Shown: positions 1 through 64,000 of the stretch, one piece after another
Position numbering within the stretch: the stretch's first letter is position 1
How the letters are laid out: each line of letters opens with the position of its first letter
Source: Zygnema circumcarinatum SAG 698-1b
Taxonomy: Eukaryota; Plantae; Zygnematophyceae
Reading direction: 5' to 3'
Assembly (NCBI GenBank): GCA_037447605.1
Contig: CM074820.1
Location: 1 to 64,000 of the forward strand
Length of the DNA: 64,000 nt
Notes under the pieces: generated by a model
What the model was told of the DNA's origin: nothing
Databases searched by the model: none
What the model saw: the letters and a program-made list of their open reading frames with translations, nothing else
Made by a program: the position numbers and the translations under genes

Positions 1-1215
1 GGGCCATAAGGAATACAAAGAGGCCCTGGGAGCCTAAGGCCACAAAAAGGAGCCTGAGGCCACCAAGGCCTGAGGCCACAAAGAGGCCTAAAGGGGCCTA
101 AAGGGCCACAAGAGGCCCTGAGGCCCTGGGCCGCAAGGGCCACAAAGACCTAGGGCTACAAAGGGCCATAAGAGGCCACAGAGGCCACAAAGAGGCCACA
201 AAGAGAGGGGCCACAAAGGAGCCCTGAGGCCTAAAAGAGGCCACAAAGGGCTACAAAGAGGCCACAAAGAGGCCCTAAGGAGGCCATAAAGGGCCTAAGG
301 AGGCCCTGAGGCCTGAGGCCACAAAGGCCACAAAGAGGCCACAAGGAGGCCACAAAGAGGCCACCTGAGGCCTGAGAGGCCCTGAGGCCACAAGGAGGCC
401 ACAAAGGCCACCAGGGCCACAAGAGGCCCTAAGGCCACAAGGCCTAAAGAGGCCACAAGGCCTGAGGCCACAAAGGGCCCTAAGAGGCCACAAAGGGCCA
501 CAAAGGGCCATAAGGCCACAAAGAGGCCACAAGAGGCCTGAGAGGCCACAAGGGCCGCAAGGGCCACAAAAAGGAGGCCACAAAGGAGCCCATAAAAGGG
601 GCCACTAAGGAGGCCACAAGGCCACAAAAGAGGCCACAAGGCCTGGGAGCCACAAAGGCCTGAGGCCTAAAAAAGGCCACAAAAGAGGCCTAAGGGCCCT
701 AGAGGCCTGAGGCCACAAGAGGCCACAAAGAGGCCACAAGAGGCCACCAAGGCCACAAAGGCCCTGAGGCCACAAGAGGCCTGGGGCCACAAGGCCCATA
801 AGAGGCCACAAGAGGCCACCAAGGCCACCACCAGGAGCCCTGAGGCCACAAAGGAGCCCTGGGGCCACAAAGAGGCCACAAAGGGCCACAAAGAGGCCAT
901 AAGGAGCCCTAAAGGAGCTAGAGGCCTGGGGCCTGGGAGCCACAAGAGGCCACAAGGCCACCAAAGAGGCCACAAAAGAGGCCACTCAAGGCCACAAAGG
1001 AGCCACAAGAAGCCACAAAGAGCCTAAAGAGGCCTAAAATTACATAAAGAGGCCACAAGAGCCTGAGAAACGGCCCTAAAGGAGCCCTAAGGGCCTGGAG
1101 GCCACAAGAGGCCTAAAAAAGAGGCCTAAGGGCCTAAGAGGCCACAAGGCCTAAAGAGGCCTAAAGGCCACAAAGGAGCCTAAGGCCACAAAGAGGCCAC
1201 AAAGAGCCCTAGGAG
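1..1215. repeat. Degenerate minisatellite built on GAGGCCACAA / GGCCTGA / GGCCTAAA units, runs off the window start
   Basis: GGCC core recurs about every 7-12 nt with ACAA(A), TGA, TAAA, ATAA and CTAA variants; strongly T-poor on the + strand. Confidence 0.95.
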
Positions 1216-1416
1216 CCATAACTCTTGCTTGACGGGTCGCTGACGTCTGGAGGCGACGTTGAGGGCGCTCGCGTGCGTGACGCCCATGGCGACAAGGCGG
1301 GGCACGATTCACTCCCTCGGCGGATTTGCTGCCGCGCTTTTCAGCAAAACCGAAACGCGGGCCTCCGACCCCTGCACGTTTCGAAGCAATTCCGGGGGTG
1401 GGGACATTTTGCTGTA

Positions 1417-2193
1417 GGGTAGTGATATTTCCACCCTTTTGGATCCAAAACACCCCTTCCCGGCCGGGCGAGATTTCAAAAGGATTAAAACGGAAAATGC
1501 TTTTCACCTTTTGGAATCGATACCCCCTCCCTGCATCGGCAGATTTTATTTTTTTGCAGAAACAAGGGAAATAACCCAAAATGCCCCATTTTGAATATCT
1601 CGCCTACCTGATTTTTTTTTCACGCGTGCGGTCAATCACAGCCGTCGATTCCCTCGCAGATCGCAACACGGCAGATCACTATTTGCCCTGCAGCCGGGCT
1701 CGGTCACAGCGAATGGCACGTGCCCACGTATCCCGCCAAACTCGTCTCAACATTTTGTCCGTACAAATGTCGTACGGTCGCAACTTTGAGGAACCCAATA
1801 TTTCGTACATTGAGAGCTTGGACCAATCAAAGTTTTCCACGTCAAAATATTAACACGTGGCAGATGTTGATTGGCTGAGAGATGACAATGGCACGAGATC
1901 TCGGGCCGAGGGCACGCGCGCACTCGCACGTGCGATCCGGCTTTGGCGGGACTCGTGGGCGCTTTCCATTCGCTAAGATCGAGCCCGGCTGCAGATCGAA
2001 CGGTGATCTGCAGTGGTGCGATCTGCGAGGGAAATNNNNNNNNNNGCAAAAATAAAATCAGCCGACGGAAGAAGGTGGGTATCGATTCCAAAAAGGTGTG
2101 GAAAAAGCATTTTCCGTTTTTAATCCCTTTTGAAATCTGCCCGGCCGGGAAGGGGTGTTTGGATCCAAAAAAGGGGTGGAAATATCACTACCC
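1417..2193. mobile_element. Non-autonomous long-TIR (Mutator/foldback-like) element
   Basis: GGGTAGTGATATTTCCACCC at 1417 is the reverse complement of GGGTGGAAATATCACTACCC ending 2193. Imperfect inverted homology extends about 1417-1740 vs 1940-2193 (right arm has an N gap). Core about 200 bp, no transposase; flanks TTGCTGTA / TTTTTGTA are only an imperfect TSD. Confidence 0.8.
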
Positions 2194-3709
2194 TTTTTGT
2201 AACCTATTTCGTAGTACGGACGGGACATGACAGGTTCGGGGGAGCCGCGGTTTCCGTCCCGAAACCTGGAAACGAAATCACTACCTTTCCGTATATAGGG
2301 AATCTTTGAATTTCGTAAGCGATGGTCAAGGTCTGACTCTCCCTATTAGTTGCCATTGATTTCATGTGTAAATGATCATATTCCTTCCCCAGTTTTGGAG
2401 ACGACATTTTAAGGCGTGAATCCTTCTCCCATAGCTCCCAAACCTACCGACGTAGAAGGAACCATACCTGCACCTACCCCTCCCACAGCTCCAGTAGAGC
2501 CTCCCTCAGCTCCCACCCCTTGTTCACTACGCATACCCTACCGTATACCAAAATTTCCATTCCCTTTGTCCGAATAAATTGTTTCCTGACGATGGTTTGT
2601 AACGGTCACATGTTTTATGGACGCCGACTTCCTGCTATTCTCACCTTCCAATAAGACCTGGCGTTCCTGGTTTTGCTTTCAAAGCTTAAGTAATCACTTT
2701 GCAGGTAAGATTGCCATGTCAAGGTAAGATTTGGCCACTGCATGGCTACAGTCCCTTTTGGAATTCACGCGTCCACAACATGCCACCATGCCAGTGCAAG
2801 TTAAACCTCCGGCATGTAGCCAGTTCTCGTTAACTAACGCAATCGCAATATTTAACTTCTGCTTCAAAAACTGAATCATACGATCTGACGCTGCTGCTGA
2901 AGGCCACCAATGACAGCAAGATGGAGGCACACATCGGTTCGTCAATAGATTTGCAAGCCTTCACAACGACAGTAGTGCGTGTTGATAAACGGAAAAACTC
3001 TTCTCCACCATCCCTTACGGCCCAACGCTAGACCTTGGCTGGCAGTGATATGCAGTCTCGAAAACTGCAGGGAAGTCACGTGCCCCAGCAAAACCGTGAG
3101 GCCCCAGCTGAGGCCTATGCTATCAGCACCAACTGCAGAAAGAAAGGATTGAAAAACATGATTGCACGCCGTCCCCAACAGCAAAGTGGCCAAGTGCCGC
3201 AAAGCAGCAGGTTAATCCTTCACGTCCCTTCCGACGAAGACAAATAACAACTGCTGACAATAGAGCAGTCCTCTATCCAATAGCTCACTGTCCAGACTGT
3301 TCCCTTTCTTACATATCCAATACCGACCCGTGATTAAAACTGCCTGCTCAAAAATAGCGTATGTTGTAACCACATTTTGACTATTCTTCACCTAGCTGGA
3401 TGGCTGCCGTCCAGCATTTCACATACCACACGCTTAGAACCTACCTGGCTTATTGATTCCTCCATCCCTGTCAGTTCCTGCAACTTTTCTCCTCACTCTA
3501 TCGCCAAGGGAAGTGCTGACAAGCCACACTTTCCAGGTAAACCTGTCGACGGTAGTAAGATTCTGGCCTCGTCAACTTTCTCAGGTGTCGATAATGAGGA
3601 TACCACATGCCTCTGCGATGGAGGCCCACTTGACAAAAGAACGAGGAGGCCAAGCTCTCATTGTCTCCGAAGGAAAATGGGTTCTCACACCGCACTTTGC
3701 TTGGTAATT

Positions 3710-5623
3710 CTAAGAGAAGCGGCCGCGTCCTGGTGCTTTATCCTGTGCTACACTAACTCGAATGGTTCTGCCATCAACCTCCTGCAAAATCCACAAGCGC
3801 AAAATCTCAGCCTTGAAAACTTCTCGTAAAAAACATTTGAGAATCGTAAAACAAATGTAACACCGTATTGCAATAACTGGCAGGAGCCTGCTAACTGGAT
3901 TCAAATTTCCAAAGTCGTGTGCACTAAACAGTGCCCTGTAACCAATTTGCATGAGTAGAGCCTAAGAGTCAACAAAGCAAACATGACAGAGAACTGTCGG
4001 TAGAATCACTCACCACGCCGTCCAAAGCATTCACAGCTTCGTTGCCTTCCTGAGATGAGCCAAATGTCACAAAGCCAAAGCCCCTGGACTTGCCGGTTTC
4101 CCGGTCCATCACCACCTTGGCCTCCATCACTTGTCCGAACTCGGAAAAGAGATCGGCGAGCCCGTAGTCGTCCATGCCCCAGGACAAGTTGCCAACGTAG
4201 AGCTTGTTGCCAGAACCTGGAGTTCCTGCGGGAGGGGCTGACCTGGGAGGTCTTTCAGTGCGAGCTGGCCGATCATTCCTAGCAACGGGAAAACCAACTC
4301 TCAATGTCCTGCCTCCAAGTTCCTGCGTATCAATTTAGTACAAACAATTGCTTGAGAGCCGACATTGGAGCAGACGAATCATGCAACAAGAATAAGATAA
4401 GCCCTGGATCCCTAAGGAGGTCCAGAAGACAAAAACGTGGTGGCAGAGACGGTTGGTCGCAACAGAAGAAGGAAAATGTCAAGCATTTTACAAAACTCCA
4501 GATGCCACGGCCAGCTTTTAAAGTAACGACAGATAGGACAACAGGGTGAGTTAACGTATGAGTCATGTAAGCAACACTCAGAAATTTGCCTTGAGCCGTT
4601 CTCAGTTAAATTTACAAAAGCGGCAAGAACCTTCGAAAACCTCGTCAATTGCAGTAAAGAAACATGAATCACTCAAAAAGTTTGAAATAAAAACCATGTA
4701 AATGTAAAAGACATTCCAGAAAGCAGGACGACGACAAAATCTGATCAAATGTTCAACTTTGAAATCACATTCAGCCCGGCATTGACGAGATGCGGACAAC
4801 ACTCAAGTAAGCGGGTCCAGCCGCACTGCATTGACAGAAGGAGCAGCTACTACCTCCTGCCAGTCACAAAACTCACCCTTCCGTCCAGCCTGTCGATGGC
4901 CGCTTCCGCATCTTCTGGAGTAGCCATTGTGACGAATGCAAACCCGCGGCTCCTTCCAGTTTCCCTGTCATATATCACCTGTGCAGGACAACCAACGGAG
5001 AACGAGCTCAAGACTGTCAGCATGAACTCCTTTCACGGGTCTGCAGGCACAAAAGCGTGTATAATCCGACACGTGTATCGCACTGGCATCTAAAGCAACT
5101 TGAAGTTAACGTGGACAAAAGAATACACTAATGTGCTCTAGGAACTAGTTCAAGAACCACGCAAAGAGCCAACCAAACACGACGAGAAACACCACGGCGT
5201 TGGAAAGGTGCAGGCTCCGTGAATTGTGCAACTCACATCTACTTGGTCCACGACGCCAGCATCCGAGAAATATTGAGCGAGTCCTGCGCTGTCAATGTTA
5301 AACGGCAGGTTGCCAACATAGAGCTTGGTACCAGCGTCTGGCGCAGAAGGAGGAGCGTCAGCGTAATCCAGCTCCTCCTCTACTTCAGAAGCGTGCACTG
5401 CTGTGAAAACGCGCCTACCGGACACAGGCTGTCCCAAATGCGCAGCCCTAAGTGCCTCTCCTGCAAGAGCAGGCACCGAAAAAACTCCCATGGAGGGCGG
5501 CAGAAGGCGGGCAGGCGCCTTGACGGAAGGAAAGGATAGTTCCAGGCGTTGCACAGGGGAAGCAGCGGCACGGCTGCTGCTGGAGAGTGCCACGGAGGAG
5601 CAGGCGGCGGCCATGGCAGCCAT
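3710..5623 (-). CDS. Chloroplast RNA-binding protein (cpRNP, CP29/CP31-like), two RRM domains, 4 exons
   Basis: Exons 5623-5237, 4978-4877, 4322-4014, 3781-3710 with GT-AG junctions. Ser/Ala-rich transit peptide; RNP2 motifs KLYVGNLPF and KLYVGNLSW; RNP1 motifs RGFAFVTM and RGFGFVTF; ends [20 protein letters not shown]. Confidence 0.93.
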
Positions 5624-6505
5624 GGCTGTCGATCCTGCGGGGGAGAGGGCGGGGCGCAGAGACAGCGGCAGAGAGCGATGGAGGCGGCCGGAGAGCTGGA
5701 AGGGGTTTCCGCGACGCCGCGCGCGCCTTTCAGGGCCGGCCCTCCGCCCGCCGCGATGGATGCGCCGCCGATCGGACGGCCACGCACGCGCCCGCCCGCC
5801 CGCCCCGCGGATAACGTCCACGAAGTCCCGGCGCCGTGCTGTACGGATACACGGCGGTACGGCAGGGGGAGGGCCGCCGCCGCGCTCCGACAATGGTTGG
5901 CGCGCACTCGCTGCTTGGTGCTCCCGCAGGCCCAAGGCCCAAAGGAGAGAGGGAGAGGCGTCAGGCGTGTGCCCTGTGGCCAGAGAGGGAGTTACGTGGC
6001 GCATGCAACTCAAACGCGCAGTGCGCTCAATGCCATCTTCGAGTCTCCCTCCTCGTAGCTCCAATGCAACGTACTACGTTACAACGAAAAGTGGAAGAAT
6101 GGAATGGAAGTGGCGTTGAAATCTGGCGGGGCCATCAAATGTACATAGACAAAATCAACAAGGGGAACCACGAGGAACTGGTCGCAAAGGACCTAAGGAC
6201 AAAAGAAAAAAGGTGAGAGCGAAAAAATCCTCTTATTAGAGCGCAAATTGTGGTGTTGATGCCCAGTTCATATAGAGTACTCCTTGTCATACAGATAATT
6301 CTACAAAGCACGATTTCCGCTTCTCTTCATTATGCTATACCTGTGAGGCATACATTTGCTACGCGGTTACAAACGATTTCTAATCTCCGGTGAGCTGTTG
6401 AAGGCTCTGCAATGGTACACTCGTGCTGTGGGCGAATGGCTTTGCAAAACTCGCTGGAAGCGAGCCACAGCGGGCTGGCTCGCCGCGGCCTTCCCTTCCT
6501 TCCTC

Positions 6506-9500
6506 TCACGAGGGCGGGGGCGTGGTCCACGCCTTGGCCGCAGGCGCTGTGTCGTAGATGATCTCGCGGTGCGACGACCACACCAACCGGATGGCCTCGG
6601 GCGTCCCAATGCCCGCAGCTCGCGGGTCGCCAGCCGGCCCAAACCTGCGTCCGTCCCTCCCTCCCTCCTTGTCAGCTGTTAGCATGCGGCCGCTGTGAAG
6701 ACCGGTGAACAGCGCGCAATAGAAACTGGTGGAGGAAGTCACCAGTGATTTTGAGGCGCCCCCGTTGTGCGAGCCCGTATTCCTGCATATGTCGTTCCGT
6801 TGATGGTGGAGCTGAGTACATGCTGCAATTGCGAACAAAGGCCGCCCCCCCGCCCCAAAATCAGCAGTCCAAACTCAAACTAGTATTGTTGCGCCGTCCT
6901 CCTTTTGCAACGATGGCGAAGAGAGGTCAGAGGCAAGCCATTGCCTGCAGGAATGGAATGTTGTTCGAAACGACGGCAGCTGTTAAGTGCGCATGCATCT
7001 TCTCAGTGGCTTCCAATACAAGAGGCAAATCATCGTCACTGTACTCCGTCAGAATCTGCACACTCGATGGTTCCGCAGCCAAATCAAGAATGATGTTAGT
7101 GCATACAGTCGACAGGCAGTCACGCACAGGACTGTTGGGTGGGTGCCTGCTCGCGTAAGCTAGCTGACTGGGTATCCACCTAGCATTCTCAGGTTACTGG
7201 CCCCAATTTTTTGTGAGGAAAAATGGAACCGGATTTTAGGGTTTGTAGGGTGTTGAAAAAGAAAAAAAAAACGAAAGTCAAGTAGTAGCAACTGGTAGAC
7301 TTTTCACAGAACAGAAGTGAGCAAAGAGCTGCTGAGAGTTGGGCCTGCTATGGCAAGCGCCTGCTGAAACATTTCTTTAATTCTGCACAGGCCCTCACCT
7401 GGAATGGTCCAAAAATTTCAGTGGTCACAAGTTCAAACGTCTCCTTGTTACGTAGAATCTCCTTCAGGGGCACAAACACAGCCGTCGGTTCTAATGCCCC
7501 GTATACACTTGGAATCGTGTGGTTGGCCAGAGGTTTCCCTCCGAACTCCAGACGAGCGGCAGGAATTTGCAAGAGGGCACGTACGTGCTCAAGCATGCGG
7601 TCTGTTGTAACCTGCCCAAATGTCCGGTTCCTTTCTAAGTCATTAGAGGTGCATGTCGGTCTTCTACTTAAGTTGTGCCTTGTGCATGGGCTGCTAAGTT
7701 GTTCATATTCTGTGAATCTAATAACTAGAAGCAAACCTTTGACATCAGTGCCAACACCCATGTAGGACATAGGTCTACACACAAAGCATTCAACATCGTC
7801 CAAAACCCTGAGCTCTTAACCTCACAGAGCAAGCAGTGCTACCCAGACTTGCGCTCCTGGAGCCTACCGTGAGCACAGGTCCAATTGTGAGATCCTCCAG
7901 CCTACGCCGTCCAGCGAGCATCCTCAAGCGCTCCACAAAGCCGGCTCGGACCCACTCCTGCTCCCGCAGAGTGCTACCACCCTCCATCAGCCACACCAGT
8001 CGCACCTCGCCGTCCTGTAGGAATCACTGTGCCCCTCGCCATGGCCCTCTCTAGAAAAAACTCCGAGGAGTTACTGCCAGGAACCCCAGAAAGGAAACCT
8101 TGGGAACGTAGAAAGGCTTGAGTTAAACGTTCGCTTGCCTGGTGCATGAAGAGAATTGACTGTGCTGAGCACTTTTGCCCGCTGCATGCGTACGCGTCTT
8201 GGTCACAGACCCATGCCACATACTCCGCCTGACAAGCCGAGAGCCATCACCATTAGCAAGTAAAGGAATGAAAAAATAAATGGGACGGATGGCTACTGCA
8301 GAAGTGCATCAACGTGACTTGTTCAATACTGAGGGGAAAGATGGGATGAATGATGACTTTCAACATTTTCCAACAAATGCTCAAGCACTACATCCTCAAA
8401 ATCGATGCCCTTGTCTTCTTAGGACTCGTAGGGGGTTACCAAGCAATTTTACAAGTTTTTTTTCTATTCAAGAAAGTTGTTCAAGCCAAGCAGTCGTCAG
8501 TCAGTCTCTCCATGTCCCAGTTCAGACTCAAGGTTCATTTGTGCTAAGCGCCCAATGGGTCAAATAAGCAACCTTCCATATTGGTATGGCGAGGATGCTA
8601 GATTTATTCTCATCCTCTGCGCAAAGAGGCACTCACATCTTCAACATCTGGTCCCAAGATTTTCCAGTCAAACCCAGCATCTTCAAGCTTGCAGCGGCCG
8701 CGCAAGTCGGCGGCAAGCTTTTCCGCAACTCGGGAGCTGCCAGTGAAAAGAGTCATTTTCGGCTGGGCCTGTAAATCCCTTATCCCCGGCTTCATTCAGC
8801 GGTGTAGACTCTCCTTTCGAATTGCGCCACACACTTCAAAGTGCATCCCGGGATCTGTAAGCACGCACGAAGAAATGGTGTACTAGAGCACACCTGCATC
8901 AGAAGCTGGTGCATTGTCGTTCCACTGCTGTGAATCAGATCCGCATCCTCGACAGGCATCCCACAGCTGTGCAGCAGCCGCATGAATTGCTCTAACACCA
9001 CACTCACCTGTTCAAATGTTGGCACATTCAGATAGTTACCTTCTGTATTCTTCAAAGAGGGTAAGGCTAGTTATATCTGCTGCCTGCAACAAGTGAAATC
9101 GCACTCTAACACCAAGCCCAAGTGGATTGTGAAGCAAACGTTCTACCTTGCTGTCAGACTTCACCACGGGTTTATTCCCCATGTAAAGTGCACCCATGAG
9201 CTGCAGAGCTGGGATTTCAAGTGGGAAATTGAAGGGAGTGATAATTGCCACCTGTCACAAAAAGAAAATACTGCTGAGTCGCTGCTTATGCCTGCAAAGC
9301 AGAAAGCCAGAGGTGACAGATGACTGCAGTTGACCAAATAATGCACGGACGTTTCCAAAGGACTGCCGTAGCTCCAGGAAAATGTTGTCCTCAACCATTT
9401 TCCCGGGATGTAGAAACATCATGAAAAAGATGTAGATCTCAACTTGCTAATGCGCCGCTGGAACACAGGCATGGAGACCGTATCAAATCAACTGTAATGA

Positions 9501-12500
9501 ATCCATACCCGTGCTTCGGTTACACTCTCGAAACTTCCACCTTTTGACAACTGCTTGACATCAATTTACAGCAGTCAATTGCAAATTGCAGACACTTCTA
9601 ATCGTCACGAAAGGTAACATAGAATTCATAAACGCGAGTTGATATCTCGCCTAACTGACACAACTGAAAAGGGGTTCATGAAGCACTCCTTTTCCGGACT
9701 TCAGGGCAATAAGAATGGAAAAAACGCTGCCGTGAGCATGCCCACGAGCAGCACCGGACCGAGCGAGACAGGTCTCCACGCACCGGGCCGTACGGCCAGC
9801 GAAGCCCCGTGCTCTGCTGCCCCGCATGGCTGCCCGGAACAGCGAAAGAGCGCGCCAAGAAGCGAACCTGCGACAGGCCAACCGTCTGCTTATGTTGGCA
9901 GTCCTTTTTCACGCATGTCCAGCTTTTCACATGCAAAACTGAAAGTGCATTTGCTCATCGGATATCCGTAGACCACCCCGGTTTACACTCTTCACAATAC
10001 TTCTTCACAACCAAACATACGTCCATTCTAAAGGTTTTCACGTTTAACATTTCGCAGGCCTATCTTCACAACAGTCATGTTTTTCTTCATTTCGGATCAC
10101 ATTCTTAGAAATCCTTATCTTCGTCCAAGTACGGAGGCGTTATGGACAGCCACTTCCCCAAAAGCCTCCTCTGAGCCATGCTTCAATTAACAAATATAGA
10201 AGGTCGACAAATAGAAAATGAAGCTGGACAGCACCTGATCGCCTGAAAAATTTTCGAGGAACTGCTCTGTCACAGTCACTTCTGCCATAGCCTGCGCCGA
10301 GCTTTTTGGCGAGACACGTTGAATGAGGCGAGCAAAGAAGTCAGCCACCTGTTTATGCAAACCCAAGAGCACAATCCGTAAAATTCTTCTTCCCTGCCAA
10401 CTTGTAATTTTAACTCTCAGAAACATCTCGACAAGAGTGGCCTGGCTGAAAACTTGAGCGTATCCAAACGTGGTAACAACAGGTGGGCGTGTAAGCCAAC
10501 GAACTTGCATCTGACAGCCTAATCTGCTGGATGAGCGCCAAACCTCGGGTCTACGGAGGGCAGCTGCAGCCCGTGCTGAAACGGCACCATAATGTACATA
10601 TCTGCGATAGCATTAGGGTAACCCCAACCCATGGACGCCTCCAACTGAGTTTATACTCCTCCCACAGGCATTTGATTCGGATTTGTGGAAAAGTTGTAAA
10701 TAACGTGGAAGAAAAGTTCATGGAGTTCGATCAAGCAAAATAATGGGTACAGCAGCTCTTCTACCCCAGTATGGACCCAAACACAGACATATTGCACAAC
10801 TTCCTAAAACAATTGAACAGTGCATCAAGCAATTTGCAAAGTCCATGCTATTGGCGAAAAATAACATCGTTTATCTCCTTTTGACATTCGCCAAAATCGT
10901 TGAATTTGCAAATTGCATCATGCAATGTCAGCAACATGCGTCCTGCAACTTTAAAAAAGAATTTGAAACGACGGCAACATCAGCAATAACGATGACAAAT
11001 CCCAAAGGTTGTTAGCGCAAGATATCGCACACATAGCAAGCTTCCAGTTGAACTTGACCAAAGTGCACAAATAGAATTGAAACGAACGCCATTTGCACGT
11101 TGTAAAGCTACTCGTGTACGCTGTTCAAAGTAAACATACGGAAGGCCATTGAAGAAAAGTGAAGCAATGTAATGCAGAACAAGAAAAACAAATCTGCCAA
11201 TATCACGATTGCCAATTGTGGATGATTTTCTGATCACCTAGATGCGACCAATGCAAGGTTAACGGAGTAATCGAGTGCTCTACATCCTAACAAGGGCACG
11301 GTTGAAGAAATCGCGTAACAAAACGAACACATACAGGTGCTAGAGTCATTCTGCTCTCCAACATGAAGTGATCGAGGTGCAGACGTAACTAGTTAAGGTT
11401 GACAAATTGACCACAAAAGAACGCCGGAAACTGCGTCGTTTGACTATGTAACAGAATCTTTTATAGGAAATGGTTCAAAAGGTGGTCTGCTGTTACAGAG
11501 CCATTCCCTTATAAAAAAACAAGAGAATAAGCAAATGGAAACATTCTTCAACGTTTACTGCAATTACCTCTCAGGATTCTTGAGAGGGTTATGGAGGCCT
11601 GACTTGGAGCAAGCTTGCAAGCTGCGAACAAATGGCTGCCCTCCCCAGCCTCTCGTGTGAGGGACAGGATGGTCCTAGGGTTGCAAAGCACTGGCCTTGA
11701 ACTGAAAAACACTCTGAATTTGAAAAAAAAAAAAAAAGCAATTTACAACTGGCGGACGAATCAGTAAAAGGTTACAGATAACAAGTCACCTGCAGCTCGT
11801 CCAGACTGGTGTCCGGGACTCGCATAAAGACCTTTCCATTCAATGGATCGACTATTTTCTCCTCCGCCTTTGTACTTTTCCAACCTCCTTCAACTGTCCA
11901 TCCGCAGCAATTGAGCTGCACTATTGGTAAGAGAGACTCCCTTCTAATCTGCTTCCCATACAAAATGTAAGCGACAAAAAAAAAAGGGCAAGCCGATAGT
12001 AGTGAGCGCTACAAAGCGGTAGTGAGCTGTTGATACATATTAGAGCATGGTGAAGGAAAGGATTCCAGGGAAAAAAAAATTGGCAGTGAGAAGATTACTA
12101 CGTCCTGTGGAATTCAGCCAAAATGCAACGCTTCAAAAAAATTACTACAGTTATTATTACAGTTGTTCTAAACTTAACAAAGGCCGTGCCTGTTTAAACA
12201 GTAATAGCTTTATTGCGACAGCCTGGTGTCTCTGGTGCGGAACACAGCATAACTAGAGAAGGGAATGCATTCAGACCGAAACAGGCACGAAAGCATGTGT
12301 GAGCGCGAGGGAGGCGAAGAGAATTCTATGGCTTGTTGAAATCTTACCAAGGTTAAGCACCTTTGCAGGCCTCTCCTCACTGACTTCAACCGGGTCCAAA
12401 GTAGCGAACGCCAAAGCAGCACTGCTCAACCTGCCATAGCATCTTTCCGATATTCCTTTACACATAAGCTAACTGATGGTGGCGCTCATCTTCCTGGAAA

Positions 12501-12645
12501 CTAGAATTGAAATAAGTTCCTCATGCGAACAACTGCTCCCTCGCAAAACAAAAAACCGATAGTGTGTGAATTACCGGCTTTCAGGACTCCATCTGTAGCC
12601 ATAACCGAACGAATGGCGACACCGTGTTGCCGTGGAGCGCAGCAT
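6506..12645 (-). CDS. ALDH12A1: Mitochondrial delta-1-pyrroline-5-carboxylate dehydrogenase (P5CDH), about 15 exons
   Basis: Exon peptides FATLDPVEVS, DPLNGKVF, NFSGDQ|VRFLARSFAVPGSH, AIITPFNFPLEIPALQLMGALYMGNKP, LFTGSSRVAEKL, KLEDAGFDWKILGP, CDQDAYACSGQKCSAQS, EIFGPFQ, GAPQNHW, GDPRAAGIGTPEAIRLVWSSHREIIYD match plant ALDH12. Start ATG 12645 is inferred. Confidence 0.95.
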
Positions 12646-12871
12646 GATGGCAAAAGAGCGATAGAGGGGAGAAGTAAGAGGGGATTGGGAAGAACGGAGA
12701 GGGAAAGGGAGCAAGAGAGAGCGAGGAAGAGGGAGCGGAGAACGAGGCAAGAGGGCGCGAGAGCGCCAGTGGGACGCCACGTCGGCCAAAAGCGCACCGA
12801 CAAGAGCGAGGGCGAGGGCGAGCTGCCTGTCTGCTCGATCACTCGCGTGCTCTGAGCACGGCCAAGTCGCG
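12646..12871. promoter_or_regulatory. Candidate bidirectional promoter between ALDH12A1 and the GH79 gene
   Basis: Divergent start codons only about 226 bp apart; GA-rich leader and a CCACGTC G-box-like motif near 12777. Confidence 0.55.
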
Positions 12872-15800
12872 ATGTCTCCTCAAGAGGTTGCAGCCATGGC
12901 GCTGCTTCTTCTGCGTCTAGGCGCAGCGACTGCAGTTGTGCTATTGTTGCTGCTACTTACGCGTTTCTCAGCAATACAGACGCCCCTTCTCCAGGAGGGA
13001 GCTATTGCTTCCAAGCTGCTGGTCGATGGCCGCAGTATCCTATCAGAATCAGCGGAGGATTTCCTCTGTGTCACGCTTGATTGGTGGCCGCCTGAAAAGT
13101 GAGTGTTATTCCTCTTTCTTGCAACAGAAGTGACTGACCCTGTGCTTCGCACTCCTAAGAAACTTCATGTTCGCTCTTAAATTCCTCATAGAGGCCCATC
13201 TCATTGTCTTACTTTTGCTTTTGCAAAACATTACTCCATATTTCAACATTAGACGGGATAGCATTGTTAACAGTGGATGTCAATGGCTGAAGATTGTCGA
13301 AGTCGAAGTTGTACTGGAATGATGATCAGGGTTGCTTTGAAGCCAACGCCGATTATCTGCGACTGTCGGGCCTTGCAGGTGTGACTATGGAAGCTGTGCA
13401 TGGGACCATGTGTCCCTCCTCAACTTGGTATGGCTCGTATTCAAACCCACAGATGGGCGTCACCTCTTCAGACCTCAGTTGGCAAACAGTTTTTGTTTAT
13501 TCACTAACAAGCCCAGCCCTGGCATATTGAAGCTGTTTAAAGCTGCATGCAGCTGATCAATGGCAAGATGCTTGCAGGACCTGTCCAACCCATTCCTCGT
13601 CAAAGCGATGGCAGGTGAAGGCATCCTTTGCCTCTCCTTTTCCACACTCTACTGGAGTGCTTCTTTTTTTCTTATTCATGCCCTCCTGTGTTGATCCTCC
13701 ATGCGCCAAAATGGTGAGGTTCAAGATCTTTGCCTTCTGTGCATGGAATGCAGATTGGAGATGACCACGCGTTTATGAAAAGGAAGAGAAAGCCAGCCGT
13801 GACCGATCGACGGTCGGCAGTCGGCTCCCACAGTCCACTAAACCAGATCGGTTGTGCGGCCTTTTGTGTGCATCAGAACTGGCTCCATTTGTTTTGCGTC
13901 TGGGAGGATCCCTTCAGGACCACATCGTTTATGACGTTGGGGACTCTCCTGTCGGGTGCTCACCTTTAGTCCCCGCGTCCGGCGATCGACTTGGCTTCAG
14001 TGGGGGCTGCTTGTCCCGGGAGCGATGGGACAAACTCAACCTGGTTTGTCAAACCGTTGGGTAAGTGCACCCTGCTTTGTTTATCATTCACATGCGGGAT
14101 AGAAATGTGTCTTAAGCCTTTTGAAACCGAGTGAATTGCTGCTGGCCGTAGGATGTAGTGGATTGGATCTCGCTGTTTCCTTGAACAGTAAGAACTGCTG
14201 GTTCGAGCTGACATTGGGTTGGCGCGGGAGAGGATGGGATGACAGGTGTCGGATCGCATTTGGATTGAATGGTCTCCAAGGCAGGCAGCAGGTGGGCCCC
14301 ACAGAGTGGCTGGGTGCATGGGACCCGTACAATGCGGCGGCTCTGATCAACTATACCGTCCAGAGTGGCTATAATGTCTTCTCCTGGCACCTGGGTACGC
14401 ATTTAAGCTTGTGGATGACGTAGTTCTCCAAAGCTAAGGCATCGGTTGAAAGGTACAATATGTGAGAACGGTTCGGAATTCATTAGAGAACGTTGTGTGT
14501 GCACATCCACATTGCGAGACTGAACAGCTGTTCTGCCTTGACTAGATTCCCAGGTGCAGCAGCATATGCTTTTCTTCGTCGCTGGTGCTGCGAGCAATGA
14601 TGAATGGCCATACCACATCTGCTGCATTTGGGTGGAGGCTGCAATGGCAGGCAACGAGCTCGCTGGTGAGGGGGGAGTGGCTGCCCACATTCCTCCCGCG
14701 CAGTATGCACAGGATGTGCAGGCGCTGCGAGCTGCCATCTCCGCGGCTTACGATCCTTCGCCCATGCCCACGCCCCTCCTTGCCGCGCCTGATGGCTTTA
14801 TGGACAGTGACTGGCTCTCTGCCTTTCTCAAGGCAGCTGGAGGGACCGTGGACGTCGTGACGCATCACAACTATTTTTTAGGGGCTGGTTTGTCCGCATG
14901 CGCTCTGCCCTATGCTGTAGCGCTTTCCCCAGTTGATGGGCTCAATGGATTTTACGTCACCGTGAGAGTAGCCTGAGAATACAGTTCCAAGGACCCCCTG
15001 ATCCAGATCAGATATCCTGCTGCTGTGGATGCGGAGGACAGGTGTGGACCCTGCATTAGAGGAGCGTATCTTGAACCCCTCTTATTTGGCTAGCGATGAA
15101 GCAAACTACATGGAGGCGTGGCGTACGGTTCGTGCAGCGGCTGCTGGTGCTGAGATTTGGATTGGAGAATCAGGGGGAGCCTACAACTCCGGCCGCCATC
15201 TTGTGACTGACTCGTTCGTTTCTGGCTTCTGGTAATCCTTGCGGTGCAGCATCCTCCTCCCCCCCAACTCCTTCGCTTCCGAAGCTGCGCCAAATCCTAT
15301 AACTGCAGGTGATGAGCCTCGCGGTGCAGGTACCTGGACCAGCTGGGCCTGGCGGCAGCCAATCACCACAGGCGCCACTGCCGTCAAACCCTTGTGGGCG
15401 GAAACTATGGTCTGGTGAGCCAATTAATGGCTATGGCAGTCTTTTGCTTCCTTGCTTGCTTACCTTCCGTGCAGGGCTCCGGTCTGCTGGTGTCAGACTT
15501 ACGTCGGTGTGTGTTTTGCGTGTGCAGCTCAACACCACCACTCTGCAGCCGAATCCCGACTTTTACAGGTGCTCTGACTAGAGTGTGCTGACGGTGGCTA
15601 AAATCCCACTGTTTTCCTTTCTTCACTGGCAAGGGCATGTTGAGTCCATGTCTCTGTTGTTTTTAGTAATGCAAGTACGTTTCTCCTAATGAGACAAGGG
15701 TTGACGATAATATAGCCTGCATGCTATTGTTGCATCTGAGACAATTTTTCTCCGAGTGCATCCTATGATTCTGTTTCTGATTCTGATTCTGTTTTGGTTT

Positions 15801-16746
15801 TCATATTCACTTGCATAAGTATTCTGGATATGCGTGAATCCTTGCCGTGAATCAGTGACCGTCCTGTCCCAAGCGTAGAAACTTTGAAACAGCGGCAATT
15901 CACTGTGTTTGCTGTTGCGTGCAGCGCGCTGCTCTGGAGGCGCCTCATGGGCGCCCGAGTTCTGCGCGTGGTGGGGCTGGCGAGCAAGCAGCTCCGCGCG
16001 TATGCGCACTGCCACGGCAGCGCAGAGGTGAGTAGTTTGGACCCTGAAGTGGGGGAGGTGGTCATGGAGAGTCAAAGAAAGTGGAACACCTGAAACTCCG
16101 TCCCCCCTAATTGACCACCAATAACATCGGCCGTACGCACGGAATGGGAACTTCCAAACAAAAAAAAAGGTTTTTTCAAACTTCCATCAACTTTTGTTCG
16201 TGTTTGGACACCGTTCCCTGGGTAACCTGCTACTGTCTACCGTCCTCCGCCAACGAGCGTCCTTCTGCATAGAAACAGATGAACGCACGCATAACGCTGG
16301 GTGGGCTTGGTTGATTTATCATGACTGGACCATTCAACTTCGCATGTTTTCGAAAGTCGAGCATTCTCAATTGAAGGGGGTCCCATTGCCGCATGGCTGC
16401 GCAGGGAGGAGTGAGCCTGGTCCTTATAAACCTGCATACGTTGAAGCAGGTAGTGACCATTCAGCTGTCCAATACCAGCGACGAGGCTGATCTGCCGCGT
16501 AGCGGTCGTCGCGAAGAATACCACCTGCTCCCTCCAAACGGCGACCTCCATTCGCAGGCAGTGCTGCTCAATGGGCGGCTGCTGAAGCTGGCCGACGCGG
16601 CCGACCTGCAGGCCATGGCGGTCGTGCGGGCGGACGCGGCGCGCTCGCCCGTTGTGGTGGCGCCGCGCTCCTACGCCTTCGTCGCTTTGCCCGATGCGCA
16701 CCTCGCGCTCTGCTCCCAGAGCTCCCTCGCGCGAGACGCGGAGTGA
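12872..16746 (+). CDS. Heparanase-like beta-glucuronidase (glycoside hydrolase family 79), secreted, about 11 exons
   Basis: Hydrophobic signal peptide; CVTLDWWPPEK|CDYG, LRLGGSLQD, FGLNGL, WHLG|NE (acid/base Glu), VVTHHNY, IWIGESGGAYNSG (nucleophile Glu), YLDQLG, CRQTLVGGNYGL, PNPDFY, LRAYAHC, REEYHL, VLLNG. Confidence 0.93.
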
Positions 16747-17475
16747 GCTCGCTTGCTGTGTTTGCTGTGAGGAACAGTCTGAGCATTGTTTGCGTGGGAG
16801 TTGTAAGCTAAACTACCGCTGGGCTTTTCCGAGGAAAGGATGGTGTTCGGACAAAATTTCTGGAATGTAGTTATAAGGTTTTGCTTGGGTAAGTATTTCT
16901 TGGGTAGCATACTTCATTTTTGGCACGTCGCCAGGAAACATTGTTGATTTAGAGCTTGTGTACCGGCTGGTAGATTTGGTACGAGACGAATAGGTGTTGT
17001 GTACCACCGGTAACAAAATGTGACGCAATTCAAAGTGACCAATGAGAGGCCGTTGGCGACCGGCTAATGATGGACCAACCTACGTGCAACATAATTGAAA
17101 GGTGTAATGTAAAGTTTGGATGAGCAAGAAATAGACTTATCCGCTTTGTTGACTTTTGCATTTACTCGATTCTATGGTTTTCTCCACTGATCTTATCGAC
17201 TCGCACAGTCGTTCCGCTCTCTACACAACAGTCGTCGTCCCTCAGACACAGGTACAGACAGGTTCAAACCTCCCCTCTGAGTGGTGGCGCTCCGCTTCTT
17301 AAGTCGCCCTCGTTCCCAGCCGCGACGGTCGGCATAAGACCCGATACATCAATACGATACGATACGATTCGGCGAGCTAGCGGACGGGGCCGCGAGGCTC
17401 GGGGCGGCGCAGCGCGGAGCCGCGCAGGGTCCGGCGCTGAGCTAGAGCGAGAGAGAAAGACGTCTCACGGCCGCC

Positions 17476-20400
17476 ATGGCCGCCCGCCGCGCCCTCCTGC
17501 CGGCCTGCGCCCGCGCGCTCGACTGCAGGCTATCGCCACCTCTCCGCTGCGGCTGCGCCTCTCTGGCATCGGGAGGAGCTCCGGCACGCACTGCGCTTCC
17601 GCCGTCACGGCGCGCAAACTTCCGCCTGTGCGCCGCAGGCATTGCAGGTAGCTACCATCGCCGTCGCCACTCTCATCACCGCTATTGCTGAAGATGCTTC
17701 AACCCTAGGCTTAGGCTGCATGCTTGTCACGAACGTTTGCCTTACGTGAAGCAGCCACCCTTACCGCGTCCAGTACGTCACGTATCCAATTCGCAACACA
17801 CTATCTTAATTGAAGTCCAAATCTGTACGTAGAGTTGGGGCATGTAGTAGAATTCGAATGGAAACGGCAATTCTTCTATACCGTTCAGGGACACTTTTAC
17901 TTAAAAAGTGGTAGCTAAGGATGGCAAAGCCCTTTTGTCAAGGGGCCTCCCATATAGGCACATATTGGACACGTTTGAACATCTTCATGTGGTATAGTTT
18001 GGTAACTTTACACTCTTGAGAACAGTGGTCGCTTGTTTGAGCGCCTGTCGCTTGGAATTGACGCTGCTTGCACGCAGTAGTGACAGTTGTCGCGCATCGA
18101 GCAGCGCGCGGACATGTTTTCATATGCGTGGGTCGCAATTTTGACAATTATACAGCGTTGTTGGTTTATCCAGATATTCGTCTCTTCCAACATCAAATAA
18201 TTGTGTAAGGCATGGACTTTGTAATGGAGGAAGGCAGGGTATCTTGAATCAATCTGAGGCTGTTCACATTGGCTTGTTTGCACTCTCTCATCATTAAGAT
18301 CCGATGCTTCGTTTCATACTGGCCCTATGGTAAACGGGGTAAGGAGCTCTCTGAGGCGAGTGAGAGATAAGGTCTCTTACGTCTTTCTTTCTCTTATTGT
18401 CTGGTATATGTTTTGCCATCTTCCTTTTCGAAGAATGCACAGAAGGTATTTTTTTGTCTTGGAGCCTCTTATTGTCGTTGGATATACGGGACGTTCTTTT
18501 TTTCTGCGTTCTGGACTGCCGATCCCTATAGCATTGCTGTTTGCCGGTTGCCATGCATGTCCATCAGAATGCAGGCTTTTGAGTTAATGTCAGTTGAGCA
18601 TTATGGACACTGCAGAGGCAGAGGCCGCGGAATTGACAAGCTCCAAAGGAAGACCGACGTTTTTATTTAGGGCGGCCTCTCTTAACACCGCCTCTGAGAC
18701 TGCTTCTACTCTTACCGATGATGACGATGAAAAGGTGCGAAAAACTTGTTTTGCACACAGCTGTAGGCGCTCTTGGTCAGGACTTGCCACTGCCCTCCTC
18801 TTCATCCCTTCACATAAGTCCTGATCCTCTTGCTACTGGTGGGTTTCTCGCTTTGCTTACAACAGTGTATGGTGCTCACAGACTATGTTGGAGAAGCTTC
18901 TGATTTGAGGGAACATGCTGCGTTTACGGTGGCAGCTGGAATTACTGGACCCTGATTTCTATCGTATGGGATACGTTCGGGATGTCCGCGCATACGGAGT
19001 GGAGTTCAAAGAGGGGCCGAAAGGAGTTGGAGTGTACTTCACAAATGATATTCCATCTGTTAAAGTGCCCCTTGTGAGTGGACTATCACAATTAATATTA
19101 ATATATTATATTAATATTGAAAGTTCTAACCGCCATCGTGGTGTGCTGACTGCTGTCTGTCCATTACAAGAGAAATATCATGTTAGAGGGAGTTCAAACC
19201 TTGCCGATGCTTACCTTGTAGTCTAGCTTGGTTCAATGTGACTCTTTAGCCGGGCTTCCTGTGGACCTTTCCACTCATGTAGTTGAGTTATAGCTGCCCA
19301 TGAACAGTAACTTTAAGGTCCAAGGCTGTAAAACTGCCAATAATGGCAGCACAAAACTGTACTGCCATGAAGTGGAAACTTATGGCTGTGTTCATTCCCG
19401 TGACGTATGGTGGAAGGTTTTTTGGTTTTCAGACGGTGCTAGAAATCCCGGTAGAAATAATGGTGACAGTGAGCAAAGAGCCTCCCTGGATTTTTCGTCC
19501 GGATTTTCTCCCGTTGGGGGATCCTCTCTTTCCCGTCATCAACTCTACAAATGCGGAGGTCAGGGCAACTGCTGCCTCTGCCAAAGATTGAGTTTTTTTG
19601 CAGCTCCTGCGTCTATTTGCTTTACTGGTTTTTGCATGTCGTTCCATTGCTTCTTTTTTCGTCTGGCAAGAATCAGTCGTCAAGGGCAGACTCACGATTC
19701 TCTTTAGACCTAACCAAAATATTGCATTGGTTACAAGTTGTCCGGCATGTACCCGTATCAGATTCATTGGAATTTATGAGAATACACTATCTTAAGGCCA
19801 CCAAGTGCCTTTGCGAGACTCAAACAGCTGTCGCTCTTTTCTCCCGTTTTGAGTGCGCTATTGTTTTGTTGCTTGCCTGCAGGCAGACTGGGACATACGG
19901 CTCGCATGCATGCTCTTGCTGGGACTCCATCAGGAGGGCAATTTTTGGCACTTCTATGGCGACTTCCTGCCGCCCTTGGAGGAATGCCCATCGCTTCTGC
20001 TGGCTACCCAGGTGTGGGGTTCAAAGCATTTCTGGAGTTGTCTTTCGCACCAGAAGCGATGACTTTCGACATGGACTTACGGGTTCTGCTGCTTCCTTTG
20101 AACGCTACTGTGCCTCTCTTGAGAGAACTTCTCCTTCGGAATGATTTTTTTTTCTTTCTTGTGGATGCATTATACTTCAGTGCGTTAAAGTCGTCCAATT
20201 TTCTGGAAGGGAACGCCATTGCTATAGCAGGAGATTAAGTGATGACTATATCGATTATTAGAGTCTCGTAAATCTCCGCCTAAGGATTGTGTCAAGTGGC
20301 AGGCCGAGCTTGCAGAGCTTGAAGAGCCGCAGTTGGAGCAGTACATGGCGGGCCAGCAGCGGCGTTTGGAGGCGTTCTGGGCGCAGCACTGGGTGGGGCC

Positions 20401-23400
20401 CTGACTCTTCTTATAACGTTTTTATCGATCAAATGTTTCAGTGGCGTTGGGCTCACTGATCCTTTTTCATGAGTTCGTATATTCTGCCAGAGTTCCGATT
20501 ATTAGAGCTATTGCAATCCAAGATCATGCAGATATATGGCAACTACGCTTCTGCAGATCTATGAGATTGCATCTTCTGAAGAACTCACATTTGTACTGCA
20601 AAATGACTTCTGCAAATATTGATTTTTCACCGTTCGTATATGTGGGTCGATATCTCTGGAGTCCTCCCTCTTGCAGATTCTTTTCCTGCTCTAAATTTGC
20701 ACGCAGTTTCTTGGAGATAGCTGGATGTATTTTCAGGCTGCAGACTATTATCACTCTGAGTTTAAACATCAACCTTTTTCTGTATGCCTTTAGTGCTGGA
20801 AAGAAGCGGGACAATATGCTCGATGGTGTCTTTTAGCATGCTAGGTTTGAGATGTAATCACTTTTACGGAGATACGATCATTCGTGCGTTCACACATAAA
20901 TTGTTTGTGGCATGGGTTAGCAGGCTTCTGCAGACGTTCCCTTCAACTTAGCACAGCTCTGCCAAAGTAAAGAGCAGTTCAAGTGGGCTGTGGCTCAAGT
21001 CTGGTCTCGGAGTCAGCTTGTTCATTGCATCTTTTCTTCCCTTCGACAGGATACACACCTGCTGTGTCCCTATGCAGGTGAGCACTATGGTCGAGCTCTA
21101 ATGCTTCGCAATCCCAAAATCCAATGCCACCTCACTCATGATCGCTTGAATGTCTTCCCTTGTCCCCTTGTATCAAATCTCGTCTGCAGACATGTTGAAC
21201 CATTCGTACGATCCCAACTGTGCCTTTCGGTGGCGAAAGCACGACCAGATGTTGGAAGTGTACATTATGGCGGGGCAGAGCATTCGAAAGGGAGACGAGG
21301 TGCTGCCATAGCTCTCACTTCTGCCCTCACTTGGTGGGAGAACCCTTCTTGACTATTTTCACTTGCAACGATCTCAGCTTGAGCTTGTTTTAGGTGTGAC
21401 CGTATGTCCTCCAGATGAAGGGGAGGGGAATTCCAAGGTGCTAGCTGTGGGAATCGCACAATTTGATTGAATGCACTGGATGTCGACCAGGCAGAATCTG
21501 ACTGGAATTACAAATCTCTCACTTATTAGTCTCTGTTTTTTTCCCGCACAAGAACGTGCTAGTGTATTGAGTTTGGAAGCTTTCAGGGTATGCACCAGTA
21601 ATTTTTCCACTATTTAACCCATCCACGAGGCTGAAGAATTCAGCTGCGTTGTGCTGCATCTGGTTTACCTTGTGTGCTTGCCAAAGTCTCGACTTTTAGA
21701 CACGTGATTCTACCTCCGTGATTCTTTCTGAAGCCATTCCTTGGACTGGCTTGGGCGAGCGCAGCTGACCTTCGCCTACGTGGAGCAGCAGCCCAACAGC
21801 GCGCTCATGCGCGACTTCGGTTTCTCTCTGCCACACGTGTGTCCCCATCCCTGCAAATTTTGCCTCTTCGTCGTCTTCGTTATTCTGTCATTACAAGAGC
21901 GTTCACAAGTGGTGTCATAGTGATTCTTCTGACTCCTACAACGGCGTCTAGTCAACAAATAGTTCAAGGAAGCACCACTTTTTCTGAACTGACATGGTTT
22001 CTACGCTTTGCACTTTGTATAGTTCCAATAATTCCAGGACTGTAGAGCGCTTTCTTGTTGTTGGAAATGATTGTGCAGAGCCAGTAAGTGAAAACATGCG
22101 ACTCATATGCAGCTTTTCTTGTTTTCTACCGGTAGAAGAAAAGAATCATGCTAAATCAATGGAAGTTGAAACAGAGTTCGGTTTATCGTCGTATGCTTAG
22201 TTAATGACGCCATCCGTTCTGTTATTGCAGAATGAATGGGAAGGAGTGGTATTTTCAGGGAAGTTCAAGATACATCGAGACTCATTTTTATCCACTTTCA
22301 ATATTTCTGGAATGTTCGACAACTATTACTTAAGAGGTATACGCTGAATTTGCGGCGTGCCTCGAATATGATGAGTACAGCAAGTACATATTCTAAAGAT
22401 TTCTGGAGGACTGTGTTCGGTATATGGGCCGAATGATTGCTGACTCCAGTCGTCACCCGGTCATGCCTTTGTTTCCCTGACTGATGCCGTGCCTGTTTGT
22501 CTGCCTGTCTATTTGTTGTTTCGTTTAGAGAGCGAATTTTTTTTGGAAGGTTCAATGCAGAAGGATATGCACTAATGAAAAGAAGGCCAGACATCATGGT
22601 AACCAAGAGTGGACTCGTCCTTTGCGACAGATAATGACGAGCAGCAGACGGACGGCCTCGGCCGTTGGATCATTGCGGCAGCGCGCACTCTCCCGATGTG
22701 GCACGACGGAGACATGCCTCCGCTTCCCTCGGAGGAGATCGCTGCTGTGGCTGGGATTCGAAGGGAGTGTGAAGCACTGTTGGCTGAGTACTCGACCACT
22801 GTGGAGGAAGACAGGAGACTGCTCGGTGAGCAATTCTTACAAAGAGTGGGGAAGAGATAAAGGATACCAACTTCTTTCTGGCCTGGCCAGACCACCTTCC
22901 TTAACAGTGCTGGTAAAGTTCAATTATGATAGAAATTGTCTGTTATAGGTCCTATGTCCATGTCCATGTTCATCGCATGCGACACGCCTGCGTAAATAGT
23001 CGATGGTTTCTATGCATATATCGAGAAGTGAAGATTCACCATAAATCCACCTCTCATGCCCAGAGGGAGCTTCACAGCCCTTGTTGTTATATCGTAATGG
23101 CAAGAGAGAGAGAGAGAGGGAGACAGAGAGAGAGAGAGAGAGAGTATTCATGACGACTGAAAGCTGGTGTTTCCTATCTGTTGTTTCTTTGCTGCAGAGG
23201 CTGGAAGCAGAGGCAAGTCAGAGCGCTGGAAGGTCATCATGAAGTGAGTGATTGCCTTTTACCGAACCCGTTTGCACTCAATTCTAGTGTTGAATGTCGT
23301 TAGCTCATGGTAGCTCAGCCAGACTGTGGCTTCGAATCCATTGAGGGCACCTTGTCCTTGTGGAGCATAGATGGGCATATGCCAATCCGAGATGCAACGT

Positions 23401-23811
23401 GTGAAATTTTGGCCAAAGTGACGGGCCGTAATCGACTCATCCCCTTTTCGTATTTGAGATATCCTGAATGGACCCCTTGTCTGTTTACAAGGCCATGAAG
23501 CCGCGAACTACTTCACTCCATAGCTATTTAGGTGTGCTGAAATCAAGTCATTTGCCCATTCTTTTCATTCCCTCCTAGCCTTCTTCCCTGTAAGTGCGGG
23601 CAAGCTCGAGCATGCGGGCTCTGTCACCGTGAGTGATGTGAATGTATGTGCTTGATAGCTGCAGGTGGAGACAGCAGATTTGCGTGCATCAGGAAAAACT
23701 GTTTCTGATTTGTCATTTTCCTCTTTATGCAGATATCGGATCCACCGGAAAGAGTTTCTTCAAACGATTATGGAGGCTTTGCATGTTTATTCTGAAAGCT
23801 TTTGGAATTAA
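17476..23811 (+). CDS. PTAC14: Plastid transcriptionally active 14 (PAP7), SET-domain / Rubisco-LSMT-like methyltransferase
   Basis: Exon peptides DPDFYRMGYVRDVRAYGVEFKEGP, DWDIRLACMLL, FWHFYGDFLP, CPYA|DMLNHSYDPNC, IIAAARTLPMW, LLAEYSTTVEEDRRLL, KYRIHRK...WN* are collinear with land-plant pTAC14; N-terminal transit peptide. Confidence 0.92.
23103..23143. repeat. (GA)n microsatellite in a PTAC14 intron
   Basis: Interrupted AG dinucleotide run seen directly. Confidence 0.9.
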
Positions 23812-24708
23812 CTTTTTCTTATCCGGAGAGGCGTATATCCCACATTTGGCGCTGCATGTTCATGTAGGGAAAGGGTGGTCAGCAATGGCTCAATCTGATG
23901 TAGTTCTGGCAACCTCCACCTGGCTGCCAGCCTCAAAAAAGTGGATGCTTGTCGATTGGAGTGTGCCTGGAACGCATGAGGGTGGGTCGAAAGAGGGAGA
24001 GGAGAGGCAAGCAGAGGGAGATCGTTGCTTCAAGGCATATCTGTCCCTGTGCCGACAAATTTACCTTGTTGGACCATGATTTTATCACGGCATATCCTTT
24101 ATGGAGGTTCTGTTTCCTCTGCCATCATACCGTACCGCGCGGTACAAGTTAGGTTTGAACTGCTTTTTCTGGGCTGAACAGCCATCAGCCGATTGGTGGC
24201 ATTGTACTCTCAACTCGCCGTTTTCAACCGTGTGATCTAGAATCCTGAGGGCGAGTATTCCTGGGCCACCTATGAGATGTAGGGGCTACGACTTCCACTT
24301 TGAAGTCTATGAACGCATGGCTCCAGACATTGCAGATATTTATCAGATAGATTCTTTTCTGGTTCAACTCTATCAAGGTACTGGAAACAATACGCGGTAA
24401 GTTACATTTAGTAGTCGCTAGGAAACATTCTACGAACAATTTAAATGACTTGGGGAAATTTACTAATAAATTGGCTTCAGAACTTCTTCTTCCTTAGAGA
24501 GGCAGAGTTGGACAAAGTGCCCGGAGTGCTTTCAGGCGCTGCCCTGCATTATGAGGCCGTGCCAGCCGGAAGCAATGAAACAGACGATGCCTGAAAACAA
24601 CCTTCTGTGACAGTAATAAGCAGCAGGCAGCTTGCCTCCCCCTATAAACCTAAGTCATTCGCGAGTAGCTGCTGTGTAGACATATGAACAAGAAGGCGGG
24701 GCCTCCCT

Positions 24709-26627
24709 TTACAATTTGAACGAATGAAGAAACGCCGGCAGCCTGCCATGCCTGTAGGTTTCTGAATTCAAGAACCCTACCGCCAGCAAAAGCGTCGCAT
24801 AAGCAAATACCAATACTTTACACCAGTCGACCCGCCTCCGAAACTCTTCCCGACTAACAGGTTGCTTGCAGAGAGGCTGACGAGCCCCTTCCCGCAATGC
24901 AGAGCGGGACGGTTCTGTGTACACAAACACGTATCGCACACGTACCAGGTCGCTGTTCCGCACGAGCACATACGTTCCCAGATCTGGACACTGCTCATCA
25001 TCGACCCCTTCCTTTGCCTTAAAAACCCTCTCTAACAAGCTCGAATGAGAGCGAGTCACTCCGTTCGGACAGTTCGCCACTTCGCAAAGCAGCATGTAAC
25101 GTGCACGAGCCCCAAAGCTGGAACGCTCCCACCCCTCGCCCGCGGAACAGAAGGTAATGGCTACAGCAGGATCCGTTGACAAGTAGATGCCTTCCCCAAA
25201 AATAGCGCCATTTCGCTGCAATCGAGTGCCACTCATGTTGAGCAAACCTGCACATAATGTTCCGCCTGTCCTGTCAATAACTAGAACCACCTTTATCCTT
25301 CGTTCAAAGGAATCCAGGCACAAAACAACTTCCGCAGCCTTGCAGATCACTCCGCAAATTCAATTACAAACAATGGCACAAATTGCAGCGAGGGAAAGCA
25401 AAGGTGATTGCCTTACGAGACTGCTAAAACTCCAAGATGAGGGCAAATAAAAAAAATAGATTTTTCATCCTTGCAACTAGAGTGAGACCGGACACCGCAG
25501 GATCTGCTTTTGAGTAGCTACAACTCTGTTTGAACGAAAGCGCAACCCACCACAGCGTAGGATACAATGGATGTTTTCTGCTGCCGTCCCATGGAAGGCC
25601 ATAAAACTACCGCCCTTCACCTTGGCTGTTTCAAAAGCCTCTTGTCGGCGGTCCAGGCAATTTTCATACACCTGACAGGTACTACAAGCGGAAAATCAGG
25701 CTTCTCCATCGACTAGAAAGGACACTCAGCATCCTTTCCTCGTAGTTAGAAGCGCGTTCCAGAGTGGTAGCAAACAGGAAACTGCTGACCTCCATTACAT
25801 AGTGCGGGCGCAGCTCTTCCAGCAGCTGTATAGAGGACGAAGAAACGCTCAGGCCACTCCCCGGAATACACCAAGGCGACTTCTCCTCCGGAAACAGGGC
25901 GGCGAGCTCCCGCGGGTCCAGGACCAGGCGCACGCGGCATCGGAAGCTCAACAGCCATTGTAGCAGCCGAAGTGCGCGCAGCGGCATGTCGGACAGCGGG
26001 CTGCGCCCCTCCGAGAGCGCGCTCGAGCCGCCGCCCTGACGCGGAGCCCCCCCCCCCACTATCGCAGCCATAGCGGGGATGTGCGCGACAGCATCCTCCG
26101 CCGCGGAGAAGTCCTTGTCGGGAAGCTCCCCGCCGCTGTTGAACAGCGTCAGCGGGAACGGAGCACACACTGCCGCTCAGGACATGCCCTAACTCGATAA
26201 AGTTACATCAAAGACGGCCTTGGTGTGCTTAAGGAAAAGAAGAAGGACCGACAGCAGGCAGCCGAGGCCTCTTCAGCGTGAGAGCAAAGCAACGTCTGAT
26301 GGACAGCAGCGTCTGATCTTGCCACAGCTCTTACACAAATGGTTCGCTTCTCCAATGCCGTGCCACTCAGTCCGCAGCGCTTTTACGGTTTTGAATGGAA
26401 ACATCGATGCAGTATTGTTTTCAAGGGCATTGAGAGGCTCCCAGCAGACGCCGGCAGGCAGGCAGGCAGGCGCGAAAGGCACCTGTCGGGCGGCGATAGC
26501 TTCGGAGCGCCTGCACGAAGGACGCGACGAGGAAGTCGGCGCCCTCCGGCGCCGCGCGGCACGCCTCGTAAACGCCGCGCTCCACGCTCGGCCGCCCCCG
26601 CGCCCCCTCCGCCCCCGCCATGGCCAT
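24709..26627 (-). CDS. PARP16: PARP16/ARTD15-like tail-anchored mono-ADP-ribosyltransferase, 4 exons
   Basis: N-terminal ALRSYRRPT|VCAPFP; catalytic FHGTAAENIHCILRCG|LLNM, IFGEGIYLSTD, MLLCEV, TYVLVRNSDLVRVRYVFVY (H-Y-Y-type triad); C-terminal hydrophobic anchor VLVFAYATLLLAVGFL. Confidence 0.85.
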
Positions 26628-26891
26628 GGCCACGCCCGCCCTCGCCCTCGTCCTCGTCCTCGCCCCCTTGCTCTCTATGCGGAATTGCGGAGGGACGAGG
26701 GAGCGCAGAGGGACCAGAAAGGGACCAGAAAGGGACAAGAAAGGGACCGACCGACCGACCGCGAATACGACGCGGAAACCGCTTACTGCCGTATGGCCCT
26801 ACGGGCGTAGGCGGTACGGCCATAGGGGGTACGGCCGGTGTAGGCCGGCTTGTGCCGGAGTACGGTACCGCGCAGAGGCGGAGGAAAGAGG
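26628..26891. promoter_or_regulatory. Candidate bidirectional promoter between the PARP16-like and RING-CH genes
   Basis: Divergent ATGs about 265-280 bp apart; three 11-bp GGGAC(C/A)AGAAA repeats, (GACC)n and several GTACGG motifs. Confidence 0.55.
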
Positions 26892-28773
26892 ATGGAGAGA
26901 GGAGCCATGGCGGCCGGCAGCCCGCCGTGCGACCTCGTCGGAGCAGCGCCTTCGCAGACCGCAGGCCGTCCGTGCACAGAGCTACCCGAGAAACGCTGCT
27001 TCTTTGATCGCACACCCGTTTGCCGAATTTGTCTCAGCTCCGATGTGGATCCTCAGGGCGCAGCCGCTCTCCGCGCTCTTGGAATCTGCACGCCAGAGCC
27101 GCACCCACGGCCTCCCTTCTCTGACGCCAATGAGGCTGCTGCCACGTTTTCAGAGGGCCCAAAATCTGAAAATTCCGCAAAGGGAGGGAGGGATTTGGAA
27201 CAAGGGAAAGATCTCTTAGTTAGCGGTTCAGAAAATAGAGGGTCGCTATTAGAATTAGGTTGTGCTTGTAGATCAGAAATTTCCATTGCTCATTACGCTT
27301 GCGCTTTAAGGTGGTTTGTGGTGCGTGGCGAAGCCAAGTGCGAGGTGTGTGGCCAGGTCGCACAGAATGTACGGCCGGATGACGTGGCCACTGTGTTGGC
27401 CGGCTTAGAGCAGCGGCAGTGGGAGGCTTCCGGGCTGTCAAGTAGAGGAGAGGAGGAGTTCGGGCTGGGGCTGGACGAGGAGGGAGAGAGAGGCCCGCGG
27501 GGAGTTGGGGACGAGATGCACCAGAACATAGTGGCCGGGAATACGCTTAGAGGGAGACAGGGAGGGGAGGACCCCTCTGTTACCGAAACGACGGAGGCTG
27601 GATTGGAGAGAGAACAGGGGATAGTTGGGAGGTTGGGGGAGATGACTGTTGTTAATGAGGATGGTTCGAGGGTGCGGTGGGAGACTCCGGAAAATTTACC
27701 TTCTACCAATCGACGAATGGCCCTCGCTATGGCGGAGCATAAAGCATTGTTAGACGCTATTGCATGGTTTGATTTGCAGAGGGGAGGTGATAGTTTCGAG
27801 GATTTGGGAGAGTCGCTATTTGGTACATCGCGGTCCTCTGGACAGGATCAACACTGCTGCACACCGGGGATGCGCAAGTTTTTGGATTCATGCGCCACAA
27901 TCCTATCCATGGCGCTGATCACTTTCGGATTTGCACGCCTAATTAAGATGCTACTGGGGGATGTGAGTTTTCCTATCTCGGCTTCCTTTGGATGTGGGGC
28001 AAGATGGAGAGGATTTAGGGATTATGAGAAATTTTCTCTCTAATTGAAGACTGCGGACTAGAGCTATGGGCTGAGGGGCCCCACTTTTTTGGCTTGCTTA
28101 GCACAAGCTAGATGTTTGACCCCAGGTAATGACCACTTTAAATTTGCACATAAAATAGTGACTCTGGAGGTACAGGAAGGTCGTGATTTGCTTGACGCGG
28201 AGCTGGTTTTTTTAGACACAAAACTATCGAACTGCATTCCGCTGAGCTTGATGTCTCAGAAATAGTTCTGCTTATCAAGTTAGTGTAGTTCTTTGTATAA
28301 TCTTTGCTTGAACATTGTTGTGGTGCTTTATTGCTGGCAGAAACTCTCACGAGCAGGGGTGGATTTTGTCATTGGCGGCGCTCTAGCCATACTCGTTGTC
28401 GCATGGTTCAGACTCGTGAGTTCTCTCTTCATGAATATATATATGGGTCTCCTTTTGGAATACCCTTGAGATTTAGATGGTTTTTGAGAATTAACCTGAT
28501 ATTGATTGCCTGAATCAGGGCTTTGTGCCAAGTGAATCTACTCTGAAATCAGAGGCTTGTTACCGCTACACTCTCGCTTTTCACAACTGTGACGCTGCTT
28601 GTGAATGCGGTTGTCCTTTGCTAGAGCAGGAGCACGAGGCAAAAGGGCTTTTGCCTCACGCCCTCCTTCGACTCCTGGGTTTGTCAAACTGAAAGTCTGC
28701 ATTGCTTTCGGGCTCTCTGGTGACGAAGCAGGTGGTGCTCCCGCGGATGCTCAAGTTCTGTCGAACCATCTGA
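26892..28773 (+). CDS. RING-CH (RINGv/MARCH-type) E3 ubiquitin ligase with C-terminal transmembrane helices
   Basis: C4HC3 pattern CRIC...LELGCACR..IAHYACALRWF..RGEAKCEVC. Exon 1 to 27962, exon 28341-28415 (KLSRAGVDFVIGGALAILVVAWFRL), then VVLPRM. The 3' end is uncertain and may extend to about 29130. Confidence 0.8.
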
Positions 28774-29992
28774 CGACAACACGGGACTGCACCTGCTGCC
28801 CATTCTATATTTCCATTCCTTGCTGGGAATCTTAAGCCCACTTGCTTCACGAGCAGTCCTCGGTTATCCCCCTGGACGAGGGCAGGGGACATGCGCAGGG
28901 TCGCATCTTCGCGCCCTGTTAACAGCCAAAGGAAATTCTTGAATGAAAGGCAGACAACAAGACAAGACAAACCGCACGCGAGTCCTCTTTTTGGTATTCT
29001 TCCACGTGCCGTTCCCTGGCTTAGTTGTGTTTCTCATGATTTGCAACCGGGAAGTCTGCCTGCAGTGTGTTCGCATGGTCGTTTTGGGTGCTCTCTTCAT
29101 CTGCAAGCTTTGTCTTGGTTCTGTCCACTCATAGCCCGAGGCTTTCATTGCAGAGCAAAGAGCAATATCCATGCCGTTCCTGATGCGGTACTAGTCCTTC
29201 TTCATACGTTTGGCTGGACCCTTGAAGAGATTGTTTCCGTGGCATTCAAGCTGTAAAACTCGGGCGTAGGTGAGAACATAGATCCGCCCAAAAGTTGTGG
29301 GGGACTAGGTCGGACCCACATAGCAGCTTTATGGGGGCTTCCGAGTGGAGAATATGCACTAGTTTTGAAATCATCAATCATATGGTGCTATTGTTACTTC
29401 CTAGCGATACAGACGGTGAGCACACATATCAATAGGATAAATGTGAACTTGAACTTAGAGCTCTTCCTCTTTGACAAGTCGTCTGCCTAGTTTCAACAGG
29501 ATTGCAGGCTTTGAGAACCTAAATTCTGTTACAGGGACCATGTAGCTATTGATATGAGCAGATGTGAGCTGGTTGATTATCTGTAGCCACAAGCCTTTGC
29601 ATAGAAAGAGCAAGAATCATTGTGCGTGCAGTGACAGTTACGACTAAGTAGCAAACGCGGTTTTGAAACATACTGGTTTCGAATGTTAAGTGCATCGCAG
29701 CAGTGGTGCTCCGACATGGCACAGCTCATCTGCTTCTCTTCAACTGCTACAGCAGGTTTACCTTTTTGGACTTAGAAGCTCTGTCTCTGTACAGCTTCGA
29801 GGGTTTTGTAGGTTTGAACCAAGCAGCGTTCGACCGTGTGGAATGCCGCCGCCTTTTCGCCTTCAGCGCTTGCACTGTGGACCTGTTGGGCTCGCAAGCG
29901 TTTTAAAACTGCTGCGCGTGGTCGTGACACGAGGCACAGACCTGTCCTTGCCGAGCAGCGCTGGCAGGAAAGAGAGGAGGAGAGCGAGCCGA

Positions 29993-31379
29993 CCAATGCC
30001 AATGCCAATGCCAATGCCAATGCCAATGCCAATGCCAATGCCAATGCCAATGCCAATGCCAATGCCAATGCCAATGCCAATGCCAATGCCAATGCCAATG
30101 CCAATGCCAATGCCAATGCCAATGCCAATGCCAATGCCAATGCCAATGCCAATGTGCCAATGCCAATGCCAATGCCAATGCCAATGCCAATGCCAATGCC
30201 AATGCCAATGCCAATGCCAATGCTAATGCCAATGCCAATGCCAATGCCAATGCCACCAATGCCAATGCCACGCCAATGCCAATGCTAATGCCAATGCTAA
30301 TGCCAATGCCACGCCACGCCAATGCCAATGCCAATGCCAATGCCACTGCCAATGCCTATGCCAATGCCAATGCCAATGCCAATGCCAATGCCAATGCCAA
30401 TGCCTGCCAATGCCAATGCCACTGCCAATGCCAATGCCAATGCCAATGCCACTGCCACTGTCAATGCCAATGCCACTGCCACTGCCAATGCCAATGCCAA
30501 TGCCACGCCAATGCCAATGCCATGCCAATGCCAATGCCACAATGCCAATGCCAATGCCAATGCCACGCCAATGCCACCGCCAATGCCAATGCCAATGCCA
30601 ATGCCAATGCCAATGCCAATGCCAATGCCAATGCCAATGCCAATGCCAATGCCAATGTTAATGCCAATGCCAATGCCAATGCCAATGCCAATGTGCCAAT
30701 GCCAATGCTAATGCCAATGCTAATGCCAATGCCAATGCCAATGCCAATGCTAATGCCAATGCTAATGCTAATGCCACGTTAATGTTAATGTTAATGCCAA
30801 TGCTAATGCCACGCCAATGCTAATGCTAATGCCACGCCAATGCCAATGCTAATGCTAATGCCAATGCTAATGCTAATGCCACGCCAATGCCAATGCCAAT
30901 GCCACGTTAATGCCAATGCTAATGCTAATGCCAATGCCAATGCCACGTTAATGTTAATGCCACGTTAATGTTAATGCCAATGCTAATGCTAATGCTAATG
31001 CTAATGCTAATGCCAATGCCAATGCTAATGCCAATGCTAATGCTAATGCTAATGCCAATGCTAATGCCAATGCCAATGCCAATGCTAATGCTAATGCCAC
31101 GTTAATGCTAATGCCACGCCAATGCTAATGCCAATGCCAATGCCAATGCCAATGCTAATGCCAATGCCAATGCCAATGCTAATGCTAATGCCAATGCCAA
31201 TGCTAATGCCAATGCCACGTTAATGCCAATGCCAATGCCAATGCCAATGCCAATGCCAATGCCAATGCCAATGCCAATGCCAATGCCAATGCCAATGCCA
31301 ATGCCAATGCCAATGCCAATGCCAATGCCAATGCCAATGCCAATGCCAATGCCAATGCCAATGCCAATGCCAATGCCAA
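29993..31379. repeat. (AATGCC)n hexamer array, about 1.4 kb
   Basis: Pure blocks at both ends; centre has AATGCT, AATGTT, ACTGCC, ACGCC and ACGTT variants. Confidence 0.98.
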
Positions 31380-31568
31380 CGCCGATGGTGATGATGTCAT
31401 TCTCCTCCGTACGGCAGCGCAGAGGGCCGCCCCCCAGCGAGCGAGCGCGCTCACGGCGGCCGCGATCGCGCGATTGGCTGCGACGGGTCATGAGGCCATG
31501 GAGCCATATATGATGCGGCCATCTCCCTCGCGACGACCTCGAGTTGAGGAGGAGCCAGAGGCAGTGCG

Positions 31569-33657
31569 ATGGCGAGGCGCTCTCATGGGGGGGGCCGCCC
31601 TCGGCAGGGGATGGCGCCGCCCTTCCCATCCTTTGGCTTCCAAAGCGAAGCCATGGCGGACTTCTTTTCCAACAGCCCCTTTGCGAACGACCCCTTCTTT
31701 TCGGACCCCTTCCCTGACTTCTTCGGACGCCGGCCTGCAGGAAGCATGTTCGGAATGTCTGCAAGCCTTTTTGGCGATGACGTTTTTGGTCGTCGTCCGT
31801 TTCCACAGCTGGAGCACCAGCATCCTCGTCAATTCAATCAGGTGTTAAAATAACACCTGTAATATACCTTAATTGTGCGAACTATTTTTCGTCTTATTTA
31901 CTAACTGCCCGGGGTTATTCTGGAACAATTTAGGTCGCAATTATCAGAAGTCCGGTTGATTTTGAAAATTCTATCTTCATACGCATTGCGGCGTTGTGCG
32001 CGTACTGAATCTATTACTGGCAGTACCGAATATTTTTTCCCACTTGAAACGTGAACGCGGCAGTTCTTTTGTAGTGTTCGTTGTGCTGGCTGACGTACTT
32101 CCTTTACCTGTCCAATTTGTGTCATGGCAGTTGCTTGATTGTCCTTTGAAGGAAATTTAATGTTTTCTTGTTTCATTCAGGCTTCGCGCAGCAGGCCTGT
32201 CATAGTTGAAGTTGAAACTGACTCTCCTGAAGAACGCGATGGGAGGCGGCAAACTTTTGACAAGGAGCCAGTAGTAGAGCATCCGGATGAGGAAGGTAGG
32301 GTTGCCCGTCCAACACCAGCAGGTCGTGCTGCTTTTAAAGGACGCGCCCGGACTGACCGGTGCCTGTCTGTTGGCAGGAGAGCAAGCCAGTCCAAGCGGA
32401 GGCGAGCGACATCACCAGACTTATGAACGGCACATTGACAACTTTCCCGCAGATTATGGCGGCCTTGTAAACAGCAGCAGGGGAGGAGTGCAGAGCTTTA
32501 GTTTCCAGAGCACGAGTGTGACGGTTTCAGGGATTGGGGGCGTGAAGACATACTCAGGAAGCGGCTTCCGGCTGCAGGGACCCGACGGGGTAAAGTCGAA
32601 ATAGCTATTTTCAACTCGTCATATTGACCATTTCAATTCCCTTGCTTTGCAACTATGAAACTGTGAAATGAACTGGGAATATTGTGAATGACGTCTTCTT
32701 CGTCTGCTTCTCTAAAGCCCTACAAGTGTAAAGTAAAATTTGACAATATCTCTTTTCAACAAATTCATTTGCTTGCGGATGTCATGCCGTGGTATATTCC
32801 TCTTGGTTTCGCAGATCAAGGACGAACAGTGGCAAGAGGAAGATTCATCTGGAAGGAAGGAAATGAGTATTTCTCGAGCAATTGGAAGTAAGGTATTGTT
32901 AGGTCTTGCATAGATTTAGAATTGTGGCGGAAGCTCTGGTCTAGGAGGTTTTGAGCCGTGCAGAACTTCCAGTATTTATTTGGCAGGATGTAGCTGCTTT
33001 ACCTGCTTCCAACAAAGATTTTATGATCTTGCTTCTCTTCCTTAAATAAGCCGACGGATCCTTAAACTTACAGACCAGTTTCAAAGGCGTAAGAAATTTT
33101 GAGTACGGCAACCATATCATGCCATATCATGTTGCAGGGTCGGTCGCTTTCACGCACACGTACAAGTGACGGCATCGACCATAGCGTGGAGCGTTTACAT
33201 AATCTCCAACCCGGTACTGTACCCTCCTTTGGGCACAGGAAAGCCAAGTGCACCCGTTCTTGGAGCTGCAAATGTGCGAGGTGACGCGGTGGGCAATTGT
33301 GTGATCTGTGCCTTCACTGTTGTAATTGCAGAAGACGCAGAAAATTTTGACAAGATGTGGCAGGCTCGGGCACGGGATTCTTTTGGGAATTTGCGAAGTC
33401 AGGGATTGAACCAAAATGGAGGTGGGCTCATCTTGACTTCCATAGTAAATTCGTGTGCAGGGTCTTAGACGAATAGTGAGTTTGTAATCGCCGGAACTCT
33501 TCCATGCCATTGCTTTTTTTCTGGCTGTGTTTTGTGCGTTCCGACTTGAAGCTTAGCAAGTGTGGAGCCTCTGAACGCTGAGGGTGAACAGCCGAGGCGG
33601 GCGTGCAGGAGCTGGACGCACCCGGCCAGCCCTTCCCCCAGAAGCAGGTGGGGGTGA
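31569..33657 (+). CDS. Myeloid leukemia factor (MLF) family / plant glycine-rich MLF-like protein
   Basis: Phe/Gly-rich N-terminus DPFFSDPF, EPVVEHPDE, SFSFQSTSVTVSG, MSISRAIGSK|GRSLSRTR..DG, LHNL, FDKMW. Last exon is tentative. Confidence 0.75.
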
Positions 33658-34553
33658 TGGGCCGCAGCGGCGGAGACGCATTGATAGGCCTGCGTAGGAA
33701 TGCAGGAGCCGACGCGGCGGTTCAGTTCCATGAAGTGCCAGTGCTGCTCTCTCTTCGGTCGATACGGCTATAATTTCTTTGACCTTGCCATGGCGTTACA
33801 TGTAGGTGCTTGGTTAGCTGCTTGGTCATCGCAGAGGAGCGGTTGTGAGAGTTTCTGTGGTAGCATTAGTCAGATCAATTTTCTCCCTTCATTTGCTTTG
33901 TTTTTGTGACCCAATGAGTGGAGCTCAGGGAAAAAATAAGAGGCGAACAGTGCAACGTGTCCTGATATTCTCAATGGTATCTGCTGCACATATATTAGTA
34001 TGATACCCTTCTCAAATCTAAATACACTGTACGACCGAAATTATAAGGGTGCAAAAAATGCGACTTGCTCGGGCATAAACTCGGTGGAGGGCGTTGGGAC
34101 ACAAGCACGATCGCAGGAAGGCAGACAAAGGGGTAGGCAGTTATGGCTGTCGCGCATCTTGGATCCCTCCGGGTGCCAAGGAGTGGCAGATCGGCGAGAA
34201 TATGGCAACATCAGCCCTGCCTGCACTGAACCTCAGGCGACTCTTGAGGCTCTGAATCCCCTGGAAGACATCTCTACTAAAACACGGAGGGGGATGAGGT
34301 CGGCCGTGCACCACTTACCTTCCGGTGGTGCAAAGAAAGAACCAGAGGTGCCAGGTGAGCCCATCCTTTATCTGGTTCCAGGTGAGCCCATCCATATAGA
34401 TAAAGGCTGACAGCTCCAAAAGAAGTGAGGAAATAGAGCAAGGGGCGAGGACAAGAAGCCGCTACTCGAGCGATGACAACAAGACCACAAGGTCACTCAG
34501 GGCACTCCGAACAATGCCGTTTAGTTCAGCCGCAAACCGACTGCCAGCGACCT

Positions 34554-37500
34554 TCACTTCCCCGCAAAGAGGTGGTGCGATGGCAGGCGGCAAGCGCTGA
34601 CAGATTCACTGAGGCATGCGCAGAAGCCTTCCGCGCCAATGGGCAAGGTGAGGGGCAATGGCCGGTCGGGGGCGATGCCCACCTGCCGCCCAGCAGCGCA
34701 GCGAAAGCATCAGAAAGGCGCGGCGCAGACAGAAAGCGAGTCGGCCCTTCCCGCAGCACCTGCTCACCTTGTCAATGTCGATGTGTGCCGGCGTCTCATA
34801 GCGTGCAATGGTGACCGCCAGACCCGAACCGTCTGCCAGCTCGAACACCGACTGGATCTTCCTGCACACCTCGCACCGTATGTCAGACTCCAGCGTTGGC
34901 TCAGAAAGCCAGTGGCCATTGTTGGTACCTCAAGTGCGCCACTCCCTACGAGGAAAGAAAACCTGTTCGTAGAGAACATGGTACGCACCCTTTGCCAAAG
35001 GTGGATTCGCCCAAGATGACGGCGCGACCATTGTCTTTCAGGGCGCCGGCAAGGATCTCACTCGCACTGGCAGTACCTTTATTCACCTGTGTTTGAAACA
35101 GCCACTCAGCAATGGCAACAGTTAAAAGATAACTTGAACACCCTTCCTCTCCTCAAGATTTCCACCATTTCTAAGAAACCAATCATCAAACAGACAACAA
35201 AAACCAGCGGTTCACCAAAAGCAGAAACCAAGAATCAATTGGCCGTGCGAATGGAATAAGGTGAACACATACAAGTACTCCACGTTGCATTTGCACTGCC
35301 TTAAGCCTTCTCCAGCGTTCCTCAGAACCTGAAGCAGGCAGCCTGCCGAGTGCGGAGGGGGCTCACCAGCACTGCGAGCGGCTCCTCTGTGGCAATGGCG
35401 AGAGACCCGTCCGTGTCGTAAATATCACGCACTCCCATGCTGTCGGAGATGTACACCACCACGCCTTGCTTCAGCCTGCAGGGGCGAACGTCACACTTCC
35501 TTCTGTCACAGGCTGGGCTGCCAAATGGACTGCAAGAACCAAATGCATTTCATCTGACGGTATCGTCACAAGGAGCTGTGAGACGGCATGAGCCGTACGA
35601 GCACCGCTCCAGCAGGGTCCCTCCCTCCCTCCCTTTGTGCACGCACCACATCTTGGCGATCTCAATGCCAACAGGAAAAAGTCCTCCGCTGCAAAGCACC
35701 ACCGCCACCAAGACAGCAGAGCTTGTCAGAGGCCCCTCGCCATATAATTCAAAGACAGCCGCTATCTTGCACTATAAGGCTGCTGCCACTCCGCAAATCC
35801 ACCACACAACACACTTCCCCCGCTTCACGCCTCAAAATTCACACTTCGCACTTTATAAAACAACCATCATCCTCTGAATCAAATTGTGCAAGGCGATATT
35901 TTCTCATTCATCCACGGTGCAACCAAAACAAGTTTGCGTAGTTCAAGAATGCATCCAGAGCCTGCCCAATGCATTCCCATCCCGGCGCATCCCAGCCCCC
36001 ATGCCCTGCCTGTTATTTCGAATGTCCAGCACAAAGGCGTTGGCGCCGTCCTCGCGCAGCCGCTTGATGGCTTCACGAACAGCCGCTGCATTTTCCACAG
36101 CCAACACAACCCATAATACCGATGGCCCTTTCAGTTAGGAGATAGTGCCACAAAATTCGATTCTTCTCTTGCTAACCGAAAAAGGGTTAGGAAGTTGTTC
36201 TGACGACAAGTGAAAAGATTAATGGCAATCTGCCTGTTCCTCCACACGCTGGCATGCTACCATACTGCATTGTAACCAGTTTGCTCAAACAACCTCTAAT
36301 ATCAACATGCGCAGATCATCACAGTAAAGAAAGAGGAAGCGTATGATGAAGCATACATACAGGTGCAAAAATTCAACGCAAGTGTTTGTGAACAGACAAG
36401 GGCCAAAGGCTGTTAATGTTCTGCTAACCCTACAGATTGAATCTTTTTGTGGCACGTTGTTGCTGCCTGCACTGATGAAGACATCTGATAGTCCATGCTT
36501 AATTGAGCAATTTACATGAGCTTGCGTGTGAAATCCCATACCAATCGCAGTACACGAAAAGCAGAAAATCCCAGGCAGAAGTCATTTAGACGGTACCTGC
36601 GGAATTCTGGTTGAAGGTGGAAAGCCGAATGTAGCCAACCGTAGGAGTCAACTCCCCTCCTCTCCCACAGGCTTGCCACGACACGGGGTTTAAGCTGACC
36701 TTCTGCCTCCTGGATACACACAGGTTCAAGAACCATATAAGCTCGCATATCTGGCCCGAGGTGGTGACATCTCACACAGAAGTAGAGAAATAAATGGGAT
36801 AACTCTGATGTTCAGAGAGCATTCTAACGTATACTAGAGCGCTGTCCCGGTCATCCTCTTCAATAATTCATGTTGACGAAAATCATACATTGGGATCAAA
36901 AACCTTGCCTTACAAAACCAAAGATAACATTATTAAGGCAGTGGCGATGCAATCACCATTCTGAGAGCTTTTGGACATCCATCTCCACAGAGTACTCCGG
37001 CCCTCCTGTCAGCAGCCAGCAAGCACATATCATGTGCAGTACACTCACACAATGGCCAAAGTGATGGAACCGCTTTCCACTCCACTCCCACGTCGCTCTA
37101 CAGTGAGCTCCACTGATGTCTGCGGAGGCCCCCTTCACAAGCACACCAGCCAGCCTTCAGAATAATGCATTCAAGGATTTCAAAGCCTGCTCTTCAATTT
37201 GCTTGGATAATCCACAAACATAACCCTGCATGCCTGCAGCAAAGCGTCCTGAAACCTACTTAGAAAGAATCTGCCGTTCATCACATTGACACCTCAAGCA
37301 TTCATGAAGGGGGGAAAGGGCTCCGCGGCGCAACTGCAGTCGCTGCGCGGCGTCGTACAGGCCCATGCCATCCGTTGGCGTGCCATCGATTGCGCGAATG
37401 ATGTCCCCCGGCACGACGCCGGCTCTGTCGGCGGGGCCTCCGCTGACAGGTGTCACCACCACAAGGTCGCCGCCGCCATTGCCGCTGAACCCCACTTCGA

Positions 37501-39088
37501 GGCCGACCCCTGTAACGGCACCGTTGGTGCCTGCCTGGCCACATGCACCGTCCACCGTTCCATCCTCAAGCTAGGTTTCTTCACTTGGGCAGACTCAGGC
37601 TATGGGCTGGCAAACTCCATACCTAACGCTGCTCCTCCCAAGTACGCTTCGTTGCAGATCGTTATTCGTCACAGCCCTGTTTTCTTATCACTCTAAACCG
37701 AAATCGAAAATTTAATTGGTTGAGGCAGTGTCCTCTAGCATCACTATGTAGTTTCAATATAAAAGTAATACTCACGCGCAGTGCTCGCAGCTTCTCCGGT
37801 TCTAAAAACCGTGTGAATGGGTCATCCAAAGTGGCGAGCATCTTTCGAATAGCGTCATCTGGAAACACAATCAAATTCTGCATAATCAGACCATGACTGA
37901 GAATGCATGAAAAATTCCAGCTGCAGCGAAAATTGACAAGCCTAAGGATAAAACCAAACATCTACCATGATGCCGCATGCACCAAGTGCAAAGTAAAGAC
38001 AACACAGCATAGCAGATATCAGAGCGCTTTGGCTAATGAGTGCGGGTGATTTCGAAATTTCACATGTCTGTTCCCGATTGTTCATGGGCGTGTTCTTCAG
38101 TGCATCCTGACGGTAGCGAAACCAGTTCTGCCCGTTGAAGCTCTTGTCAACATAGGCACGATCCACGGTTCGCCAGGCTTCGAGGAACACAAGATTCTCT
38201 TCCGTCAGCGCCACTGTTGACATCCCATCTCCCAATTATTGCTGCATCAGCTTCATTTCCTTTCACGTTCATCCTCTCTTGACAGCCACATCGTCAACGA
38301 CAACCCCATTTCGTTTTGCCTCCGTAAAGATTAGGAATAAAGCCATAGCCATGTGCCGTAGTCAGCGACAGCCGCATAGCTGACAGTAGCACTGCGGGGA
38401 ATCGCCCGTTTTGAGGCTTCTATCCACCTCATGCGAATGTCCGTTCACCTGCAGGGCTGGGGTGCAGCATCGAGGCGCTCAACAGATTTCCGGCTACGAG
38501 CAATGCCGCTGCAGTTGAGCCAAGGAGCAACGTCCAGCGCCTGCAGCAGCCCTCTATCACACCCGCCCGCAGTAACCGCGGCTCTACTGCGCCTCCTGCG
38601 CCAGTTTTCCTCACAAGCTCCGCTGCTTTAGGGAGGGAGCAGCCAGACAGCAGGCCCAGCAGCGCCCACCATGCAGCGCCTGCTTTCTCTCTGCAGTTCT
38701 GCAGTGAGCTCACCACAGCATCCGGGCTCGAGGTCCCTGCGTCAACCTGCACCAGTCGTCTCCCCAAGCCTTCAACCAGCCTGCTTCCCTCACGCTTTCC
38801 AACGGCGCGCATGTCAACAGCCGCGACAGATGAACTCACCAGTTTTCCGCGTACATATGCATTGCGATGCCTCTCCCGCGCTTTGCTCTTCAACAAAGAT
38901 TTGCGCCCATTGCGCACACAGGACAGAAATCGCGCTGTGAGAGGAAGGAGATGTAGTGAGGGCAGTGCGGTGACCAGAAGAATGCACGAGGGGGCGGCAG
39001 AGGCAGGCTGCGCCCGGCACGTGCGCGGGTGGAGGCGGGCCCCATGGGCGGCGGGAGGCAGGGCATGGGAGCCCCAGCACGCCGCCAT
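34554..39088 (-). CDS. CTPA: Thylakoid C-terminal processing protease of D1 (S41A, PDZ domain)
   Basis: Bipartite targeting peptide then [90 protein letters not shown] (Ser), FGKG|KIQ (Lys), [23 protein letters not shown]-terminal FCACL. Confidence 0.95.
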
Positions 39089-39090
39089 GG

Positions 39091-39122
<32 letters not shown>

Positions 39123-39150
39123 CCTCCCTCCCTCCCTCCCTCCCTCCCTG
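39091..39150. repeat. (CCTG)n-(CCCT)n tract in the CTPA 5' leader
   Basis: Tetranucleotide runs immediately upstream of the ATG at 39088. Confidence 0.9.
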
Positions 39151-39249
39151 CCGCCTAGCGCGGCGCGGCGCGGCGTGACCTGGCGTGACGTGACGTGACG
39201 GACCGTTACGGCGGCGCGTGCGCGCTTGCGCTTCGAGGGGTCGAAAGAT

Positions 39250-39645
39250 GGAGGGAGGGAGGGAGGCCTCGAGGGAGGAAGGCAGGGAGGCCTTGGAGGG
39301 AGGGAGGAAGGAAGGGAGGCCTTGAGGGAGGCCTTGAGGGAGGGAGGCAGGGAGGCCTTGGAGGGAGGGAGGGAGGCAGGGAGGCCTTGGAGGGAGGGAG
39401 GGAGGAAGGGAGGGAGGGAGGCCTTGAGGGAGGGAGGCAGGGAGGCCTTGGAGGGAGGGAGGAAGGGAGGGAGGGAGGCCTTGAGGGAGGGAGGGATGCC
39501 TTGAGGGAGGAAAGGAGGGAGGCCTTGAGGGAGGAAGGGAGGGAGGCCTTGGAGGCAGGAAGGGAGGGAGGCCTTGGAGGGAGGAAGGGAGGGAGGCCTT
39601 GGAGGGAGGAAGGGAGGGAGGCCTTGGAGGGGGGAGGGAGGAAGG
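39250..39645. repeat. Purine-rich minisatellite GGAGGCCTTG(G)AGGGAGG, with (GGCT)n nearby at about 39737-39771
   Basis: Direct observation; lies between the 3' end of the proteasome gene and the CTPA promoter. Confidence 0.9.
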
Positions 39646-39734
39646 GCCGGAGGCGGTGCTCGCGAGGGGTCGTGGTGACGCCACTCGAGTCTCCGAGGCA
39701 CAGGCGGCGGCAGGGAAGGAGAGAACGCGAGGCT

Positions 39735-39772
<38 letters not shown>

Positions 39773-40114
39773 GGCTTTTATGCATGCGTGGAGGAGGCAA
39801 AACCATCGGAGAGAGTATACAAAATTCAACCACATCCATCCTTAGCCTCGCTTCACCACCTTATATTCAGCCCGCCAGAAACAAATAATGCCATTCTATT
39901 TGAACTCCATTGCAGGCTATCACAGCCACAACGGCGTGCACGTCGACTGTCAATTCTGTACAAGGGAGACAGACCTTACAAATACAATTCAGCAGTCTTC
40001 AAAGCTGTTTGCTCTCTGTCTGCCCCCACGCACTTGCGGCGGGCGGCGTTAGATAGCCCATGGCTTTTTCTGGTAGAGGTAGAAGGGGAGTGCTCTGAAG
40101 GAGAATGTTAAGAA

Positions 40115-42634
40115 TCAGTCCATGCGCCCTTGAAGCTCGCGTGTGATGATCTTGTCGGGCGTTCTGCAGGGCATCCCGCACCCCTCGAGCTTCCCCGTCA
40201 GCCAGCACATCATCCACCGCCCCGGATGCCTCCCTCCCACAGCGGGAGACCACCGCCACAACGCCTATTGCGTGCGCGTGTGCAGAGGGCCACCCGCCAG
40301 TACACCCAAGACGGTGAAGCGAGTGGCGACGTGCGGCAGACATGGCGCTGGCTATCTTCTAAACAGCAGCTGTCAGCAACACAGACGGGTTTCAGGCAGG
40401 CGAGGGGCGCGGCTTACATGACAACGACCACACCGCCCCACCCACTCATCGCGTCACGGTCCACCGAAGATATCAGCGCTTGCGAGACGGTCTCAAAGAG
40501 CTCATCTGGATTCTGCAGCCCACACATATTGCATGCAGCTTAGCGCTCCCAAATAATGCCTACCAACTGACCTCTCGGACTCCCAAGAAAGTGAAACTCG
40601 CTCTGAACGTGTCATCGAAAAAAATTATTGTTCTTTCAGAAATAAGAAAGGCTTGCATACCGACAGGGGCTGAGCTTTCACAACCAATTCTTAATGTGAC
40701 AAGACTCCAAGTGAAAGCCTAGTTTCCACGAGGGAAGAAGAAGAAGTTTCCGTAGAAAGGTTTGTACATTCGGGACTGGACTTCAAGCTGCCCAACAAGC
40801 ATTTTTCTCTTGCTGAAAGGCCTCTCTGCTCATGGTAAAGAACTATGAGGGATTTCAAGCTGTTCCAAGGGGCAAGAAAGATGTAGACAACAAATTGCTC
40901 AAGCTCCCTTTAGTGTGCGACAAACGCAGGCGTCCTGCACAAGAACATTTCAGATCCGCCTGCCCACAGCCCGTCCTATTCAGGAAAAAGAGGAGGCTTC
41001 ACCATGTCGGGTCGGAAAAACGACTCGCATGCGCCATGTAGGGACTCACTCGCCGTTCCCGCAACAACAAAATCGTCTGCCGGTTGTCTGCACAACGCCC
41101 GCCAATTCTCTGTCTCAAGCGAATTGGGCGCAGGGCAATCCGCGAAGACGCAACTGGAAGTCGTGACTGGCTTTTAGGGTTTTTAGGGTTTTTTGGGTCT
41201 ATCCACTCCGTGCTGGATCGTAACGCACCAAATACTTGCTGTATAAACCCTCAAGAACCCTACAACTTGAAACTCCTCTAGACAACGGTAAACGTCTTTT
41301 CCAGTCAGATAGTGGGCTGGTAATGAGCCCAATGAATTCAAGACTCACAAAGCACCAATGAGGTCCATGGTGGCGAGATATGGAGTGCCGTCATCCTTGA
41401 GGCCCGCAATCACAGGCTCGATAAAGTACGGCCCAAACCTACAAGATGCAAAAACCGTCCACTTAGCCAGTTCCTCCACCTAAACGACCCCGAGTTCTTG
41501 AAGGCAAACTAACGAGCTAAATTTCACTCTCATTCACTGTCAAGCCATAACTCCCAACAAAAGATGCACAGCTGGCATATGTATCTGTCAGCATCTCGTG
41601 AATAGCATAACGATCTCGTTACGATTCTCGTCAAAAGGTCTCCAGCATTTGCACAGGGGAACCGAGTAATGTGAATTGCCAAGAGATACGAATGCGTGGA
41701 CACGTTTTATCCTGACGATAAAAAAATAACCTAACGACTCAAACGGCTGTGAAGATGTAGCAAAAACTACGAAGTTTGTGGCAGTTGCGTTCGGAACAGG
41801 TTTGTCAACACTGCAGTGTGAGTGTGCTGACAGAGATTTGAACCCTGAGATCTGCCTGCCCATGTATAGCAGGAAAACAAGGCATAATTCTAATGCACTT
41901 CAACAAAAAAAGCCCTAATTCATTTTAAAGAGAGCAAGTCCGTGAACACCGGCCTCCAAACGAAATGTTAGTCAGGTTTACAACTGCAATGCTTTGCCTC
42001 TTGGTAATCGTTGGAAGATGAAGATTTGAAGGAAAGAAAAAAACCTTTTCTCATAGAGCATGTTCGAGAGCACACTTGCCATCGTGTCTGGCTGCATCCG
42101 CCTCTCCTCTCGCAACTCATACAGTTTGTGTCGAAACTGAAGGCGCTGAGCTCTGCCTACGTCGCCTCCAACTCCAGGCGTCAGCGAGCGGTAGGCGGCT
42201 AAGAGTGCAGAACACAAGCCCAGCAGAGTACTGTAAAGTGGGAGAGCGATACAGGGTTTTGGATATTCCAAAGCCTTATTCCTGGCACATGAGAATCAAC
42301 GAAATTCCAGGAGGCTCAGGAGTCCTGAGGTATGAGGTGACTGACATGGTCTGCACGTCCGTGCCAAGCCCGGAAATAGCGATGAAGAGGGAGTCGTGGA
42401 TGCGGAAGACGCGCTGGAAGTCGCAGGCGATGGTCTGCAGCTCAACGCCGAATCGACGGTCGCTGGCGATGGCGACGCAGTCCTTGCCCGCCATGGCTAC
42501 CACGGCGCTGCCGTTGTACGCGAGGATCTGCGCGGCCCGCCCCGCCCCTCCGTCAGCGAGGGCCCGCAGAGGCGCCAGGCAGCGCAGCCCCAGCCAACCC
42601 GGCCCATGGCCCCGGCCCCCGCACTCACCGACAT
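40115..42634 (-). CDS. PBC1: 20S proteasome subunit beta type-3, 6 exons
   Basis: MS|[42 protein letters not shown]|[60 protein letters not shown]. Confidence 0.96.
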
Positions 42635-43181
42635 GGCGCCCGCCCTCGCGCCGCTCCTCCCTCCTCCCTCCTCCCTCCTCCCTCCTCCCTCCTTCCCGTC
42701 CTCCCTTCCCTCCTCACCCTCCCTCCCTCCCTCCCTCCCTCCACCGCGCGGCGCGCAGCGTGACTCGCAGTTAGGGATGGCCCGCGTTATAAATTCCGAA
42801 TACATTATATACTTTACAACGGGTTTAAAAGTAGTAATATATCATAAAGTAAAAGACTTTATTATATATATTATACCCACTCGTTTTGAACAATTGACGA
42901 CCGTACGACCGTGCTGGTACTGTCGTACGGTCGTACCATACCAAAATTAGGTCGTTTTGGCGTTGGCGTTGCGAAATGCGTCCGTGTAGCGTAGTGGAGC
43001 TGCGCTCGACGGATCCGCGTCAGTTCAGTTGTACTTGACATATGCCTCTTCAGTGTCACGGACCGGCATAATCCAGGAGCTGCCGACAGAATGCGAGAAG
43101 GCGGCGCCATGTGTTGGCGGCGCACGGAACAGCACACCATCCAGCAAGGCGNNNNNNNNNNNNNNNNNNNNNNNNNNNNNN

Positions 43182-46100
43182 ACAGATCGACTTTTCTACG
43201 TGTCAACTGCACTTATCTGCTGGCGGGACAGATTGCTCCTTCCCCATCATCCTCGAGTCCTTTGCCACCTCCACCTTCCCCAAACGACACGCCACGGCGC
43301 AGGTCTCCTACCCAGAGATCAACATGTACCATGCGGTCGGCAGTCCCCATTCTTCCTATGGATCTGCCAATTCTGATACCGAGGACGAGACTCCCCCTCC
43401 TCCAAGTCCAGCCCTCTGTGCGCCGACGGAAGACCTTTTGCCGCCGGTGATAGCTACACCCAACTTTCCCGCCCACGAGACCATCAGTGATGAAGAGTGG
43501 CTGAAGATAGAGGGACAGATGCGATTGGGGCTAGTAGTACTCTCAGACCCAATCAAGCATTCGCAACTGCGACAAGTGCTGCGCCGCAATCACCTAGTTT
43601 TTGCCCGCCATGCACTCGACATCGGAAAGACCCACCTGATTGAGCATCACATCGATACGGGAGATTCCCCCCTAGTGATGACCATGACCCCTTATCGCTT
43701 TTCCGCTGCTCAACAGGCCGATGTCGAAAGACAGATCGATGAGAATGTGGCTGCCGGATTGATGGAACCTGGAGAAGGACCTTGGGCCAGCCCGGCCGTT
43801 TTGCCACCAAAGCCGGATAAGTACCACTTCGCCTCGCGGAGACTATCTGAACCGAACGCAGTTGGACGGCGGGATCCCTATACATTGCCGGATGTGACTC
43901 ATCCTCCACGGCGCCTGGTTTACCAGCCCTCAAGACGGATATGCGGTCCCTCCTCGCGTATCCTTTTGGCGCATGTAAAGTCATCGCCGCAGCGACAGGC
44001 TTCGCACGCCACACGCCAAGCAGCGGGATGCTTCCCTTTGGGCTCAAGAATTCCAGCCAGACTCACCAGCGCCTGGCCAACCAGGTGTTCGGCCCCTGTC
44101 GTGCCTTCTGCGAACCTTACGTGGATGATGCTTCCCTCCACAGCAAGGATTGGTCCTCCCACCGCAACATTGACTAAGTAACGCAATCGCCATCAAGGCG
44201 CTACTAAGATCGCCTCAAGAAATGCAGTTTCGCCAATGTGAGATCAATACTCACCTGCATATCGCCTTGGCATCACTCTGGACCGCCATCACTGCATAAA
44301 AATCGAGGCCATCACCTCATGCTGCCTACGTAACCTCACTCAGCTCAAATCTTTCTTGGGACTCACCTCATTCTATCGCCGGTTCATCAAGGGTTATGCC
44401 CTTATCGCGCGTCCCCTACATGCCTTGGAGAAACACGGAGTCCACTACGAATGGAGCCGAGCGCAGGATCTGTCCTTCCATGCGCTCAAGAGTGCCCTCC
44501 TTCAGGCTCCTTGTCTGCATCAATTCGACCCCACCCTGCCCGCAATCATTGACGCCGACTGGAGTCAGACGGGCTTTGGGGCAATGGCCACCAAGCATTC
44601 TTCCGATGGAACACCGTCAAGCATGCTAGCGTGGTCCTGCTCGAAACTGAGACCAAGATGTTCTACGCAGGGCGCGGCACGCTATTCTCCGGGCACTGGT
44701 ATTTAAGCTCTTACAACCTACCCCATTGTCATTCGGACTCCACTCCACATGCCACTCACTTGGCCGCACATCATGGTTACCCTACGCACCCCAAGTTTGC
44801 ACGCCGCGACGGCGCCGAGGAGTATAATGTACTCAAGGTCACTCACCGTCCCGGACGGAGCCACGGCAATGCAGACAGCCTCAGTCGAAATCCTTCGGCT
44901 CCACTCCTCTGTCACGATCCGGCCGTTCCTGAACCCATCCCCCCACCTACCCTCTTAAACCCTGAGCATCTTCCCATCGAGATTTTTATTGCAGATCAAG
45001 ACCTGCATGATGTCATATTCGCCGATGGGCTGATTGATATTCCGGCCACGGCCACCACCCTCCATCGCTGGCAAGACCCTGACTTCACCCACGGCCACCC
45101 TCATGCGGATCCTTGGGAACTCCTCATGGATGACGACGGCGAAGCTCCCTTTCTTCCTCCCCACTTCCCCAGTGCCAATGACGTTCACTCTGACTCCTCT
45201 CTTCTGCGTTACGTCATGACTCACACACTGCCCCCTTTTATCACTGACACCGAGAGGGCTCGGCTGCTCCGCCGCGCTCGGAACTTCTCTGTTGATGATG
45301 ATGGTTAGATTCTCTACCTCCCCTCCGGCCTTCCTGTTCCTTTCCCCAACGAGCGCATGGAGATCCTGGATGTCGCCCACTATGCCCAGCCTGCCGGATT
45401 CCACCTTGGCCAGAAGAAGATGGTCGCCATGCTGCAGGAGCGCTATTACTGGCCCGGACTCCATGGCGCAGTGAGCCGATACGTCGAAACTTGCACCCGT
45501 TGCCAACGCGGCAAGCGCTCTGCTCCCTTCGACCGCCAACCCCTAGAGATGGGTGAGATCCCGATACAAGGCGTTGCAGAAGATTGGAACATTGACACCT
45601 TTTCTATCCCCCAGCTCGGCACCCCCTCTGGCTACATTCGGGTATTCCTAGCAGTGGACAGATAAACCAAATGGGTGGAAGTTCACGCGACAGAATCTAA
45701 GCACTCAGTCCACTCTGCTCGTCTCCTGACGGCCATCATTCACCGTCACTCTCTCCCCTACTCTGTTCACTCTGACAATGGCACCGAATACAAGGGGGCG
45801 TTTGCCAAGCTCATGCAAGACTTCCGCATCATTCACCGCACCTCTAGCCCCTACTCCCCCTGGCAGAATGGGCTTGCAGAACGTACCATACAGACGGTCA
45901 AGGATGCGTGCGTTCGCGGCTGCGCGGAGCTGGAGGCGGACTGGCGCGAGGTCATCCCCTCACGGTCTTCACTTACAACACTTGATTTGCACTCCTCCAG
46001 CGGCTTCTCCTACGAGCTCCTCACATGGCCGAAGTAAGCCACGCATTCCCACATGACCTCCTCTTTCTGTTGTTGACCCCTCTTCCACGATGGCCTCCCG

Positions 46101-46369
46101 GTCGGGTAGCCCAACCCGGCTCGGCCCTCGGCTTCAAACCCTAGATTCCATGGCATCCCACCACCTCGAACGCGCGCACAGACAACAACTCACTGACTTT
46201 GGGAGGCGCCGACGCGCTGCTCTCCCGCCCAATCAGGTCGCGCCACGTCAGCTCATTTGGCTCAGGAATCTCGCCAAACCAACTCAACGGGCTTTTCCGT
46301 GGTTGGGCCCCTTCATTTGTGTCGGTCCGTCGGAGATCCCAGGCTGGGCCATCATTTCGGAAGGCCCTG
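43182..46369 (+). pseudogene. Disrupted pol (RT-RNase H-integrase) of the middle Gypsy element; integrase tail resumes at 53632-53720
   Basis: IEHHIDTGD, GPWASP, PFGLKNS, YVDD, FLGLTSFYRRFIKGYA, ADWS, HRPGRSHGNADSLSR, HHCC zinc finger (H..HLG..YYWP..CTRC), VHSDNGTEY, QNGLAER, WLGPF; several frameshifts and stops. Confidence 0.9.
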
Positions 46370-47084
46370 TGTAGCGAAACGCTACAGTCACCCCAAGGGG
46401 AAGGATTACTTAAAGCCCGGCGTGGCCTTATGTTTACATCCAATGCATTACCTAATGGTTAGGGCATCGGATACCCTATAGGACGATGGAGGTCCTAGGT
46501 TCGAACCGTAAGAACTGGTTCACACGTGGGGGCACCACATAGTCACGGTGCGCCCCACATCACCCGCCAAGGTCCCCTCCTCGACTTAAGGGAGGATTGG
46601 GGATTAACGGCACCACGGGGATCCATCCGGGTCCCGCTGACCGGGATCTCGCCGCTGTCCGATCCCCTTTTGGAATTCCGGCCGGCCGTCTGCATAAGCA
46701 TGCGTTACCGGTTGGGTACGCGACGGGTTTTATTAATCGCACTCCTCATGTGGTCAGCGCGCTGGCCAAGGAATGCGGCGAATGCTCAGACAGATAATCT
46801 CCTCAATCTACGTCGAGAGACACGCCGCAGTCACATCGGGATGTTTCGCCTAACTCTCCATGCCGTAGAGGTTCAATCTGGGAAGCATATAGTGGGCTTA
46901 GGGACCGCTCGGGCCACCCAACCAATGCATCGGCATTCGGTTGCACCTCGCCTCTGTGTGGTCGCCAATCCTCTCGCTTTTCTCTCTCTCTCTCTCACAC
47001 TTTCTGACTGTGCGCCGAAAGCAGGCCGAGAGAGATTCCGGGCCAAGTAAGACCCAGGGGGATTAGCCCCCATGGCCCGCTACA
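46370..47084 (+). repeat. 5' LTR of the chromovirus
   Basis: Starts TGTAGCGAAACGCTACA, ends GCTACA; first about 235 nt nearly identical to the sequence from 52884. Confidence 0.9.
46448..46511 (+). promoter_or_regulatory. tRNA-derived A-box/B-box (Pol III type 2 promoter-like) module in the LTR; second copy at 52963-53026
   Basis: TTACCTAATGGTTAGGGC (D-arm/A-box-like), AGGTC variable loop, CTAGGTTCGAACC (B-box GTTCRANNC). Confidence 0.6.
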
Positions 47085-47344
47085 AGCAGTATCGAGTCGC
47101 TAAGGCGGGCGCTTCGAAAAGACCTAGTGGGTCATGGTGACCACTCACGCCGGAGGGGACCCGGGCCCCCTGCCGCCATCTTCCACCACCCGGCCCCGAC
47201 GTGACGGGGAGAACTCTGAGATCAGCAAATCTCCTACGAGGGCCCGGGCCCCCGAAGCCCACCGATGACCAAGGTCATCCGTGAATGCCGCCCTCCTTCG
47301 GGTAAGCACCGGAGCCGTTGGCTCCGGCAGACTCCGCCGATCCC

Positions 47345-48650
47345 ATGATCGGGGCCCACATCACGGTGGGCGCGTCCTTGAAGATGAAGAAGAGGATCGA
47401 CGATCTAGGAACGGATGTAAGGCAGCAGCGCGTCTCCACCATGGCCTGTTCGAGGAAGGTGGACGACATGGAGCTCACGGTCCGCCGCCTGGTGGACACG
47501 CTCCAAATGGAATTCAGGGGCCTTTCAGACAGGCTTCGGAGGATCGAGGAAGGTATGCCCCACACCCCCTCAGCCAGAGGCAAGTGGATGCAAAGCAGTC
47601 CTCGGGAAGGGGTTAGCATACCACTCCGCCGCCATTACCGACGCCCCAACCGCCGCCGGAAGTACCGGGTAGCAGCCCGCCCCCCTCGCCTCCTCAACAG
47701 GGGAGTCACCTCCACCTGGTGTAGGGCGAACCACCAAATAGCAGGGGACCCCCATCCGGGCAACCGGGCCGGGCGGGCGGAGGAGATCCCAGCCCTCTGG
47801 ACGCCCTCCAAGAACCTTACCGGGAGGATGCCAGAATCGGGCCAAAGTGGCCCCGCTTTCCTTCTGGGGTGAACATCCTAACACGGACTGCTCCATCGAG
47901 CAGTGGTTGGGTCAAACGAAGGGTTACCTTCTTGCGACCAACTGTCCCCCCCTCCAGTGGGTAAGCTTTGCTTACCCAGCACTCAAAGGAGCCGCATACC
48001 GTGTGTATGAGGGTCTCTTTGATGAGATTGGGGACGATTGGGATAAGTTCAGAGATGAACTCATCAAACACTTTGGGGCCTTGGATCCTGGCTTGGAGGC
48101 CCGGGATAAATTTCAGAACATGGTCCAAACCGGCAGCGTCAAGCAGTTTCTGCGAGACCTGCGACAGGTGGTGCCACAAATCACCACCCACAAGCCTGGT
48201 CAGGCTGAGTTCTTTTTCCACTTCAGGAATGGCCTTAAACCACACCTGAGGAAGCAGCTACGGACTAACCCACGGACTCTGAAACCGTGGGACCCCGCTG
48301 ACTCTGAGCTGTACTTTGATGCAGCCATTCAGTTGGACACCGCCCCTGCAGGCGATGCAGGCCCTTCCCGACCCCAGCAGAGGTCGGGCGACGTGACAGG
48401 GTCGTGGAAGGCGGGACCCTCAGCTCCTGCCAAGATGGCAGGAAAGAACAAGCGGAAGCAGCCGGAAGCGACTGCCCGCCTAGCCACTGCAAGGCCGCAG
48501 AAGTTGACTCCAGAGGAAATGGAGAAGATGCAGCGGGAGAACAAGTGTTTCCGCTGCCGCAAGGAGGGGCACAAGGCCCGGGATTGCCCCCTGAATGCTA
48601 AGGACAGGAAGGGCAAGGGACCGGAAAACACCAACCCACCAGCAGTTTAG
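47345..48650 (+). CDS. gag: Chromovirus gag (one apparent frameshift near 47600-47850; start approximate)
   Basis: Coiled-coil N-terminus, capsid motifs (WDKFRDELIKHF, QTGSVKQF, FRNGLKPHLR), CCHC knuckle CFRCRKEGHKARDC. Confidence 0.85.
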
Positions 48651-48666
48651 GAGTCCCTGCTGGTGG
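48623..48666 (+). promoter_or_regulatory. Putative -1 programmed ribosomal frameshift signal (gag to pol)
   Basis: G_GAA_AAC heptamer in the gag frame, 6-nt spacer, perfect 10-bp stem CCACCAGCAG/CTGCTGGTGG enclosing the gag stop. Confidence 0.65.
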
Positions 48667-51600
48667 AGAGAATAGGTTAGGGGATGGGACGAAAGCTGCC
48701 GTCAAGGTTAAGGGACTTTTGTGGCTTAGGACCACGGACATTCTTAAACTGATGGGCAGACCTTTGGGGGTGCACGATCTTGTTGTGTGTCATGCGCTCC
48801 CTGATTTCATGTCTCTTTTTCTGCCACCGTGGTGACTCCCTCTAGGTTTATGGATGTAATGATGCGTGGCCAGTGGCATGTTTCAATTCTCAATGTTATG
48901 GGGGATGAAATCTTGATGAGATGTGCCATGGATGCCTTGCATGTCTTGCGGGATACTTCCCACATCCTTGGGCTGCATGTGCTGGTTCCTCAGCACATGG
49001 CAGTTCGCACCTTTCCCAACGCCACTTGGCGGTTGGTGAAACAGTTGAGGAAAGGGCACGAGTTGGTGCAGACGATGGAAGGACCCACCAGTTCGCTGGT
49101 TGGATCCCCCTACACCTTGGTGTGGAGGACGGCTCGTCCTCAACCCTCGCATATAGTGCGATCTTTGTTCCATCTTGCCCATCGTGCCATGACCTTCACC
49201 GGGTCAGCCAATGGCCACCCAGCAGTCATACTGCTAGATACTGGGGCAGATGCTAACTTTGTTAGTTCTGCATTCACCCAGAGATTTGGGTTGACCACAG
49301 ATCCCCATTCGGAAAGTGTTACTTTCGGGAACGGACGCAAGGGCCAAATCTCTGGTAGTGTCACACTCAAGATCAAGCTCCAGTCCTACTCCGGGGCAGT
49401 AAAGTGTCTTTTGACACAACTGGCTCCGAGTACAGATGTTATTTTAGGGAGTGCTTGGTTAACCATGGTCAAAGCCCAATTGGATTTTTCCATCCCACAC
49501 TGCATTCTGCACAGAGGGGATAGGCGCATCACCCTGCACCCTGGCAAACCCACTGCTATCACGCAGGTTGATACTCCTTATCTCTGCTCGGCCGTGCAAT
49601 TGGCCAAAGCTGTTAAGGAGGGTTGCACCTTGTTCATGGTGCATGTCATGACAGCCACTGAGGATGTGCATGACGAAGATCAGGAATGGCAGATCACATC
49701 TACGGATGTGCTCTCGGCCGTTCCACCCAAAATCCAACCTCTGTTGGATGAGTTCAGGGATGTTTTCCCTGATGACCTCCCAAGAGGGTTGCCACCGTCT
49801 CGAGGAGTCGGGCACACCATCCTCAGCTCGAAAGCAAAAGCCGCCTGGGCGGCCGACGCATCGCTAAGTCCTAAGAGATGCGTAGCTAAATTGGCAACTT
49901 TATTTGACAAGGTAATGGATAAAGCAGCCGTAGCCCCTTTGGGGCTCTGATCTTGTTCTGCCGGGAAGCCAAAAGTGCATGGGTTTGTTGAGATGCATTG
50001 ATTATCACAAGCACTCAACAAGATCACCGTAAAGAACCGTTTTTCTTTACCACGTATTGATGATCTGTTGGATCGTCTTCACGGCGCCAAGGTGTTTACA
50101 TCACTTGATCTTGCTCGTGGTATTATCGATCCGCGCCACGGAAGTCGATGTGCCAAAACTGCCCTGACATTGGTCATTTCCAATATAAGGTGTTGCCCTT
50201 TGATTCGACTAATGCCCTACGACTTTCCGTGTCAGAATGAATCCAGATGTCTACTCCAAGATGGACGAAGTTTGTTTTGGTTTACCTCGATGATATCCTT
50301 GTCTTCAGTAAGACAGAGGAGGAACATCTTGAACACGTTCGGAAAGTGTTTGAGGTACTGAGGACGAACCAGTTTTATGCCAAGAGAAAGAAGTGTCACT
50401 TCATGCAACGTGAGTTGCTATATCTTGGGCATATTCTCAATGATCAGGGCCTTCGGCCAGATCCTGCCAAGGTTTCTGCGGTAGAAACTTGGGCGCCACC
50501 GACTGACTTACATCAGTTGCGGTCATTCTTAGGATTTGCGAATTATTTCCGTAAATTCATCCAAGGGTTTAGTAAGCTGGTTACTCCCTTGACCAATTTG
50601 ACGCGTTCCGGTGTCCCCTTTGTATGGACCCCTGAGTGCCAGGAAGCATTCGAGGGTGTCCGCCATGCACTTGTTACCGCACCTACTCTCCGTTTAGCGG
50701 ACCCGTCCAAACCTTATGAAGTGGTTTGTGATGCTTCGGGATTCGCCTTGGGTGCCGTCTTGTTTCAGGATGGTCAACCTCTGGCGTATGAAAGTCGCGA
50801 AAATGAATCTCCGCTGAAGCGCAACTATTCTCGCAATTAACAGAACCGCTATAAAGGGTCTACCGAGGACATGGCGTTATTTGAGGGGCGAAGCGTCACG
50901 CTGTCACGACCACGCCGGCCGACGCCTTTCCGACTCCAACACCTTGTCTAGGGCGCAAGTGCACGCCGTCTGAGTTCCTCCAAAGGTTTGACCGCCAAAG
51001 GGGTTTATCGAATTTAAGGTTGGAATGTACATCTAATCGAAAGCAAAAGTGCTCTGCGATCTTGCCCTGATGGTGCTACTGCTTCACTCGAGTGTTGGTG
51101 GAACTTAGATGACAGAGGTGAGGGGCCGCCAACCCCGAAGCCCTCGCCTCCAAAGATGCTTTTGTCATAGATCCTCCACCAAGACGCAGCCACCTCCTCG
51201 CCTCTCGACCTCGCATTTGATGATTCAGAGGGGTATACTGGGTGATCCTTGTTCCTCGGATGGCCAAGGTAATGGCTATAAGGACAAAGTGGTGTCTAAG
51301 GACGGATTTTGGTACCACGGCCAGCAGTTGGTCGTGCCCAAGGCCGGGACTGTACGGCAGCTCATTCTGAGTGAGTTACATGATCCTCCGCATCGTCACA
51401 TGGAGTTGCCAAAACCCGCGAGGCACCGCCTCCGTGAGTTCGGGTGGCCTCGACTCTGAGAGGGACGTGTGGAAAGCGATATCCTCGCTTGTCCAACTTG
51501 TCAACGAAACAAACCCCGCACTGGCAGGATCCCTGGCCAGCTGCAACCCCTCACACCTCCTTTTCGGAAATGGGATAGTGTGGGTATGGACTTGATCACG

Positions 51601-52849
51601 GATCTTCCTGTGACACCTCGGGGGCATGACTCCATCCTCGTCTTTGTCGATCGGCTCAGCAAGATGGTGCATTTTGCACCAACTACTAAGACCGCTGGGG
51701 CCGACGAGATTGCACGGTTGTATGTTGACAAAGTGTGGAGCCAGCATGGTCTTCAGTCAGAAATTGTGTCTGACCGTGATCCACGATTCACCGGCCATTT
51801 TTGGACGGAAGTGCTCAAAATCGTGGGGACCAAGCAGGCGTTGAGTACAGCTTTCCACCCGCAAACCGATGGCCAGACGGAACGGGTGAACAGGATCCTG
51901 GAGGATTACCTCCGGCATTATGTGGGACCCACCCCGGATGGGTGGGATGAACTGCTCCCAGTGGCAGAGTACGCCATCAATAATGCTTTCCAGGAGTCCA
52001 TTGGTACCACCCCTTTCTTCCTGAACTTTGGGCAGCATCCCCTAAATCCCCTGCAACCAAGGGATCAGCCCCCGACCAGGAACATGGGCGCCTGCCGTAA
52101 CTCCCCGATCCTGGAAGCCGAGAGGAACTGGACATGGGACCTAACCTCCCTAGCCAGATCTTTGTCCGCTAATGTCTCGAGGCCAAAAAGGGCACGGCAG
52201 ACCTCGCAGCGCCTACAAAAGGCTCTATAAGCCGACGCCACCTGCACTCCAACTCACCTTCAAAGAGGGCGATGAGGTGTTGCTGAGTACGGCGAACTTG
52301 AGACTCAAAGCTTATGGCGGAACACGTAAGCTGTGGCCCCGCTTCATCGGACCCTTCAAGGTCGTGAAGCGCATCAATGAGGTCGCTTACCAGTTGGATT
52401 TACCAGCCCATATGAAGGTGCATCCGGTCTTTCATGTGGGATTGTTAAAGGCCTACCGTAGCGATGGGAGGATCCAGCCACCTCCCCCACCAGTGGAACT
52501 TGAGGGTGAACTTGAGTATGAAGTTGAAACCATTCAAGCCCACCGTATTGTGAGAAAGGGTCGATCTTCCCGTCACGAATACCTCGTGAAATGGTTGGGC
52601 TATGGGGTTGAACATAGCACATGGGAAGCCGAGGGCAACTTAACCAATTGCCAGGAGCTCATCAACTTGTACTGGGAGGCGCAGGCCGCAGGAGAGCGGG
52701 CGAGGGCGGCTCGGGGGGTTCCTGAGCCGTCCCCGCGCAACTCGGAAAGGGACTTGACCGGGATTATCGCTGAGCCCTCCCGGTTATCACGTAGAGTTCG
52801 ACGCGTGCCGTTGAAACTACGAGCTGCCTTTACTACCCCACACACGTGA
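48623..52849 (+). pseudogene. pol: Chromovirus pol: extra domain, protease, RT, RNase H, integrase, chromodomain (frameshifts may be assembly errors)
   Basis: [125 protein letters not shown]. Confidence 0.92.
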
Positions 52850-52883
52850 ACGAGGGCGTTCACATTCTCACAGGGGGGAGTAA

Positions 52884-53626
52884 TGTAGCGAAACGCTACA
52901 GTCACCCCAAGGGGGAAGGATTACTTAAAGCCCGGCGTGGCCTTATGTTTCCATCCAATGCATTACCTAATGGTTAGGGCATCGGATACCCTATAGGACG
53001 ACGGAGGTCCTAGGTTCGAACCGTAAGAACTGGTTCACACGTGGGGGCACCACATAGTCACGGTGCGCCCCACATCACCCGCCAAGGTCCCCTCCTCGAC
53101 TTAAGGGAGGATTGGGATTACCCACCACGGACCCATCCGTCCCGCTGATTGATCTCGGCCGCGGCCCCGATCCTCTTTTTTTGGCTCTGGCCAGCCGTCT
53201 CGCATAAGCACGTTACCGCTGGTACGGACGCGGGCTGACCGACCCGCCGCGCGGGCTGTAGGGATCCGCCGCGGTAATCGACGGTCTCGGGCGCTGGGCC
53301 AAGGTCATGCAGCGCGCCGCGAATGCGGCGAGCCAGATGTTGTACACCTCCACCCATTCGGGTCGAGAGACATGTGGCAACCGCCATTGAGTTTCAAGGC
53401 CTAATCCTCCATGCTGGTAGGAGGTTCAACGGGGGAAGCATATAGGGGCGAGGGGGACTGTCGTCACCCAACCAACGTACCGGCATTTGGTTGCACCCCT
53501 GCCCAGGGCTGCGCCAACCTCTGAAGCTCTCTCTCTCTCTCTCACTTTCTTGATTCAGGCGCTGAGTGCAGGCTGAGAGAGATTCCGCGCAAGACCGAGG
53601 GGGGATTAGCCCCGCGGTCCGTTACA
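52884..53626 (+). repeat. 3' LTR of the chromovirus
   Basis: Follows the PPT; ends GTTACA followed by the TSD CCCTG. Confidence 0.9.
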
Positions 53627-55364
53627 CCCTGACTCTAGTGGAAACGCCCGGCGCTGGTGTTCACACTGGATTGACATTCGTGCCGCCACGTCAGCGGTTC
53701 CTCCCCCCCGCGATGGCTGACCGTTTGCGACCGACAGCGCGGCCTTCTCCGTACCCCCCCTGCCATGCCGACTCCTCATTGGTCCATTTCTAATTCCTGC
53801 CACTTTTTGCCACTTCGCCAACATTTCGCCAGCCGGCCGTCTCTTCCGNNNNNNNNNNACTGTCAGTGATAAGTAGATGGGATGTCAGTGATGCTAGTTT
53901 GTCTTTTAGTGCTGGGCTTAGTATTTGTATTTGCTGTGTGGTTTGTTGTCTTGCTCTTCTTTTTCTGCCTCTTCAGCTCCAGCAACAGTTGCTAAGTGAG
54001 AGGGAGAGAGAGAGAGTTCCATTGCATAAAGAGAAAGAGAAAGAGTCTTCTTGCTGATAGCATTTAGACATCCCATTCAGCCCAGCCAGACAAAGATTTC
54101 AGTGAGAAGACACTTTCATTGTAATGACAATCCCCAGCCAATCGCTGGCTGGGGTGAGTTTCCAAAACACAACCTTTATCTAAGCTGAGTCCTATTTTCC
54201 CTTTGCTGTCACTATGCCAAGCTACCATCTTGTGATATCCTGCCTTACACTCTTCCCAATGACCGATGATAACTAGAAGTCTAGCGAAGAGAATAGCCGA
54301 AGAGAGGACAGGGGAAGAGAGCCCCCAAGGAAGGGCTCTTTGCGCATCGAGTCCAGCCGCCGGTGGGAACATCTTCAGAATCCCTACGTCTTCCGCTGCG
54401 CGTACCTCTGAATCCCCCGGATCCTGGCTCTATGCTGCAGGCAGACCCACAACACCAACACAACCCTTCATCAGTTTCAGCACGGACGCGCGAGTGGCCG
54501 TACACCACCTGCAACTAGCTCAGCACTCTCCCCTTAACCCCACTTATCTTGTGCTACATCCGTCTGGTTCACTCTGTCTGCTCGTGCTCGACCGTACATG
54601 CGTACCGCATAATACCGTACAGTCGTACGACCATACGACCGTCCGACCGTACATGTTGTAAAGGCGTTGTAAAGTAATATATATCAGCCGTTATCTAGTC
54701 GTCACAGTTGTATAATATAATATATATTATATAGTCGTAATTAATCCATCCCTACTCGCAGTGCACACTAGAACGAAATGTCGTGTACCCTACAACCAGT
54801 TAGGGCGAGAAATCGAACTTTTTTTAGCTTAATTGTTCAATGGTCAATTGAAAAAACAGAAAAAAAACTCAGTCGATCGTTTGAACAGTTGGATCGAATG
54901 TTTTGGAGCTTGAGAACTTGAACAACATGAAAGAAATGCTAAGAAATTCGTGTGGGTTCCAAATTTTGCCCGTAAAATTCAAGCAATCTGAGGAATTTTC
55001 TTACCTCCGGTCCAACTTTCACCGTACGAACTTTTTTTATCAGATCAATTGTTACCGTACGGTGCAAAATAGATTCCACCACCTTATGGCAATGGAAACC
55101 AGAAGCGGGTCCAGCGCTTTGCCACCTGCCAGAATCTCATTGTTGATCGGTGGATGCGAAATAAATCGAAATTGAACGCGACTCGGAGTTAATTGTTCAA
55201 TGTTTGACTGGATTCGCATTGAAAAAGGACTCGTTTCTTAGAAAAAAACAGAAACAGAAAGCAGAAACTGTTTTTTTTTCTGAACTGCGGTTTTGAAAGT
55301 TTATTTTTTTTGAGAAGTCAAAATCTTTAATATCTTATGTGTTCAACCTAATTGGTTCGAGGGT

Positions 55365-55560
55365 ATTAGAATTCCAATAAAAATTTCTGAAAGTCAGGCC
55401 GTTTTATAAAACACTTTTAGAATAGCTGGACAATCGTACGGCTACACTGTACGGCCAATACCAGCCCTATTCAAGTTGGCGGGCGTTCAAGTTCAATGGT
55501 CGTATGGTCATTCTAAAAGTGTTCTAAAACTCTGAAATTTTTATTGGAACGTTCTAATTC
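55365..55560. repeat. Imperfect AT-rich inverted repeat (MITE-like remnant)
   Basis: TTCCAATAAAAATTTC...AACACTTTTAGAAT (about 55371-55423) vs ATTCTAAAAGTGTT...GAAATTTTTATTGGAA (about 55510-55549). Confidence 0.65.
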
Positions 55561-55689
55561 TTCTTGGTCGGACAAATGTACTGTACATCCCCCCACAGTA
55601 CGGTATATTCTGTACGGCGCGTGATGTGACGCGACGTGACGTGGTTAGGGGGCCGCCTCGCCGCGGGGGCACCCGCGCTGTGCCGCTCT

Positions 55690-55860
55690 GCTCGTCGTTC
55701 TCGTCCTCCTCGTCCTCCTATTCCGCCTCATCCTTCTCCTGTTTCTCCTTCTAGTTCTCCGTCTCCTACTTTTATTCCTCCTACTCCTACTCTTGCTCCT
55801 TCCACGTCTCCTACTCCTAGTCCTACCCCTTATCCTACTCTTTCTCCATCTCCTACTCGG
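55690..55860. repeat. Pyrimidine-rich low-complexity tract (CTCCTA/CTCCTC units)
   Basis: Direct observation. Confidence 0.8.
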
Positions 55861-56001
55861 CGCTCTTGCATTTGGCGCTCGGCGTTCGGCATCCTCCTCC
55901 TCCGTCGCCCGGTTGGCAGGGAGGGAATGAGGTTTCAGATTCTCCAACTTGAAGCTTGACAGAAGTCACAAAACCCACACACTTGCACTTCAATCCAATC
56001 G

Positions 56002-56071
56002 TCAGCCATCAGCCATCAGCCATCAGCCATCAGCCATCAGCCATCAGCCATCAGCCATCAGCCATCAGCCA
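56002..56071. repeat. (TCAGCCA)10 heptamer microsatellite
   Basis: Ten perfect units. Confidence 0.95.
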
Positions 56072-56631
56072 ATCATCTTCTCACGGAAGCCCCACCGCTC
56101 ATTCGGACTGCATCTGCTCGAAGCGAACAGAGTACTAACTTCCTTTCAATACTTGGACCAATCCAGCTCGCTGAATATTGCAGCTCGCTGCCTTCAGACC
56201 AGCGCTGGCCTTAAATTACATCGCGCCGCCTGCTCCGTGACTTTAGACTTCCATGTCCAGTGCCACCTGTCACTGTCAGGCTGAACCCTGCCAAATCAGC
56301 ACCAGCTCTCTACCACTGTTCCAAAGAACGCGCACACGGGCTAAGCCTATCCTCCAAGCTTTTTCATGAGCATCCTCCACCCGCCGGCTATTCCTGGGGA
56401 GCTCACCTGCGCCGTCTGCCGAATCTGGTGGCTCATTTTAGGACGTGGTTTTTAACCGAGGAAATTGCCCATCTAAAAGCTACCACTGGCTGTACAGAAA
56501 TGCCCCCATTGTCTGCCACGCACACCGTCACGCGAGCTAAAAAACAGAAACGACGAGCAGGAGTCGGACAGCGCTGATGCCGAGATTCCGACCACGGTGG
56601 ACCCCAGGCCCCTACAGAGGCACGGGGGTGT

Positions 56632-59600
56632 TCACGAGGCAAGAATTTTCGCAACTTTTGCCGCAGCATCAGGAGGAATCTCCCGGCCGGGCACCTTCGC
56701 CTTCACGAGGGCTATGTACCTGCACGGCACGCAGCACTTCGGCCCGTCAGACCCGCAAGCGACTTCTCAATGCTGCCACCGGTCGGCGGTTTTTTAATAC
56801 ATGAAAGGAACAGGGCGGCAAAGAAAGCACTGATGACAGGGTCCGACAGACAAACAAAAAGTGAAAAAGGGTGACTCTCACTCGTCATAGGAGAAGTAGC
56901 GGTCGTGGTCCCTAATGTAGGCCACCAGAGCCTGCAAATGCATGGCATTGAGGGTACGATAAGGGATTCTCACGCAGGCCCACTTGCCAGACAGACTACT
57001 TGAGAACTTGCAGGCTCTACAAATGAGCAGCAATAGATTATCCTACAGGCCCTACGAATTCAGGAGTTCTTAAAGCGAGCACCACCTCTTGCAGGCATGG
57101 AGGGGGCAGATGAGCGCACCTCGTAGGGGCGGTTGAGGAGCTCGTAGTAGTCGTGCACGCGGTCCAAGCACTGCTGCACGCTCACAACGCTGTTTGCACC
57201 AATGCTTGCGATCGTCTGTGACAAGCAGTCACAACGTAAGCTCGTGCTTTGACAAACAGCGATCGATTCAAGATAAAGCTGCTTCATCTTCATGCAGGCC
57301 GCAGCCGCAATCCCGAGACAGTTTTCGACCATGGAGAGTGCGTCCGAGTTCTGGGGCACTTGGCTTTTGCGTGAGTGGTTTACCTGCTGCAACTGCCGCC
57401 GATTGCGCTGTACCTGCCGCACTCCCAAAGAGTTTATGGCCTTCACTTTAGCGAGACCCTGTGAGCGGACAAGCCAGATATCACCCGAGTCAGAATATGC
57501 CGATAGTGTTCAAAGATCGTTCCAGGGTACAAAACCATCAGACGGAACTAACAACAACAAACTAACAACTAACAACTAACAACAACTAACTCAATTGAAG
57601 ACAAAAAAGTCACACTTGTGCTGGTAGAAATTAGTGTTCAGCTCAATTTCAAGATGTTGCAGCTAGACAAATACACTCTTCGCTGTTGTATTGCCCATTA
57701 GCCGGTCCAACATCATTCAGCAATTCACCATTGTGCTGCTTCTAGCGGCGATAGAATCAAGTGCCCATGTGCGGCTTCACAGTGTCTAACTTTACAATCA
57801 CACCAACTCCTCGTCGTATAAGTTTTGGATCAGGTTTCCGCGAATTCAAGAAACTTGCAAGGATTACATTCTGATAGCAGTCTTCAACGACAGCCTCAGA
57901 TGTCTTGAGCTTTCCCAAAGGTGGATTTTCCGCGACTGTCTGCCCCCTGCCCTCACCTGAATGAGCCCCGTTGCCGCTAAACTGCAGACGCCTCCCAGCA
58001 CATAGCAACGGCGAGCGGGGGGCAGGTAGGTGGCCAGCTCCTCGTCCATGCGGGAGAGCTGGCACAAACTCTCGTTGTGTGTCAGTACTAAAAATCAATG
58101 CAACACAGTAATTGCCCCCTTTGACAACACCCGCATTTTTTAACGCCGTTGTTCGTTCAAATGTTATAGCAGCAACACTTCAACCAACAGTGAAACAAAT
58201 TTCGTTCAGCACATTCTGAATGTGCAAGGTTTTGCATGGCAGAGTCGAAATTGCTTTCACTCTGGCAAGGTGTAGTACCTGGCTCGTCAGGGACACAATG
58301 AACTCTTCCGGATCTTCCGCATCTGTCTCACATACGTACGACTTGCCTTCCATTGCCTGCCCCACTCCCCAGTACACGAAACCTTCCTCCCCTCTCAACC
58401 AAACTCCCAAGAAGAGCCGGCGAACCATGGTCATGCAACCAACCACTCATGAGCAGCCAGTAGCAGCAGCTCGTTGCCCCTCAACAACAGAGAGAGCAGA
58501 AGCATCGTCATCAGCTAGGCGAGTCGTCCCCTCCCCTATGCACTCGAGGCAGGAGGGAGAGCGCACCTGCAGGTGGAAGAGGCCCTGCAGCTGCAGCTCT
58601 AAACGCAGTGCACGCAGACACTCGTGCGCGAGAGAACGGCACCGCTCGGAGAGGCCCGCCAGGCCCGAACTCAGAGGGGGGGCTCCGCGGGGACGCCTAG
58701 GAGGGGGCGGCTTCGCTGCTGCCTTCTTCTTCCCCCCAGAGGAGAATTGAGCCTGCCCAAGTCTGCCCTCTCAAACGACACTCTTAGGACAGGGCTGTGA
58801 AGGCTGTAGTGTCTCTTCAAAAGTCTAGACTTCTTGGTTTCAGGGAATCAAAAGCTGTGGGCCGGGTGGCTTCAGAAAAGGAATGCACAATGGTCTGTAA
58901 ACAAAGCAGGAAGAAGGAAGGAAGAGGACGCACAAGCCGATTGAGTCCGCCAAGTGATCCAAAGTGTCGCTTAAGGCTCCAAGAAGCAATAACTTCTGGC
59001 CGTCCAGGATGAGTTGCTCCTGCTCCCCCAATTCTTTCGGATGCCTTTCAGTAAAGAGAGGGAGAAAACCAGATGTAGGACTTCAGCATTATGGCAACAG
59101 CCACAGATAACGTTCTAGCAAGAAAAACAAAAAAAAAAAAATCGTGTAAAAATGGACTTTAACATAGTTTGAGGAGGGCGGTCGCTGAGAAGTTGAATCA
59201 TTCACCGCTTTAAGGGGCCGCAGCTGGGACAGTATTTGATGGACCTCTGTCTCGACTTCATACGCGTGGCTGTCAGGCACAGGGACCTCCTGCGCCTCCG
59301 CCATGTCTTCGAGGCTCGGCTCCATCTCTTCCAGCAGCACTGTTGCGGGCAGCTGCTTCATTAGATGTTCCAAATCGGCCCGGCCCACCAACCCGCTGCT
59401 TACGCTGCCCAGCACTGCCTGCATTCAATTCAAACCAATCGCAGCCCCGTTGTTTGAGACAGCTCGGCCGGTCTTATGTGCATTGGCGCCTCTGTAGGAA
59501 ACCCTGGAGGATAAAAATGGCAGTTTCATGCACATTCGTCAAGTGCAGCAAACCAGCACGAGGCTGTGGAAGACGGAGGGGTTGAGACCTCTGTGAATAC

Positions 59601-62600
59601 AGCGCGGCAGCGCTCCAATGTGCGCTCCAATAGTGCGTGAATGAGGAGCACAAACTCCCCCGCGTAGACCGGCATGGCTTGTGCCCACAACAGCACCTGC
59701 AGGCCCGGACACACCGCTGCTTTGAGAGGTCAAAACCGCCTTAAACATGCTTCACAGTCCGCTTTCCTTTCACTGAAATGGGGTTACAAACTACAAATGC
59801 CGCTGTGGAGGGGCACACTGATTTGGACAGGGTCTGGGACACACTGTCCAGTTCCACCAATACTGAGGAGCAGGGATTGAACACTCTCGCGATAGACAAA
59901 AGATACTAATTTCGCCGTGTTACGAGCAGGCAGGCAGCAGCGCACACCTCTCCCACGAGCTGCTCCACCGCCAGGGGGCCCTGCAGCACAGGCCGACCCT
60001 TCTCCAGGGTTGCCTCGTACACTCCATTTGCCTTCTTCCCTTTCGGCCGAAACGCTGCAGGGCCTGCCACCAGGCCGCTGCCGGCCAATCAGCAGCAGAT
60101 AGACCAGCTTTATGCCTTTGCTTGCGGGGAAATGTTGATGGGGAAAACTGAACCTGACACGAGAAAAGTCGACATCATGCCTTTGCAGTAATCAAGAAGG
60201 AGCAAGTGGAAGGAATGATTGTACTGTACTTGAAAGCGCTTCCGCAACTCTCGTACGATAGTCCACATGTATGCCAGGGAGGAACTGGTCGCGCACAGTG
60301 CTGTCGATAAAGGGCTGCAGCCCCTGCCTCCTGAAGCCACGATATGCCATACCCGATCAGGTCATGTCAGAGCCCTGATCAGCACCCTGCTCTATCGCTG
60401 GTTGCTGAAATATATGCATCAGGATTCCATGTCCTATCGAGTCAAGACGTTCAGCAGGCTCCGAAGACAGAAAGCAAGTATGTGCTCCCCCAGCCACCCT
60501 GCCAGAACCCATTGTACCATCAATAACAACCTACCCGAGCTCGGCGTATTTGGGCGGCAAAACCTGGCAGACTTTCTCCGTAAACTGCTCACCCCAGCCC
60601 CCCCAGCACTCCCATATGTCGGTTTCACTTCGAACTGTGCTGGGAGGTCAGGCTCAGACGTAAGCCCCCCCCCCCCCCCCACCCCCCCTGTCCCTCTGCA
60701 AATAGCTCTCCACCCCTTCCACGCTGCCCGTTGTTACCTGCAGGACCGGCCGGTAGCAGGCGGAGGTGAGGTAGATGCCGCGGTCCGTTAGCACGGCGGC
60801 GGTGCCGTAGCCCTCCTGTCCGAGCACGGCCCCGCGCCGCGGGCCGGAGGAGAGCATGCCGTCCACCCCGAGAGTGGCTGCCAGACTCTCGCCTGCTCCT
60901 GCACCCACACCGACCGACCGAAGAACGTAACGGAGTGGGAACTCTTGCAATGATTCATTCGGGCCCATGGCCAACAAGGAGCTGCACTCCTGAACAGAAT
61001 TTAGGGTCTTGTGCATATGACTAGATAAAGAAAAAAGAGAAACCACTCAAGTCGCATGACCTGACTGCTGCAATAGTTCACAGTGAGGCGCACCTGTCAC
61101 AGAGTGCGCATGCTCCGAAAAACGGAAGCTGAATGTGAGCTCCGTTTCAGAACTGCAATAGCTCACACGGTAAGCCCGATTTCCTTGTTAGACCTATCTC
61201 TACTGCATAAAATCCTGGAAATGATACTGGACGTTGAGGCGGCTGTGCACTCTCACTGCATGGTCTCTGAAAGGGTCGGATGCGCATGTGAATGATAGAG
61301 AATGGAATGAAACAGAAAATACAAGCCACCTTGTGCCATTGGATATCCGCTGGTTGACGACACGCGTCGCAGCGCCCTCCCCCCCCGCAGTGCTGTCCGG
61401 CGCCGCGCGGAGGATGTCGCAGATGAGCTGCTGCAGCTCGCTCTGCGCTCCCTCCCGCAACACAGAACTGTCAGCCTCCACCAAGGAGATGGCCGTATGG
61501 CCCTTATGGAAACTGACTACATGATCTGCTGACGAAAACTCCGCAAATGGACCCAAGACCATGCTGACATGCTTCAAGTCCATCCTCGCCTTCGTTTCGT
61601 TGGTCAGAAACTGGTTGCCTCGTCGTCAGGCTTGACTTTTGCATCTCGGGATTAGTCAGTATTTTTGTGCAAAACCGGTTAAGTGAAGTGGATATGAGTT
61701 GATGTCGTCGGATGAATTGTGCAGAAAGCAAGCAGCCTATGTGGGCTTTGCAGTAAACCAACAAACAGGTCAAAAGGAGTACTACGCATGCAGAGGCAAA
61801 GAGAGACCCCATGAAGAACGAGGAGCACGTTCACTTAGGCGAGGCTATCGAGGAGCACTTGTCGGATCACTTCAGGCTGGCCCACAGTTTGATGGAAAGG
61901 GCGACTCAAACATAAGCATCACTGTCATAGGGGAGTCCGCGTAGCTACGAGAAACAGCAGGACTATCTGAATGACAAAATGGAGTACGGAACCTACCTGT
62001 ATGCAGGACCATGCAAAGGCCACGTTATAGCCCCCCGTGGCGGAACTCAGGACGCCATCTTGGCCGTGGTGGGAGCCTCCTCTCGTGTGAGAACCCGCAG
62101 GTGCCACCTTCTTCTCCATAAAATCGCTCACAGTCACATGGTTTTCTGCCAAGACAACAGTGCTACATGTGACAAATTGGCTCAAGGTTCAGCAACGAGG
62201 TAAGGGAAGACACACTTCGTAGACTCGGATGATACACTAAACTCAAGGTCTCCCTGGTTGTATACAACAATGACCCAGCCTTCTGTGCTTGATAGTAAAG
62301 CTCTGCCAGGAGCGAGTCCTTGGCTGCACCAAGCATTCCTTTCCAAACAAGAGCAGCACTGCTCAAGGGGTTTCCAAAAGACACAACAGGTGGGCCTGTC
62401 CATGCTCCGCGAACATCAACGTTGACAGCATTGGCCATTAACTTGCTTGAAGGCGAAACGCAAGGATAGGCCTTATCAAAAAGTCGAGTCTAAAGGCCGA
62501 AGGACAGCAAGAGACACACGCACGTTCAATCAGTCGAACATGATGCAGGACTGCAGCAGATGCAGCCCTGCAGGGAAGCAGGGGGCCCCTTTCACAGGGA

Positions 62601-64000
62601 GGGGAGATCACCTACCGAGCACTTCCAGCAGCACGTACATGACGGACTCCAGCAAATCGTGGGCCGCCACCTGTGCCGCGTGCATGGGGCTGGCCACTAG
62701 CGCTGCAGCGCCCTCCCGCATGGCGGCCCCCGCGGGGGGAGCGCGGGAGGACGGGCTGTCCGCATGGGAGATGGCGGGGCCGGGACGGGCATTGCGGGAA
62801 ATGGAGGGAGAGTAGGACATAGAGAGAGAGCGGGGAATGGCGGCAGATGCCGATCCTGCCTTGCTGCCGCTCTTCTCCATCAGGGGCCTGCATATATCGC
62901 AAACTTCGCTTCAGTGAAGCTTGTTCGTGAGATCATCGACAAGGAGTAGGTACTATGAATCTGGTCAACAGCATTAGCGATCATGGCCTAGAAAGGTCGG
63001 GCAGTCCGATAGCATCATCTGAACTTATGGCAAACTCCCTATCAAAAAGAACATGCCACGCTCGTTTTGGCCTAAGCGAAGTGTGAACACGACTTTCTAG
63101 CTCTCTGGCCAAAACACCTCCGGCAAGGTGGGCCGTGGCGTGAATATGTCCGAACCTGGTAGCCTCCAGCACAGTCACTTTCAACTTGATCTCAGCAATA
63201 ATTCGCTCTCGAACAGCACTTCGCAACCTTTGGCTGCACAGTATAAACAAGCCCACCTTCCCAACGATAAAACCAGCATGCTTTTCGTTCAAGAAATGAA
63301 CTACTTGGTTCGCATGCTTTAAGAGCCTAGTATTGGCGATGAGAGCGATGAACCTATGACATACGGACTGCGAATTCACAAGATACAAATTTCCGTTCCA
63401 ACTTACTTGAGAATAGATCCAGCAGCGGGAATTTTTCCCAGCATAGCCAGAATCTCCACAAGAGTTTGCAGATACTTTACATGCTGAGGAGCATCACTTT
63501 TGGATATAGCCTCCTGTCAGTGAGCAAAAAAAAAAGGGGGCGCAAATATTGTCAAATATGCAATATTCCTTGTGGCTTAAGCATGTGGAAGAGGGCTAGA
63601 TGAGAACATACTGTGAAGCTGTCGGGAGTTGTCTCGGCCAACCATGGAGGAAGCTGCTGTTGCACAAGCTTGCGAGCGATAAAATCAGGAATAAGCTCTT
63701 GGCGAGAGGATGATCCTGAGACTTCACTGCTAGGGGTTCCGGGCACTTCGTCCGCATCCCGCTCGTCCACTCCAGGATTGCTGCCCAACCTCCCCGCCAT
63801 GAGAAAAGTCAGTTGAACCTTCCCTCCCATTGACTAATATTCACCTTAAAAAAAACTCCTTCCCTCCCTCCCGTTTCAGGCAGACGGGAGGGCCATAGCT
63901 TACCTGGTGTCAATGCTGAGAGCGCGCGCTTCAGAGGGGCTGCGCCGCATGCTTCGCGGCTTCATCCGCGCTGTCTTATCGGCCTTGGCCCCGCCCCCTC
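56632..64000 (-). CDS. SEC8: Exocyst complex component SEC8 (EXOC4); 5' part lies outside the window
   Basis: Exon peptides PPWLAETTPD, LLWAQAMP..LLERTLERCR, LSQLRPLK, KLLLLGALSDTLDHLADSI, LQLQGLFHLQ, DAEDPEEFIVSLTSQ, INSLGVRQVQRN, LDRVHDYYELLNRPYE, KVPGREIPPDA...ILAS* are collinear with plant SEC8. Confidence 0.92.
57547..57590. repeat. (ACTAACA)/(ACA) short repeat in a SEC8 intron
   Basis: Direct observation. Confidence 0.8.

What the first reader, a model, noticed from the sequence alone, without database searches (positions are those of the whole stretch)
46440..46672. tRNA-derived Pol III promoter module built into both LTRs of a chromovirus
Seen: about 80 nt into each LTR the parts of a tRNA gene occur in the correct order. 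These are a D-arm (CCT-AATGGTTA-GGG, A-box-like TTACCTAATGG), an expanded anticodon-type hairpin (CATCG..CGATG), the variable loop AGGTC and a T-arm with an intact B-box (GGTTCGAACC, 46498-46507; 53013-53022). There is no acceptor stem. Two more hairpins follow, and the first T-run lies about 160 nt past the B-box (T4 at 46668, T7 at 53176). Known: Cassandra TRIMs carry 5S-derived Pol III promoters in their LTRs and SINEs use tRNA heads; I do not know of a characterised tRNA-headed autonomous chromovirus LTR. Inference: the LTR may make a roughly 230-nt structured Pol III RNA, or recruit TFIIIC as an insulator or anti-silencing device for an element that targets heterochromatin.
Basis: partly seen in the sequence, partly recalled or inferred. 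Interest (0 to 1): 0.8.

Follow-up and report, generated by a model that had tools for sequence, protein, structure and literature searches.

The report
tRNA relic in chromovirus terminal repeats
Both end-repeats of an abundant, once protein-coding jumping gene carry the worn middle of a tRNA gene whose B-box promoter motif shows no variant among the copies sampled while the tRNA fold is lost, so it likely serves as a DNA docking site for the RNA polymerase III factor TFIIIC, an arrangement we found described only for small non-coding elements.

Summary
The element is a 7.26-kb Ty3/gypsy chromovirus (46370-53626, TSD CCCTG; this copy is frameshifted). Both LTRs hold a tRNA-like stretch beyond chance. 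D-loop plus variable-loop/T-loop score 27.7 bits against profiles of real tRNAs; the next best site in the window scores 5.8, real tRNAs a median of 31.9. It is not a tRNA-shaped RNA: no Rfam, ARAGORN or covariance-model hit, and all arms have pairing probability near 0. Best reading (0.38): a captured tRNA/SINE head kept as a TFIIIC-binding DNA element. Rivals are a roughly 220-nt Pol III RNA (0.22) and a passenger (0.22). No expression or binding data exist. tRNA-derived LTRs are known in non-autonomous Helenus TRIMs; here the module sits in a full-length chromovirus. This scan noted similar chromovirus LTR boxes in other genomes (unchecked notes). New variant of a known kind.

The parts
46365..46369 (+). 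5' target-site duplication CCCTG
   Evidence: loose ends show other copies of the flanking repeat running on from here into the sequence found after 53631, i.e. the empty site
46370..47084 (+). 5' LTR, 715 nt, TG...CA
46448..46465 (+). tRNA D-loop relic (positions 8-25); positions 11-26 tRNA-like, positions 8-10 (5' half of the A box) decayed; G at 46448 in most family copies
46460..46470 (+). alternative A-box-like motif TAGGGCATCGG (TRG-NNN-A-NN-GG), 28 nt before G53; closer than in tRNA and partly a by-product of the D-arm 3' strand
   Evidence: P about 0.01 in 30 nt, motif chosen after the fact
46466..46489 (+). former anticodon arm, about 6 nt longer than in tRNA (G18-G53 spacing 42 against 34-38); not paired; no U33
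46490..46507 (+). variable loop AGGTC plus T-arm with the B box GGTTCGAACC (46498-46507, a perfect palindrome); no variant row in the B box
46526..46558 (+). hairpin 1
   Evidence: pairing probability 1.0; z -2.46 for 46526-46600
46566..46611 (+). hairpin 2, with a loop that varies among subfamilies
   Evidence: loose ends at 46582
46668..46671 (+). first T run (T4) after the B box, candidate Pol III terminator
46885..46892 (+). TATA-like GCATATAG kept in both diverged LTR halves (53438 in the 3' LTR); candidate Pol II core promoter, inferred
47085..47100 (+). degenerate primer-binding-site-like stretch (TATCGAG core); no self-priming complement of 7 nt or more in the LTR
   Evidence: tRNA-Met type inferred from recall
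47742..52849 (+). gag, zinc knuckle, protease, RT, RNase H, integrase, SH3 and chromodomain, broken into several frames
52872..52883 (+). polypurine tract
52884..53626 (+). 3' LTR, 743 nt; 98-100% identical to the 5' LTR over the first ~230 nt, 45-78% per 50-nt block from LTR position 251 on
52963..53022 (+). tRNA relic in the 3' LTR (B box 53013-53022)
53176..53182 (+). T7 run at the place homologous to the 5' LTR's T4
53627..53631 (+). 3' target-site duplication CCCTG

Best explanation
Both LTRs of this high-copy chromovirus carry, 80-140 bases from their start, the D-loop-to-T-loop middle of a tRNA gene with an intact B box, a decayed A box and no tRNA fold, and this relic likely works as DNA, as a TFIIIC docking site upstream of the LTR's predicted Pol II promoter. 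Shown: tRNA-like primary sequence in the right order, loss of the stems, no B-box variant among the laid contigs, and loss of the first half of the A box in most copies. Inferred: the piece was captured once, probably as a SINE head, and then copied to both LTRs by reverse transcription. TFIIIC would bind the B box, as at B-box-only TFIIIC sites of yeasts (recalled), and would keep the promoter region open or bound it off from the heterochromatin that chromodomain integrases are thought to target (recalled). Little or no Pol III transcript is needed. Pol III cannot make the genomic RNA, because 18 T runs of four or more lie between the module and the 3' LTR's T run.
For: Joint profile score 27.7 bits, next site in the window 5.8, real tRNAs 5th/25th/50th percentile 11.8/21.0/31.9. 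V-loop/T-loop block p=1.3e-7. The 17-mer spanning variable loop and B box occurs 6 times in the viral collection: 3 of 6 in ARAGORN tRNA genes and the other 3 in what read as tRNA 3' halves. Cloverleaf arms have pairing probability about 0 and no covariance-model hit, so what is kept is sequence, not fold. Variant rows: 4 of 57 module positions against 26 of 114 flank positions (p=0.010, rows); 7 of 57 against 33 of 114 added (p=0.021); 0 of 10 in the B box. Positions 8-10 fail in the family. T runs rule out Pol III for the long RNA. Helenus shows the same promoter-kept, fold-lost pattern (PMC10886601).
Against: No binding or expression data. The high-depth plateau starts about 28 nt upstream of tRNA position 8 (52935), so conservation is not confined to the module; against the upstream flank alone the contrast is p=0.095 with both lays. 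The variant tables come from short contigs filtered at 80% likeness, are not independent observations, and depth is not copy number. The profiles were trained on prokaryotic and phage tRNAs, not host tRNAs. AGGTC and the D-loop are also kept, which a bare B-box site would not need. 0 of 89 distant chromovirus 3' regions carry such a module, so it is not a general need of these elements.
Confidence: 0.38

Rival explanations
1. The module is a working type-2 Pol III gene inside the LTR. It uses the shifted A box at 46460-46470 with the B box, starts near 46440-46450 and ends at the T run, giving a roughly 220-nt hairpin RNA that would act as a small-RNA precursor or silencing decoy, like the Pol III miRNA cassettes in foamy-virus LTRs.
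For: The T run sits at the homologous place in both diverged LTR halves and no T4 lies before it. The 46440-46672 fold has z -2.85, with 2 of 200 shuffles as stable. Hairpin 1 has probability 1.0, and a subfamily contig differing at about 9 places can still close its outer stem (by eye). The alternative A box has P about 0.01. Precedent: SFV LTR cassettes depend on A and B boxes (PMC3993851 passages).
Against: The canonical A box is lost. The alternative one lies 28 nt before G53, against about 34 in tRNA, and is partly a by-product of D-arm sequence. The 5'/3' closing helix predicted in the 5' LTR (p about 0.75) is not predicted in the 3' LTR. The 3' half of the unit is only 73-78% alike between the two LTRs.
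Confidence: 0.22
2. A passenger: an old tRNA or SINE insertion was fixed in the LTR of the family's ancestor and rides along. Its apparent conservation reflects a generally conserved LTR start and recent amplification of one subfamily.
For: The plateau includes non-tRNA sequence upstream. A box, acceptor stem and all stems have decayed. Kojima notes that 'not a few' Repbase LTRs resemble part of a tRNA. Absent from 89 distant relatives.
Against: 0 of 10 B-box positions and 1 of 18 V/T-block positions show a variant, against 33 of 114 flank positions. The V/T block still scores about as well as a median real tRNA (20.3 against 20.9), although the LTR subfamilies differ by 25-50% downstream.
Confidence: 0.22
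3. The sequence is kept for a role in the Pol II genomic RNA, as a dimerisation or packaging signal built on the palindromic GGTTCGAACC and the neighbouring hairpins. tRNA ancestry supplied the raw material and no Pol III factor is involved.
For: The B box is a perfect 10-nt palindrome with CCTATAGG nearby. A long helix encloses the whole unit in both LTR 1-400 folds (p 0.92-0.94).
Against: Palindromes of 10 nt or more occur 0.7 times per shuffled LTR. The enclosing helix beats shuffles only in the 3' LTR (1 of 200; 5' LTR 67 of 200; 14 comparisons made). Half of the palindrome is predicted to be tied up in a local hairpin.
Confidence: 0.1
4. The module is kept by a short non-autonomous partner, a Helenus-like TRIM or a free SINE, that shares the first ~160 nt of this LTR and is transcribed by Pol III; the long element merely shares it.
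For: Laid depth over the first 160 nt (45,000-125,000 in X1) far exceeds that over the downstream hairpins (8,000-21,000) and the internal leader (about 1,000-6,000).
Against: No loose end with foreign flanks is listed at the module's borders (51 and 16 loose ends were not shown). No direct repeat longer than 6-7 nt flanks the candidate SINE. Subfamily divergence and solo LTRs explain the depth equally well.
Confidence: 0.05
5. Chance resemblance to a tRNA.
For: No Rfam or covariance-model hit. nhmmer gives only E 0.24-0.28 in the window, ranked behind an unrelated site. The D-loop block was chosen after the fact, and the D-loop 18-mer fell in tRNAs in 0 of 4 viral matches.
Against: 0.017 expected for the V/T block alone, multiplied by 0.002-0.14 for the D-loop at the right spacing. 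Nothing above 17.4 bits in 697 kb of other retroelement loci, both strands.
Confidence: 0.03

Closest known systems
Helenus TRIMs / TRIMp3 (Kojima 2024, PMC10886601; parts 1-5 of 6 of the text read, supplement passages searched)
   Same: tRNA-derived sequence in both LTRs, with promoter boxes kept and tRNA function lost; YGG of box A and GGTTC of box B are present. By eye, the V-loop/B-box 20-mer matches the Selaginella Helenus-1_SMo LTR at 17 of 20 letters, as expected from shared tRNA ancestry.
   Different: Helenus elements are non-coding, 311-1263 bp, and most keep TRGCY in box A; in the LTRs seen in the supplement passages the tRNA part lies near the LTR end. Here the element is 7.26 kb with gag-pol-chromodomain, the LTR is 715-743 nt, the module is near the LTR start, TRGCY is lost, and Pol III cannot make the genomic RNA. 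The paper expects autonomous partners to use Pol II and not to share TRIMp3 LTRs.
Cassandra TRIM (5S rRNA in the LTR; known here only through PMC10886601 and search listings)
   Same: A small-RNA-gene-derived Pol III promoter built into both LTRs.
   Different: 5S (type 1) promoter, non-autonomous, and Pol III makes the transposition RNA.
Simian foamy virus LTR Pol III miRNA cassettes (PMC3993851, passages read)
   Same: An autonomous retroelement whose LTR holds A/B-box units followed by hairpins and T runs inside a region also transcribed by Pol II.
   Different: A retrovirus of animals; the passages read do not describe the cassettes as tRNA relics; shown experimentally, whereas nothing is shown here.
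B-box-only TFIIIC sites (ETC in budding yeast, COC in fission yeast) and SINE-borne TFIIIC insulators (recalled; search listings only)
   Same: Intact B box with a weak A box; proposed chromatin-boundary role.
   Different: Those are host loci or SINEs, not a module copied in LTRs; binding is untested here.
Chromovirus clades Chlamyvir and Tcn1 (Neumann 2019, PMC6317226, passages read)
   Same: Ty3/gypsy order with a CHD chromodomain; the named integrase hits in the list are from Closterium (47-48%).
   Different: The passages read mention no tRNA-derived LTR segment; the clade was not placed on a tree here.

Membership tests
Chromovirus (Ty3/gypsy) | gag-PR-RT-RH-INT order with C-terminal chromodomain | tested here: met
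   Pfam
Chromovirus (Ty3/gypsy) | TG...CA LTRs, PPT, 5-bp TSD | tested here: met
Chromovirus (Ty3/gypsy) | intact coding capacity (autonomy) of this copy | tested here: not met
   domains spread over at least five frames
Chlamyvir clade | groups with Chlamyvir references on an RT-RH-INT tree; algal host | not tested
   no reference set held; host not identified (inconclusive)
tRNA gene | cloverleaf with acceptor stem; covariance-model score | tested here: not met
tRNA-derived sequence | D-loop and V-loop/T-loop consensus in order at tRNA-like spacing | tested here: met
   spacing is 6-7 nt longer than in tRNA
Type-2 Pol III promoter | B box consensus | tested here: met
   11.9 bits; no variant row
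Type-2 Pol III promoter | A box at the tRNA register | tested here: not met
   0.0 bits in this copy; T8 is G in most of the family
Type-2 Pol III promoter | any usable A box upstream of the B box | tested here: inconclusive
   TAGGGCATCGG at 46460-46470 scores 2.6 bits, short spacing
Type-2 Pol III promoter | downstream T4+ terminator | tested here: met
   T4 and T7 at homologous places
Type-2 Pol III promoter | TFIIIC/Pol III occupancy and transcript | not testable with these tools
   only assembled contigs available, no raw RNA reads
Helenus / TRIMp3 | tRNA-like sequence in both LTRs with YGG and GGTTC | tested here: met
Helenus / TRIMp3 | short, non-coding element (up to about 1.3 kb) | tested here: not met
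   7.26 kb with coding domains
Helenus / TRIMp3 | TRGCY in box A | tested here: not met
tRNA-SINE insertion | own TSD and free-standing copies | tested here: inconclusive
   no direct repeat above 6-7 nt; no other copy in the window; genome not held
Retrozyme (ribozyme-bearing LTR) | hammerhead, twister or HDV ribozyme in the LTR | tested here: not met
   no ribozyme family at E<=10 in either LTR

The most novel reading that the evidence does not exclude
A protein-coding chromovirus family has domesticated a tRNA-gene promoter inside its LTR and uses it against host silencing: every copy and solo LTR docks TFIIIC and makes a roughly 220-nt Pol III hairpin RNA, the retrotransposon counterpart of foamy-virus LTR miRNA cassettes, scattering many Pol III/insulator sites through the genome.
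Probability: 0.2. Interest if true: 0.8.

Novelty: new variant of a known kind. Interest (0 to 1): 0.5.

Why it matters
Pol III promoters in LTRs are described for short non-coding TRIMs, where Pol III makes the transposition RNA. The Helenus paper argues that autonomous partners should not share such LTRs. A tRNA-derived B box kept in the LTR of a full-length chromovirus cannot serve that purpose, so if it is functional it points to a second use: TFIIIC-based protection of the promoter of an element that inserts in silent chromatin, or a Pol III small RNA. That makes a standing question, how heterochromatin-targeting retrotransposons stay expressible, testable with one 10-bp mutation. If it is a passenger, it still shows the SINE-into-LTR capture step proposed for the birth of TRIMp3 elements.

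Tried and rejected
No whole genome is held, so copies could not be aligned; family variation comes only from contig lays. Run search: no RNA holder listed, and run X22 laid nothing; neither says anything about expression. Zero depth beyond about LTR position 270 is uninformative. Exact-pattern scans for the module found 0 matches in the viral and metagenome collections. A single-protein locus search gave no relative. Of 121 related loci, none shares LTR sequence by blastn. 89 had 400 nt or more downstream of the integrase and were scored; the other 32 were left out as too short or without a tblastn anchor. Best joint scores were 11.6 sense and 12.5 antisense. These relatives are distant (29-57% protein identity) and their LTRs were mostly not delimited. 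ARAGORN at lowered thresholds gave only noise. One training tRNA had been found through the LTR word and was dropped (it is still). The apparent depth peak over the module is partly an artefact of private letters in the 5' LTR; one search shows a wider plateau. Twister or other ribozyme (lead from earlier notes): no Rfam support. Landing-pad idea: no listed loose end points to insertions just upstream of the module (lists cut). Self-priming: no complement of 7 nt or more. Host identity: atlas hits to streptophyte clusters with a recognition value below its threshold and no homologue by search, so it is unresolved. Literature searches (listings only) showed no paper on a tRNA-derived module in the LTR of a full-length chromovirus; the library lacks most subscription journals and Repbase reports.

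Full report
The element. The finding lies in the 5' LTR of a Ty3/gypsy retrotransposon spanning 46370-53626. Both LTRs begin TG and end TACA, the 5-bp target duplication CCCTG flanks the element, and a polypurine tract precedes the 3' LTR. Pfam finds gag, zinc knuckle, protease, RT, RNase H, integrase, SH3 and a chromodomain, so 'chromovirus' is right, but the coding region of this copy is broken into several frames. The family is abundant in public runs of one organism (20 rows from 8 studies hold part of it). The host was not identified; named integrase hits are from Closterium and a neighbouring gene gave weak streptophyte hits. No genome is held.

Is the tRNA likeness real? Standard tools see nothing. 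ARAGORN finds 0 genes. Rfam gives no tRNA match at E<=10 on either LTR or on the 96-nt module. A covariance model built from 90 tRNAs fetched here gives no plus-strand hit with filters off. nhmmer ranks the two LTR sites second and third in the window at E 0.24-0.28. Sequence-only profiles, which do not punish lost pairing, give a different answer. tRNA positions 44-61 (46490-46507) score 20.0 bits, p=1.3e-7 per position, 0.017 expected in both strands of the window; the B box alone would be unremarkable (4 expected). Positions 11-26 score 12.4 bits, P=0.0007 within the allowed spacing, or 0.0024 with the family's majority letters; I chose that block after seeing that positions 8-10 fail. Jointly the two LTR sites score 27.7 bits, the next site in the window 5.8, real tRNAs 11.8/21.0/31.9 at the 5th/25th/50th percentile, and nothing in 697 kb of other retroelement loci exceeds 17.4. 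The 17-mer over variable loop and B box occurs 6 times in the viral collection, 3 in called tRNA genes and 3 in apparent tRNA 3' halves; the D-loop 18-mer fell in tRNAs in 0 of 4 matches. The profiles are prokaryotic and phage, not host. I put tRNA ancestry at about 0.95.

What is wrong in the observation. The arms are not structures: D, anticodon and T stems have pairing probability about 0.00 in both LTRs, and 46440-46530 folds no better than shuffles (z -0.96). The perfect CATCG..CGATG stem needs T at 46487, which is C in the 3' LTR and in 99-100% of laid depth. Its first T (46448) is G in 86-99% of depth in three DNA-type runs and 94% in the second lay, taking positions 8-26 to -2.0 bits. 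A second A-box-like motif lies at 46460-46470, 28 nt before G53; it is closer than in tRNA and partly follows from D-arm sequence.

Conservation. Variant rows fall on 4 of 57 module positions against 26 of 114 equal-length flank positions (p=0.010), and 7 of 57 against 33 of 114 added (p=0.021; against the upstream flank alone p=0.095). The B box has 0 of 10 and the V/T block 1 of 18. Laid depth in run X1 is 87,000-126,000 from 52935 to 53024 and falls to 8,000-21,000 over the downstream hairpins. These figures come from short contigs filtered at 80% likeness, depth is not copy number, and the plateau starts about 28 nt upstream of the tRNA part. They suggest selection on the B box but do not prove it. 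The module is lineage-specific: 0 of 89 scored 3' regions of distant chromoviruses reach a comparable score (best 12.5).

Downstream unit. Hairpin 1 is certain (p 1.0), hairpin 2 has a variable loop, and the first T run lies at the homologous place in both diverged halves. The 46440-46672 stretch folds better than 198 of 200 shuffles, but its overall fold differs between the LTRs. No flanking direct repeat above 6-7 nt marks a SINE insertion and no ribozyme family matches. Eighteen T runs of four or more lie between the module and the 3' T run, so Pol III cannot make the genomic RNA. A TATA-like motif followed by a conserved hairpin and CT tract at LTR position about 515 is the likely Pol II core promoter (inferred).

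Mechanism. Sequence kept, fold lost, B box intact and A box half lost is the pattern expected of a DNA element read by TFIIIC. I commit to a captured tRNA or SINE head retained as a TFIIIC docking site upstream of the Pol II promoter (0.38). That TFIIIC binds, and that it shields the promoter, are inferences from B-box-only sites in yeasts (recalled; search listings only). Rivals: a roughly 220-nt Pol III RNA from the shifted A box (0.22), a passenger (0.22), a genomic-RNA signal using the palindromic B box (0.10), upkeep by an unseen TRIM or SINE (0.05), and chance (0.03).

Comparison with what is known. Helenus TRIMs (PMC10886601; parts 1-5 of 6 read, supplement passages searched) already have tRNA-derived LTRs in fungi, animals and Selaginella, with boxes kept and tRNA function lost, and the paper proposes SINE insertion into an LTR as their origin. 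It analysed only elements under 1 kb at the screening step, notes that 'not a few' Repbase LTRs resemble part of a tRNA, and expects autonomous partners not to share such LTRs. This element fails Helenus membership on length, coding content and box A. Foamy-virus LTRs show that an autonomous retroelement can hold working A/B-box cassettes (PMC3993851, passages). Chromovirus clade features are from PMC6317226 (passages). My searches listed no paper on a tRNA-derived module in a full-length chromovirus LTR. Unchecked notes of this scan report tRNA-type boxes in chromovirus LTRs of other genomes; they gave leads and are not support.

Verdict. Real feature, tRNA-derived, partly misdescribed, function untested. 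New variant of a known kind; interest 0.5, rising to about 0.8 if TFIIIC occupancy or a Pol III RNA with an anti-silencing role is shown.

Noticed in passing
window 46370-47084 vs 52884-53626: The two LTRs are 98-100% identical for about 230 nt, share private letters there, and are then only 45-78% alike per block, yet the TSD is intact. This suggests reverse transcription from two co-packaged subfamily RNAs, or conversion of one LTR half. Contigs continue as the 5' LTR version (loose end at 53116).
   Followed up: partly
window 46919-46943 and 53469-53493: A hairpin about 30 nt after the TATA-like motif is kept in both diverged LTR halves and forms a second depth peak, followed by a CT tract; candidate R-region signal.
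   Followed up: partly
window 45309-46369 and 53632 onward: The element is nested in another high-copy retroelement, just downstream of that element's integrase domains.
   Followed up: partly
window 46404-46424 with 46719-46738; 52918-52941 with 53246-53267: A predicted long helix encloses the tRNA relic and the T run in both LTRs; it beats shuffles only in the 3' LTR.
   Followed up: partly
window 1-1220 and 29920-31490: Degenerate short-unit repeat array, and a 12-nt-period tandem array.
   Followed up: no
window 1416-2194: Nested inverted repeats (149 nt at 88%), possibly a foldback or MITE-type element.
   Followed up: no
L077 (about 730 nt after the integrase end): A distant chromovirus locus has a T-arm-like block of 17.8 bits; the matching place in L055 has a broken B box.
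   Followed up: no
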